Of a stretch of 64,000 nucleotides of DNA, positions 1 through 64,000 are shown piece by piece. Position numbers and translations under genes: made by a program. How positions within the stretch are numbered: the first letter of the stretch is position 1; every line of letters starts with the position of its first letter. A model generated the notes under the pieces. It did no database searches, was not told the DNA's origin, and saw only the letters and a program-made list of their open reading frames with translations. The stretch lies in contig OY740788.1 in NCBI GenBank assembly GCA_963514005.1, forward strand, positions 88,226,001 through 88,290,000, read 5' to 3'. This DNA comes from Raja brachyura. Lineage: Eukaryota.

Positions 1-539
1 CATCGCCCTGGAGCAGCCCTGAGCGAAGGTGCTGCTCGCACAGCCTCTCCAATAGGCTAGACTGCCATAACTTGGCATCGCCCTGGAGCAGCCCTGAGCG
101 AAGGTGCTGCTGGCACAGCCTCTCCAATAGGCTGGCAAGGCCATAAGCTTTGCTGCTGGCGCGGGCTCTCACATTGACCCGCGCTGGCCCAACTCCTGCT
201 GTAGGAGTGTCTCTAAAACCCAACGTCTAGAATCACTGACCATCTTATCAGTGACTCCGATTGCGAAACCCGACATTCGCCAGCCTCCCACTTCCGCGGT
301 CAGACCAGGCCCTTAGCTGGTTCCTTCGTCAACCGTCGCAAAACATCCGGCGAAAACCGAGGTTCCTGCAGGAGACCTAAAACAGGTAAGAAATACCACT
401 TACCTGAAGTTTAAACTTAGCGCTGGAGGAGCTGTGCTGCTCCAACCGGTCGACCTGCACCAATGCGTCTGACGTAATGACGCACGTGTGGCGGGACGGG
501 GTTCTTCACGTAGCCACTCACGTGACTCCGAAGTAAAAT
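1..539 (-). mobile_element. DIRS1-type tyrosine-recombinase retrotransposon, 5' terminus (element continues upstream of the window)
   Basis: Ends in TTCACGTAGCCACTCACGTGACTCCGAAGTAAAAT. This matches the 5' terminus of the complete DIRS at ~43290-43326 and the ICR of the DIRS at ~9320-9355. There is a ~76-bp tandem duplication at 1-150. Confidence 0.8.
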
Positions 540-1343
540 ATGTCCCATTTATTGTTACTTCTTTTGTCACAATAACAGATCGTCTTAACTAGGCTCTGGG
601 ACAATTCACTAATTTAAACCAAGGTATTTCCCAAATCCTAGTCTCATTTACCTTCCATCCTGGCTTTTTAGGCCATATGCCACCCTTTAAATATGGGTCC
701 TTGAATCTGATTAGTTGCTGTTTTATTGCAAAAACAGTGTAAGGCCAGAATCTCAGTAAGGTTAAGGGGTTTTGTCAAGAGGGGTATTTCTCCTCCACCA
801 TTATATGGGATGTGCGTACACAGCCAGCATACACTTATTATCACGAAGGGCAAATTCAAAACTCATAATAAACAAATTATTTCCCCAAGTCCAGTCCATC
901 TGGTCCAACCCCAGAATAAAAAAAGAGGGTCAATAGCCCCATTTCTTGGTTCTCTGACCCGTTTACACTCAATCAGATGTATCCACTTCACGGCAGTTGA
1001 TGTTGTTGGTAGCACCTGCTACAGTCCCTTTCAAAACAGTCTCAATTTCTTCTGATCCCAGTGCCATATCAGTACTTAGTCTGATAGTAAAGGGCCTTGT
1101 CCCACTAACGTGACTATACAGTGACTGTCTTCGACCTTCAAGCTCCAGGGCACTCGCCTGAAAAACCTTGAGCTGGTTCGACCGTCAGCGATGAAACTGC
1201 GAGCTGGATCGACCGACCGCACACACACACGCACACAAACACATCGCACAGGCGGTGGCCAGGGAAAGCGGGGGGAGTGCTGTCTGAAATTCACGCCCGC
1301 GATGAACAGGATAACGCGTAGAGAACGCGTAGAGGGGGGTTGC

Positions 1344-3783
1344 AATAGACAATAGGTGCAGGAGTAGGCCATTCGGCCCTTCGAGCCTGCATCGCCATTC
1401 AATGTGATCATGGCTGATCGTCCCCAATCAGTACCCCGTTCCTGCCTTTTCCCCATATCCCCTGACTCTGCTATTTTTAAGAGCCCTATCTAGCTCTCTC
1501 TTGAAAGCATCCAAAGACCTTCTTCCACCACCCTCTGAGGCAGAGAATTCCACAGACTCACCACTCTCTGTGAGAAAAAATGTTTCCTTGTCTCCGTTCT
1601 AAATGGCTTACTCCTTATTCTTAAACTGTGGCACCTGGTTCTGGATTCCCCCAACATCGGAACATGTTTCCTGCCTCTAACGTGTCCAAGCCCTTAATAA
1701 TCTTATATGTTTCAATGAGATCCCCTTCCAAATCCTTATAAACTCCAGAGTGTACATGCCCAGCCGCTCCATTCTCTCAGCATTTGACAGTCCCGCCATC
1801 CCGGAAATTAACCTTGTAAACCTACGCTGCACTCCCTCAATAGCAAGAATGTCCTTCCTCAAATTAGTGGACCAAAACTGCACACAATACTCCAGGTGTG
1901 GTCTCACTAGGGCCCTGTACAACTGCAGAAGGACATCTTTGCTCCTATATTAGATTTCTTTTGTTATAAAGGCGAACATGCCATTCGCTTTCTTCACTGC
2001 CTGCTGTACCTGCATGCTTACTTTCATAGACTGATGTACAAGGACCCCCAGATCCCGTTGTACTTCCCCTTTTCCCAACTTGACGCCATTTAGATAGTAA
2101 TCTACCTTACTGTTTTTGCTACTAAAGTGGATAACCTCACATTTATCCACATTAAACCTCATCTGCCATGCATCTGCCCACTCCCCCAACCTGTCCAAGT
2201 CACCCCGCATTCTCATAGCATCCTCCTCACAGTTCACACTGCCACCCAGCTTTGTGTCATCTGCAAATTTGCTAATATTACTTTGAATCCCGTTATCCAA
2301 CTCATTGATGTAAATTGTAAATAGCTGCGGTCCCAGCACCGAGCCTTGCGGTACCTCACTAGTCACTGCCTGCCATTCTGAAAGGGACCCGTTAACTACT
2401 GGCTCTCCCTTGTTCATTTTCCTAGTTACATCTTCAAAAAATTCCAGAAGATTAGTCAAGCATGATTTCCCCTTCGTAAATCCATGCTGACTGGGACCGA
2501 TCCTGTTACTGCTATCCAAATGTTCAGCTATCTCATCTTTTATAAGTGACTCCAGCATCTTCCCCACCACTGATGTCAGGCTAACTGGTCTATAATTCCC
2601 TGCTTTCTCTCCTGCCTTTCTTAAAAAGTGGGATAACATTAGCTACCCTCCAATCCACAGGAACTGTTCCTGAGTCTATAGAACATTGGAAAATTATCAC
2701 CAATGCATCCACGATTTCTAGAGCCACTTCCTTAAGTACCCTGGGATGCAGACCATCAGTCTATCCAACAGACTGGGCACATGGTATTGGGGGTAGAGTG
2801 CTGACATGGATAGAGAAGTCGTTGGCAGACAGGAAACAAAGAGTAGGGATTAATGGGTCCCTTTCAGAATGGCAACACCATTTCCTGCCTAATGTGGATT
2901 TCCTTCAGTTCCTCCGTCACCCCAGATCCTCTATATCAGGAAGATTGTTTGTGTCCTCCTTAGTGAAGACAGATCCAAAGTACCTGTTCAACTCATCTGC
3001 CATCTCCTTGTTCCCCATAATAAATTCACCTTTTTCGGTCTTCAAGGGTCCAACTTTGGCCTTCACATACCTAAAGAAGCTTTTACTATCCTGCTTTATA
3101 TTCTTGGCTAGCTTACCTTCGTACCTCATCATTTCTCCCTGTATTGTCTTTTTGGTTATCTTCTGTTGCTCTTTAAACATTACCCAATCCTCTTGCTTCC
3201 CGCTCATCTTTGCTACGTTGTACTTCTTCGCTTTAATTTTTATACTTTCCCTGATCCCTGTTAGCCCTGGTCGTCCCTTTCTCCCCTTGGAATCTTTCTT
3301 CCTCCTAGGAATGAACTGATCCTGCACCTTCTGTATTATTCCTAGAAATACCTGCCGTTGTTGTTCCACTGTCATCCCTGCTAGTGTATCTTTCCAGTCG
3401 ACTTTGGCCAGCTCGTCCCTCATTGCCCCATAGTCCCCTTTGTTCAACTGCAACACTGACACCTCCGATCTACCCTTCTCCCTCTCCAATTGTAGATTAA
3501 ACCTGACCATGTTATGGTCACTGCCTCCTAATGGCTCATTAACCTCAGCCACACATTCAGATCCCCTATCTCCCTGTTCCTTTTCTTCACTAGCACGAGG
3601 TACTGGAAGCAATCCAGAGGTAACCACCACACCGGCATTTCAGTCTTCTTCCCAACTCTCTGAAGTCATGTTGGAGAACCTCCTTCCTCTTCTTCCCGAT
3701 GTCGTTTGTGCCTACGTGCACAACTACTGCCGGCTGTTCACCTTCTCTCTCGAGGATGTCCTGAATTCGGCTCGTGACATCCA
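1344..3783 (-). mobile_element. CR1 LINE, deleted and rearranged (ORF1 esterase remnant, ORF2 fragments, 3' UTR with (TGTCTAT)n tail)
   Basis: ORFs 1677-1922, 1950-2639 (VPQGSVLGP, FADD), 2917-3630 and 3590-3784 (VVHVGTND, SGNH esterase). Confidence 0.95.
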
Positions 3784-5598
3784 TTTGAACTCAATTCAAA
3801 AGATAAGAAAATAGGAAGAAAACAAACTTAAAACAGCAATAAGGCAAAACAAACAACCTGCATTTTTGCATCTCTCCTCTGTTAAAAATTAAGAGAAAAT
3901 AAAGAATGAACAGTTAATTTTCATAACGCATTTGCAAAGAATAATGGAAAATAAAATAACCTTGTGTGGCTCAACCTCCACACAACTACTGACTACTTAA
4001 AGAGACACGCACTGCCTCTTAAAACACATTAGTCTCTACAAGGATTTCTTATGTAAAAGCACAAAAGCTCATTCAATTACATCCTATTCATCTGAATTAT
4101 AAGATTATTTCAACATTCTCCAGAACCGGTTCCACAAACACGTAACAATCTTTAAACTTACTTATTTTATACCTTTGTTTCTGTGACATTCACTCATATG
4201 TTGCCACACTTCATGCAAATCTCACAGATATTCATACATTTTAAAGCAATAAAGTTCTCACTCAAAATTAAAACACAGTTATACACAGTTATACACAGTA
4301 CAATACAGAGACAATGAAATTCATAAGCGTGCCCGCAGTTTTACACATTTACTGACTTAACATGGAATTTCACAAAGGAAAATGGGCATCACAATTAGGT
4401 TTTTAAATTGTAAGGTGCTTCTCTATTGTTTTCCTTTCTTACCAGCATGCGTAAGGGAGTGTATATAAAATAAAGTAACAGGCAGAAAAACATTAATTAC
4501 ACACATTTGTCTAAGAGGGGTGTGAGCCAGAGTCCCGTGGTGTAATCAATGTCACAGCCCTCTCGTTTGACAAAACCATTCTGTCTACTAGAATCTTTGG
4601 TTCTATGGGGACCAATGTACACAATTCACAAGCTAGGACATTCCCCTGGGAGACTTTATCATGGCTACTCATATGGATATTGGACTTAATAATGGCTAGG
4701 TAGACAGGGAAGGCTGGGGCTAGTATAGTGGTCAGCGTTGTCTTTAAGTTGTGAAAGTCTTCTTCTTGATCAGAATGAGAGAGCTAAAAATGAAAAAGAA
4801 TTAACCAAGCCCAAAAAACCCTCATCTGCTAGGACTGGTATGATTCACAATAGGATGGTCCAATTATCTGTCAGTCAGGATCCTGGGCGCTGTGATTGGA
4901 CAGTGATCCAGATTGTGATTGGTCAGACTACCTGTCAATCAGGATCTTGCCACACCCCATAACCATTGGGTCACTCACGAATTCTCTTCTCTGTCTTTCG
5001 CTCTCTCCAGCAGAGGCGAGCTCTGTGCCAAAATTGATTCAAAGTTCAAAGGCAAGTTTGTTTTAAACTGTACATGCTGTTGGCTTGTGATTTAAAGTTC
5101 TTGAGCAGCCTCAATTATCATGCTATTTTTTCCTCTTTCAATCTTCTTTAATTTATCTGCTGTTTCTCTCTCTGGTCATCTGCATTATTTAACTCTCTCA
5201 CTGCTCCTTCTTCCTCTTCTGCCTCAGCCCTTTCCCCTTCTTTCTCATCTGCCTTTTTAGTCGCCGAGTCGCTATCAGTATCATTTTTGTCTGGGGGGGT
5301 GCCCTTTCCTGTAGGGGTGCTGGAACTTCCCCTTCCCTGCAGGATCTTGTATGGGGGAGGTGGTCTACACTATTCCTGACTTTATTCATTCATTCCACTC
5401 TTCTATAACCAGGGTCACCATGTCCGACAAGGGGTCTCTAGAGGACTTACCAGGACTTGGTTTGTTCTAAACCATTAATTGCTTGTTTTCTGAACTCTTA
5501 TCAGCGTTTTTTCTCTCTACCTGGGCCATTTTCACTAGTTCCTCTGCTCACTGGCAGTCCAGCTGTAACACATTCCATCCTTTCATAGTACCATCCTT

Positions 5599-5704
5599 CT
5601 GAAGAGTCTGAAGAAGGGTCCCGACCCAAAACATCGCCTATCTCCTTCGCTCCTTAGATGCTGCTGCACCCGCTGAATTTCTCCAGCTTTTTGTGTAACC
5701 CCCC
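5599..5704 (+). mobile_element. Short Penelope pseudo-LTR insertion into ERV gag with 20-bp TSD
   Basis: CCTTTCATAGTACCATCCTT is repeated at 5579-5598 and 5705-5724. The insert matches the 3' end of the Penelope element at 47340-47435. Confidence 0.85.
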
Positions 5705-6494
5705 CCTTTCATAGTACCATCCTTGTTTCTTAACTCTATCCCGCTCTCCTCGTTCTTCTTTTCTGTCTCCACTTTCCATTCCTTAATTCACTTTTTCCAT
5801 TTATTTCCTGCGTCTCTTTCCCATATCAGCATCTCTGCTCTTTTAATCATCTTTACATTCCCTGTTCTACCCACTGGCCGGGACTCATCTTACTTTTAGG
5901 ATTCAAATAACACATGTGTTGCACAGGTGTTCCCTGTCACTTTAGTTCAAATGTTACCCATTATTGCAGTGTCTTTTAACACTTACTTAATTGTGAATGA
6001 CAGGCTTTCTACCTGCGGAGCAAATCCCCGACTCCTTTCCTAGTAGCAAAATAGGGCCATTTCCCCGTCATTTTTATCCAGATTATTCCCCATAGCTGCT
6101 AGACTCTCTCAGCCAAGCTACTTTGTGAGCTACAAAATTTTTTAGTTTGCGAAGCCAATTGCCGACTACTCTCCGAGTAGCAAGATACCTTACCAACTAC
6201 TTTCCTAGTAGCTACAAGAATTTCTCTTATCAACTACTTTTCTTGTAGTAAATTCTCTTACCAACTACTTTCCCAGTAGCAAAAATGTCAATACAGTTGG
6301 TCTTACCTTTGTTGTTTGCATCTAAGGATTTCGGCAGGGCAACAGATCAACCTACTACAAAAGACTGAAGTTTTACCGGGTCTTTCTTCGGGAGGTCGAT
6401 CTCAAGCGGTCTGACTAGTGCACTTTTTTTCCCCCATCCGATCCCAGTCAAATTATGGCCTCTTACTCGCTCATCTGTTGATGGTCCCAGCGAA

Positions 6495-6512
6495 ATCCTG
6501 CCGACTACACCA
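6495..6512 (-). promoter_or_regulatory. Retroviral primer-binding site, tRNA-Ser
   Basis: Minus strand TGGTGTAGTCGGCAGGAT, 1 nt from the LTR end. Complementary (17/18) to the vertebrate tRNA-Ser 3' end ATCCTGCCGACTACGCCA. Confidence 0.85.
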
Positions 6513-6513
6513 A

Positions 6514-7191
6514 TGTTAAGGTTCATTTCTTAAAACAGACAACTCACAATTTTAGATAAACCAACACAAGCTTTCCTGATCATTTAGCTGGCGAGAGTGC
6601 CAGGGGATACAAAGTAAAGTATGCAACAGATACTTAACCCTCCTGGGTCATCACTCTAATGAACAAAGACATACAGCATATTTTTTATAGTATTTTGGAA
6701 AAGTAGTCACATGTTTATACAGCAATAACGTTTAATACAAATCAATCACAGCTCTACCCATTCAAAGAATTCTTGTTACTGATACAATACTCCTGTCATC
6801 CCGTGCTTCTATCAACCATAAAGTGTTGATCACAAACATCGAAACAAGAACTTAGAAGCACAACATTTACAATTCCATCTTAACAATATAATCTTCGATT
6901 GTCGGCTACCAACCAGAGGCTTCTGTTTACAGAAACTACCAACTCCAAAGGAAACACATCCTCTCTAAAGGCTTCTGTTTACAGAAGCCAGCACCTTCTC
7001 AGGAAGTACATCCTCTCCCACCATTGAAATGTTTTTTTGCTTGGGCAAAATAGGAAGCAGCTTGCATGCAGTATAAATGCTGGCCTCCAATTTCCTGATC
7101 ACCCAGCTCTCCTGCAGCACAGAATTACAAAGATTCAGTTTACTCAAAACCCAGTAGTCAAATTAATCTTTAATTACTAAAACACCTTACA
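6514..7191 (-). repeat. ERV 5' LTR (~678 bp)
   Basis: Bounded by TGTTAAGG...CCTTACA and directly adjacent to the PBS. Minus-strand TATAAAA at ~6683-6689. Duplicated AGGCTTCTGTTTACAGAA in the U3 part. Confidence 0.8.
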
Positions 7192-7251
7192 GTGTAATGT
7201 ATTATTAACTAGAATATTCTCAAGGGCTCTGGGACTGGCTTAGAAGAAACA

Positions 7252-8246
7252 GGTTACATGTTAGCCAGAAAAAGCAACCTACCAGAGGACTGGGAGACAT
7301 TCAGAGTCCAGCAGAGGAGGACAAATGGCTTAATTAGGAAAGGGAAAATAGATTATGAAAGAAAACTGACAGGGAACATAAAAACTGATTGCAAAAGATT
7401 TTATAGACATGTGAAGAGAAAAAGATTAGTTAAAACAAATGTAGGTCCCTTGCAGTCAGAAACAGGTGAATTGATCATGGGGAACAAGGACATGGCAGAT
7501 CAATTGAATAACTACTTTGGTTCTGTCTTCACAAAGGAAGACATAAATAATCTGCCTGAAATAGCAGGGGACTGGGGGTCAAATAAGATGGAGGAAATGA
7601 GTGAAATCCAGGTTAGCTGGGAAGTGGTGTTGTGTAAATTGAATGAATTAAAGGCCGATAAATCCCCAGGGCCAAATAGGCTGCATCCCACAATACTCAA
7701 AGAAGTAGCCACATAAATAGTGGATGCATTAGTGATAATTTTTCAAAATTCTTTAGATTCTGGAGTAGTTCCTGAGGATTGGAGGGTAGCTAATGTAACC
7801 CCACTTTTTAAAAAAGGAGGGAGTGAGAAAACGGGGAATTACAGACCAGTTAGTCTAACATCGGTACTTACTAACAAAATTCTTAAGGGTTTGGACAGGC
7901 TAGATGCAGGAAGATTGTTCCCGACGTTGGGGAGGTCCAGAACAAGGGGTCACAGTTTAAGGATAAGGGGGAATTCCTTTAGGACCGAGATGAGGAAAAC
8001 ATTTTTCACACAGAGAGTGGTGAGTCTCTAGAATTCTCTGTCACAGAAGGTAGTTGAGGCCAGTTCATTGGCTACATTTAAGAGGGAGTTAGATGTGGCC
8101 CTTGTGGCTAAAGGGATCAGGGGGTATGGAGAGAAGGCAGGTACAGGATATTGAGTTGGATGATCAGCCATAATCATATTGAATGGCAGTGCAGGCTCGA
8201 AGGGCCGAATGGCCTACTCCTGCACCTATTTTCTATGTTTCTATGT
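7252..8246 (+). mobile_element. CR1 LINE fragment with the RT core deleted
   Basis: ORFs 7258-7716 and 7720-8031 join YRPVSLTSV directly to the C-terminus. (TTTCTATG)n tail. Confidence 0.95.
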
Positions 8247-10865
8247 TGATCACCTGTGTTCATGCCCTCTCTCAGGCTGACAGTTCATTGTTCATTGATC
8301 TGTCATTGCTCATCTGCATTGTGTTGATGCGGGCCCCTAATCCACGTTAAATAGTGGGAAGCACGGTTGAAATTGCCCCTCAATATCATTTCCATGTTCC
8401 AGTGAAGTAGATAACTCATTGCACCATCGGCAGTAAAGGAAAGATAAGAATCCGACACAAAGGCAGAAGAATAGGGTTGGTGTAATTACAGAGTCAACGT
8501 GGATGTATGAAATGGACATCATGGGTGAGTAATCTTTTAAAGCTCACGTTCTTAGATGTTTGTGACGAGCATAGTAGGGTTGTGTTTGTCAATGAGCCAT
8601 GCGGAGACAGTAGCTGTAGACGAGATCGACCATTATTCATCACAAGCAGACACATAGATGGGAGAATCTCCTGGAGGAACTGGAATGAACAGCAGGTATT
8701 CAAGCTGTGAGGCTGTGACTAGTGAGAGGTGGTGCAGGGTTTGGTGCTGGGACCCTCACTGTTCACAATCGAGGATGAGGAGACCAAGTATAACATATCC
8801 TGGTTAGTTGGTAGGTGATGCAACATGTGAGGAGCTGCAGGGGGCACAGACAAGTATAAAGAGCAGGACAAGCCAGAAGGTTTATAATTTGGAAAAATAT
8901 AGTCATTCACTTCTGTTGGAAAAATGGACATGCAAAGCATTTTTTTAAATGTTGTGAGACTGTAAGGTCAGAAGAATCTGGGTGTTCTCATGCATAAAAT
9001 AACTTAAAATCAACATGTAGATAGAAAGTAAATCTGAAGTAAAATAGTAAGATTAAATGAGAACTTACCAGTTTGAAGCTTGATCTTTATTTTATGAGGA
9101 GTTATGGTGAGCGATTACGTGAAGAAGCCCCGCGAGTGCGCATGCGCGTCAATCACAGTAACTACAGTTGAAGTGATATAGTAAGACTCAGAAGACTAGA
9201 ACTACCAGATGATCTTTGCGATCATGAGGGCCGGGGGCGAGGGCACGTAATCGCTCACCGTAACCCCTCATAAAATAAATATCAAACTTCAAACTGGTAA
9301 GTTCTCGTTTAATCTTACTATTTTACTTCGGAGTCAAGTGAGTGATTCCGTGAAGATTTCAAAGCTCTGTGATTTCATGCCGTAGATCCAGTTCCATACA
9401 ACACACTGCTTCGGTTGACACAGGATAAACAAATAATGTATTGAACATTGCTTAAATTATACAATGAATGTTTTTAATAATAAAAGAACAGTAATAACCC
9501 CTCTCTCCCAGGAGGAAATTATAAAACAGAACTGTTTGTACTGACACCTTTCTATTAGTTTTTTTGTGGCTGATAAGCATTGCTGTTTCGGAGCCTCTGA
9601 GACACTTGGTGACCTCAACATATTGACGGAGGTGCATAACTACACATAGTCTCAGGTCAATGGGGTATGCTTTAAAGCTTACTTTGGTTCCAGACGTTCC
9701 TGGACTGCTTTGTTTGATTAGATCGTATACATAAAATGTATTATTATCTACAGACTAATGCATGCTGTCCAATCGTAGCTTTTGCAATGTCTGGACCCGT
9801 TGCCCTGAAACCAGCGCCATGAGCATGACCACTTTGAGCGTTAGCTTCTGGAAAGACAGAGATGTAATTGGAGCTCATTGCCGAAGCAGTGTGAGAGCTA
9901 TGCTCACATCCCAGATTTCCGTATATCTAGGTCTGGGAGGGTTTTTGGGAGGGTTTTTGGGAGGGTCATGAATCGGGACACCAATGGATGAGATCCGACA
10001 GAGCATTGTCCCAAGTCCTGCCATAAATAGGAGGACAAAGCACTTCGAGCACTATTAATGCTACTATAGCTCAGTTGCTCATCAAAATGCAATGTAGCAA
10101 GGAACTCCAATACATCAGGTATGCCTGCAGTATGATAACATATATTTGACTGTAAGCAGAACATCTCCCATTTCTTAAGACAAGATACATATTGTTTTTG
10201 AGTACTATCTCTCCAGGCCGCAGTAATCACATCCACGGTCCTACTCGACAGCCCGGGCCCCTGGAACGGTCAGGTCAGAATCTCCAAATCAACAGATTAA
10301 TACGATCATGTAAAGGGTGACATTCTCCTGTCGTAGGGTGAACCAACAAGTTGCTGCATTTGGGGATAGTCATTAATGGCTGTGTCATCAGTCTCAGAAC
10401 CAATGGGAACCATGGCTGTGTGGGCCAGTCAGGAACTACCAAAATGCCTGAAGCGGAATCCTGCTCTATTTTGGTGAGACATTGACTGATGAGGCGGGAT
10501 GGGGGCAAAGCGTAAAAGAACGCACCTCCCCAATGTAGCGAGAATGCATCCACCGCTACTGCCCCTGGATCCGGTTCCCATGAGACGTATTTAGGTAACT
10601 GGTGATTTAACCTGGATGCAAACAGATCTATGTCTGGCAATCCATACCAGATGACAATCTTTTTGAAAACTTTTGGATTCAGCATCCATTCTGTGTTGTC
10701 ATTAAATTTACATGACCTGGTGTCTGCCACCACGTTAGCTCTACCTGGTAGGTAGGTAGCTGAGACCCAGAGGTTTCTCACAGTACACCAGTGCCAGATG
10801 AGGTTAGTCAGATTATCACATGATAATGACTTAATTCCACCATGTGATTAATATATGCAACTGCT

Positions 10866-13800
10866 TGGAATGGTCTTATCTGTTTTCGGTCATGGAAACT
10901 TTTAAGTTGGGAGAGAAGTTTATATCATGGGTTAAATTATTATATGCGAATCCAACAGCTAGAATATTAACAAATCAAATGTTATCAACTAAATTTAATT
11001 TATCCCGAGGCTGTAGACAAGGTTGTCCCTTATCCCCACTACTGTTCGCACTTGCAATTGAACCATTAGCTCAAAGCGTGAGATTACATCCTGAAATATA
11101 TAGGTACGAAACTAGAGAAACTGAAAATAAAATCTCCTTATATGCTGATGATGTACTACTTTATATTACAAAACCGGAAATTAGTATTTTAAATTTATTA
11201 AATTTAATAACTGAATTTGGTTTGTTTTCAGGATATAGTATTAATTGGAATAAAAGTGAACTTATGCCAATAAAGGTAAATAATCTACATACATTACAAC
11301 AATATCCTTTTAAGATAGCAAAAGAAAAAATAAAATATCTCGGAATTCATGTAACAAAAAGATATGATTCTTTATTTAAATCTAATTTCCCACCATTACT
11401 GAATAAACTAAATAAGAATATTTTATATTGGAAAACATTACCTATCTCAATGTTAGGTAGAATTAATGCAATAAAAATGATTTTTCTTCCACAAATACTA
11501 TATCTTTGCCAATTGATACCAATATACCTTCCTAAAAACTTTTTAAAAAAAAGTTGACTCTATAGTCACCAATTTTATCTGGGAATATAAGAGTCATAGA
11601 ATAAATAAAAAACACTTATGTAAATCAAAAATAAATGGAGGTCTAGCATTGCCAAATTTTATGTTTTATTACTGGGCAGTTAGTATTAAAAATATGAATT
11701 TTTGGCTGATGAATTAGATAAACAACCAAATTGGTTAAAAATGGAAAAAGAAGATTGTACACCTTTTGACATTAGCACGATTTTATTCGCCAATGCTAAA
11801 CTAGCTAAGAAAACCCATAAAAAAACCCTACAATAGAGAGTGGGATACGTATCTGGAAACAACTTAAGAAAACATTAAAATTGCAATGTATATCACTAGC
11901 TCTCCCCATTGTAAACAATGTCACATTTAGAAACATAGAAACATAGAAAAATAGGTGCAGGAGTAGGCCATTCGGCCCATTCAATGTGATCATGGCTGAT
12001 CATCCAACTCAGTATCCCGTACCTGCCTTCTCTCCATACCCCCTGATCCCTTTAGCCACAAGTGCCACATCTAACGCCCTCTTAAATATAGCCAATGAAC
12101 TGGCCTCAACTACCTTCTGTGGCAGAGAATTCCAGAGACTCACCACTCTCTGTGTAAAGAATGTTTTCCTCATCTCGGTCCTAAAGGAATTCCCCCTTAT
12201 CCTTAGACTGTGACCCCTTGTTCTGGACTCCCCCAACATCGGGAACAATCTTCCAGCATCTAGCTTGTCCAATCCCTTAAGAATTTTGTAAGTTTCTATA
12301 AGATCCCCCCTCAATCTTCTAAATTCCAGCGAGTACAAGCCGAGTCTATCCAATCTTTCCTCATATGAAAGTCCTGCCATCCCAGGAATCAGTCTGGTGA
12401 ACCTTCTCTGTACCCCCTCTATGGCAAGGATGTCTTTCCTCAGATTTGGAGACCAAAACTGTACGCAATACTCCAGGTGTGGCCTCACCAAAACCCTGTA
12501 CAACTGCAGTAGAACCTCCCTGCTCCTATACTCAAATCCTTTCGCTATGAATGCTAACATACCATTTGCTTTCTTCACTGCCTGCTGCACCTGCATGCCT
12601 ACTTTCAATGACTGGTGTACCATGACACCCAGGTCTCGTTGCATCTCCCCTTTTCCTAATTTGCCACCATTCAGATAATAGTCTACCCTCATGTTTTTGC
12701 CACCAAAGTGGATAACCTCACATTTATCCACATTATACTGCATCTGCCATGCATCTGCCCATTCACTCAGCCTATTCAAATCACCCTGCAGCCTCCAAGC
12801 ATCCTCCTCACACCTAACTATACCATCCAGCTTGGTGTCATCTGCAAATTTGGAGATGTTGCATTGAATTCCCTCGTCCAAATCATTAATATATATTGTA
12901 AATAGCTGGGGTCCCAGCACTGAGCCTTGCGGTACCCCACTAGTCACTGCCTGCCATTCTGAAAAGGACCCGTTTACTCCTACCCTTTGCCTCCTGTCTG
13001 CTAGAAAGTTCTCTATCCACATCAATACTGAACCCCCAATACCGTGTGCTTTAAGTTTATATGCTAATCTCTTATGCGGGACCTTGTCGACAGCCTTCTG
13101 AAAGTCTAGATATAACACATCCACTGGTTCTCCCTTATCCACTCTACTAGTTACATCCTCGAAAAATTCTATCAGATTTGTCAGACATGATTTACCTTTC
13201 GTAAATCCATGCTGACTTTGTCCAATGATTTCACCACTTTCCAAATGCGCTGCTATCCCATCTTTAATAACTGACTCTAGCAGTTTCCCCACTACCGATG
13301 TTAGACTAACTGGTCTGCCAATCCTCAGGAACTACTCCAGAATCTAAGGAATTTTGAAAAATTATCACTAATGCATCCACTATTTCTGTGGCTACCTCCT
13401 TGAGTACTCTGGGATGCAGACTCTCTGGCCCTGGGGATTTATCGGCCTTCAATCTGTTCAATTTACCCAACACCACCTCCCGGCTAACCTGGATTTCACT
13501 CAGTTCCTCCATCTTATTTGACCCCCGTTCCACTGCTATTTCCGGCAGATTATTTATGTCTTCCTTAGTGAAGACAGAACCAAAGTAGTTATTCAATTGG
13601 TCTGCCATGTCCTAGTTCGCCATGATCAATTCACCTGTTTCTGACTGCAAGGGACCAACATTTGTTTTAACTAGTCTCTTCCTCTTCACATATCTATAAA
13701 AAGCTTTTGCAGTCAGTTTTTATGTTCCCTGCCAGTTTCCTTTCATAATCTATTTTCCCTTTCCTAATTAAGCCCTTTGTCCTCCTCTGCTGGACTCTGA

Positions 13801-14998
13801 ATTTCTCCCAGTCCTTCAATGATAGATAAAGGCTTTTCACAATGGAAAAATTATGGAATTAATAGGATGGGTGATCTTTACAGGGAAAACCCCTTTCTTT
13901 CATTTCAAGAACTACAACAAATTTATGGATTACATTCAAAAGATTATTTTAGATATTTACAAATCAGAGACTATGTAAAATCAAACACACAGGAAATTAG
14001 AAATAGAAAGGCAGAAATTTTAGATGAATGTCTAAATAAACATCCAAATACAAATCCAAATTGATATCATATATTTATAATATTTTATTAGAAAATGATG
14101 TACCAATGACAGAAACATATAGGCAATCATGGGAAAACGAATTAGGTCAAACAATTAGACCAGAAATATGGAATGAAAGTTTACAAAATATACATCATTG
14201 TTCGTTAAATGCTAGACACATCTTGATACAATTTAAAGTACTACATAGATTACATTATTCCAAATCAAAATTACATAGAATATTTTCAAATATACCAGCC
14301 ATATGTGATAAATGTCAATATTTAGAAGCTAATCTAACCCACTCATTCACAAACTGTATAAAAATTACGACCTTTTGGGCAGATATTTTTAAGATAATCT
14401 CGAATGTTGTTAATACAAATTTGTTACCTGACTCAAAATTAATAATATTAGGAATATTAGAAACAGATCAATTAATAACAATAAATCAAAGAATTTTTAT
14501 TGATTACAGTTTAATAATTGGGAAAAAACTTATATTGAAATTTTGGAAGGGTCCTACATCCCCCACAATTAAAATGTGGATCACTGAAATGTCGGAGACA
14601 CTTCATCTTGAAAGATTAAGAGTTATCCTTCTGGGCAAGTTGGATCAATTCAGAGGAATATGGTCTCCATTTATTGAATATTTAAAGGGTCAAAGTGGTT
14701 CGGTGCAAGAACCTGACTGATGCCTGAACGAAGAAATAGACGAAGATTTACATATAATAACCCATGGATATATCTCCAATGATGTACAAACTGCTTAATA
14801 CTTCATTCATTTTTCTGAATCTCTATCTTTATTTTATTTTTCTCTTATATTTCCTATCTATATAAAAAATGAAAAACTCATAGAAGTACAAATTAGAAAT
14901 AATTGTTAATATTAATAATATTAAGAATGTATATGACATGTATATCCTTATCTTGATATGTACTTCTAATAAAAAATATTTAACAAAAAAAAAATTAA
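10866..14998 (+). mobile_element. 5'-truncated L1/Tx1-clade LINE with 17-bp TSD
   Basis: RT motifs RGCRQGCPLSP and YADD; C-terminal C-x2-C-x8-H-x4-C knuckle; AATAAA and A-tail. TAATATATGCAACTGCT at 10849-10865 and 14999-15015. Confidence 0.93.
11928..13814 (-). mobile_element. 5'-truncated CR1 LINE nested in the L1
   Basis: 427-aa RT ORF 12009-13292 and (TTTCTATG)n tail. The L1 reading frame resumes on both sides. Confidence 0.95.
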
Positions 14999-15759
14999 TA
15001 ATATATGCAACTGCTGTGGTATTGTCAATCTGGAGCTGAACATGTAAATCATGCACTGTTGAGCAGTATGCTTTAAGGCTATAGAATGCACCCAGCAATT
15101 CTAAGTAGTTTATCCCATGCATCTGCAGGATTAATGCCTCTTGCATATTCCATCTGCCGCCACAGCTAGACTCGGTATCGGTGGCTCCCCATCCCGAAGC
15201 ACTCACATCAGTTTGTAAAATAACTGAAGGTTGTTTAGTCAGAATGTCTCTAGAACCTCGTGAGACATTAGTTATCCATCATTGTAACTCGGTGATAGCT
15301 TCGACTGGCAACTGCATTTGTGTATCAAAATGACCATCATTCCACGACTGGAACCAGTCTTCTTTGGCTATGCCTCTCCAAGGTCTTAGCCTTCTTCACT
15401 TCGATTAAATGTTCTGTCCCACTCTCTGGGACTGGTATTTAACCCCCCCCCCCCCGCCGGAGGTTCCCTTCTACTTAATGTGGCAACAGATTATCATGTG
15501 ATTCCGAAGTAATATGAGCAGTTTAGAAGGCAAACAATATATTAAAAAACAAAAGGCACAAGTTGTTGGAGTAACTTGAAAGGTCAGCCAGCAAGTCCGG
15601 AGAACATGTGTAAATCTGACATCCTCGATAATCTTACTCTTCAATTATCCTGAGCCTCACTGGGAAGTATGTGATGGTATTCAAATTTTAGAAACTGTTA
15701 CACACTAAATGCTGGAGAAATATGATGCCTTCCATTGAGCTTTACGTATATTCACACAG

Positions 15760-16107
15760 ATCCCCTGGATGATCCGGTCCTTATCCAGTCTCCGTCAGTC
15801 AGCAAGGTGGCAGAGGGTGTAACTGTGCAGTTGCAATGTGCCTTGCACAATGCCGGTGTGAATGACACTGACGTCCACTGGAACCAGCAGCGACCTGGGA
15901 AAAACAGCGAGTGGGTAATGAGCCACTTTGTGGATGGCAACGTCACCAGGTCCGGCCGTATCTCTGACCGCTTTAAGTCTTTCAGGAATGCCATGAGCAA
16001 CAGTTACATTCTGACCATTGCCAATGTCTCCATCAATGATACTGCTGTCTACAACTGCAGTGTGTGGAGTTACATCTATGGAGCAGGGTCCCAGCTCAAT
16101 GTAACTG
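15760..16107 (+). CDS. Exon: Ig V-set domain with germline-joined J-like strand (VJ-type receptor, domain 1 in window)
   Basis: Acceptor CACACAG| and donor |GTAAGT, both phase 1. Encodes LQC (Cys B), VHWNQQRPG (Trp C), RF, YILTI, DTAVYNC (Cys F) and YGAGSQLNVT (FGxG-type J motif). Six N-x-S/T sequons. Confidence 0.93.
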
Positions 16108-17142
16108 GTAAGTCATTGTTTGCCTACACTGACGATAGCAGCAGCTCACACTTCAACCTTCACACAATGACTCACCGACACATGGGAATTCTGTACCACT
16201 CCCAGTAAAACAGAGAGTGGAGAAGTTATCCTTGGAGCGTAAAGTGCAACAGCAAGGAAATAGATAAATGTGTGAAAGGACGAGTACAAGGGAACAAAAA
16301 TCAAAAGTGTAAAAAGTCTCTACAAATGGTTTGTGGATGAACAACCCTTTGGGTTTGAGTTGCCAGAGATGGAAGATATTACCAACTAACAGCATAAAGT
16401 CAAATAGTCATAATGCGTGGGAACGTGCTCTTCTGCCCAACTTGCCCACACCGACCAACATGTCCCAGCTACACTAGTCCCATCTGCATGCTTTTGGCCC
16501 TTATCCCTCCTGAAACAAATCAGAATACGGAGAGAAATAGGATAACTTTATATGAGTTGTTAAAAGGAATAGATTAGCTCATAAAATCCAAAAGATGTAT
16601 AAAAGAAATATTATGAAATGCTCAGGAAAAAGGCAAGCTTGAGTTTTAGAGTTTGAGTTTAATTTATTGTCACGTGTACCAATGTGCAGTAAAAAGCTTT
16701 CGCAGGCTAATCAGTCAGCGGAAAGACAATACATAATTACAATTGAGCCATCCACAGATACACGATAAAGGGAATAAAGTGATTAACGTTTAGTGCTAGA
16801 TAAAGCCAGTGAGTCCGATCAAAGATAGTCCAAGGATCTCCAATGTAGATCTTAGTTCCAGAGGAACTCAGCAGGTCAGCCAACATCTGGGAAGGTAAAT
16901 GGACCGACAGTGTTTTGGGTCAAGACCTCTTCAGACTGATGGAGTAGGAGAGAGCTGGTGGAAAGTGGTGATGGAGGAGGGGTGGGGCAAGAGCTTGCAA
17001 GTAACAGGTAGACTCAGATATGGAAGGGTGGATTGTCAGATGAATGAGGTGCAGGAGGGATGGGGGAAGATATTAATGAAGACTGGACGTGATAAGCAGA
17101 GAAGACAAAAGATTACAAATAATGAAATCTGATAAGAAAAGA

Positions 17143-17870
17143 AGGTTCAAGGTTCAAGGTTCAAGGTTAGTTTATTTGTCACATACACCAATTGGTGTAG
17201 TGAAATGCTTCTTGCCATGCAGCACATAAAATAAAGAATACAGACACAACACTAATAAAGAGATTTAAACATAAAAAACATCCCCCCACAATGGTTCCCA
17301 TTATGAGGGAAGGCACAAAGTCCAGTCCCCATCCCATATCCACCCATAGTCAGGCATATTGAGGCCTCCGCAGTCACCTTCACGGAGGCCCGATGTTCCA
17401 GGCCGTTCTCGCTGGGTGATGGTGCTCCGGCGTCGGGAGAATCCTATCAGCGGCTTGGGACACCTGGAACGGCCGCTTCCTACTGGAGTCCACGGCTTCT
17501 GAAGCCGACAAGGCCGCGCTGAATGGAGCTCCCCCACTGGCTCCCGATGTTGAAGTTCAGCGCCGCCGCCCGCAGCCGGCCGCTCCACAGACCCGCGGCT
17601 CCGCGATGTTTGTCTTGGCGGTCTCAGCTCACCGGAACTCCAGCGCGGCGACCCAGGCAAGGCATCACCCGCTCCGCCCCGCGATGACGCTCCAGCGCTC
17701 CAGCACTCCGCCGCTGCCGAATCGGAGGTTCTGGGCGGTCCCCTCAGGAAACACCGCTCCAGGCCCGCTGGTAGGCTGCGAGGACGGGTCGAAGATGCAG
17801 CCCGGAGAAAAGCACACTAAAAAAAAAGGATAGGGTGAAAAACATACAGCTGCAGGATGGGCAGCCATAC
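17143..17870 (-). mobile_element. Non-coding 3' part of a retroposon (Rex/RTE-like or non-autonomous) with (GAACCTT)n tail
   Basis: (AAGGTTC)3 at 17143-17166 followed by a CpG-rich body. The 3' end resembles the Rex-like tail at ~52060-52130. Confidence 0.55.
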
Positions 17871-18289
17871 CATACAGGACGGCGCCCCCAGATGTGAAAT
17901 GAAATGTAGAACCCGAGGGCGGATGGTGAGGTAGACCGGAACCGGAAGGTGAAGATGATGTGGCAGATATAGGAACCCAGAGGGGCTAGTGGTGGGTAAT
18001 CAATAGTGAGTGGAAAGACAGGTGTGTGTGAGAGTTTATTTTTTATCTGCACCTTCTATGCAGCTTGTTTCGTGCCTTCTGAAAGTCCAAATGCACATCA
18101 GCTAGTTCTCCCTTATCTGTGTTGCCAACTACAATCTCAAAAAATTAACTGAGTTGTGGAATATGATTTCCTTTACAAAAACTTTGACTCCACCCTGTCC
18201 TGATATATTCCAAATGCCCCACTTACTTAATAATAACATAATAATAGATGACAGCTCTTCCCTCATCCACGCTTCCCCTCATAAGAGCG

Positions 18290-21204
18290 TTGTGAAAGCA
18301 AGCCTGAAGGCCTTGTGTCTCAATGCAAGGAGTATTCATAATAAGGTAGATGAGTTGAAAGTGCAGATAGCTATTAATGAGTATGATATAGTTGGGATCA
18401 CGGAGACACGGCTCCAGGGTGACCAAGGCTGGGAGCTGAACATCCAGGGATATTCAATATTCAGAAGGGATAGAGAGGAAGGAAAAGGAGGTGGGGTAGC
18501 GTTGCTGGTTAGAGAGGAGATTAACGCAATGGAAAGGAAGGACATTAGCTTGGAGCATGTGGAATCGGTATGGGTAGAGCTGCGAAACACTAAGGGGCAG
18601 AAAACGCTAGTGGGAGTTGTGTACAGGCCACCTAACAGTAGTAGTGAAGTTGGGGATGACATAAAACAGGAAATTAGAAATGCGTGCGACAAAGGCAAAA
18701 CAGTTATAATGGGTGACTTCAATCTACATATAGATTGGGTGAATCAAATTGGCAGGGGCGCTGAGGAAGAGGATTTTTTGGAAAGTATGAGGGATAGTTA
18801 TCTAAATCAACATGTAGAGGAGCCAACGAGAGAGCAGGCTATTTTAGACTGGGTATTGAGTAATGAGGAAGGGTTAGTTAGCAGTCTTATTGTGCGTGCC
18901 CCCTTGGGCAGGAGTGACCATAATATGGTCGAGTTCTTCATTAGGATGGAGAGTGATATTGTTAATTCAGAAACAATGGTTCTGAACTTGAGGAAAGGTA
19001 ACTTTGAGGGTATGAGACGTGAATTGGCGAAGATTGACTGGCAATCAATTCTAAAAGGGTTGACGGTGGATGCGCAATGGAAGACATTTAAAGACTGCAT
19101 GGATGAACTGCAAAAATTGTTCATCCCAATTTGGCAAAAGAATAGATCAGGGAAGGTAGTGCATCCGTGGATAACAAGGGAAATCAGGGATAGTATCAAA
19201 GCAAAGGATGATGCATACAAAGTAGCCAGAAAAAGCAGCATACCAGAGGACTGGGAGAAATTCAGGGACCAGCAGAGAAGGACAAAGGGCTTGATTAGGA
19301 AAGGAAAAATTGATTATGAAAGGAAACTGGCAGGGAACATAAAAACTGACTGCAAAAGTGTTTATAGATATGTGAAGAGAAATAGATTAGTTAAAACAAA
19401 TGTAGGTACCTTGCAGTCAGAAACAGGTGAGTTGATCATGGGGAACAAGGATATGGCGGACCAATTGAATAACTACTTTGGTTCCGTCTTCACTAAGGAA
19501 GACATAAATAAACTGCCGGAAATAGCAGGGGACCGCAAGTCAAAGGAGTACTTGAGTGAAATCCAGGTTAGTCGGGAAGTGGTGTTGGGTAAATTGAATG
19601 GATTAAAGGCCGCTAAATCCCCAGGGCCAGATAGGCTGCATCCCAGAGTACTTAAGGAAGTAGCTCTGGAAATAGTGGATGCATTAGTGATAATCTTTCA
19701 AAACTCTTTAGATTCTGGAGTAGTTCCTGAGGATTGGCGGGTGGCAAACGTAACCCCTCTTTTTAAGAAAGGGGGGAGAGAAAAAACGGGGAATTACAGA
19801 CCAGTTAGTCTAACATCGGTAGTGGGGAAACTGCTAGAGTCAGTTATTAAAGATGGGATAGCATCACATTTGGAAAGTGGTGAAATCATTGGACAAAGTC
19901 AGCATGGATTTACGAAAGGTAAATCATGTCTGACGAATCTTGTGGAATTCTTCGAGGATGTAACTAGTAGCGTGGATGGGGGAGAACCAGTGGATGTGGT
20001 GTATCTGGACTTCCAGAAGGCTTTCGACAAGGTCCCACATAAGCGATTAGTATATAAACTTAAAGCATATGGCATTGGGGGTTCAGTATTGAAGTGGATA
20101 GAGAACTGGCTGGCAAACAGGAAGCAAAGAGTAGGAGTAAACGGGGCGTTTTCACAATGGAAGGCAGTGACTAGTGGGGTACCGCAAGGCTCAGTGCTGG
20201 GACCCCAGCTATTTACAATATACATAAATGATCTGGATGAGGGAATTGAAGGCAATATCTCCAAGTTTGCGGATGACACTAAGCTGGGGGGCTGTGTTAG
20301 CTGTGAGGAGGATGCTAGGAGAATGCAAGGTGACTTGGATAGGCTGGGTGAGTGGGCAAATGTTTGGCAGATGCAATATAATGTGGATAAATGTGAGGTT
20401 ATCCACTTTGGTGGCAAAAATAGGAAAACCGACTACTATCTAAATGGTGGTCGATTAGGAAAAGGGGAGATGCAGCGCGACCTGGGTGTCATGGTACACC
20501 AGTCATTGAAAGTAGGCATGCAGGTACAGCAGGCAGTGAAGAAAGCCAATGGTATGTTAGCTTTCATAGCGAAAGGATTTGAGTATAGGAGCAGGGAGGT
20601 TCTACTTCAGTTGTATAGGGTCTTGGTGAGGCCACACCTGGAGTATTGCGTACAGTTCTGGTCTCCAAATCTGAGGAAGGACATTATTGCCATAGAGGGA
20701 GTGCAGCGAAGGTTCACCAGACTGATTCCTGGGATGTCAGGACTGTCTTATGAACAAAGACTGCATAGACTCGGTTTATACTCTCTAGAATTTAGGAGAT
20801 TGCGAGGGGATCTTATAGAAACTTACAAGATTCTTAAGGGGTTGGACAGGCTAGATGCAGGAAGATTGTTCCCGATGTTGGGGAGGTCCAGGACAAGGGG
20901 TCACAGCTTAAGGATAAGGGGGAAATCTTTAAGGACCGAGATGAGAAGGAATTTCTTCACACAGAGAGTGGTGGGTCTCTGGAACTCTCTGCCACAGAGG
21001 GTAGTTGAGGCCAGTTCATTGGGTATATTTAAGAGGGAGTTAGATGTGGCCCTTGTGGCTAAGGGGATCAGAGGGTATGGAGAGAAGGCAGGTACGGGAT
21101 ACTGAGTTGGATGATCAGCCATGATCATATTGAATGGCGGTGCAGGCTCGAAGGGCCGAATGGCCTACTCCTGCACCTAATTTCTATGTTTCTATGTTTC
21201 TATG
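18290..21204 (+). mobile_element. CR1 LINE, 5'-truncated at the start of ORF2, ORF2 open (APE endonuclease + RT)
   Basis: 983-aa ORF 18154-21105 with LNARS, GITET, GDFN, SDH, QGSVLGP and FADD. (TTTCTATG)3 tail. Confidence 0.97.
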
Positions 21205-21707
21205 TAATCTTGTGTGCTGACCTACACTCTCAACTCATCCCTCACTTGCTGTGCTTCTTGGTTTAAAGTAATTGCAGTTAAACCTACCGGTCCTCTCATG
21301 CTCCCCCTCCCATCTCTGTCAATGCTTTCACTGGGCTTGCCTGTTCCATTTTCTACATATGAGTCCGCTGTCATTCTGGGTCCCAACCCCATGTCTCACT
21401 AGTTTAAACTCTCTTGAGTGACACGAGCAAACCTCTCCACAAACCCATTCAGAACTTTGTTTGGCCCCATGCACAGGTTATATAATATTGCAGGATCACT
21501 GAAGACAGTAACATTGTACTGGTTTAAACTATCACAAGGCCCCATTCCTGCGCTGTACACATCTATGGCCCTAATCAAAATGGCTCCATTTTGCATGATT
21601 TAGTAGGACTAAAATAATTCTACAAATGTAGTGTTAGATTCTGTGCACTCTTCAAGCATGGTTGTGCTGAGTGGGGTTTTATAAGAAGACATATTTTCCC
21701 ATTAAAG

Positions 21708-21796
21708 ATGCAAATCCTTCAATCCTGATCCAATTCCCGAGTCTGGAGAGTGTCACTGATGATGACACGGCATGGTTACGGTGCTCCATGGAGAAC
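21708..21796 (+). pseudogene. Truncated second Ig V exon (pseudo-exon)
   Basis: Phase-1 acceptor TTTTCCCATTAAAG|. DANPSILIQFPSLESVTDDDTAWLRCSMEN aligns with domain 1 (DPLDDPVLIQSPSVSKVAEGVTVQLQCALHN), then runs into an antisense CR1 tail. The rest of the domain was not found. Confidence 0.8.
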
Positions 21797-21985
21797 ATAG
21801 AAAATAGGTGCAGGAGGAGGCCATTTGGCACTTCGAGCCTGCACCGCCATTCAGTGTGATCATGGCTGATCATCCACAATCAATAATCCGTGCCTTTCTT
21901 TTCCCCATATCCCTTGATTCCGCTGGCCCCTAGAGATCTAACTCTCTTTTAAATCCATCCAGTGAATTGGCCTCTACTGCCTCTA
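21793..21985 (-). mobile_element. CR1 3'-end fragment at the breakpoint of Ig exon 2
   Basis: CATAGAAAATAGGTGCAGGAGGAGGCCATT matches the reverse complement of the CR1 tails elsewhere in the window. Confidence 0.9.
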
Positions 21986-21988
21986 CTA

Positions 21989-22733
21989 TCTACTTACCTC
22001 TCTCTAAAACTCTCATTTTCTTTGTTTGCTTGTTCCCGAAATACAGCCAACGAAGTACACGACAGCGCAACAATTTTGGGCCACCTTACTCACCGTTGTC
22101 CTGTGGTGTGCAGTCGCATGTTTTGTTCAGATTGATGTTATATTTTAAAAGTTGTTGTCTTTTAAAATTTTAACGAACATGGCAGTTGCGCCTCCACTTG
22201 CTGGCCACACCAGTGCAGTTGAGGGAGTGTTGCTGATATGTTGCAACGGGAACCCGTCAGCTGCGCCTGCACAGTTGGCGGCTATGTGTGAGTGGTGAAC
22301 TATTGCATTGGGGGACAGGGACACAATGGGTCCGCGCTTGGTCTACTCTATCACTAAAACTCTCATCTTGTTTGTTTGTTTGTACCCATATTTGTTCCCG
22401 AAATACAGCAAAAATGGCACACGACAGCGCAAAAATGTTAGGACCACCTTACTCACCATTGTCCTTTGGTGTGCAGCAGCAAGTTTCATTCAGATTAATG
22501 TTATATATTTAAAATTAATGACCTTTTTAAACTAATAAACCTGGCATTTGCGCTCCCAGTTGCCGGCCGCGCCTGCGCAGTTGTGAGAGGGTTACCGTGA
22601 CTCGCGTCACAACAGGGATCTCTGGCGTCACAACGGGAACCCGTCAACCGCGCCTGTGAAGGTTGGGGCTATGGGTGAGTAGTGGAATATTGCTTTGGGG
22701 GATGGGGACCCAACAAGTCCGCGCTTGGTCTAG
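21989..22733 (+). mobile_element. Two tandem non-autonomous Helitron-like elements (~21989-22346 and ~22347-22733)
   Basis: Similar ~360-390-bp units starting TC. Each ends in a GGGAC..GTCC hairpin followed by CTAC or CTAG|T. No TIR or TSD. Confidence 0.55.
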
Positions 22734-23023
22734 TATAGAGTACAAAAACTCTTGTCTTGTATGTATGTATATTTGTTTGTTTGTTTGTTTGTATCTAACA
22801 AAACATGGGGGCCACACAATTTCCTGGAGGCCGCATGCATGCACACATGCGCCAGGCTTCAGAGGGTTCGGCCCTGGGCCCTGTGGACAATAACATCAGG
22901 AGCTGATGTGGTTGGTGACCGATTCCAAACTCCAGCAACAGCAGCATCGTCCGCCCCGAATCATGGGGCTTGAATTGGCCCGTTCACGGGGCATTTCATC
23001 ACCCGGCGTGGCTCCACTGCTTT

Positions 23024-23337
23024 GCAGGTACAGCAGGCAGTGAAGAAAACGAATGGCATGTTGGCCTTTATTACAAGAGGAGTCGAATATAGGAGCAAAG
23101 AGGCCCTTCTGCATTTGTACAGAGCCCTAGTGAGACCACACCTGGAGTGTTGTGTGCAGCTTTGGTCCGCTAATTTGAGGAAGGACATTCTTGCTATTGA
23201 CGGAGTGCAGCGTAGGTTTACAAGGTTAATTCCCGGGATGGCGGGACTGTCTTATGCTGAGAGAATGTAGCAGCTGGGCTTGTACACTCTGGAGTTTAGA
23301 AGGATGAGAGGGGATCTCATTGAAACATTTAAGATTG
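23024..23337 (+). mobile_element. CR1 ORF2 C-terminal fragment
   Basis: ORF 23022-23270 QVQQAVKK..LVRPHLE. Confidence 0.9.
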
Positions 23338-23341
23338 TAAA

Positions 23342-24005
23342 AGGGTCTGTCCCACTTACGTGTCCGTGGCATGCAAATTACGCGACCTCGTGATCGCATT
23401 GAGCCGCGACGGTCCCGCGATGGTCAGGAGCGATCACATGCTTACGCACAGCCATCTGGAGCGTGTGTCATCATTTGAAGATGGACATGAAGCTGGAGTA
23501 AGTCAGCGGGACTGGCAACATCTCTGAAGAGAAGCAATGGGTGACGTTTCGTGTTGAGACTCTTCTTCAGTCTGAAAAGAATGGTCTTGACCCGAAACAT
23601 CACCCATTGCTTCTCTCCAGAGATGCTGCCGGTCCCGCTGAGTTACTCCTGCATTTTGTGTTCATCTTCAATTTTCTTGGCCCCGCTCTGGGAGTAGAAG
23701 TGGGGGCGGATCCGGATCCGGACCGCAACGGCCGTGAGTTCCAGGCTGAGCTCGGCGATCGTTTGCCTGCTTCTGCTGCTGTTGAAGGTGAGATGTTGCA
23801 TCGGGCCGGGGTCTTGGGCATGTTCCACTTTGGCCGTCAGTTCCGCGACAGGCCGTTGGCGCGTGAAGATTTTGTTCACAAAAATTTCGGAGCATCGAGC
23901 GATGTCGCGCACAACTCCATATCCCTCTAAGTGGGACCGGCCGCACGCAGCCATATGATGCCTGTGCGCCTCAACGCGACCACGAGGTCAGGTAATTTGC
24001 CTCTG
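23342..24005. mobile_element. PIF/Harbinger-type MITE (right end truncated) with an internal head-to-head Penelope pLTR pair at ~23485-23670
   Basis: Starts AGGGTCTGTCCCAC like the MITE at 32187. Subterminal inverted AAATTACGCGACCTCGTG / CACGAGGTCAGGTAATTT. Confidence 0.6.
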
Positions 24006-24731
24006 ACCGACACCTCCCTCCTCCAATCATCATGTCCCATCCCCCCCCCCCCATTGCCTGCCGACTGACGTCTCTCTAGTCCAATCAGCGCCCTCGATCA
24101 TCAGTCCCACCCCCTCTCTCTTGCGGAAAGCGGAGATATTTAATAGATTTTCTTTCGCCGAATTTTAAAATCCGGATTACAAAACATGGCGGAGATTGTC
24201 CCCTACCTCTCAAAACATGGAGGGGACGTGCGTCCCCCGTCCCCCCGGAATCTCCACCCATGAAAACAGTGCACGATAGCTCAACAATGTTAGGCTCAAC
24301 TTACTCACTATTCGCCTGGGGTGTGCAGTAGCAAGTTTTGTTCGATTTGACAAAGTATTTCCCTTTAAAAACATACAGTATCTTTCTACCGCTCGGGCCT
24401 GCTGCACTCCCACTTGCCGGCCCCGTTAGCCAATTGCTTCCTATTTTCTCTTTATCCAACCCTCTGCATCCTGGGTTCCCTATTCTTGTTAATCTTGACA
24501 TTCACCCGTACACAAATATGTTGACCTTGAGTTCTTGTTTTTTCTCCTTCGAATGCTTCCCACTCTGCAGATTTCGACTTGCAGGTAAGAACATTTTCAC
24601 TGTCCACATTTGCCAGGTCCCGACTTAATGAGCTGGGCGAGTTAGGGTCACAGAACGATGGGCCAAGTGGCTTCCTTCTTACTGACATTACGTTTCCCTG
24701 ATGTTTACCCAATGATGTGATTTCTTTGCAG

Positions 24732-24866
24732 TTTTTGCAATGAAGGAGAATCAAGGTGTGGTGATGTACCTTGCCTGGATCATTCTGCCTTTGGTGCTGG
24801 GAGTTCTTGCTGTTACTGGAGCCGTTTGCCTCATCAGACGCAGAGCTTCTGGAAGCCACCAGTCCT
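24732..24866 (+). CDS. Exon: stalk + transmembrane + basic stop-transfer
   Basis: TTTCTTTGCAG| ... |GTATGT, phase 1/1. Encodes (V)FAMKENQG-VVMYLAWIILPLVLGVLAVTGAVCLI-RRRASGSHQS. No charged TM residue. Confidence 0.9.
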
Positions 24867-25033
24867 GTATGTGTAACTAAATAATTCAGTCTGATCTGAT
24901 TACTGTGTGGACTTAATGAAATTGGAAGGGCTGGATCCGATTGTCAAAGAGCTGTCATTATGCTGTTGGGCAGCAAAGTGGGATTCACAGCCCCGAGGCT
25001 GCTCTTTGTGAGACCTTGTTCTCTGTTTCACAG

Positions 25034-25107
25034 CCCAGTCCGGAGCGGCCGATGACCAGACCCCAGGAGCAGTTTATGAAAACATTTCCGTGACAAGAAA
25101 TGTCCCG
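25034..25107 (+). CDS. Exon: cytoplasmic 1 with tyrosine motif AVYENI
   Basis: CTCTGTTTCACAG| ... |GTGAGT, phase 1/0. Encodes (S)QSGAADDQTPGAVYENISVTRNVP. Confidence 0.88.
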
Positions 25108-25999
25108 GTGAGTTCTGATAGTTTTCTGGGATAAGCAGACCTGTGCTGGGATCCCTCTCCCTGATGGTGTGTTATTGGCTTCCCATCAGGTATTTACTCC
25201 ACTCACTTTGTGGATCATTGTTGGCTGTGGGCCGAGCATCAAAAACATGTCTAGAAATCAACTTTCGTGACCCATGTCTCTGAACTACATGACATTTTGC
25301 ACAGATTTAGATAAAATATAATTGAGACGGAACTCATAACTCGTCAGTGACAAAAGTTACACATTAATTAATTAAACTAATTAGAAAATGGTGGAGCGCC
25401 ATCTAGTGCCAAATTTCCGTGATGCAATCAATTTAAACTATATTATACCATCTATATATATATATATGATTTGTGAATATGACTGTAATCACATATAATT
25501 ATGTATAATTATATTATATAAAAATAATATGATTAATATAATTGTGTGTGTTTGTTGAATGAGTGCCGCAGCGGTCCAGCTCCTGAACCAGCCTAGTTAA
25601 TGGGTGAGGGCAGTTCCTGTGGGTTCCCCCGTTTACTGAACCCCACTGACTGCCAGTGTGCAGAGTGAGGGTCACAGCCATAGTGGGACAGGGGCAGTGC
25701 CAGGCTGGGGGAAGGCTAAGGCATCTTCCACTGAGAGGAAAATGCCTAACCCTAACTAGCCCCCCCCCCCCCCCCCCCTCCAGAGCTGCCCACGGCTGGA
25801 GCTGGAGCCACTTTGGGACCGGCTGCGGGCTCCGTACGTGTGGCCGCTCAGCGAATCCACCTCGGCCAGCACGCCCTTCTGGATCGTCGTGGTGATGATG
25901 GTGGGGAGCAGCACTGTCCTGCACGCTGCCCGGGCAGCCTTCAGCACCCCCATAGTGCCGGCTCCGTCAGTCCGCCCGCTCACTTGCTGCAACACTGGC

Positions 26000-26640
26000 C
26001 GTCCGACAGCCCACCCGACCCCTCACACCACTCACCGGCCCACCAACTGCCCGCCCGACCCCTCACACCACTCACCGGCCCACCGACTGCCCGACCGACC
26101 CCTCGCACCACTCACCGGCCCACCGACTGCCCGCCCGACCCCTCACACCACTCACCGGCCCACCGACTGCCCGACCGACCCCTCACACCACTCACCGGCC
26201 CACCGACTGCCCGCCCGACCCTTCACACCACTCACCGGCCCACCGACTGCCCGACCGACCCCTTGCACCACTCATCGGCCCACCGACTGCCCGACCGACC
26301 CCTCGCACCACTCACCGGCCCACCAACTGCCCACCCGACCCCTCGCACCACTCACCACTCACCGGCCCACCAACTGCCCACCCGACCCCTCGCACCACTC
26401 ACCACTCACCAGCCCACCGACTGCCCGACCGACCCCTCGCACCACTCACCGGCCCACCAACTGCCCGACCCCTTGCAGAACTCACCGGCCTCACAACTGC
26501 CCGACCCCTCGCACCACTCACCGGCCCACCGACTGCCCAACCGACCCCTCGCAGAACTCACCGGCCCACCGACTGCCCGACCGACCCCTCGCACCACTCA
26601 CCGGCCCACCGACTGCCTGACCGACCCCTCGCAGCATCCA
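26000..26640. repeat. C-rich 40-bp minisatellite (CCCACCGACTGCCCGACCGACCCCTCGCACCACTCACCGG)n
   Basis: About 15 tandem units, followed by (GACCATGACCCA)n at ~26715-26762. Confidence 0.95.
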
Positions 26641-27090
26641 CTAGTGGTCCGACAGCTCAACCGATCCTCCACAGCATCCATCGGCCGACCGACCGATTGA
26701 CTGACCCTGCCCTTGACCATGACCCAGACCATGACCCAGACCATGACCCAGACCATGACCCTAGCTGTACATTGGTTATTTATAATTTTTATTTAACAGT
26801 TCACATCCAAACTTTATATAGATAAGTCAGTTGATAAACAAAATGATCAACAAGGTTAGCGTTACCTTTATCCTTGGAAACCTTGTTATTGTTTTGATGT
26901 AATGAGGAGGCAGCCATGATCCCAGAGTCCTCGCTGCCTAGCGACCATAAAACAAAGTGCGGGATTGGTCAATTTGCGTCCGAACTCAATGTCAAATGTG
27001 CATTGATTGGACAATTACTACTCGGAAAATTGGAAGTTTTTATCATATTTAAACAAAATGTGCAGGTTTTGTTCTTGTCGAGTTTCAGGG

Positions 27091-30000
27091 TAACCATATA
27101 ACATATAACCATATAACAATTACAGCACGGAAACAGGCCATCTCGGCCCTTCAAGTCCGTGCCGAACAACTTTTTTCCCTTAGTCCCACCTGCCTGCACT
27201 CATACCATAACCCTCCGTACCCTTCTCATCCATATGCCTATCCAATTTATTTTTAAATGATACCAACGAACCTGCCGCCACCACTTCCACTGGAAGCTCA
27301 TTCCACACCGCTACCACTCTCCGAGTAAAGAAGTTCCCCCTCATGTTACCCCTAAACCTCTGTCCCTTAATTCTAAAGTCATGTCCTCTTGTTTGAATCT
27401 TCCCTATTCTCAAAGGGAAAAGCTTGTCCACATCAACTCTGTCTATCCCTCTCATCATTTTAAAGACCTCTATCAAGTCCCCCCTTAACCTTCTGCGCTC
27501 CAGAGAATAAAGACCTAACTTATTCAACCTATCTCTGTAACTTAGCTGTTGAAACCCAGGCAACATTCTAGTAAATCTCCTCTGTACCCTCTCTATTTTG
27601 TTGACATCCTTCCTATAATTGGGCGACCAAAATTGTACACCATACTCCAGATTTGGTCTCACCAACGCCTTGTACAATTTTAACATTACATCCCAGCTTC
27701 TATACTCAATGCTCTGATTTATAAAGGCTAGCATACCAAAAGCTTTCTTTACCACCCTATCTATATGAGATTCTACCTTCAAGGAACTATGCACGGTTAT
27801 TCCCAGATCCCTCTGTTCAACTGTATTCTTCAATTCCCTACCGTTTACCATGTACGTCCTATTTTGATTTGTCCTGCCAAGGTGTAGCACCTCACATTTA
27901 TCAGCATTAAACTCCATCTGCCATATTTCAGCCCATTTTTCCAACTGGCCTAAATCACTCTGTAGACTTTGGAAATCCTCTTCATTATCCACAACACCCC
28001 CTATCTTGGTATCATCTGCATACTTACTAATCCAATTTACCACCACTTCATCCAGATCATTGATGTACATGACAAACAACAAAGGACCCAACACAGATCC
28101 CTGAGGCACCCCACTAGTCACCTGCCTCCAACCCGACAAACAGCCGTCCACCATTACCCTCTGGCTTCTCCCATTCAGCCACTGTTGAATCCATCTTGCT
28201 ATTCCTGCATTTATACCCAACAGTTGAACCTTCTTAACCAACCTTCCATGAGGAACCTTGTCAAAGGCCTTACTGAAGTCCATATAGACAACATCCACTG
28301 CTTTACCCTCGTCAATTTCCCTAGTAACCTCTTCAAAAAATTCAAGAAGATTAGTCAAACATGACCTTCCAGGCATAAATCCATATTGACTGTTCCTAAT
28401 TAGACCCTCTTTATCCGGATACTTATATATATTATCTCTAAGTAGCTTTTCCATTAATTTGCCCACCACTGAAGTCAAACTAACCGGTCTATAATTGCTA
28501 GGTTTACTTTTAGAACCCTTTTTAAACAATGGAACAACATGCGCAGTACGCCAATCCTCGGGGACTATTCCAGTTTCTAATGACATTTGAAATATTTCTG
28601 TCATAGCCCCGGCTATTTCTACACTAACTTCCCTCAATGTCCTAGGGAATATCCTGTCAGGACCTGGAGACTTATCCACTTTTATATTTTTCAAAAGTGC
28701 CAGTACTTCTTTTACTTTGAAACTCATAGTATCCATAGCTACTCTACTAGTTTCCCTTACCTCACATAATTCAATATCCTTCTCCTTGGTGAATACCGAA
28801 GAAAAGAAATTGTTCAATATCTCCCCCATCTCTTTTGGCTCTGCAGATAGCTGTCCACTCGATCTCTCCAATGGACCAATTTTATCCCTTGTTATCCTTT
28901 TGCTATTAACATAGCTGTAGAAACCCTTTGGATTTACTTTCACCTTACTTGCCAAAGCAACCTCATATCTTCTTTTAGCTTTTCTAATTTCTTTCTTTAG
29001 ATTCTTTTTACATTCCTTATACTCCTCAAGCACCTCATTTACTTCATGCTGCCTATAATTATTGTAGATCTCCCTCTTTTTCCGAACAAGATGTCCAATT
29101 TCCCTTGAAAACCAGGGCTCTTTCCAATTTTTACTGGTTCCTTTCAACCGAACAGGAACATAAAGATTTTGTACTCTTAAAATTTCCCCTTTAAATGTCC
29201 TCCATTTCTCCCCTACATCTTTCCCATCAAACAAAATGTCCCAGTTCACTCCTTTTAAATCATCTCGCATCTCGTTAAAGTTAGCCTTTCTCCAATCAAA
29301 AATCTCAACCCTAGGCCCAGTTCTGTCCTTCTCCATAATTATATTGAAACTAATGGTATTGTGATCACTGGACCCAAAGTGCTCCCCTACGCATACCTCC
29401 GCCACCTGTCCCGTCTCATTTCCTAACAGGAGGTCCAGCACTGCCCCTCCTCTAGTAGGCACCTCTATGTATTGATGCAAAAAACTATCCTGCACACATT
29501 TTACAAACTCCAAACCATCCAGCCCATTTACAGAATGTGTTTCCCAGTCTATGTGTGGAAAGTTGAAATCTCCCACAATCACTACCTTGTGCTTACTACT
29601 AATATCTGCTATCTCTTTACATATTTGCTCTTCCAATTCTCGTTCCCCATTTGGCGGTCTATAATATACCCCTATAAGTGTTGCTACACCTTTCCCACTT
29701 CTAAGTTCCACCCAAATAGCCTCCCTAGATGAGCCCTCCAATCTATCCTGCCAAAGCACTGCTGTAATATCTTCCCTGACTAGCAATGCAACACCTCCAC
29801 CTCTTGCCCCTCCAATTCTATCACACCTGAAGCAACGAAATCCTGGAATATTTAGTTTCCAATCACAGCCCTCCTGCAACCATGTTTCACTGATCGCCAC
29901 AACATCATACTTCCAGGTGTCTATCCAGACTCTAAGCTCATCCACCTTTCTTACAATGCTCCTAGCATTAAAATATGCACATTTAAGAAACCCCCCATCT

Positions 30001-30440
30001 CTTATTCTCTGTTTATTTCCTTTTTTTTCTTTCTCCTCTTGTGTCCGAGTGCTTCCCTTTTCTGCTTCCTGCCTCCCATTCTGTCTACTAGCTTTTGCTA
30101 TTTGCATCCCTCGCCCCAACCATTCTAGTTTAAAGTCTCCCCAGTGGCCTTCGCAAATTTCCCCGCCAGGATATTGGTCCCCCTCGGGTTCAAGTGCAAC
30201 CCATCCTTTCTGTACAGGTCCCACCTACCCCAAAAGAAGTCCCAATGATCCAGATACTTGAATCCCTGCCCTCTGCACCAGTCTTTCAGCCAAGCATTTA
30301 TCCTCCACCTCGCTCCATTTCTACTCTCACTGTCACGTGGCACAGGCAGTAATCCTGAGATTGTTACCTTTTTGGTCCTTTTCCTCAACTCTCCTCCCAA
30401 GTCCTTAAATCCTCCCTTCAGGACCTCTTCTCTTTTTTTG
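27091..30440 (-). mobile_element. CR1 LINE (second subfamily, (ATATGGTT)n tail) with open ORF2 and the 3' end of the ORF1 esterase
   Basis: 1014-aa ORF 27180-30224 (FNARS, GDFN, SDH, YADD). ORF 30125-30400 with DGLHL. Confidence 0.97.
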
Positions 30441-31579
30441 GTATGATTTATATAATATTTTTACACAATATGTTAAAAATTCAGGTAATTCTGTGAGTTG
30501 GGTCACGAACATGAACAAAAAAGCTCCTCGGCCCACAGCCTATTGGGTATTGTCGCAATGCCTTTATCATGTGTAAATGTACGTGGTGCATCTGTTGTTG
30601 ATGGAGAGTGGGACTTGCACTGCTCGTGAGCAGGTGTGTGAGAACACACTACCAGGTCCAACAACCCACTGAAGGTTCAGCTTCAGCTGTTTAACCTGAG
30701 AGGAGTTCAACGTCTGGATCTCTCCTGCTATTGTCTGCCCAGAACCATCCCCTCTGGCCATGCATATGGCCATCAGCTTCACTATTAGCACAACGACTTC
30801 AACTGCTGTCTGATAATGTTCACTTCAAACTAATTGGAGTGTTTAACCATAGTAAAGGCAGGTCCTTGATCAATATGGTTTCAGAATCCTTTCAAAAATC
30901 TCTCCCCATGCCTTTGATGATAATCATTCTTAGTACTTCAGCTGCTGAAACTGCTGACACCTGTGTGACATGGAGTGTGTGTGGTGTGTGTGTGTGCTTC
31001 TTGCTCCCATTTCCATGGAGTGTGTGTGTGTGTGTGTGCTTCTTGCTCCCATTTCCATGGAGTGTGTGTCCCAGATCAGAGATTGCAGTCGTTTCAGTGT
31101 GTGTGGAGACATTATATTTTTCTTATGAAAGAAGAATCTCCAGCATCTCCCATCATCGCACGGAACATATTCAGTACTTGTTCTCCTGAACAATGAAGGG
31201 AGCTGCCAGGATTCCTGCTACAATCTTTCAGACCCTCTGCTCCAATTTATTTCCTCTCTCCCTTCAGTTGCCCGACCACAGACTGACTGGGAGTGTCAGA
31301 GATGGGGAAACAAAGTCTGTTCTCGGGCTGCTCTACACCCCCTGCCAATGGGGTTTGTGGGAACTGCCCAGCATTCTGTTCCTTTCATCTTCCTGATCCT
31401 CGTCAATTATTTGCAGTGACTGCAATCTTTTGCTTAACTTGACAACAACCTCCACTTCCTCCTGTCCACTTGACACCTGACTTTGTAGTTTTCAATAACA
31501 CGAGTGGCCATGGTGACTGCAGTGAATTCTGAAGCCAGCTTTTTGACCAAAGTAACTGTTCAATTGTGTTGTGTTGCAG

Positions 31580-31621
31580 AAGTCAGGAGATCACCAGGCA
31601 GATCCAAACGCCACCTACATG
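31580..31621 (+). CDS. Exon: cytoplasmic 2, first part of ITAM
   Basis: TTGTGTTGCAG| ... |GTGAGA, phase 0/0, 42 nt. Encodes KSGDHQADPNATYM. Confidence 0.87.
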
Positions 31622-31711
31622 GTGAGAAAAGTCACATTTAGTACGTTGAAGCGTTTCGCTGACCACGAGTTGCTAAGCTGCTGTTTCTAACATTTCTTTG
31701 TTTTCTACTAG

Positions 31712-31753
31712 GATTTGCAAAGACCCACTCAGTCCATCTACGGTCATCTCTGA
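31712..31753 (+). CDS. Exon: cytoplasmic 3, completes ITAM and stop
   Basis: Long pyrimidine tract ending TTTTCTACTAG|, phase 0. Encodes DLQRPTQSIYGHL*. A donor-like G|GTACGT lies 1 nt after the TGA. Confidence 0.87.
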   Translation, partial: DLQRPTQSIYGHL

Positions 31754-32186
31754 GGTACGTTCCAGTAACTGTTGACAATGGCACATCTGCACCATATGAT
31801 ATCTGTCAACTGCTGCAGTAATGGTGAGGATTCAGACAGGAACGACAAGCATGGAGATGGGCCGACAGGAGTTCAGTCTGACTACAAGTTTGGTTCAGAG
31901 AGTAAATTAACACCCGTCACTGAGTTGGATTATCTGGCTATGAACACGCATCCTTGTAATCCTGGTAACACTGAGTATTTAATCTGGATGAAGGGACCAG
32001 AGCAAGTTAATTTCTAATCCATTATCCCACCTTGGTTTCAGATATTGTCTCTGACATTTCCAACAAAAGCTGTTCCATGAATTGTTGGGGATTGGACGAT
32101 AGTGATCAAGATGAAACTCGCATTCCCTGACCACATCCTTCAGTGATCAGTCACTGTGATATCAGAGACAGGGCATCTGTCACTAA

Positions 32187-32745
32187 AGGGCCTGTCCTAC
32201 AAGCATGCAACTCCATGCGATTAGCGCGACCTAACGTGGTCGCTTGAGCCGTCCGGCGTCGCGGGGCCGGTCCCACTTCGATCGCCGGAGCCGTGCGGAG
32301 TTCGTCCCGACATCGCGCGGGGCTCCGAAAAACTGACCATGTTCGAAAATTCCGCGCGGCAGCGGCTTGTCGGCTCGCAGTCGCCTCGACGCATTACACA
32401 CCGCCTCGACATCGTGCCTCCATGAACCAATCTGTAGGTGACTCCGTGACCCTCTATGTGTGTGGCTCCATGGCCCTCTGTGTGTGTGTGCCTCTGTGCC
32501 CCTCTCTGTGTGCCCCTCTCTGTCCTGGCGAACTTACCTTAGACTTCGCTCCAAGTTCACCTCACTATGCGCCGCGTTGTGCCACACACCCGACCTCTGC
32601 GCAGTCCTCGCTGCCGGTTTGGTCGCGCTTGGCGCATGCAGGTGGGAACGGCCCTGTACAGGGGATCACCCGACCTCCGCGTGGCACCCGCTTCTAGTTT
32701 CATCGTGCTAATCGCATAGAGTTGCATGCTTGTAGGACAGGCCCT
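32187..32745. mobile_element. PIF/Harbinger-type MITE with TAA TSD
   Basis: ~42-bp TIR AGGGCCTGTCCTACAAGCATGCAACTCYATGCGATTAGCRCGA. TAA at 32184-32186 and 32746-32748. Confidence 0.9.
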
Positions 32746-32924
32746 TAAGCAAGAACTCAACCTTATTCTTACCTTAATTACCGTCAGGGTGAAGCAGGGT
32801 TCATTTCTTTCAGCAAATTCACAAGACTCAAATTGCCTTCAGTTTGGGAGGAGAAAGTGGGGTCGTACTGAAGTGTTTTTGATTTTAATGGGATCTCTAT
32901 AGAAACTTAGAACACAGAAACATA

Positions 32925-34251
32925 CAGTGCATTCAGAAAGTATTCAGAACCCTTCACTTTTTCCACATTTTGTTACGTGACAGCCTTATTCTAAAATTGA
33001 TTCAATTCATTTCTTTATCATCAATCTACACACAATATCCCAAAATAAAAAAGCAAAACGGGTGTTTAGAAATGTTGACAGTAATTAAAGAGAAATAACT
33101 GAAATATCACATTTACATAAGTATTCAGACCCTTTACTCAGTACTTTGTTGAGGCACCTTTGGCAGCGATTACAGCCTCAAGTCTTCTTGGGTATGATGC
33201 TACAAGCTTGGCACACCTGTATTTGGGTAATTTCTCCCATTCTCCTCTGCAGATCCTCTCAAGCTCTGTCAGGTTGGATGGGGAGCATCAATGCACAGCT
33301 ATTTTCAGGTCCCTCCAGAGATGTTCGATCGGGTTCAAGTCCGGGCTCTGGCTGGGTCACTCAAGGACATTCACAGACTTGTCACAAAGCCACTCCTGCG
33401 TTGTCTTGGCTGTGTGCTTAGTGTCATTGTCCTGTTGGAAGGTGAACCTCCGCCCCAGTTTGAGGTCCAGAACACTTTGGAGCAGGTTTTCATCAAGGAT
33501 ATCTCTGTACTTTGCTCCATTCATCTTTCCATCGATCCTGACTGAGGAGTGGCTTCAGTCTGGCCAATCTACCATATTGTTGGACTGCTGCAGATATAGT
33601 TGTCCTTCTGGAAGGTTCTTCCATCTCCACAGAGGATCTCTGGAGCTGTCAGAGTGACCATCGGGTTCTTGGTCACCTCCCTGACCAAGGCCCTTCCCGC
33701 CCGATTGTTCAGTTTGGCCGGGCAGCCAGTTCTATGAAGAGTCCTGCTGGTTCCAAAGTTAAGAATGACGGAGGCCACTGTGTTCTTCAGGACCTGCAAT
33801 GCTGCAGAATTTGTTTTATAACCTTCCCAGATCTGTGTCTCGACACAATCCTGTCTCGGAGGTCTACGGACAATTTCTTGGTCTTCATGGCTTGGTTTTT
33901 GCTCTGACCTATTGTTAACTGTGTGTCCTTATATAGACAGGTGTGTGCCTTTCCAAATCATGTCCAATCAATTTAATTTACCACTGGTGGACTCCAATCA
34001 AGTTGCAGAAACATCTCAAGGTATTATCAATGGAAACAGGATGAACCTGAGCTCAATTTTGAGTGTCATAGTGAGTCTGAATACTTATGTAAGTGTGATA
34101 TTTCAGTTATTTATTTTTAATTACTTTGCAAAAATTTCTAAACACCTGTATTTGCTTCTTTATTCTGGGATGTTGTGTGTAGATTGATGATAAACAAAAA
34201 GAAAAAAGTGTGGAAAAAGTGAAGGGGTCTGAATATTTACGGAATGCACTA
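32925..34251 (-). mobile_element. Tc1-family (IR/DR type) DNA transposon with a defective transposase
   Basis: TA|CAGTGCATTCAGAAAGTATTCAG ... GAATGCACTA|TA with ~210-bp TIRs and internal direct repeats. Transposase starts MKTKKLSVDLRDRIV at ~33889 on the minus strand, with frameshifts and an internal deletion near 33545. Confidence 0.92.
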
Positions 34252-34429
34252 TAGAAAATTGGAGCCAGCACCGCCATTCAATATGATCATGGTTGGTCAT
34301 CCAAGATCAGTACCCCGTTCCACATTTCTCCCCATGTCCCTTGATTTCGTTAGCCTTAAGAGGGTTAATCTTAAGCCTCCGTCTGTGCTGAGGCCTAATG
34401 GTGGAGCTGGCGGCCTCGGAGCTGTGGCG

Positions 34430-34800
34430 GCGTTCCAGCGTTCCAGCAGCGACCCGGCTTCAGAGCTTAGAGCTGCTGTGCTGTAGCAGCATTCCAGCAT
34501 TGGCGTTCCAGCGGCGGTGGTGACCCGCTTCAGAGCTGCGGTGCTCCAGCGTTCCAGCGGTGCGTTCCAGCGGCGACCCGGCTTCAGAGCTGCGGTACTC
34601 CAGCGTTCCAGCGGTGACCCGGCTTCAGAGCAGCGGTGCTCCAGCGTTCCAGCGGCGACCCGGCTTCAGAGCTGCGGTGCTCCAGCGTTCCAGCGGCGTC
34701 CCGGCTTCAGAGCTGCGGTGCTCCAGCGTTCCAGCGGCGACCCGGCTTCAGAGCTGTGGTGCTCCAGCGTTCCAGTGGCGACCCGGCTTCAGAGCTGTGA
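34430..34800. repeat. 41-bp minisatellite (GTTCCAGCGGCGACCCGGCTTCAGAGCTGCGGTGCTCCAGC)n inside a + strand retroposon (~34360-35110, (CTTTGA)n tail)
   Basis: About 8 tandem units read directly. Confidence 0.85.
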
Positions 34801-36154
34801 CAGGCTTCCAACATTCTGGCGACAGCGGTGGCGGCAGCCCGGCTTCGGAGACTCGGCCGCGGACCTAGTGGACGACAACATCGGAGGCCTGGATCGCCTC
34901 AGCACAGAGGGAGAAGGCGGGAAGAAGACAAAGACTTTAAGACTTTTGCCTTCCATCACAGTGAGGAGGTGCCTCGTGAACTCACTGTGGTGGATGTTAA
35001 ATATGTGTTTATTGTGTGATTTGTTCTTTATTATATGTTATGACTGCAGGCAACAAAATTTTGTTCAGACAGAAAGGACTGAATGACAATAAAGGATACT
35101 TTGACTTTGACGCTCTCTTGAAAACATCCAGTGAATTTGCCTCCACTGCCTTCTGTGGCAGAGAATTCCACAGATTCACAACTCTCTGAGTAAAAATGTT
35201 TTTCCTCATATCAGTCATCTTCTTCCGTATGGCGTGCACAGCCAAAGTTGTAGGACAACTTGTTCTATTTGATTGTGCACGCCGGGTTGATTCCATTCAT
35301 TGAAACAGGGCGGACCACGTGAAGGTTGCAATCTTCCACCCCCTCAGATCAGTCCTAAATGGCCTCCCCCTTATTCTTAAACTGTGACCCCTGGTTCTGG
35401 ACTCCCCCAATGTCGGGAACATTTCTCCTGCATCTAGCCTGTCCAATCCCTTAAAATGTTTTATGTTTCTATAAGATCCACTCCCATCCTTCTAGATTCC
35501 TGTGAATATTAACCCAGACGATCCATTCTTTCATCATATGTCAGTCCCACCATCCCGGGAATGAACCTGACTGTGCTGGGCAGAGAGCAGCAACTTGGTC
35601 CGGTGGGAATCTCGAAGGAGACGTGCATTGGCTGGAACTTTCAGATTTGGAGCGTAGGTGTCTGAGGGCTGGTTGGTCTTATTGTGGTGTTCAGGATGAT
35701 GAGGGACATGGATAATGTGAATGCTCACAGTCATTTCTCCATGGTAGAGGATTGTAAAACTAAAGGGTATATGTTTGAAGTGAGAGGTGAGAACTTTTTG
35801 AGGGACCTTTAGAAGCAACTTTTTCATGCAGACAGTAGTCCATTTCCCAAATGAGTTGGCCTGTTCCCATGCTGTATAGCTATGTGACCATGACTTTAAC
35901 ATCCCATGGGGTTCAACGTTATTCGAGAGCAGAGATACATACCATAGATTGGGCCTGTGTCTAGGCACTCAACGGAACAGTTCTGGCAATATCTGGAACT
36001 GATGAGAACTCGTGCATTGAAGCACAGAAAGTGCTGTCTTATCACAAGGGGTCGGGCAGCATCTCTGGAGAACATGAACAGATGACCATTCAGACATGTA
36101 TTCTTCACCATTTTGCTTTGTGTAACTGGGTTCTGTTTAATTTTCTTTAAACAG

Positions 36155-36600
36155 GCAGCAAACAAGCGTCCCACAGCTGAACTGTCTGGGCATCCTCGTT
36201 TAGGTGAAGGAAGATTGGATGATATCTGCACAGTCCCAGAGGTTCCATTCGCTTTATGTATGACCCAAGAGATGTTTATTGGATGGAACATTTGGGATAT
36301 GTGCATCAAGAAAAATCATCCCTTTCCACATCATTCTCCCATTGATAAAAGTATAGGAACAATAAGTGACATCTACATTGAAGCTGGCTGATTGGATGGC
36401 ATGTATCAGCTAGCTAGTTGCCTCCCAAAGTAAGATAGGAATTTGAAGACAATCAAGTATATGGAGACTTTGCAATGGTTGTATAGACTTCCTCAAGTTA
36501 TAGTTTACTGCTTTAAAATATTGCATTGATTGTTCAAATTGTTCAACTGCTTGAATATAGATGTTGCAGCTTTCTAATAAACATGCAGCTTAAACTGTGA
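36155..36600 (+). other. Candidate non-coding terminal (3' UTR) exon of the ITAM receptor gene
   Basis: Acceptor TTTAATTTTCTTTAAACAG| in non-repetitive sequence and AATAAA at 36576-36581. Would pair with the donor at 31755. Confidence 0.45.
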
Positions 36601-38482
36601 AGCTATTGTTTGAGATAATAGGAGAGGGCTGAGTGAAAATGTTGCATTGTGGTCTCTATTAAATATCGTCCCTCTCACCTTAAGCCAATGTGCTCCCGTT
36701 TTACAATCTGTACCATGTATCTCAGTACCAAGCTCGTGCCGTGAGTAATTACTCAGGGTAGGCACTCAGTCCGCTTAAAAAAAAATGTAAACCGCGCATG
36801 CGCAGATTGTTCTCCCCGTTAAATAAATAAATAAATAAAAACAGTGACATTTCAATTTGCCCAAGGCTTCCTAGTCCAATTGTGGGGATAGTTCCTTTCA
36901 CAGCGTGTGGAGATTCTGTGACGGGGGTAAAGTTGTGGGGAGGGCACGAGTGTTGAGAAGGAGGGTGTCGGGGATACTGCCAGCGCTGGAAAGAACACAG
37001 AGAACATTTACGAGGAAGGTGCCAGGACTAGAGGTTCTGAGCGATATATAGAGGTTGTAGGCTGGACATGTGAGGAACAATGGTGAAAATCGCAAGAAAG
37101 TACTTACCAAAAAGTACTGGAATCTTCACTCCCTCACCGCTGCCGCAGCTCTCCGGGTGCGAAGCCACGGACTGTAGCTGGGGATAGAAGCAGCTCGGGG
37201 AGCGGCCACCGGGATCCCGACAGCTGAACTGGCCGCCACTTCAGCGCCTTCTGCCGGCCCGCTCACCTTTGGCAGTGCTCTCCGTCTGAACACCTGTCAC
37301 CTGCCGTTCGCCGACTTCACTCATGTCAGCGACTTACTGCAAATCCTTAAATTCCTACAGCCGAGTAACCTCAATCGCGCTGTCGGAATTTAAGGACATG
37401 AGTGAGGCCAGCGAGCGGCAGGAGAGAGGTTTTTAGATGGAGAGCTGCCAGAGGTGGGCGGGTGGTTCTGGAGCTAAGGTGGCGGCTGGTTCCGCTGTCC
37501 GGCCCGGCGGCCGCTCGAGCTACTTCTCTCTCTCTCTCTCTCCCCCCCCGGCCTCAGAGCAGTGTCATTGCATGCCCCCTTGCAAGGAACGTCGCAAGTG
37601 GATGCCCCCGGCCCCTCATTCATAACATTTGTGCCCTCCCCGCAACGTTACCCCGGGCCAGACTCCCCAAACGCTGTGAAAGGACCTCTCTCCCCACTCC
37701 GACTCCCACACCCCCCCACACCCCGGCAAATACGGTATTAAAAAAAATAAAATCACAAAATGTACTTACCATACCATTGGGACACGACAAACCATGGTTG
37801 AAAACCCCGCCAATAAACTTGCGCTGCGCATGCACAGTAGACTGATGCGCATGCGCACTATGATGCTGCGCATGCGCAGTGCTCCAAAGGCAGGATTTCT
37901 GCTGCCTTCAGCCCTGATTAAAATTGACGGCTTCAGGCAACGCTGACGGCACGGGGGCTGCACAGAGCTTCCCGTGTCACAAGCGCTGCGGGTGAAAGGC
38001 ACAGGGAATAGTAAGATTGAACGAGAACTTACCAGTTCGAAGGTTGATCTTTATTTTATGAGGAGTCGAAGTGAGGGATTTCGTGAAGAGCCCGCCGGCG
38101 CGCATGCTCGACATACTTCAAAGTAGCGGCGTGGAATCACAGAACCAACAATAGAAATGACTTTGCATAGTATGATTGAATTGACTAAGATTACCAGATG
38201 AAGGTGATTGAGGGTTGGGCGAGGAGGGCACGAAATCCCTCACTTCGACTCCTCATAAAATAAAGATCAACCTTCGAACCGGTAAGTTCTCGTTCAATCT
38301 TACTATTTCATTTCGGAGTCACGTGAGTGACTTCGTGAAGACTTCAAAGCTTCTGTGATTACACGCCCTGGACCACGTCCATGCTGACACACCACTACCA
38401 GGGATGGATGGGAGGAACAAACTTGCTCAATAGTTCATACTGCAAAACAAGAGCATATTTATTAATAACAAATCAAAACCCC

Positions 38483-39562
38483 TCATGCGGGGACATCTCC
38501 ACGTTCTTGACCTGCATTCAGCACGGCTTCTGCGAACTGTAGAGGAGCAGCAACAGGCTTGTTATAAAAACGCTGGAACACAGCTTCATTCGCCCATCCT
38601 GCTGTGGCGAGAATTTGGTCCATGGGCACCTCCATGACCCTCGCCGCTGACGTCGATGCAGCCCTGGTGGAATGAGACTTGAACACATTAATGTCGATAC
38701 CTGACTTACCCAAGACGACTCGAAGCCACCTGGATATCGTCTGGACTGTCACTCGATGATGAGGTCTCTTATGAGTGACAAGCAGGTATCTCTCCATTCC
38801 TCTGATGCGTGCCGTCACCTTGACATAGTGGCGGATATGTGAGGCTAAACATAGCCTAGCATCTGCGGGGTATGCCGGGAACTTCAGCTGCAGCCCTGTG
38901 CACCCAGGTCTATGCTGCTTTAGTAGCTCGTCAATGAAAAAGACTACTTCTGTAGGGGTAGATGTCATTCTGTCGACACGAAGTTTGTGTAGTGTCTGTA
39001 CCCTCTGAGCTGAAGTCAGCGCTAGTAACATCACCAGCTTCATGGTGAGTTGGTCCAGTTGGAGCCCTTCCATGGGAGACCACGTCCTGAGCAGGGTTAA
39101 TACGTCCCTGACATCCCAGGTGATATTATAGCGTGATGTAGGCGGATTCATATTGAATATACCCCGCATGAGTCTGGACACTAGCCTGTTGGACCCTACC
39201 CCAATCTTGAGGTAGAATGATAGCGCACTTCTGGCGCTGTTGATGGCACTGTAACTTAAGTGTTCATCATGGTGCAACCCCGCGAGGAATTCCAGGACGT
39301 CGGTTATTGTCACGTCATCGTACGTGATGCGAGAACGGCTGCAGTAGGCTTCCCACTTCTTAATATGCGAGCGGTATCTTCGCCTTGTGGACTCTCGACA
39401 CGACGCCCCGATGGTATCCATGGTCCGAGCCGAGAGGCCGTATTGGACTAACGGCCTGTTCAGAACCTGCAAGCCAACAAATTTAAATAGCCATGGCAGG
39501 GATGTGGCTCCCCTGAGACAGGGTGAGTAACCAATTGTGGGCAACCCTTCAAAAGGACCCAA
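38483..39562 (-). CDS. DIRS tyrosine recombinase
   Basis: Catalytic R (SAQR), HSTR, AGW and Y (FQRFY) are all present. Confidence 0.95.
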   Translation of the reverse strand: MGPFEGLPTIGYSPCLRGATSLPWLFKFVGLQVLNRPLVQYGLSARTMDTIGASCRESTRRRYRSHIKKWEAYCSRSRITYDDVTITDVLEFLAGLHHDEHLSYSAINSARSALSFYLKIGVGSNRLVSRLMRGIFNMNPPTSRYNITWDVRDVLTLLRTWSPMEGLQLDQLTMKLVMLLALTSAQRVQTLHKLRVDRMTSTPTEVVFFIDELLKQHRPGCTGLQLKFPAYPADARLCLASHIRHYVKVTARIRGMERYLLVTHKRPHHRVTVQTISRWLRVVLGKSGIDINVFKSHSTRAASTSAARVMEVPMDQILATAGWANEAVFQRFYNKPVAAPLQFAEAVLNAGQERGDVPA

Positions 39563-41586
39563 GGTTCGTTGAGCATGTCAAAGACCACTGGATACCAAGG
39601 CTGTGTGGGCCAGTCGGGTATAATAAGGATGCCCTTGGCAGCATCTGCCTGAATCTTTCGCAATACCCGACTGATGAGGCAAAACGGAGGGAAGGCATAG
39701 AAAAACCAATTCCCCCAGTCCAGCGAGAATGCATCTAGCGCTATTGCCCCAGGATCTGGTTCCCATGAAACGTAGGCTGGTACCTGATGGTTCAACCGTG
39801 ACGCAAAAAGGTCAATGTCCGGTTTACCAAATTTGGCTGTGACTTTAGAAAAAATCTCAGGATGCAACATCCATTCAATGTTGTCATTAAATTTGCGTGA
39901 CCTGGTGTCCGCCACAGTATTAAGCTCACCTGGCAAATAGGTAGCTGAAATCCAAATGTCTCTTTGAACACACCAGAGCCAAATTGAGTTAGCCAATTTG
40001 TCACACGAAACTGACCTGGTACCACCCATATGGTTTAAATATGCCACAGCTGTGGTGTTGTCTATTTGGAGACGGACGTGTGCTCCAACAAGCTTGGAAC
40101 AATATGCACGAAGTCCGTGGAATGCTGCCAGCAACTCCAAATAGTTAATCCCTTGAGTCAACAACATCGATGCCTCAAGGGTGTCCCATCTGCCCCCACA
40201 ACTAGAGCAATTATCAGTAGCTCCCCAGCCATTGGATCTTGCATCAGTCTGTAAATATACCACCGGATTAGCCTCCCTGACAGGCTTAAATGAGTTGCTA
40301 ATGTGACACACCCACCATTGCAACTCAGTTATCGCTTCGGACGGCAGCTGCATTGATCGATCGTAATGACCAGCGTTCCGTTTTAACGCAGTAATTTTAG
40401 CTCTTTGCAAATTCTGATAATGCAAAGGTCCATATCGTGCTGCCGGAAACAAAGCCACTAGCTTGCCAATTACTGTGACTGTATGCCGAATCGATGGTAT
40501 ATTGGTGCCAATTAAATCTCTGCACACCTTAGTGACTTCCTCAATTTTGTTAATTGGTATAGTTATCCTCATGCTCATTGAGTTCACCGTGAACCCTAGG
40601 TAATTAATTACCTGGGCAGGGCAGAACTTCGATTTCTCTGGATGGACAATGAATCCTAATTGTTGAAATATATTGACAGCAGCTGCAACACCCTGTTCAG
40701 CCAATTGCAGGGTGTGGCCCACAATAAAGACATCATCTAAATAGGCCATAACTATATGATGTCGTTGTCTCAAATAAGCCATGATTGGCTTCACCAATTT
40801 AGTGAACAATCTAGGGGCTGTAGTGAGCCCATTAGGCAAAGCCTTATACTGCCAAAGTTGCCCCATCCAGATAAATTTCAAAAACCTTCTATCATATTTC
40901 TGGATGGATACTGAATAATATGCATCCCTCAAATCAATGCATGCCATAAAGCAGCCATGAGAAATCAATGATTTGGCTGTTTCAAACTTATCCATTTTAA
41001 AATGAGTATATGTTACAAACGTATTCAAACGGGTTAGATCAATAATGACACGACAGCCTCCATCCTTCTTAGGTCTAGTAAATATGTTCGAAACAAATTC
41101 GATTGGCTCATGCACCGTTTTCTCAATCACACCCTTCTGCTCCATACTTAAAATTTCCTTATAACCTGCTGCCTGTTCTGCAGCAGACAATTTGAACGTA
41201 CGACCAGGCATGTGCTGAGATGGAGGAATGTCGCCATTAATAAACTCAATTTTATGCCCCTGAATATTCCGCAACACATACTCATCACCAGTAAAATTAC
41301 CCCATGCATCCAAAAACAACCGTAAACGACCACCAACATGGGAAGTTAAACAGAGAGAAAAGAGAGAACCAGACCCCTTCACCTCCGTGGTTACCGGCGG
41401 TCCTTGACACGTGTGGGTGGCCGTGGAGGTGCTGGGTTGGCTTGAGGGCGCGGCGTCTTCGATTTCCACAAAGGTCTCTGCCGACCCTGTCCTAAAAAAG
41501 ACCCTTGGTGCTGGTTCTGGTGCTGTTGTCGTTGTGGAGCTAGAGGGCGAGACCTCGTCGAGGCACTGGCCGACCCTCGTGAGCAA
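39460..41586 (-). CDS. DIRS reverse transcriptase + RNase H + Dam-like methyltransferase domain
   Basis: IDLRDAY, LPNG, YLDD; TDA, INYLEL, DNTTA, ADTRSR; DLFAS...YAFPPF. Confidence 0.95.
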   Translation of the reverse strand: MLTRVGQCLDEVSPSSSTTTTAPEPAPRVFFRTGSAETFVEIEDAAPSSQPSTSTATHTCQGPPVTTEVKGSGSLFSLCLTSHVGGRLRLFLDAWGNFTGDEYVLRNIQGHKIEFINGDIPPSQHMPGRTFKLSAAEQAAGYKEILSMEQKGVIEKTVHEPIEFVSNIFTRPKKDGGCRVIIDLTRLNTFVTYTHFKMDKFETAKSLISHGCFMACIDLRDAYYSVSIQKYDRRFLKFIWMGQLWQYKALPNGLTTAPRLFTKLVKPIMAYLRQRHHIVMAYLDDVFIVGHTLQLAEQGVAAAVNIFQQLGFIVHPEKSKFCPAQVINYLGFTVNSMSMRITIPINKIEEVTKVCRDLIGTNIPSIRHTVTVIGKLVALFPAARYGPLHYQNLQRAKITALKRNAGHYDRSMQLPSEAITELQWWVCHISNSFKPVREANPVVYLQTDARSNGWGATDNCSSCGGRWDTLEASMLLTQGINYLELLAAFHGLRAYCSKLVGAHVRLQIDNTTAVAYLNHMGGTRSVSCDKLANSIWLWCVQRDIWISATYLPGELNTVADTRSRKFNDNIEWMLHPEIFSKVTAKFGKPDIDLFASRLNHQVPAYVSWEPDPGAIALDAFSLDWGNWFFYAFPPFCLISRVLRKIQADAAKGILIIPDWPTQPWYPVVFDMLNEPWVLLKGCPQLVTHPVSGEPHPCHGYLNLLACRF

Positions 41587-43250
41587 ATGTATGGAGCTTT
41601 TGAGCCTGACGGTGTGGGGGCACTCTGAGAGCGCATGATCCCCACCGTTTTGGCTTGTTCGTCAAGCTCTTTGGCTCTCTTCGAGAGGTCCTCACCAAAG
41701 AGCTGACGGGGCGGCGGCGGCGGTGGTGGTTTGCACAATCCTGCAAACTTCGGGTTGAGTGCTGGGCGGATGCTGTTTTTGCGAAACCCGTTGATTTCGT
41801 GCTGGGTTGCGCACAATAAGGCCAGAGCATCTTCCTGGTCCAAATTCAGTTCGTCCCCGTCCACCGACCGCGCAAAGGTGGTAATACCGGCCGTGAGGAG
41901 TTTCAGGATCCGCTGCAATTTTAGCTCCTGTTGACGGATAGCCGCACTGATGTTGCCCCATATTGGCGTATTGACCACAGGCACGTTGAGGGAGTTGCAG
42001 TTTGATGGAGCCTTGTGACGGCTCATAGCCTGGATGAGGACTTCTTCCTGCAGCACCTGATTATTAAGAAAGTCCACTGTGGCTGCCAGCTTTGTATTTA
42101 GAGGAAGACCAGCCGTATGTGGGGCCGCGAATTTGGTCGCCACATCCAAGAGTTCCTCCGCTGGCACCTCCAACGGGGGTGGTACGGGATCCACCAGAAC
42201 CTCCTCCTCCTGCTGCTCCAGGCTGATAGTAGATGTTGGTGAAGACGCCCTGTGCCTGTTGCTGCCCTGCTGTAGTTGACGTTGAAGCAGGAGCTCCAGC
42301 AGCCGCTCCATACGGTCAATACGCCCTTCACCCTGAACACTCAGGTGGTCGGAGTCCTCCGGCTCTGAAAAGAAAACTGGTCTCCTGTCATCGGCCCGCA
42401 CCTCGTCGAGGCCCTGCCGGTGCCGGTAGTTGTCGCTAACAGCCGCCGAGGCGAAACTGCGCGATTCCTGCGCGGGCGTGTTCAATCGCCTCCGTTTAGC
42501 GAGAGCTGAAGCCGCTGCCACTAAGGGCACTCGCGGCGAGGTGTCGGCACCAGCCGAAGCATGGCTGCCTGGGGCCCGCGCAGTCTTGCCGGCTGGCCAC
42601 ATCGTGGACGTTGCCGACGCATGGTCTCGCCCACCCATCCATGGGGGGCTCGGCGACCGTGACGAGACCCGACTCGACCGACCCGTCCCGGCGTCGAGAG
42701 TCGGGGTGTGCCGGCTGGACCTCACAGCCGCCCCGGGTCTTGCCCTGGAACCTGACCGCTCCTCCGCGATAGGCAATGCCTTAGCCCTAACAGGGTTAGG
42801 CTTCTGGGCTCCTGCCCTCCCCCTTCTCGGAGGGCTGAGTGGAACAGGCCGTGCAACGGCACGTGCCCTGCTCGAGGTCGCCAGCGAGCCCGCTGACGAC
42901 CTGACTGCCATGGCAGGGTCCCCCTGCTCTGGCGGCACACCACACTCCTCCTCGTCGAACTCCTCCGAGCTGTGGTGTGCTGGCGGATCTGGACCTGTAA
43001 TCACAGGGCTTACCCACATCTCCGCCTGAGTCCCGGCCTGCGCTGCAGGTACTGCCGATGGTAAAGGCCCCGGAACTGTTGACCGGCGAACTCGTCCTGA
43101 CGTCCTCCGGCCCTTCGAACTCCCATCCATGTCCTTGCTGCAAGACATAACCAACAACAAGGACCACCAACTAAAGGTAGAATACTCACCTCCGTGGCCC
43201 CTTATGAAGGGCTGGCAAGGAGCGCGCTCCACCGCCAGCCGTCGCAGCAA
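41391..43250 (-). CDS. DIRS ORF1 (gag-like)
   Basis: 619-aa open frame with a low-complexity N-terminus and conserved C-terminal part (VPVVN..IW, RKNSIRPALN, LFG). True start uncertain. Confidence 0.85.
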   Translation of the reverse strand: MLRRLAVERAPCQPFIRGHGGEYSTFSWWSLLLVMSCSKDMDGSSKGRRTSGRVRRSTVPGPLPSAVPAAQAGTQAEMWVSPVITGPDPPAHHSSEEFDEEECGVPPEQGDPAMAVRSSAGSLATSSRARAVARPVPLSPPRRGRAGAQKPNPVRAKALPIAEERSGSRARPGAAVRSSRHTPTLDAGTGRSSRVSSRSPSPPWMGGRDHASATSTMWPAGKTARAPGSHASAGADTSPRVPLVAAASALAKRRRLNTPAQESRSFASAAVSDNYRHRQGLDEVRADDRRPVFFSEPEDSDHLSVQGEGRIDRMERLLELLLQRQLQQGSNRHRASSPTSTISLEQQEEEVLVDPVPPPLEVPAEELLDVATKFAAPHTAGLPLNTKLAATVDFLNNQVLQEEVLIQAMSRHKAPSNCNSLNVPVVNTPIWGNISAAIRQQELKLQRILKLLTAGITTFARSVDGDELNLDQEDALALLCATQHEINGFRKNSIRPALNPKFAGLCKPPPPPPPRQLFGEDLSKRAKELDEQAKTVGIMRSQSAPTPSGSKAPYICSRGSASASTRSRPLAPQRQQHQNQHQGSFLGQGRQRPLWKSKTPRPQANPAPPRPPTRVKDRR

Positions 43251-44267
43251 CGCGTTACGACGATATGTCGAGCATGCGCGCCGGCGGGCTCTTCACGAAG
43301 TCACTCACGTGACTCCGAAATGAAATTATGCCTACCGAAGAGATCAGTCTCTTACACAGGCATAATTCTCCATGCCTTTACTATTTATATTTAATAATTC
43401 CCATTTCATAATTTTAGTCAGGGTAGGCAGTGCCTACCTTGCCTACCCTGACGGCACATGCCTGCTCAGTACATGGGTTAATAATAGACTAATATCAATG
43501 CAAATGTGTGTAGGGCAGAGAGATGGTGTCTGCCAAGTATTTTATCCATTTTTTTCTTTCAACCATCCACTACTGATCAAGTCTTTTTGTTATGGAAGAG
43601 GAAGCGTTTAGTAGCTTTTCGTGATTTGTTCTTGCAGGGTTGTTTATGTCTTTCAAACAACTCTCCAATAAATATAACTTACCTAACTCACACTTTTTTA
43701 GATATTTACAAATTTGACACTTTTTGAAGGCTACTCTACCCCTTTTTCTGCTACCACATCAAACCGAAATTTTGGAAAATGTTTTACAGTTGAACCCGTA
43801 TCAGAAAGGATTAATAACGACTATTTATGAGTTGATTTTGAAATTACAAATAGATACATTTGATAAAATTAAGAATGACTGGGAAAGAGAACGCCAAACT
43901 TCTTTATCTATAGAGAAATGGGAGAGGATTCTTCAATTAGTCAATACCTCTTCAATGTGTGCAAGACACGCTCTGATACAAATCAAGGTGGTTCACAGAG
44001 CTCATATGTCAAAAGATAAGTTGGCTCGTTTTTATGGTCATATAAACCTTACCTGTGACAGATGTAACTCTGAAGTGGCCTCTCTGACCCATATGTTTTG
44101 GTCCTGCCCACTTTTGGAAAAATATTGGAAAGAAATCTTTGATAATATTTCTGTAGTTTTAGGTTTTGATTTACAACCTCATCCTATTACTGCAATTTTT
44201 GGGCTACCAATGTTCGATTCTATTCATTTGTCCCGCTCCGCCCATCGGCTGATTGCTTTTACCACAT

Positions 44268-45080
44268 TAGAAACATAGAAACATAGAAAATAGGTGCAGG
44301 AGTAGGCCATTCGGCCCTTCGAGCCTGCACCGCCATTCAATGTGATCATGGCTGATCATCCAACTCAGTATCCCGCACCTGCCTTCTCTCCATACCCCCT
44401 GATCCCTTTAGCCACAAGTGCCACATCTAACGCCCTCTTAAATATAGCCAATGAACTGGCCTCAACTACCTTCTCTGGCAGAGAATTCCAGAGACTCACC
44501 ACTCTCTGTGTAAAGAATGTTTTCCTCATTTCGGTCCGAAAGGAATTCCCCCTTATCCTTAGATTGTGACCCCTTGTTCTGGACTCCCCCAACATCGGGA
44601 ACAATCTTCCAGCATCTAGCTTGTCCAACCCCTTAAGAATTTTGTAAGTTTCTATAAGATCCCCCCTCAATCTTCTAAATTCCAGCGAGTACAAGCCGAG
44701 TCTATCCCATCTTTCCTCATATGAAAGTCCTGACATCCCAGGAATCAGTCTGGTGAATCTTCTCTGTACCCCCTCTATGGCAAGGATGTCTTTCCTCAGA
44801 TTTGGAGACCAAAACTGTACACAATACTCCAGGTGTGGCCTCATCAAAACCCTGTACAACTGCAGTAGAACCTCCCTGCTCCTATACTCAAATCCTTTCG
44901 CTATGAATGCTAACATACCATTTGCTTTCTTCACTGCCTGCTGCACCTGCATGCCTACTTTCAATGACTGGTGTACCATGACACCCAGGTCTCGTTGCAT
45001 GTCCCCCTTTCCTAATCTGCCACCATTCAGATAATAGTCTACCCTCATGTTTTTGCCACCAAAGTGGATAACCTCACATT
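44268..45080 (-). mobile_element. 5'-truncated CR1 nested in L1
   Basis: ORF 44365-45048. CACATTA at both junctions. Confidence 0.95.
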
Positions 45081-45263
45081 AATCGCCAGAAGATCTATTT
45101 TATTTAAATGGAAAGACTCCAACCCTCCGACCACACTCCAGTGGTATTCTGAAACAATATCACGTATAAATTTAGAAAAAATTAGGAGTGACATTGTTGA
45201 ACCCTTGGTTAAATTTGATAAGACTTGGGGAATATTTATTCAACACTTTGATACAATATAAAT

Positions 45264-46300
45264 AAGCAATGTTACAAAATTTTGAGATTTTAAAAATCAA
45301 GTCTGCAATTTATCCCATCAGATAAAGCATAAAAAGAAGTTTAATTTGACACCTAATTTACTTGCATATATTCAGTATTAAGAAAGTTATGGCCATTTTC
45401 ATATTCGGAAATTAGCATCTTGCTCCCCATTGCCTTTCAATTGACTTAACTCAAAAGCTGTGATCTGGAACAGTTAAAAGCCCATAACTTTCTTAAAAAT
45501 TAAGAGAACTCAATGAAATTTTCAGTTATTATAGATTGAAGCATATAGATTGAGACAAATATGAAACAATCTTACTTGGATGACCTGAAATTAAAGCATA
45601 TAATTAGTTAGTTATCTAATTGTAGCTAATTACAAAATTCAATGAGTAGATCTAAACATCTATCCATTTCTTAAGAAAAGATAAACTTTTTTAAAATTGC
45701 CTAGGTGTCCAAATAACATTCACACAATAATCCACAATATAACATAATTTTTAAATCTAATTTTCATGAATTTCTGGGCCAAATGGAAGGAATTTAGTGT
45801 TTGATTCCTGTAAATTAATGGCCATTTAAATCAACTAGTGAGTGGGTTTTAGTGGAATGCGGTGGATTGGAACGTTGCGGTTAGCGGTGAAGTCAGGAGG
45901 AAAAATACTGTTTGTTCATACGTTTTTTGGGACCCCATTTCGCAACATAAAAATATTATTAAAGCCTCCCGAAAAACCAACTTTTAATATAAAAATAAAC
46001 TATTTACCTTTTTTTCTCCCCTACGCAAAATCCTTCCGGTTGTCTGCGCTCACGGCTTTTGAAGATGATTTTTAAATTACTCTAGTTAATAAATAATTTA
46101 GAGTAATTTAAAAATACCTTCATTCATGAAATGTCGGAGCGATTTTTCTTCCGCAACGAAATTGCCCGACATTCATCGATTTTCCAGGTCTGTTGAAAAA
46201 CGGCACTTTAAGCCCGCCCCCCTCTGAAAGGCGCCAAAGTCGCGCACACGGGGAGCGGCAGAACTGCAGCGCTGGTAAAGGTAAGTTATGCAACATACCT
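45264..46300. mobile_element. Non-autonomous DNA transposon (hAT-like) in the L1 3' UTR
   Basis: ATATAAAT at 45256-45263 and 46301-46308. Imperfect TIR AAGCAATGTTACA vs AGGTATGTTGCA. Confidence 0.55.
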
Positions 46301-47007
46301 ATATAAATTGTTCCCTCTTTATCCGTTATAAAAACTATTTTACTTCGATATGGTGGAATGGACTTGACGTCATACAGACTTAAATTGTTGAAACTTTTAG
46401 TTCAGATTTTGTTTTGCTTTGTTTAGTTTGTATTTATTTATTTTATTTTTTATTATTAATTTTTTTTGTTATTTTTTTATTTATTTTTTTTAGTTTCAGG
46501 GGGTTTTGCTTTTTGCTTTTTGCTTTTTGTCTTTTTATTTTGGTGTTTTTTTCTACATTTATAAGTTTTCTTTTAAAGATTTAACTATATTTACATGGAG
46601 ACCGGGAGGTCTATACTCAATGTGTATTTTGCCATTGGTCCCATATCAGGTTATACCTGTTATTAATGTAATCCTGATCCCTGTGCATCACTATCATTGT
46701 TATGTGCATCACTATTTTTTTCTTCCACTGTTTTTTTTAATGTTTTATTTTTGTTTTCTTTGGAAAAAAACCAATAAAAAGATTTTAAAAGAAAGAAAGC
46801 AAATGTGTGTAGGCCAGAGAGATGGTGTTTGCCAAGGATCTGTTTTGTTGCTGGGTGAATTGTAATGGATCAAGGCTGTCTTTGCCAGCAAACATATTAC
46901 TCCAATTAACCTTTGCAAGCTCTTTTCTAATACTGTTAAAATTAGCCTTCCCTAATTAAAAATTTAAATTGTGGACTAGTTCTGTTCTTTTCCATAATTA
47001 TTTTAAA

Positions 47008-47318
47008 ACGGGGCGCAGCGGTAGAGTTGCTGACTTAGAGCATTTGCAGCGCAGGAAACCCTGGTTCAATCCCGACCACAGGTGCTGTCTCTACAGAGTT
47101 TGTACGTTCTCCCTGTGACCACGTGAGTTTTCTCTGAGATTTGCAGTTTCCTCCCTCACTCCAAAGACGTACAGGTTTGTTCGTTAATTGGCTTTGTTTT
47201 GCATACTTCGTATCTGTGTAAATTGTCTCTAGAGTGTGTAGGCTTGTGTTAATGTGCAGACACGGTGAGCTAAAGGGCCTGTTTCTGCGCTGTATTTCTA
47301 AACTAAACCAAGCTAAAC
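47008..47318 (+). mobile_element. tRNA-derived V-SINE (HE1-like)
   Basis: Box A GGCGCAGCGG, box B GGTTCAATCC, core GAGTTTGTACGTTCTCCCTGTG and CTAAA-type tail. Confidence 0.85.
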
Positions 47319-47337
47319 TCATAGACCTCTGGTCATT

Positions 47338-50300
47338 GGGTACACAAAAGGCTGGAGAAACTCAGCGGGTGCAGCAGCATCTAAGGAGCGAAGGAGATAG
47401 GCGACGTTTCGGGTCGAGACCCTTCTTCAGACTGGTCAGGGATCAGGGAAACTAGAGATATAGACAGTGATGTGGAGAGATAAAGAACAATGAATGAAAG
47501 ATATGCAAAAAAGTATCGATGATAAAGGAAACAGGCCATTGTAAGATGTATGTGGTGTGAAAATGAGAAGCTAGTGCGACTTGGGTGGGGGAGAGATAGA
47601 GAGAGAGGGAATGCCAGGGCCCGAGGGCTGAGGGAGAGGTGGGAAGGGGAGGAGACAGCAAGTGTTAACCGAATTGAGAAAATTCAATGTTTAAGCACAG
47701 AGGAAGCAGACTCCCCAAGCGGAATATGAGGTGCTGTTCCTCCAACTTGCGGTGTTGCTCACTCTGGCCGTGGAGGAGGCCCAGGACCGAGAGGTCGGAT
47801 ACGGAATGGGAGGGGGAGTTGAAGTACTGAGTAACCGGGAGGTCGGGTTGGTTATTGCGGACCGAACGGAGGTGTTCGGCGAAACGATCGCCAAGCCTCC
47901 ACTTGGTCTCACCGATATAGATCAGCTGGCATCTGGAGCAGCGAATGCAGTAGATGAGGTTGGAGGAGGTGCAGGTGAACCTCTGTCGGACCTGGAAGGA
48001 CTGCTTGGGTCCCTGAAAGGAGTGGAGGGGGGAGCTGAAGGGACAAGTGTAGCATCTCTTGCGGTTGCAAGGGAAAGTGCCCGGGGAAGGGGTGGAGCGG
48101 GAGGGAAGGGAAGAATTGACAAGGGAGTTGCGGAGGGAGCGGTCTTTGCGGAAGGCAGACAGGGGGGGAGATGGGAAGATGTGGCGAGTGGAGGGGTCAC
48201 GCTGGAGGTGGCGAAACTGGTGGAGGACTATGTATATGCCGGCTGGTGGGGTGAAAGGTGAGGACCAGGGGGACTCTGCCCTTGTTGTGGGTGGGGGATG
48301 GGGAGAGAGGGCAGTGTTGCGGGGTGTGGAGGAGACCCTGGTGCGAGCCTCATCTATAGTGGGGGAGGGGAATCCCCGTTCTCTGAAGAACGAGGACATT
48401 TGTGATGACCTGGTGTGGAACACCTCATCCTGGGAGCAGATGCGGCGTAGACGGAGGAATAGGGGATGGAGTCCTTACAGGAAGCAGGGTGGGAGGAAGA
48501 GTAGTCCAGGTAGCTGTGGGAGTCAGTGGGTTTCTAGTGGATGTCGGTCAGGAGCGTATCACCACCAATAGAGATGGTGAGGTCAAGGAATGGTAGCGAG
48601 GAAGGAGGGGGTTCTTGGGAGACAGGAATAGGGATCATCAGTCAGGGGCGAGGACCTGTTCCCGTGGAAGAACGCTGTGAGGCGGAGGCGACGGTAGAAG
48701 AGCTCCAAGTCATGGTGGGCCCGGAACTCATTGAGGTGGGGACGGAGGGGGACAAAGGTAAGACCTCTGCTGAGGACCGACCTTTCGGTGACGGAGAGGG
48801 GGAGGTCCGGGGGATGGTGAACACGCGGCAGGGATGGGGGTTGTGGCCGGAGGACGGTAGGTGAGTGGACTGAGGACGGAGCGTTGTGTGGTGGGGGGGT
48901 AGAGGGTGGTCAGGGGGTGGGGGGGGATGGGGGCTGTGGTTTAGGTGGGGAAGAGCAGGGGTTACATGGTGGGGGGGGGATGGGGAAGACCCAGTGGAAT
49001 AGCCACTGAGGTCACTGGGGCTGGGGAGACGGGCACTAGGACCCAGTGCCGTTACAAACAGAGTGGTGGGAGGAGTGAGCAACGTGGAGGCTTCAGGCCC
49101 GCTGCAGAGTCCAGTCTGTAGGTGAGGCGACGGCTGCGGGCTGCTGGAGGGCGGTGGAATGTCGCGGGTCGGCGGGCGGGCCCGAAGGTAGGAATCCGCG
49201 GGCAGTGGAGTGTCGCGGGTCGGCGGGCGATGCTGGGTGGTCCCGGTGGGCGGGTGGTCGGTGTGGCGGCGGCAAGGTTCAGCCCGCCCGGTGAGTGGGG
49301 CCCGGTACACGGGCGATGCTGGGTGGGCCCGGTACACGGGCGATGCTGGGTGGGCCCGGTACACGGGCGATGCTGGGTGGGCCCGGTACACGGGCGATGC
49401 TGGGTGGGCCCGGTACACCGGCAATGCTGGGTGGGCCCGGTACACCGGCGATGCTGGGTGGGCCCGGTACACCGGTGATGCTGGGTGGGTGGGCCCGGTA
49501 CACCGGCGATGCTGGGTGGGCCCGGTACACCGGCGATGCTCTGTGGGCCCGGTACACCGGCGATGCTGGGTGGGCCCGGTACACCGGCAATGCTGGGTGG
49601 GCCCGGTACACCGGCGATGCTGGGTGGGCCCGGTACACCGGCGATGCTGGGTGGGCCCGGTACACCGGTGATGCTGGGTGGGTGGGCCCGGTACACCGGC
49701 GATGCTGGGTGGGCCCGGTACACCGGCGATGCTGGGTGGGCCCGGTACACCGGCAATGCTGGGTGGGTGGGCCCGGTACACGGGCGATGCTGGGTGGGCC
49801 CGGTACACCGGCGATGCTGGGTGGGCCCGGTACACCGGTGATGCTGGGTGGGTGGGCCCGGTACACCGGCGATGCTGGGTGGGCCCGGTACACCGGCGAT
49901 GCTCTGTGGGCCCGGTACACCGGCGATGCTGGGTGGGCCCGGTACACCGGCGATGCTGGGTGGGCCCGGTACACGGGCGATGCTCCGGTACACCGGCGAT
50001 GCTGGGTGGGTGGGCCCGGTACACGGGCGATGCTGGGTGGGCCCGGTACACGGGCGATGCTGGGTGGGCCCGGTACACCGGCGATGCTGGGTGGGCCCGG
50101 TACACCGGCGATGCTGGGTGGGCCCGGTACACCGGCGATGCTGGGTGGATGGGCCCGGTACACGGGCGATGCTGGGTGGGCCCGGTACACGGGCGATGCT
50201 GGGTGGGCCCGGTACACCGGCAATGCTGGGTGGGCCCGGTACACCGGCGATGCTGGGTGGGCCCGGTACACCGGCGATGCTGGGTGGGCCCGGTACACTG

Positions 50301-50905
50301 GTGATGCTGGGTGGGTGGGCCCGGTACACCGGCGATGCTGGGTGGGCCCGGTACACCGGCAATGCTGGGTGGGTGGGCCCGGTACACGGGCGATGCTGGG
50401 TGGGCCCGGTACACCAGCGATGCTGGGTGGGCCCGGTACACCGGTGATGCTGGGTGGGTGGGCCCGGTACACCGGCGATGCTGGGTGGGCCCGGTACACC
50501 GGCGATGCTGGGTGGGTGGGCCCGGTACAGGGGCGATGCTGGGTGGGCCCGGTACACCGGCGATGCTGGGTGGGCCCGGTACACCGGCGATGCTGGGTGG
50601 GCCCGGTACACGGGCGATGCTCCGGTACACCGGCGATGCTGGGTGGGCCCGGTACACCGGCGATGAGGTTGGGGGGTCCCGGGGGGCGGCGAGGTTCGGC
50701 GGTCGCGTTGTGCTGGTGATTGGCGGTGGAATCGGGGAGGGGGAGATAAACAGAGTTACCGGGCGGGCGGGCGGGCAGCGGGACTGGGCGGCATCGGTAG
50801 GCGGGTGGAGGTCGGTGAAGGCGGCGTCCTGGAGGCGCTCCTTGTGGCCAACATGGCGTCGGGGGGCTCGGGCCAGAGTTGGGGCCTGGGGCCTGCGGGC
50901 GTCAT
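47338..50905 (-). mobile_element. Penelope-like element: GIY-YIG endonuclease and pLTR, RT core deleted, GC-rich 5' part with minisatellite
   Basis: ORF 47665-48423 NLIYCIRC..C..YIGET..RFAEH..LEEQHLI...LN. RT N-terminal motif (LSRGLTFVP frame) at ~48640-48830. Confidence 0.9.
49296..50665. repeat. 27-bp GC-rich minisatellite (GCCCGGTACACCGGCGATGCTGGGTGG)n, about 50 units
   Basis: Direct reading; 31-bp (+GGGT) and shortened variants are interspersed. Confidence 0.97.
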
Positions 50906-52059
50906 TTGGTCCAAAGTGCTCCCTCGCTGACACCTCACTCACTTGCCCTGCTCTATTCCCCAAGAGTAGGTTGAGCTCTGCCCTCTCCACAGCAGAGTCC
51001 TCTATTATGTGTGGTGAAACCATTCTGAACACACTCAACAAATTCCATCCCATCTAAGCCTTGAACACTATTGCAGCCCAGCCTATGTTAGGAAGGTTAA
51101 AAGATTATACTTTGAATCGGGAAAAACTAAGGGCCAAAATGCTTCTATTGCAATTTCATTGGTAAGTGGAGAACCGCTTAAAGTTACTTTGGAATTTGAT
51201 GAGCAGAATAAAGTGTATCTTTGGAAAAATAACAGTTCAAGTGGAATAATGGAACGACAGTGCCCTCTGGTGGGAATGGGGATATCTGCCACAGATCCGT
51301 ATCTCTTCCAGTGCTGAGCACCAGCCTTCAACCCTCTGGGTGAGAGTAGAACGGTATGGGCTGGTAGTAGAGGGGCCAGGATATTGCCTCCAGCATCTCC
51401 GGGGTCGGCTGCTGGAAGTGTTCCCTGAGACAGAGACGGACGGGTGAGGAGAGGGACTTTGGTCGGCGGGTCGAGCTGTTTGAGGATGATGGAGAATCTT
51501 GAATATAAACCATTGAACCATCCTCAACATTCACTCACTCCACCACAGGTACACAGTAGCAGCAGCTTGTAGCATCTTCAGGATACATTGCAGCAACTCA
51601 CCAAGACTCCTTAGGCAGCACCTGTTAAACCCAGCTAGAAGGACAAGGGCAGCAAATGCATGGTAACATCACCCACCTAGATGTTGTCTTCCAATCCACC
51701 CATCATACTGACCTGGAAACATAACAATGTTCCTTCACCATCGCTGGTTCAACAATCTAGAACTCTCTCTGCCTCAGAGCATTGTGGGTGCATATTGATA
51801 ATGGCGGAAATCCCGGGGGGATGTGCCCCCCCCCCCCCCATGCTTTGAGAGGTGGGGGACAATCCTCCCTGTGTTTTCTTGTATGTCGAAACATCACTTA
51901 GACCTATTCTCCGGCCTCTTTACCCGCAAGGGCGGAAATCACTTTTAAAACATGGGGGGGACACAATTGCCTGGCGGCTCGATGACAAGTTTGCACGACA
52001 ACTAACAATTTTATCTCCTCCCATCAAAAGTTTCTTTATCTATGTTTGTGTTAGTTTGT

Positions 52060-53285
52060 GAAGTAAGTAAGCAAGTTCATTGGCCAAGTATTCACATACA
52101 AGGAATTTGCCTTGGTGCTCCGCCCACAAGTAACAACATGACATACAGTGACAGTTACGAATGACTCAGAAAACACTAAACATTAATAATAATAAAACAT
52201 TAATGATAAAACACCATTGATCAAGCATGTGAACCAACAAAATACCAGATCAAAGGGAGGCTACAGATTTTTTGCTGTTGAGTAGAGCAACTACTCGTGG
52301 ATAAAAACTGTTTTTATGTCTGGCTGCGGTAGCTTTGACAGTCTGGCGTCGCCTTCCAGAGAGAAGTGATTCAAAGAGTTTGTGGCCAGGGTGAGAGGGG
52401 TCAGAGATGATCTTGCCCGCTCGCTTCCTGGCCCTTGCAGTGTACAGTTCATCAATGGAGGGAAGGTTGCAGCCAATAACCTTCTCTGCTGATCGGACGA
52501 TTCGCTGCAGCCTCCAGGTGTCGTGCTTCGTGGCTGAGCCAAACCAGACCATGATGGAGAAGGTGAGAACGGACTCTACGATGGCCGTGTAGAATTGGAC
52601 CATCATTGCCTGAGGCAGATTGTGCTTCCTCAGCTGCCGTAGGAAGTACATCCTCTGTTGTGCCTTTTTGACTGTGGAGTCGATGGTAGTCCCCTACTTA
52701 AGGTCCTTGGAGATAATGGTTCCTAAAAGACTCCACAGATGTGACTGTGGTGTTGTTGATGGTGAGTGGGGTGAGGGGAGGGGGAGCTCTCCTAAAGTCT
52801 ACAATCAATTCCACTGTCTTAAGAGCATTCAGCTCTAGGTTGTTGCTACGGCACCAGGACGCCAAAGCTGTGAGACTTCCTGTCTGTAGGCAGATTCCTC
52901 CCCATCCTGGATCAGTCCAATCAGGGTTGTGTCATCCGCAAACTTGAGAAGCTTGACGGAGAAGTCAGTGGAGGTGCAGTCATTGGTGTAGAGAGAGTAG
53001 AGGAGAGGGGAGAGTACACAGCCTTGCGGTGCTCCTATGCTGAGCTTTTGCGGGTCCGAGATGTGCTTTCCCAGCCTCACATGCTGCTTCCTGTCTGTCA
53101 GGAAGCTGGTGATCCACTGACAGGGGTTCAGGCACAGTCAACGCAGAAAGTTTGGAGTGTAGTAGCTCTGGCACAATGGTCTCGGTGCTGTAGGATGAAG
53201 TGCAGGCCCAGGTTGACTGCATCATCCACAGATCTATTGACCCAATATGCAAACTGCAGAGGGTCCAGCAGGGGGTTTGTGATAT
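52060..53285 (-). mobile_element. Rex1/Babar-type LINE, truncated and degenerate
   Basis: GAPQGCVLSPLLYSLYT, KFADDTT and YFLRQL..FYTAIVESVLTFSI..W. Confidence 0.9.
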
Positions 53286-54682
53286 TTTTCAGTTTACGTG
53301 TATTGTTTTCCTTCTCTCTCTCCTCCAAGGTTAGTTCTTCTGTTTACCTTTGTTTGCTTCAGTTTTATTCAGTGTTATTTATCACGTTGTAGCTTTTGAA
53401 AGGGGAGGGAGAGAGGGAGAGGGGGAGACAGAGACACATAGACTTTTCACAAACTAACAAAAATATCCATAAATAAACTTTTGATGAACTAACAAAAATA
53501 AGCATAAACATACTTAATTTTTTTTAATTTCATATAACGCCCCTAAATTATGGGTAAAAATTACTGAATAACGTTGGTGAATGAGGGGCTATACCAGCAC
53601 ACCATCTTGATCCTCCGATATCCGTTGAAATCTTTCCCATCCACCAATACATCCACAGTTCACAAAGGGTCTGAAGAAGGGTGGAGACCCGAAACGTCCC
53701 CTATTCCTTCTCTACATAGATGCTGCCTCACCCGCTGTGTTCCTCCAGCATTTATTGGCTGCTTCCAAAGCTCAAATAGTAATTATAGCCGCAGCACACA
53801 GTTTTAAGAAATTCTCCCGTGAATTTTATTCAAAGGAATGTGTCAGTAATACTTGAAGGTCAAAACACAATTATATTTACTGAGGAATGCATATCGATGT
53901 ATTGGTTGGTAACACATCAAAATAACAGTGTTAATAGGACAGTTAACACTTAGTTTTTGACTCGGAGGAATGAAGTGATGAACGACTCCAATCGTTCTGC
54001 AGTACTCATTAAATCCGAGAGCTTTTTACAAATGTAAAATTCCAAGGCGGTTTTGCATTTGCAGTAATCTATTTAGTGTATTGTATGAGGAATGGATGAG
54101 GGGTTATCATTACCAAAGGATGACATTTAATTATTTTCAGAGTCTGAGCCAGCTGACCATGCATGCGTCCGCAACTCCGCAGCGCGCAGTCGGATGGGAA
54201 CTGATTGCAAAATACATGTTTCACAAAACATGGTGGCGATTCTCCCCCGCCTCTCAAAACATGGAGGGGACATGTCCCCCCTGTCCCCCCCCCGGGATTT
54301 CCGTCCATGCCTCCCGTCCACCACAGAAGGAAGCTAGCGCTAGGGGAGGGTTGTTCAGCGGTGGCAAAATGGGTCGACATCAGGTTATAACGTGCGATTG
54401 TTCCTCTCTGCCCTCTCTCTATGCCCTCTCTCTCTGCCCTCTCTCTCTGCCCTCTCTCTCTGCCCTCTCTCTCTGCCCTCTCTCTCTGCGCTCTCTCTCT
54501 CCCCTCTGTGCCCTACCCATGTTTTAAAAGCGATTTCCACCCATGCTTAGTACGGGTGTCAGACGTGATGGGGAGATGGCAGGAGAATTGGGGATGAGAG
54601 GAAGAGATAGATCAGCCATGATAGAATAGCAGAGTAGCCTTGATGGGCCAAATGGCCTAATTCTGCTCCGGTCACTTATGAC

Positions 54683-57157
54683 TAGAGCCAGGATGTTTAG
54701 GCACTAAAAACATCTGAAATAGCCAGGCAAAAATGCATAATAAAATCACAAAAAAGGCACGAAAAACGCATTTATTGACAAATATAAACATAAAAAGACG
54801 TATTTCCACCACCAAAATATGGTTAAAATTGATAATATCAAGGTATACTACATTAAATGACCAAAGTTGCCTGGTTGCACATAACTACCAGCATTTTTAC
54901 AAATTATCTGGTGTTAAACTATGCCTTCTGTCAGACAGAATAGGCTTCAGTTGTGAAAAACATATTTCTACCTCAGCTGAGGTCACTGGTGCATACCAGA
55001 AACAAGCTACCGACTCTATATTCATGTTGATATCTTGTGCATTACCACTACCTTTGAGAACTTTAGCTATGTTTTGTATTTCTTCAAGACCTTTGTTAGC
55101 TAAAATCATTCTCTTACATTTTCCTTGTATTTCTTTAACTACATCGCCAGGAATTTTAGGAAAATCATCAGTTATTTTGTTGAAAACCTGCAAGTTATTC
55201 ACTAATGTTTCACCACGTTTCTCAAGGGAAGTGATAGCTTGCGGGAAGTTTGCAAAATTGGAAGCAATAAACACAAGATCGCGGTAGAGGGACTATTTCT
55301 GCATGATTTCACTGACGATCCTGACTGCAGCAGATTCTTCTTCAAAACAGTTGATGATTTATTTTATCTTTTCAAAATTTGCAGCATAGTAGAGTACAGC
55401 AGAGAGCCGTGTACCCCAACTAGTCAAAATGGGCTGATGAGGTAGCGGATTCTTGGGTGTCATTTCCTTGAACAGCTGTTATGTGATGGGGCTTTGAGGA
55501 AGATTTTCTTGACATTGAAAACTAGGCGATCGACATTTGGAAACAAGCTATGTATGTGCTTGGCAATTCTATGATGATGTCCTTGAGCTAAGCATGTGAA
55601 ATGCAACATTTTGTGTTTTATGCCTTCTGCCCAAAGTACTGCAAGTGAAGATGTAAACAACTGAGCAGTAGTTGAGCTGTTTGACGTCTCCAATACTTCC
55701 GATGTCAACAAATACTCCTTTGATGGTTGACCTGCCTCCAGTGTACCGATGACCACATTGGGAACATATCTCCCCACAGGTAGACAAATATGCTGCAGAA
55801 ACTCAGCGGGTAAGGCAGCATCTATGGAGCGAAGGAAATAGGTGACACCCAAGAATCCGCTACCTCATCAGCCCATTTTGACTAGTTTGGGTACACGGCT
55901 CTCTGCTGTACTCTACTATGCTGCAAATTTTGAAAAGATAAAATAAATCATCAACTGTTTTGAAGAAGAATCTGCTGCAGTCAGGATCGTCAGTGAAATC
56001 ATGCAGAAATAGTCCCTCTACCGCGATCTTGTGTTTATTGCTTCCAATTTTGCAAACTTCCCGCAAGCTATCACTTCCCTTGAGAAACGTGGCGAAACAT
56101 TAGTGAATAACTTGCAGGTTTTCAACAAAATAACTGATGATTTTCCTAAAATTCCTGGCGATGTAGTTACCTGGCGAGGTTGTGTCGGGACCCTTCTTCA
56201 GATTCCATAGATGCTGCCTCACCCACCGAGGTTCTCCAGCACGTTTGTCTACCTTCATTTTTCCAGCATCTGCAGTTCCTTCTTCAATATCTCATCACAG
56301 CATCAGTTGTCTCATCTATTGAGATCCATATTTTGTTGCTTGCAACTCCATCTCTAATTTTCTGCACAACAATGTTGAAGTTGCTGTTAACATAATGTTT
56401 TGTAATGATGACTCACTTGATTTAAGATCCTCTGAGAGATTTGTTTTCCAATTTCCACAGTGGAATTCCAGCATCAATGAATGCCTTGCACTAATCACTC
56501 AAACTCAGATTTGAGACTGGAGCCAGCAGTAAATGTAGTGAGGAGACAAGCTTTGTATTTCGCTTGGGTAGTCTACAACCCAGTGGTATCAACATTGACT
56601 TCTCTAATTTTAGATAGGCCTTGTCTTCTCCATCCTCCCCCTCGGCTTTCCCAGCTCTCCTTCTAGTCCTGCTGTCTTCCCCCCCCCCCCCCCCCACCAC
56701 ATCAGTCTGAAGAAGGGTCTCGACCTGAAGTGCCGCCTATTCCTTCTCTCCATAGATTCTTCCTCACCCGCTGTTTCTACAGCATTTTTCGTCTATTTCT
56801 GATTTTTCCAGCATCTTCAGTTCTTTCTTAAATAGATCTTGGAGAAGACTGAACCAGCGGGCAGCGGCATGAACGAATGAATGACCAACGGTGGCGCCCC
56901 TGGTTTTGCCCTGGTGGTGGAAGTTTTCTTATGTTATACTATGTTAACATGTTAATAATAACATTAATATTAGCGTGTTAACATAGAAAACATCCTTGTA
57001 ATCACGGTACAACTACAGAAAATAGCTCGACCTTTTAGCAAAACGGCAAAAAAAAGGCTGATTTAGGCACTCGTTCGTGAAAAAGGCATTATCCCCATGA
57101 AATCATCAAAAAAGGCATAAAAAGGCACATGGCATTTATGGCAAAATCCTGGCTCTA
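54683..57157 (-). mobile_element. hAT transposon with a decayed CGGBP1/DUF659-like transposase
   Basis: TIR TAGAGCCAGGAT / ATCCTGGCTCTA. TCLA..HHRIA (CxxH region), VKKIFLKAPS and dimerisation motif APVTSAEVEICFS..ILSDRRHSL. Confidence 0.8.
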
Positions 57158-58189
57158 ATGATCACAAATCCACTTCTGGGACCTGCACGCAGAGTCGCCT
57201 GACTAAACACCATAGACCGGTTAGAATACTCCAGGATAGAAATGTCAAATATTAGACATCAAGGCTTTAGGATGAGAGTAGGAAAGTTTAAAGAATGTAT
57301 ATGAGGCAAGTTCTTGTTTTCACAGAGTGTTAGGTGCTTGGAACACATTGCCGGGGGAAGCGGTGGAGGCAGATCTGAGAGGTAGTTAATAGTCATTTCG
57401 ACAAAGACATTAACAAGTAGCGAATGGTGAGACCATGTGCAGGCAGATGGGGATAGTTTAAATTGGCATCATGTTCGACACAGATATGGTGAGCCAAAGA
57501 ACCTTTCCCTCTGCTGTACTGTTCTATGCTTGTGTGAAACACTTGATCAGAGTACTACGTTTTAAGAAAGGAGGAGATAGAAAGAGAGCTTGGACAGGGC
57601 GTGGGAGGGGGGAGTGGTGGAAACAGTGGGGAGGGTGGAAGAGGGGGTAATGAGAGGTGCGTGTTAAAGGCATGACCATCAATAGCTGAATGAAAGCAAT
57701 GAGGAATGTACGAGAGGCCAGCATGTAAGTGTTTCAGACATTTTTTAGGATGATCAATCCGACGAGGAATGAATCTTCATAAGTTATAGGAGCAGAATTA
57801 GGCCATTCGGCCCATCGAGTCTACTTGTCCATTCAATCATGGCTGATCTATCTTTCCCTCTCAACCCCATTCTCCTGCCTTGTCCCCATAATCCCTGACA
57901 CCCGTAGTAATGAAGAATCTGTCAATCTCCCCCTTAAAAATACCCATTGACTTGGCCTCCACAGCCTTCAGGGGCAATGAATTCCACAGATTCACCACAC
58001 TCTGACTAAATAAATTCCTCCTCATCTCTTTTCTAAAGGTAGCACGGCTCTGGCCCTAGACTCTCCCACTGGTGGATACACCCTCTCCACATCCACTCCA
58101 TCCAGGCCTTTCTCTATTAGAATCTGGCACAACAATGGGAAGTTTTATATGAGGCGACCTAAAGGCAGGCAGGGAGGAGATGTGTGATC

Positions 58190-58558
58190 AATAGACAATA
58201 GACAATAGGTGCAGGAGTAGGCATTTCGGCCCTTCGAGCCAGTATCGCCATTCAATGTGATCATAGCTGATCATCCCCAATCAGTACCCCGTTCCTGCCT
58301 TCTCCCCATATCCCTGGACTCCGCTATTTTTAAGAGCCCTATCTAGCTCTCTCTTGAAAGCATCCAGAGAACCGGCCTCCACCGCCCTCTGAGGCAGAGA
58401 ATTCCACAGACCCACCACTCTCTGTGAGAAAAAGTGTTTCCTCGTCTCCGTTCTAAATGGCTTACTCCTCATTCTTAAACTGTGGACCCTGGTTCTGGAC
58501 TCCCCCAACATCGGGAACATGTTTCCTGCCTCTAGCGTGTCCAAGCCCTTAACAATCA
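58190..58558 (-). mobile_element. CR1 3' fragment
   Basis: ORF 58281-58568 and (TGTCTAT)n tail. Confidence 0.93.
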
Positions 58559-59109
58559 GTAACCACATTTTTCAAGGGACAATATCATCCTGAAATCTGA
58601 ATGTATTCACATTGGTAAATGTATTTCTAACAAGCAGTGGAAGAGGAAGTCAGCTCTAAAGAAAACCACATCTGCTAATTTTGGAGGGATTATGTGTAAA
58701 TGCTAACTCTGTGTCTTTCTTGATGCACGTGAGTTAAGTACTATTGACAAAAAGGCAGGCGAACTACATTTACGTTGAGCGTGCAGAAATTTAAGGGTGC
58801 CACTGAACAAGAAATTGTGCAATCTGTCAAGTAACATATTTCAGAAGAGGGAAATTACAATGTAAATGACGGGACGAATTTCTGTTTTATCCTGCATGCT
58901 TTGCATTTCTCTGAAAAGGAAGTAATGAGGTTACCCGCATACTCAGCTTTCCACTTTTGCCAGAAAGTTTCTCTCTCCCCTGTCTAAAACCCGTTACAAG
59001 TTTGACCATGGGTCACAGGGTTTTAGTTTAGTTTAGTTTAAAGATACAGCGTGGTAACAGGCCCTTCGGCCCGACCAAATCCGTGCCGACCAGCAATCAC
59101 CCACACACT

Positions 59110-59420
59110 GGGTGGCACGGTGGCGCAGCGGTAGATTTGCAGCCTTACAGTGCAAAAAAAACCACGGGTTCATCCTGACTACAGTTGCTGTCTGTACGGA
59201 GTTTGCACGTTCTCCCTGTGACCAAGTGGGTTTTCTCCGGGTGCTCCGGTTTCCTCCAACACTCCAAAGACATACAGGATTGTAGGTTAATTGTCTTTGG
59301 TAAAATTGTAAAATTGTCCCTAGTATGTAGGATAGTGCTGGTGTGCGGGATGATCACTGGTCGGCATGGATTCGGTGGGCTGAAGGGCCCGTTTTCACAC
59401 TGTATCGCTAAAGACTAAAG
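59110..59420 (+). mobile_element. tRNA-derived V-SINE (HE1-like), nested in an antisense SINE
   Basis: TGGCGCAGCGG box A, GGTTCATCC box B-like, V-core GAGTTTGCACGTTCTCCCTGTG. Confidence 0.85.
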
Positions 59421-60079
59421 AAAAAGATTAAAGGCTAGTTCTATCCTACATATTGGGATAATTTACAGCAGCCAATTAACCCGGATAGTTTTATAGTTTC
59501 CCGTAATCCTGTTTATATATTTGTTCTTCTATTTCCTGCTGGTTTTTGGAGGGCCCATTATATCATCCCGTCAGCATGATTGTGCCTTTGTTTATTGTGA
59601 AATCTACCCCCTGTGAATAAACTACCCACAGTGGATTAATCCTCTAGTAAGTCCTCTCCAAGTGCCACTGTGAACTTCTCCCTAATCACTAATGCATTTC
59701 CTCCACCTCACAGCCAAACTTCCAGCTTGTTAACCATCAGCACAGGATCACCTCAAGGTGGGTGCTCAGCCCCGTACTCTGTACCCATTACTGTGTGGCC
59801 AGACAGATTTGCCCTCAGTACATCTGAAACTTGCATCTGTGACCATCGTCGATGCATCCAGAGAGAATGGGGAAAACTACTCTGATGATCTGCCTACAGT
59901 TTGAGAGGAAATTTTCAGTAGTTTCCACTGCCCACTTTCCCCATGACTTCCTCTTTACACTCCACGCATTTGTGATGAAACAATCTTGTGGGGAAGTAGA
60001 AGAGGACATAGTCACTTCTAAAACAGCAACGGGAACATCGGGTCTGAATCTTTAATCCTTGCAAATCAAGTTTAACAAC

Positions 60080-60128
60080 ATGTTTGCACTGATATTCTCC
60101 ACCTTGACTCTGTCCCTCTGTGCAGTGG
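60080..60128 (+). CDS. Signal-peptide (leader) exon of a further secreted or membrane protein gene, probably Ig superfamily
   Basis: ACAACATG start; MFALIFSTLTLSLCAV(G); 49 coding nt; phase-1 donor G|GTAAGT; unique sequence with upstream Ets-type GGAA sites. Confidence 0.72.
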
Positions 60129-62035
60129 GTAAGTACAGTCCCAGGATGGGTCCCCCAGTCTGGGTTAGTTTCATCTGCTTTCAAGTTCCATTTACATATT
60201 GCAGTGATGTGTATCTCGTATTTTACAGTTGAATATTTCTGTTTAAAATGGAGATGTTTTGTGTTCTTGGTTCAGTGTGAGAAGGACACTGAAGTACTTC
60301 TCTGGAGTTGCTACCAAGCATGGATATCAGTTTGTTTCACTGCTTTACTAATCAAGGTTTAGAAGTCATCTGAGGCTGTTCTGATTCATCTCTGAGCAAA
60401 TTATTTATATGAAATATCAGCAGATGGGAAACACGTGTACATTCGCAACCCATATGTAAAATAAATGCATTAAACAAATGCAAGAAAGAGTGGAGATTAA
60501 AGAGGCAGATGTAATGGAGGGAAGAAAAGTAATGAGATGTGTGAAGGGGATATAATAACGAGAAGGGTGTTTATTTTTCATGTGTGGCGGAAGTGGACTG
60601 GAGCAATTAAATTCTTACTTACTGGCTTTAGGCACATTAATCTGTACGGAGTTTGTACGTTCTCTGTGTGACCATGTGGGATTTCTCCGAGTGCTTTGGT
60701 TTCTTCCTACACTCCAAAAACACACGTTTGTACATTAATTGGCTTTGGTAAAATAGTAAATTGTCTCCAGTGTGTACGGGGTGATCACTGGTTGGCACGG
60801 ACTCAGTGGGACAAAGGGGTTGATTCTACGCTGTATCTCTATAATAAAGATTCATCAGAACAGCAACAACAAGTGCGCCATAACGTATCTAACTCAACTA
60901 GATGATGATAAAACATTACCAAAGTATGTAAAGTAACCACAGTCGTGCAAAGTCAGGGCAGAGCAGGGATTTGAACACACAGCCTTGAGGTGCCCCTGTG
61001 CTGATGGTCACTGAGGCGGAGATATTGTTGCCAATACACACTGACTGAAGTCTGCCAATGGGGAAGTGGAGCAACCAGTTGAATAGGATGGAGCAGAGAC
61101 CCAGATCCCTGAGTTTGGACAGGATAATGGTGTTGAATGCTGTGCCTCAGTCAATGAACAATAGCCTGATGTATATGTTTGCATTAAACGCCAGTGTGAA
61201 GAATATCAAATCTAATGACAAAAGATTTTATAAATCTATTAGGAGAGAGAATATTGCCCAGGGAGAAATGTTGGCCCAACAAAGAGAAACAGGCAAAAGA
61301 CTGGAGAAGCAGGAACACTCAGAGCTGTGGGTGGGGAGAGAAACCGAGTTAGCTTCAGGCAGATTAACATTCATCATTCAAAAGGTTAAACCCAGGCAAG
61401 ATTTTCAAATCGATCATGGAAATGACAGATCAAGGGAATAAATTCCGTATTCCACAACAAAAACGGACAGATTTTAACATCATCATCATCATCGGCAGAC
61501 ACTCAAAACGAGTGTGACTGTCCTCTCCTCTCCACAGGGTCGTCTACTTGTGGGTCTGCAGATGTCAGCAGAGGCCGATCCGCGATCCACATGCCTTGGT
61601 GCAACGTGGGCAGTGGAGACTGGCGGTGGTTGGTAGACGTCAAGCCTCATTCTCTCTCTCCTTACGGTGCTGTCGCCTTGTCTCTGCCACACGGTGTAGT
61701 TCCATTTCGTGGCGTGCAGCTTCTTCATGCATGGATTTGCTCCAGGAACGTCTGTCTGTCCAGTGCAATGTGCTCCTAGTTGCTCGATATGATGCGGAAT
61801 TTCTTCAGACTGTTCTTGAACACACAGAGTAACGAGTCATAGTCACACAGCACGGAAACAGGGCGTGTAGGAAGGAACTGCAGATACTGGTTTAAACCGA
61901 AGATAGACACAAAATGCTGCAGTAACTCAATAGGTCAGGCAAGATCTCTGAAGAAAAGGAATAGGTGACGTTTCGGGTCGAGACCCTTCTTCAGATTGAG
62001 AGTGAGGGGAATGGGAAACGAGGAATATAGATGGT

Positions 62036-62775
62036 AGAAACATAGAAACATAGAAATTAGGTGCAGGAGTAGGCCATTCGGCCCTTCGAGCCTGCACCGC
62101 CATTCAATATGATCATGGCTGATCATCCAACTCAGTATCCCGTTCCTGCCTTCTCTCCATACCCTCTGATCCCCTTAGCCACAAGGGCCACATCTAACTC
62201 CCTCTTAAATATAGCCAATGAACTGGCCTCAACTACCCTCTGTGGCAGCGAATTCCAGAGACCCACCACTCTCTGTGTGAAAAAAGTCCTTCTCATCTCA
62301 GTCCTAAAGGATGTCCCCCTTATCCTTAAGCTGTGACCCCTTATCCTGGACCTCCCCAACATCGGGAACAATCTTCCTGCATCTAGCCTGTCCAACCCCT
62401 TAAGAATTTTGTAAGTTTCTATAAGACCCCCTCTCAATCTCCTAAATTCTAGAGAGTTTAAACCAAGTCGATGCAGTCTTTGTTCATAAGACAGTCCTGA
62501 CATCCCAAAAATCAGTCTGGTGAACCTTCTCTGCACTCCCTCTATGCCAATAATGTTCTTCCTCAGATTTGGAGACCAGAACTGTACGCAATACTCCAGG
62601 TGTGGTCTCACCAAGACCCTATACAACTGAAGTAGAACCTCCCTGTTCCTATACTCAAATCCTTTTGCTATGAAAGCTAACATACCATTCGCTTTCTTCA
62701 CAGCCTGCTGCACCTGCATGCCTGGTGTACCATGCCACCCAGGCCGCGATGCATCTCCCCTTTTCCTAATCGGCC
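62036..62775 (-). mobile_element. 5'-truncated CR1
   Basis: ORF 62132-62719 and (TTTCTATG)n tail. Confidence 0.95.
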
Positions 62776-63291
62776 TCCATGGTGATGTGGAGAGATGTAG
62801 AACTAGGATCAGTCTAACCCATTTGTGCTGACCAAGATGCCCTATCTAAGCTAGTCACATTTGCCCATGTTTGCTCACATCCCTCAAACCCTTTCCTATA
62901 TGTGTTTGTCCAAATGCCTTCTAAATGTTGAATTACACACGACTCAACCACTTCCTCTGTCAGCATGTTCCATGTACAAAACACCACCCACAGGCCCTCT
63001 AGTTCCTATTAAATTATTCCTCTCTCACTTTAAACCTATGCTCTTGTTTTTGATTACCCTCCCCTGGGAAAAAGACTGTGCAATACGTTTGTTTATGTTG
63101 TAGAGAATGTGAGGGTGGGATGGAAAGGCCAAAGAGAATGTCTGTGATGTGGAAAGACCAAATTGGTTGATGCGACAAGTTGGAAAGCGATGGTGCTTTC
63201 TTGTCTATATATGTGTTGCTGATAGCTGGGCAGGATGTACTAATGGAGAGAGAAAAGACCAAGACTCTGTCACAATTGGATGACTGGCAGA

Positions 63292-64000
63292 AATATAACC
63301 ATATAACCATATAACAATTACAGCACGGAAACAGGCCTTCTCGGCCCTTCCAGTCCGTGCCGACCATTTATTTTCCCCTAGTCCCATCTACCTGCACTCA
63401 GACCATACCCCTCCATTCCCTTCCCGTCCATATACCTATCCACTTTACTTTTAAATGTTAAAATCGATCCTGCCTCCACCACTTCTGCTGGAAGATCATT
63501 CCACACAGCCACCACTCTCTGAGTAAAGAAGTTCCCCCTCATGTTACCCCTAAACTTATGTCCCTTAATTCTCATGTCATGCCCTCTTGTTTGAATCTTT
63601 CCCTACCCTCAATGGGAAAAGCTTATCAACGTCAACTCTGTCTATCCCTTTCATCATTTTAAAGACCTCAATCAAGTCCCCCCTTAACCTTCTGTGCTCC
63701 AAAGAATAAAGACCTAACTTGTTCAACCTTTCTCTGTAACTTAGTTGCTGGAACCCAGGCAACATTCTAGTAAATCTCCTCTGTACTCTCCCTATTTTGT
63801 TGACATCCTTCCTATAATTAGGAAACCAAAATTGTACACCATACTCCAGAATTGGTCTTACCAATGCCTTGTACAATTTTAACATTACTTCCCTACTCCT
63901 ATATTCAATGCTCTGATTTATAAAGGCCAGCACACCAAATGCTTTCTTTACCACCCTGTGATTCCACCTTCAGGGAACTATGCACAGTTATTCCTAGATC
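63292..64000 (-). mobile_element. CR1 (ATATGGTT-tail subfamily) 3' part, runs off the window
   Basis: ORFs 63378-63575 and 63577-63954 are near-identical to the C-terminus of 27180-30224. Confidence 0.95.

What the first reader, a model, noticed from the sequence alone, without database searches (positions are those of the whole stretch)
31580..31753. ITAM is split by a phase-0 intron at the Yx|xL position typical of FcRgamma and DAP12
Seen: a 90-nt intron (31622-31711) falls between ATYM and DLQRPTQSIYGHL, giving YMDL-x7-YGHL with upstream Asp residues. Established: FcRgamma (GVYT|GL) and DAP12 (SPYQ|EL) ITAMs are interrupted at the same position and phase. Inference: the motif is homologous to the classical two-exon ITAM cassette rather than a chance match. 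It was either shuffled onto a VJ ectodomain or retained from a common ancestor.
Basis: partly seen in the sequence, partly recalled or inferred. Interest (0 to 1): 0.8.

Follow-up and report, generated by a model that had tools for sequence, protein, structure and literature searches.

The report
Split ITAM tail, skate VJ receptor
The flagged motif is a real, conserved activation motif (ITAM) in the tail of a shark-and-ray antibody-like receptor gene; an intron cuts it at the usual place, which is the known hallmark of such motifs and not a new feature, and this skate copy may be decaying.

Summary
Exon A (31580-31621) encodes KSGDHQADPNATYM. A 90-nt GT..AG intron follows. Exon B (from 31712) encodes DLQRPTQSIYGHL. 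Together they form a canonical ITAM cut Yx|xL in phase 0.

The bare motif is common by chance. The full signature occurs once in the window and in none of 60 simulated windows.

The two exons are the 3rd and 4th of a phase-consistent TM-plus-tail set behind a VJ-type V exon. The same tail (YENx, then ITAM) occurs in predicted tandem-V receptors of at least 11 shark and ray species. Both tyrosines are invariant, and alternative gene models break at exactly these exon borders.

Published work already states that classical ITAMs are always split this way, including receptor-borne ITAMs (CEACAM, G6f-like). So this is a new member of a known kind. The nearest relative of the tail is a CEACAM/PSG-like receptor of the horn shark, which favours shuffling of a signalling cassette.

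Corrections: exon B is an internal 43-nt exon. This copy has TGA directly after the ITAM. A last mini-exon lies at 36155.

No RNA evidence was obtained. This copy also has a truncated second V exon and no leader in the window. The scan found this family before on other DNA (s1-880903).

The parts
15760..16107 (+). V1 exon: antigen-receptor-like V domain with a germline-joined J-like end (YGAGSQLNVT), phase 1-1
   Evidence: Acceptor cacag| and donor G|gtaagt. Pfam V-set 9e-16. Best solved relatives are antibody V regions. 70-71% identical to a V domain of stingray family members and 91-94% identical to skate ones.
21708..21797 (+). Remnant of a second V exon, cut off after ...LRCSMEN by an inserted repeat
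   Evidence: Homology to the family's DANPP(I/V)LIQ... V domain stops at about 21797, and no donor or rest of the domain follows.
24732..24866 (+). Transmembrane exon (phase 1-1). The membrane span is uncharged and is followed by RRRASGSHQS.
   Evidence: 60-78% identical to stingray TM exons and 91% identical to thorny-skate P0053. Donor T|gtatgt.
25034..25107 (+). Cytoplasmic exon 1 (74 nt, phase 1-0) carrying a Grb2-type YENI motif
   Evidence: QSGAADDQTPGAVYENISVTRNVP. Acceptor tttcacag| and donor CCG|gtgagt. Bamboo-shark isoforms that skip the TM exon start at the same place (LCVT|AQSGAADD).
31580..31621 (+). ITAM exon A (42 nt, phase 0-0), ending ...NATYM
   Evidence: A bamboo-shark model lacks exactly the homologous 14 codons, and a catshark model has them twice.
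31622..31711 (+). 90-nt phase-0 intron that cuts the first YxxL as Yx|xL
   Evidence: gtgaga...ttctaac...ttttctactag. It is the only full-signature hit in the window.
31712..31754 (+). ITAM exon B (43 nt, phase 0-1): DLQRPTQSIYGHL, then TGA (31751-31753), then G|gtacgt
   Evidence: Relatives read L-(Q/K)-(G/A) across this border.
36155..36180 (+). Candidate last coding exon, (G)SKQASHS plus stop. It is not translated in this copy because of the upstream TGA. The first AATAAA is at 36576.
   Evidence: Strong acceptor ttctgtttaattttctttaaacag|. It matches sawfish GHKQTSDS* and horn-shark GNKQTADS*. It is the only 1 of 8267 AG-preceded phase-1 positions in the window that fits G.KQ...S*.
27180..30224 (-). 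LINE with an intact 1014-aa endonuclease/RT ORF, inserted in the 6.5-kb intron between cytoplasmic exon 1 and ITAM exon A

Best explanation
The two exons are the genuine ITAM-coding exons of a member of an elasmobranch family of non-rearranging tandem-V(J) surface receptors.

The signalling end of the gene is a cassette of five exons:
- a TM exon;
- cytoplasmic exon 1, carrying a YxN (Grb2-type) motif;
- a 42-nt exon ending Y-x;
- a 43-nt exon starting x-L and holding the second YxxL;
- a mini last exon.

This layout, with a phase-0 cut inside the first YxxL, is the published hallmark of classical ITAMs. It matches most closely the four-exon YxNx-plus-ITAM tails of activating CEACAM-type receptors.

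Inferred mechanism: ligand binding by the V domains clusters the receptor. Src-family kinases then phosphorylate the two ITAM tyrosines, a Syk/ZAP-70-type kinase docks through its tandem SH2 domains, and the YENx site can recruit Grb2. No adaptor chain is needed, because the TM has no charged residue.

The family also has members with ITIM/ITSM-like tails on near-identical V domains, so these are paired receptors whose TM-plus-tail cassettes are exchanged as units.

This copy keeps every tail exon open and in phase. It is nevertheless probably a weakened or decaying gene: the second V exon is truncated, a stop falls directly after the ITAM, no leader lies within 15.7 kb upstream, and no RNA was seen.
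For: Shown directly:
- Splice signals and phases of all six exons agree (1-1, 1-1, 1-0, 0-0, 0-1, then last).
- The full signature is unique in the window and absent from 60 simulated windows.
- Stingray, manta, sawfish and five shark genera have predicted proteins with V(J)n-TM-...YEN(V/I)...(N/S/D)xTY(M/T)xLQ..QS(I/V)YxxL(Q/K) tails.
- Exon borders show up in alternative models. P0051 lacks exactly the 14 codons of exon A. P0072 has them twice. P0070 lacks them. P0011 diverges after TYM. P0061 lacks the TLQ that follows TYT. P0010 and P0018 diverge after L-Q/K. P0020, P0021 and P0087 skip the TM exon at the same junctions as in the window. P0012 reads into the same intron sequence (VSSD...).
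- The tail of horn-shark 'PSG22-like' P0016 aligns to the family tail better than the ectodomains align to each other (BLASTP 3e-07). It shares 8-12 of 32 non-motif residues at a fixed register, and 0 of 20000 shuffles reach that score.
- A V1-like domain 91% identical to the window's is joined to an inhibitory tail in two skates.

From the literature:
- PMC4536121, PMC2110893, PMC2832619 and PMC5112662 describe the split, phase 0, four small cytoplasmic exons, YxNx plus ITAM, and TM and tail exchanged together.
- PMC3528668 describes a YxN-plus-split-ITAM tail on G6f-like that signals through its ITAM tyrosines.
Against: - No RNA evidence for this copy. No RNA run holds the stretch, and the four runs laid gave only genomic or repeat contigs, with none spliced.
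- None of six skate family proteins in the database carries the ITAM tail. The thorny-skate model P0053 ends by read-through of the TM-exon donor.
- This copy has a truncated V2 exon, a TGA right after the second YxxL, and no leader in the window.
- Homology to adaptor ITAMs (FcR-gamma, DAP12, CD3, CD79) rests on the motif plus one intron position. Profile and peptide searches of solved chains found none of them.
- Signalling is entirely inferred.
Confidence: 0.72

Rival explanations
1. The cassette is evolutionarily real, but this copy is a pseudogene or relic that makes no working receptor. The intact-looking ITAM exons are then simply too young to have decayed.
For: - The V2 exon is cut by a repeat.
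- TGA replaces the family's Gln/Lys codon right after the ITAM.
- No leader or further V exon lies in the 15.7 kb upstream.
- No RNA holder was found.
- No skate protein with an ITAM tail is in the database, and the thorny-skate model stops in the TM exon.
- An earlier scan note calls neighbouring copies damaged (s1-880903, unchecked).
Against: - All five retained coding exons (V1, TM, cytoplasmic exon 1, ITAM exons A and B) and the mini last exon are open, in phase and have good splice sites.
- 12 of 13 residues of exon B are identical to stingrays.
- V exons are phase 1-1, so skipping the remnant keeps the frame, and V1-to-TM joins occur naturally in stingray members (P0003, P0005, P0008).
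- The stop lies 4 nt before the last junction, so no nonsense-mediated decay is expected, and the ITAM itself is complete.
- Leader and upstream V exons may lie just before the window (s1-880768, unchecked).
Confidence: 0.4
2. Chance: a YxxL-x7-YxxL match in non-coding DNA that happens to be flanked by GT and AG.
For: Bare split-ITAM matches occur 16-18 times per strand in this window.
Against: - The full signature is unique here and absent from 60 simulated windows.
- The peptides of both exons match the tails of relatives in at least 11 species, far beyond the motif.
- The phases fit the upstream exons.
Confidence: 0.02
3. Convergence: the ITAM arose within this receptor family (or within CEACAM-like tails) independently of the adaptor ITAMs, and the shared intron position is a coincidence or a by-product of very short cytoplasmic exons.
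For: - No sequence similarity to adaptor chains beyond the motif.
- The tails are built of 14-25-codon exons, so an intron inside a 15-codon motif is likely in itself.
Against: - Exact position and phase would match by chance only about 1 in 50 times (my estimate).
- The literature reports the same split in every classical ITAM examined.
Confidence: 0.1
4. Retention: a VJ domain with its own ITAM is the ancestral state, a relic of a pre-rearrangement antigen receptor that signalled by itself, and was not produced by later shuffling.
For: - The V domain is antigen-receptor-like with a J motif.
- The family is spread over sharks and batoids.
Against: - The same tail sits on a CEACAM/PSG-like ectodomain.
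- Near-identical V domains carry inhibitory tails. This is the pattern of cassette exchange described for CEACAMs.
- No members outside elasmobranchs were found.
Confidence: 0.08

Closest known systems
Classical ITAM of the signalling adaptors (FcR-gamma, DAP12, CD3 chains, CD79a/b, TCR-zeta)
   Same: The consensus D/E/N-x-x-Y-x-x-L/I-x7-Y-x-x-L/I. The motif is coded by two exons, with the border inside the first tyrosine module (PMC4536121).
   Different: The adaptors have tiny or single-Ig ectodomains and an acidic TM residue for pairing with a ligand-binding chain. Here the ITAM is on the ligand-binding chain itself and the TM is uncharged. No similarity beyond the motif was detected.
Activating CEACAM-type tails (human CEACAM3/4, dog CEACAM23-30, Xenopus Ceacams; horn-shark 'PSG22-like' XP_067874551)
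   Same: - The ITAM is receptor-borne.
- The tail is made of four very short cytoplasmic exons.
- A YxNx Grb2-type site lies upstream of an ITAM cut by a phase-0 intron.
- They are paired with ITIM/ITSM forms, and TM and tail are exchanged as a unit.
- There is significant tail similarity to the horn-shark member, with the same 23-residue YEN-to-ITAM spacing.
   Different: The ectodomain here is an antigen-receptor-like V domain with the canonical disulfide and a J motif, in tandem copies. It is not a CEACAM N domain plus C2 domains.
Teleost G6f-like (thrombocyte collagen receptor)
   Same: An Ig receptor whose own tail has a YxN Grb2 site and an ITAM 'split over two exons'. Signalling was shown to need both ITAM tyrosines (PMC3528668).
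   Different: It has four Ig domains of another type and is a bony-fish, MHC-linked lineage. I did not test any sequence relation to it here.
Hagfish NICIR/ALA, and teleost NITR and NILT
   Same: V-domain innate receptors with ITAM or ITIM tails encoded in multigene families (PMC3634110; PMC3022915).
   Different: NICIR has V plus C domains and two ITAMs. NITR and NILT are teleost families with other domain sets. None was recovered as a sequence relative of this tail.
Elasmobranch UrIg/UrIg2
   Same: Non-rearranging, germline-joined V genes of sharks and rays (PMC12227049).
   Different: UrIg2 is V-C1-C2-C3. The paper does not mention an ITAM (0 occurrences). The family here is tandem V only, with ITAM or ITIM tails.

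Membership tests
Classical (two-exon) ITAM | Consensus D/E/N-x-x-Y-x-x-L/I-(x)7-Y-x-x-L/I (PMC4536121) | tested here: met
   N-A-T-Y-M | D-L, seven residues (QRPTQSI), then Y-G-H-L.
Classical (two-exon) ITAM | Coded by two exons, with the border inside the first tyrosine module | tested here: met
   In the DNA, donor ATG|gtgaga and acceptor ctactag|GAT, with a 90-nt intron. The same border is implied in manta, bamboo shark, epaulette shark and catshark by alternative models. No RNA is available for this copy.
Classical (two-exon) ITAM | The intron is in phase 0 (PMC2110893, PMC2832619, PMC5112662) | tested here: met
   Exon A is 14 whole codons. Its frame is fixed by the phase-0 end of cytoplasmic exon 1.
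Classical (two-exon) ITAM | Lies in a cytoplasmic tail behind a membrane span | tested here: met
   The TM exon is 24732-24866, upstream on the same strand, and the phases are consistent. Homologues have TM followed by the tail.
Classical (two-exon) ITAM | Both tyrosines are phosphorylated and bind the tandem SH2 domains of Syk/ZAP-70 | not testable with these tools
   Inferred only. It has been shown for the analogous G6f-like tail (PMC3528668).
ITAM adaptor subunits (FcR-gamma / DAP12 / CD3 / CD79) | Acidic residue in the TM for assembly with a receptor chain | tested here: not met
   The TM exon peptide ...VVMYLAWIILPLVLGVLAVTGAVCLI... has no Asp or Glu in the membrane span.
ITAM adaptor subunits (FcR-gamma / DAP12 / CD3 / CD79) | Sequence similarity of the tail beyond the motif | tested here: not met
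   A profile and a peptide search of all solved chains at E up to 10 returned no ITAM adaptor. This is a weak test for so short a region.
CEACAM-type activating tail | Four short cytoplasmic exons, with a YxNx site and an ITAM near the C-terminus | tested here: met
   Exons of 74 nt (YENI), 42 nt, 43 nt and a last exon of 8 codons, as against the descriptions.
CEACAM-type activating tail | CEACAM N-type ectodomain | tested here: not met
   The window's V exon is antibody-V-like with a J motif. So the tail is of this type but the gene is not a CEACAM.
Elasmobranch tandem-VJ paired receptors (unnamed; NCBI 'uncharacterized protein', 'Ig kappa light chain-like' and similar) | Tandem VJ domains, a TM, and either a YEN-plus-ITAM tail or an ITIM/ITSM-like tail | tested here: met
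   V1 is 70-94% identical to family V domains. The TM, cytoplasmic exon 1 and the ITAM exons all match. The domain count of this copy is uncertain because its 5' end was not found.

The most novel reading that the evidence does not exclude
The TM + YxN + split-ITAM + mini-exon tail is one ancient, mobile signalling cassette. It was already moving between unrelated Ig-receptor families (CEACAM-like and antigen-receptor-like VJ receptors) in early jawed vertebrates. Self-signalling VJ receptors of this kind would then be surviving relatives of the non-rearranging precursor of antigen receptors. In some species one locus may even yield activating and inhibitory forms by choosing between cassettes.
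Probability: 0.1. Interest if true: 0.7.

Novelty: new member of a known kind. Interest (0 to 1): 0.4.

Why it matters
The intron cut is a useful authenticity mark. It shows that this is a classical ITAM and not a look-alike. It therefore identifies an adaptor-independent activating arm in a large family of antibody-like V-domain receptors of sharks and rays, a family I could not find described in the searchable literature.

The tail's likeness to CEACAM-type activating tails gives a concrete, testable case of signalling-cassette exchange between receptor families at the base of jawed vertebrates.

In itself, the split is what any specialist would expect of a genuine ITAM.

Tried and rejected
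Exon borders in other species could therefore only be inferred from differences between protein models.
- RNA evidence: the run search found no RNA holder. Laying X1, X2, X19 and X21 gave only genomic or repeat contigs and no spliced piece.
I used the literature instead.
- dN/dS of the two exons could not be computed, because no homologous nucleotide sequences were obtainable.
- A profile search of the tail against solved structures, a peptide search, and the protein atlas all gave noise only.
- A leader exon for this gene was not found in window positions 1-15760.
- All searches used single exons or database proteins.
- Rejected reading: that exon B is the terminal coding exon by design. Relatives continue across a phase-1 border.

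Full report
**1. What is in the sequence**

At the flagged place the + strand reads ...ttgtgttgcag|AAG TCA ... TAC ATG|gtgaga ... ttctaac ... ttttctactag|GAT TTG ... GGT CAT CTC TGA G|gtacgt.
- Exon A (31580-31621) translates to KSGDHQADPNATYM.
- Exon B (from 31712) translates to DLQRPTQSIYGHL followed by a stop.
- The intron is 90 nt, GT..AG, in phase 0, and lies between the second and third residue of the first YxxL.
- The spacing is seven residues, Asn sits at -3 of the first Tyr, and two Asp residues lie further upstream.

**2. Is it more than chance?**

The bare pattern is not. When only GT..AG and the motif are required, I found 16 and 18 split ITAMs on the two strands of this window. 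The complete signature requires:
- D/E/N-x-x-Y-x followed by a GTRAG donor;
- a pyrimidine-rich acceptor;
- x-L/I-x7-YxxL/I;
- an intron of 70-1000 nt.

That signature occurs only here, and in none of 60 Markov-1 simulated windows. The stronger argument comes from context and relatives.

**3. The gene around it**

On the same strand and upstream lie the following parts.
- A V-set exon, 15760-16107, phase 1-1. It scores Pfam V-set 9e-16, looks most like antibody V regions, and ends in the J-like YGAGSQLNVT.
- A remnant of a second V exon from 21708, cut off after ...LRCSMEN by an inserted repeat.
- A TM exon, 24732-24866, phase 1-1, with an uncharged membrane span.
- A 74-nt cytoplasmic exon, 25034-25107, phase 1-0, encoding QSGAADDQTPGAVYENISVTRNVP.

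Its phase-0 end fits exon A, so all phases agree. A LINE with an intact ORF sits on the other strand inside the 6.5-kb intron.

Exon B is followed, one base after its TGA, by a good donor. 4.4 kb further on, a strong acceptor opens (G)SKQASHS-stop. This is the only one of 8267 AG-preceded phase-1 positions in the window that fits G.KQ...S-stop. It matches the C-termini GHKQTSDS (sawfish) and GNKQTADS (horn shark).

Exon B is therefore an internal 43-nt exon in this family. In this copy the codon after the ITAM leucine, which is Gln or Lys in relatives, is TGA.

I found no leader exon for this gene in the 15.7 kb upstream. A leader at 60080-60130 belongs to the next family member and is identical to that of thorny-skate LOC116976517.

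**4. Relatives**

The V exon alone found a stingray protein and a horn-shark protein. Their tails read ...ADYENV/I...TYMALQR..QSIY..L plus about ten residues. A search with the tail, a profile search of 1.84 billion representatives, and a whole-protein search found about 90 elasmobranch proteins. They have one to four tandem V domains and fall into two tail classes.

*Class 1: YEN plus ITAM.* Seen in:
- rays: Hemitrygon, two Mobula species, Hypanus, Pristis;
- sharks: Heterodontus, two Chiloscyllium species, Hemiscyllium, Scyliorhinus, Pristiophorus.

Both tyrosines are invariant in the 17 members I aligned.

*Class 2: ITIM/ITSM-like tails* (...VYATV...YADIQF...TEYAVIKR).

A V1-like domain 91% identical to the window's is joined to the inhibitory tail in little skate and in Rhinoraja. 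This is a paired-receptor family.

All members carry automatic names only ('uncharacterized protein', 'immunoglobulin kappa light chain-like' and the like). I found no paper on the family. The scan met the family before on other DNA of this genome (s1-880903, 71 kb beyond this window).

**5. Exon borders in other species**

I therefore used differences between alternative gene models.
- Bamboo-shark P0051 lacks exactly the 14 codons NSQDFPEDSNATYT, which is exon A skipped.
- Catshark P0072 has that exon twice, and P0070 lacks it.
- Manta P0011 diverges right after TYM.
- Epaulette-shark P0061 lacks the three residues TLQ that follow TYT.
- Hypanus P0010 and bamboo-shark P0018 diverge after L-Q/K, and the next residue always starts with G. 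That is the phase-1 border seen in the window.
- P0020, P0021 and sawfish P0087 skip the TM exon and resume at AQSGAADD or TPPAAAEDQ, the same junction as the window's cytoplasmic exon 1.
- Hemitrygon P0012 reads into the intron as VSSD..., as the window would.

The Yx|xL phase-0 border and the 14-codon exon are therefore conserved from skates to sharks. These are predicted models, not sequenced cDNAs that I could inspect.

**6. What is already known**

- Guselnikov et al. 2015 (PMC4536121) give the consensus D/E/NxxYxxL/I-x7-YxxL/I. [quoted passage not shown]
- Kammerer et al. [quoted passage not shown] They describe very short cytoplasmic exons Cyt1-4, and TM and tail exons 'exchanged together during evolution'.
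- PMC2832619 and PMC5112662 add that the tail has four exons, and that YxNx Grb2-type sites accompany most ITAM-bearing Ceacams.
- Hughes et al. 2012 (PMC3528668) describe teleost G6f-like. [quoted passage not shown]

I did not verify the exact Yx|xL position on the FcR-gamma and DAP12 genes themselves. The split is also the expected property of any genuine classical ITAM, including receptor-borne ones.

**7. Where the tail came from**

The profile search also pulled out two proteins from outside the family.
- Horn-shark 'pregnancy-specific glycoprotein 22-like' (XP_067874551). It has three CEACAM-like V-set domains and the tail ...AAYENF...NSTYMDLKLEDQSIYHDLRK.
- A skink CEACAM-like protein with the tail ...TYENVS...VYETLQHPDQSLYQQLQG....

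Between the horn-shark protein and a bamboo-shark VJ member, the best local alignment is TM plus tail (E 3e-07), not the ectodomains. At a fixed register, with the same 23-residue distance from YEN to the ITAM, the two tails share 8-12 of 32 non-motif residues, and none of 20000 shuffles reaches the score. For the skink tail, p is about 0.001.

The window's tail is built of four cytoplasmic exons (YENI exon, 42 nt, 43 nt, mini-exon), as described for CEACAM activating tails. Taken together with the ITAM/ITIM pairing on near-identical V domains, this favours exchange of a TM-plus-tail cassette between Ig-receptor families. Retention of an ancestral VJ-plus-ITAM chain is less likely.

A specific link to FcR-gamma or DAP12 cannot be shown. 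Searches of all solved chains with the tail profile and with a tail peptide returned no ITAM adaptor, and the TM lacks the adaptors' acidic residue.

**8. Likely mechanism (inferred)**

This is a type I receptor whose V domains bind a ligand. Clustering leads to phosphorylation of the two ITAM tyrosines and docking of a Syk/ZAP-70-type kinase. The YENI site can bring in Grb2. No adaptor chain is needed. Inhibitory sister receptors with like V domains would counterbalance it.

**9. State of this copy**

In favour of function:
- All retained exons are open, in phase and well signalled.
- Exon B is 12 of 13 residues identical to stingrays.
- V exons are phase 1-1, so the remnant can be skipped.
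- V1-to-TM joins exist in stingray members.

Against function:
- The second V exon is truncated.
- TGA ends the protein at the +3 leucine of the second YxxL.
- No leader lies in the window.
- No RNA holder was found, and no spliced contig.
- None of six skate family proteins in the database has the ITAM tail. Thorny-skate P0053 ends by read-through of the TM-exon donor, with the same ...SHQSCMCN-stop ORF as in the window.

In one search:
- Run X19 matched the window with no differences, so it is the same species.
- X19 also held a second contig over 31594-31782 with 18 differences, which is a paralogous cassette.
- Run X21 differed by about 1.4% and lacks 32184-32745.

I put the odds that this copy is non-functional at about 40%.

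**10. Limits**

- There is no transcript evidence and no nucleotide-level selection test.
- Borders in other species come from predicted proteins.

**Verdict**

- the hallmark is generic;
- the tail is CEACAM-like;
- exon B is internal;
- this copy may be decaying.

It is a new member of a known kind, of moderate interest.

Noticed in passing
window 60080-60130 (+): Leader exon MFALIFSTLTLSLCAVG of the next family gene. It is 17/17 identical to the leader of thorny-skate LOC116976517 (P0053). The window is therefore from that skate or a close relative.
   Followed up: partly
window 27180-30224 (-): LINE with an uninterrupted 1014-aa endonuclease/reverse-transcriptase ORF inside the intron between cytoplasmic exon 1 and ITAM exon A. 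It looks young.
   Followed up: no
window 26003-26633 and 49298-50665: Two long tandem arrays. One is a 40-nt unit x 15.6 copies (read as a Pro/Thr-rich ORF) in the same intron. The other is a GC-rich 27-nt unit x about 50 copies.
   Followed up: no
window 32184-32745: A roughly 560-bp stretch of a very high-copy repeat is absent from the contig of run X21 that spans it (31753-32183 joined to 32746-32946). This is an insertion difference between close relatives or haplotypes.
   Followed up: no
window 31594-31782: Run X19 (otherwise identical to the window) holds a second contig over the ITAM cassette with 18 differences in 189 nt. This is a paralogous ITAM cassette elsewhere in the genome.
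   Followed up: no
Mobula hypostoma LOC134350038, proteins P0005 and P0025: Two 'isoforms' share the first 250 residues exactly. One then takes the TM plus ITAM tail. The other takes a further V domain and the inhibitory tail. Either one locus switches between activating and inhibitory cassettes by splicing, or two genes were merged by the predictor.
   Followed up: partly
Amblyraja radiata P0053 versus window 24867-24880: The thorny-skate model ends ...SHQSCMCN-stop by reading through the TM-exon donor, the same ORF as in the window. This hints that tail-less, TM-only transcripts may exist in skates, or that the predictor missed the tiny tail exons.
   Followed up: no
Scyliorhinus canicula P0072, P0070, P0095: Catshark members show the 14-codon ITAM exon A duplicated in tandem or missing. 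This suggests copy-number play of this phase 0-0 exon.
   Followed up: no
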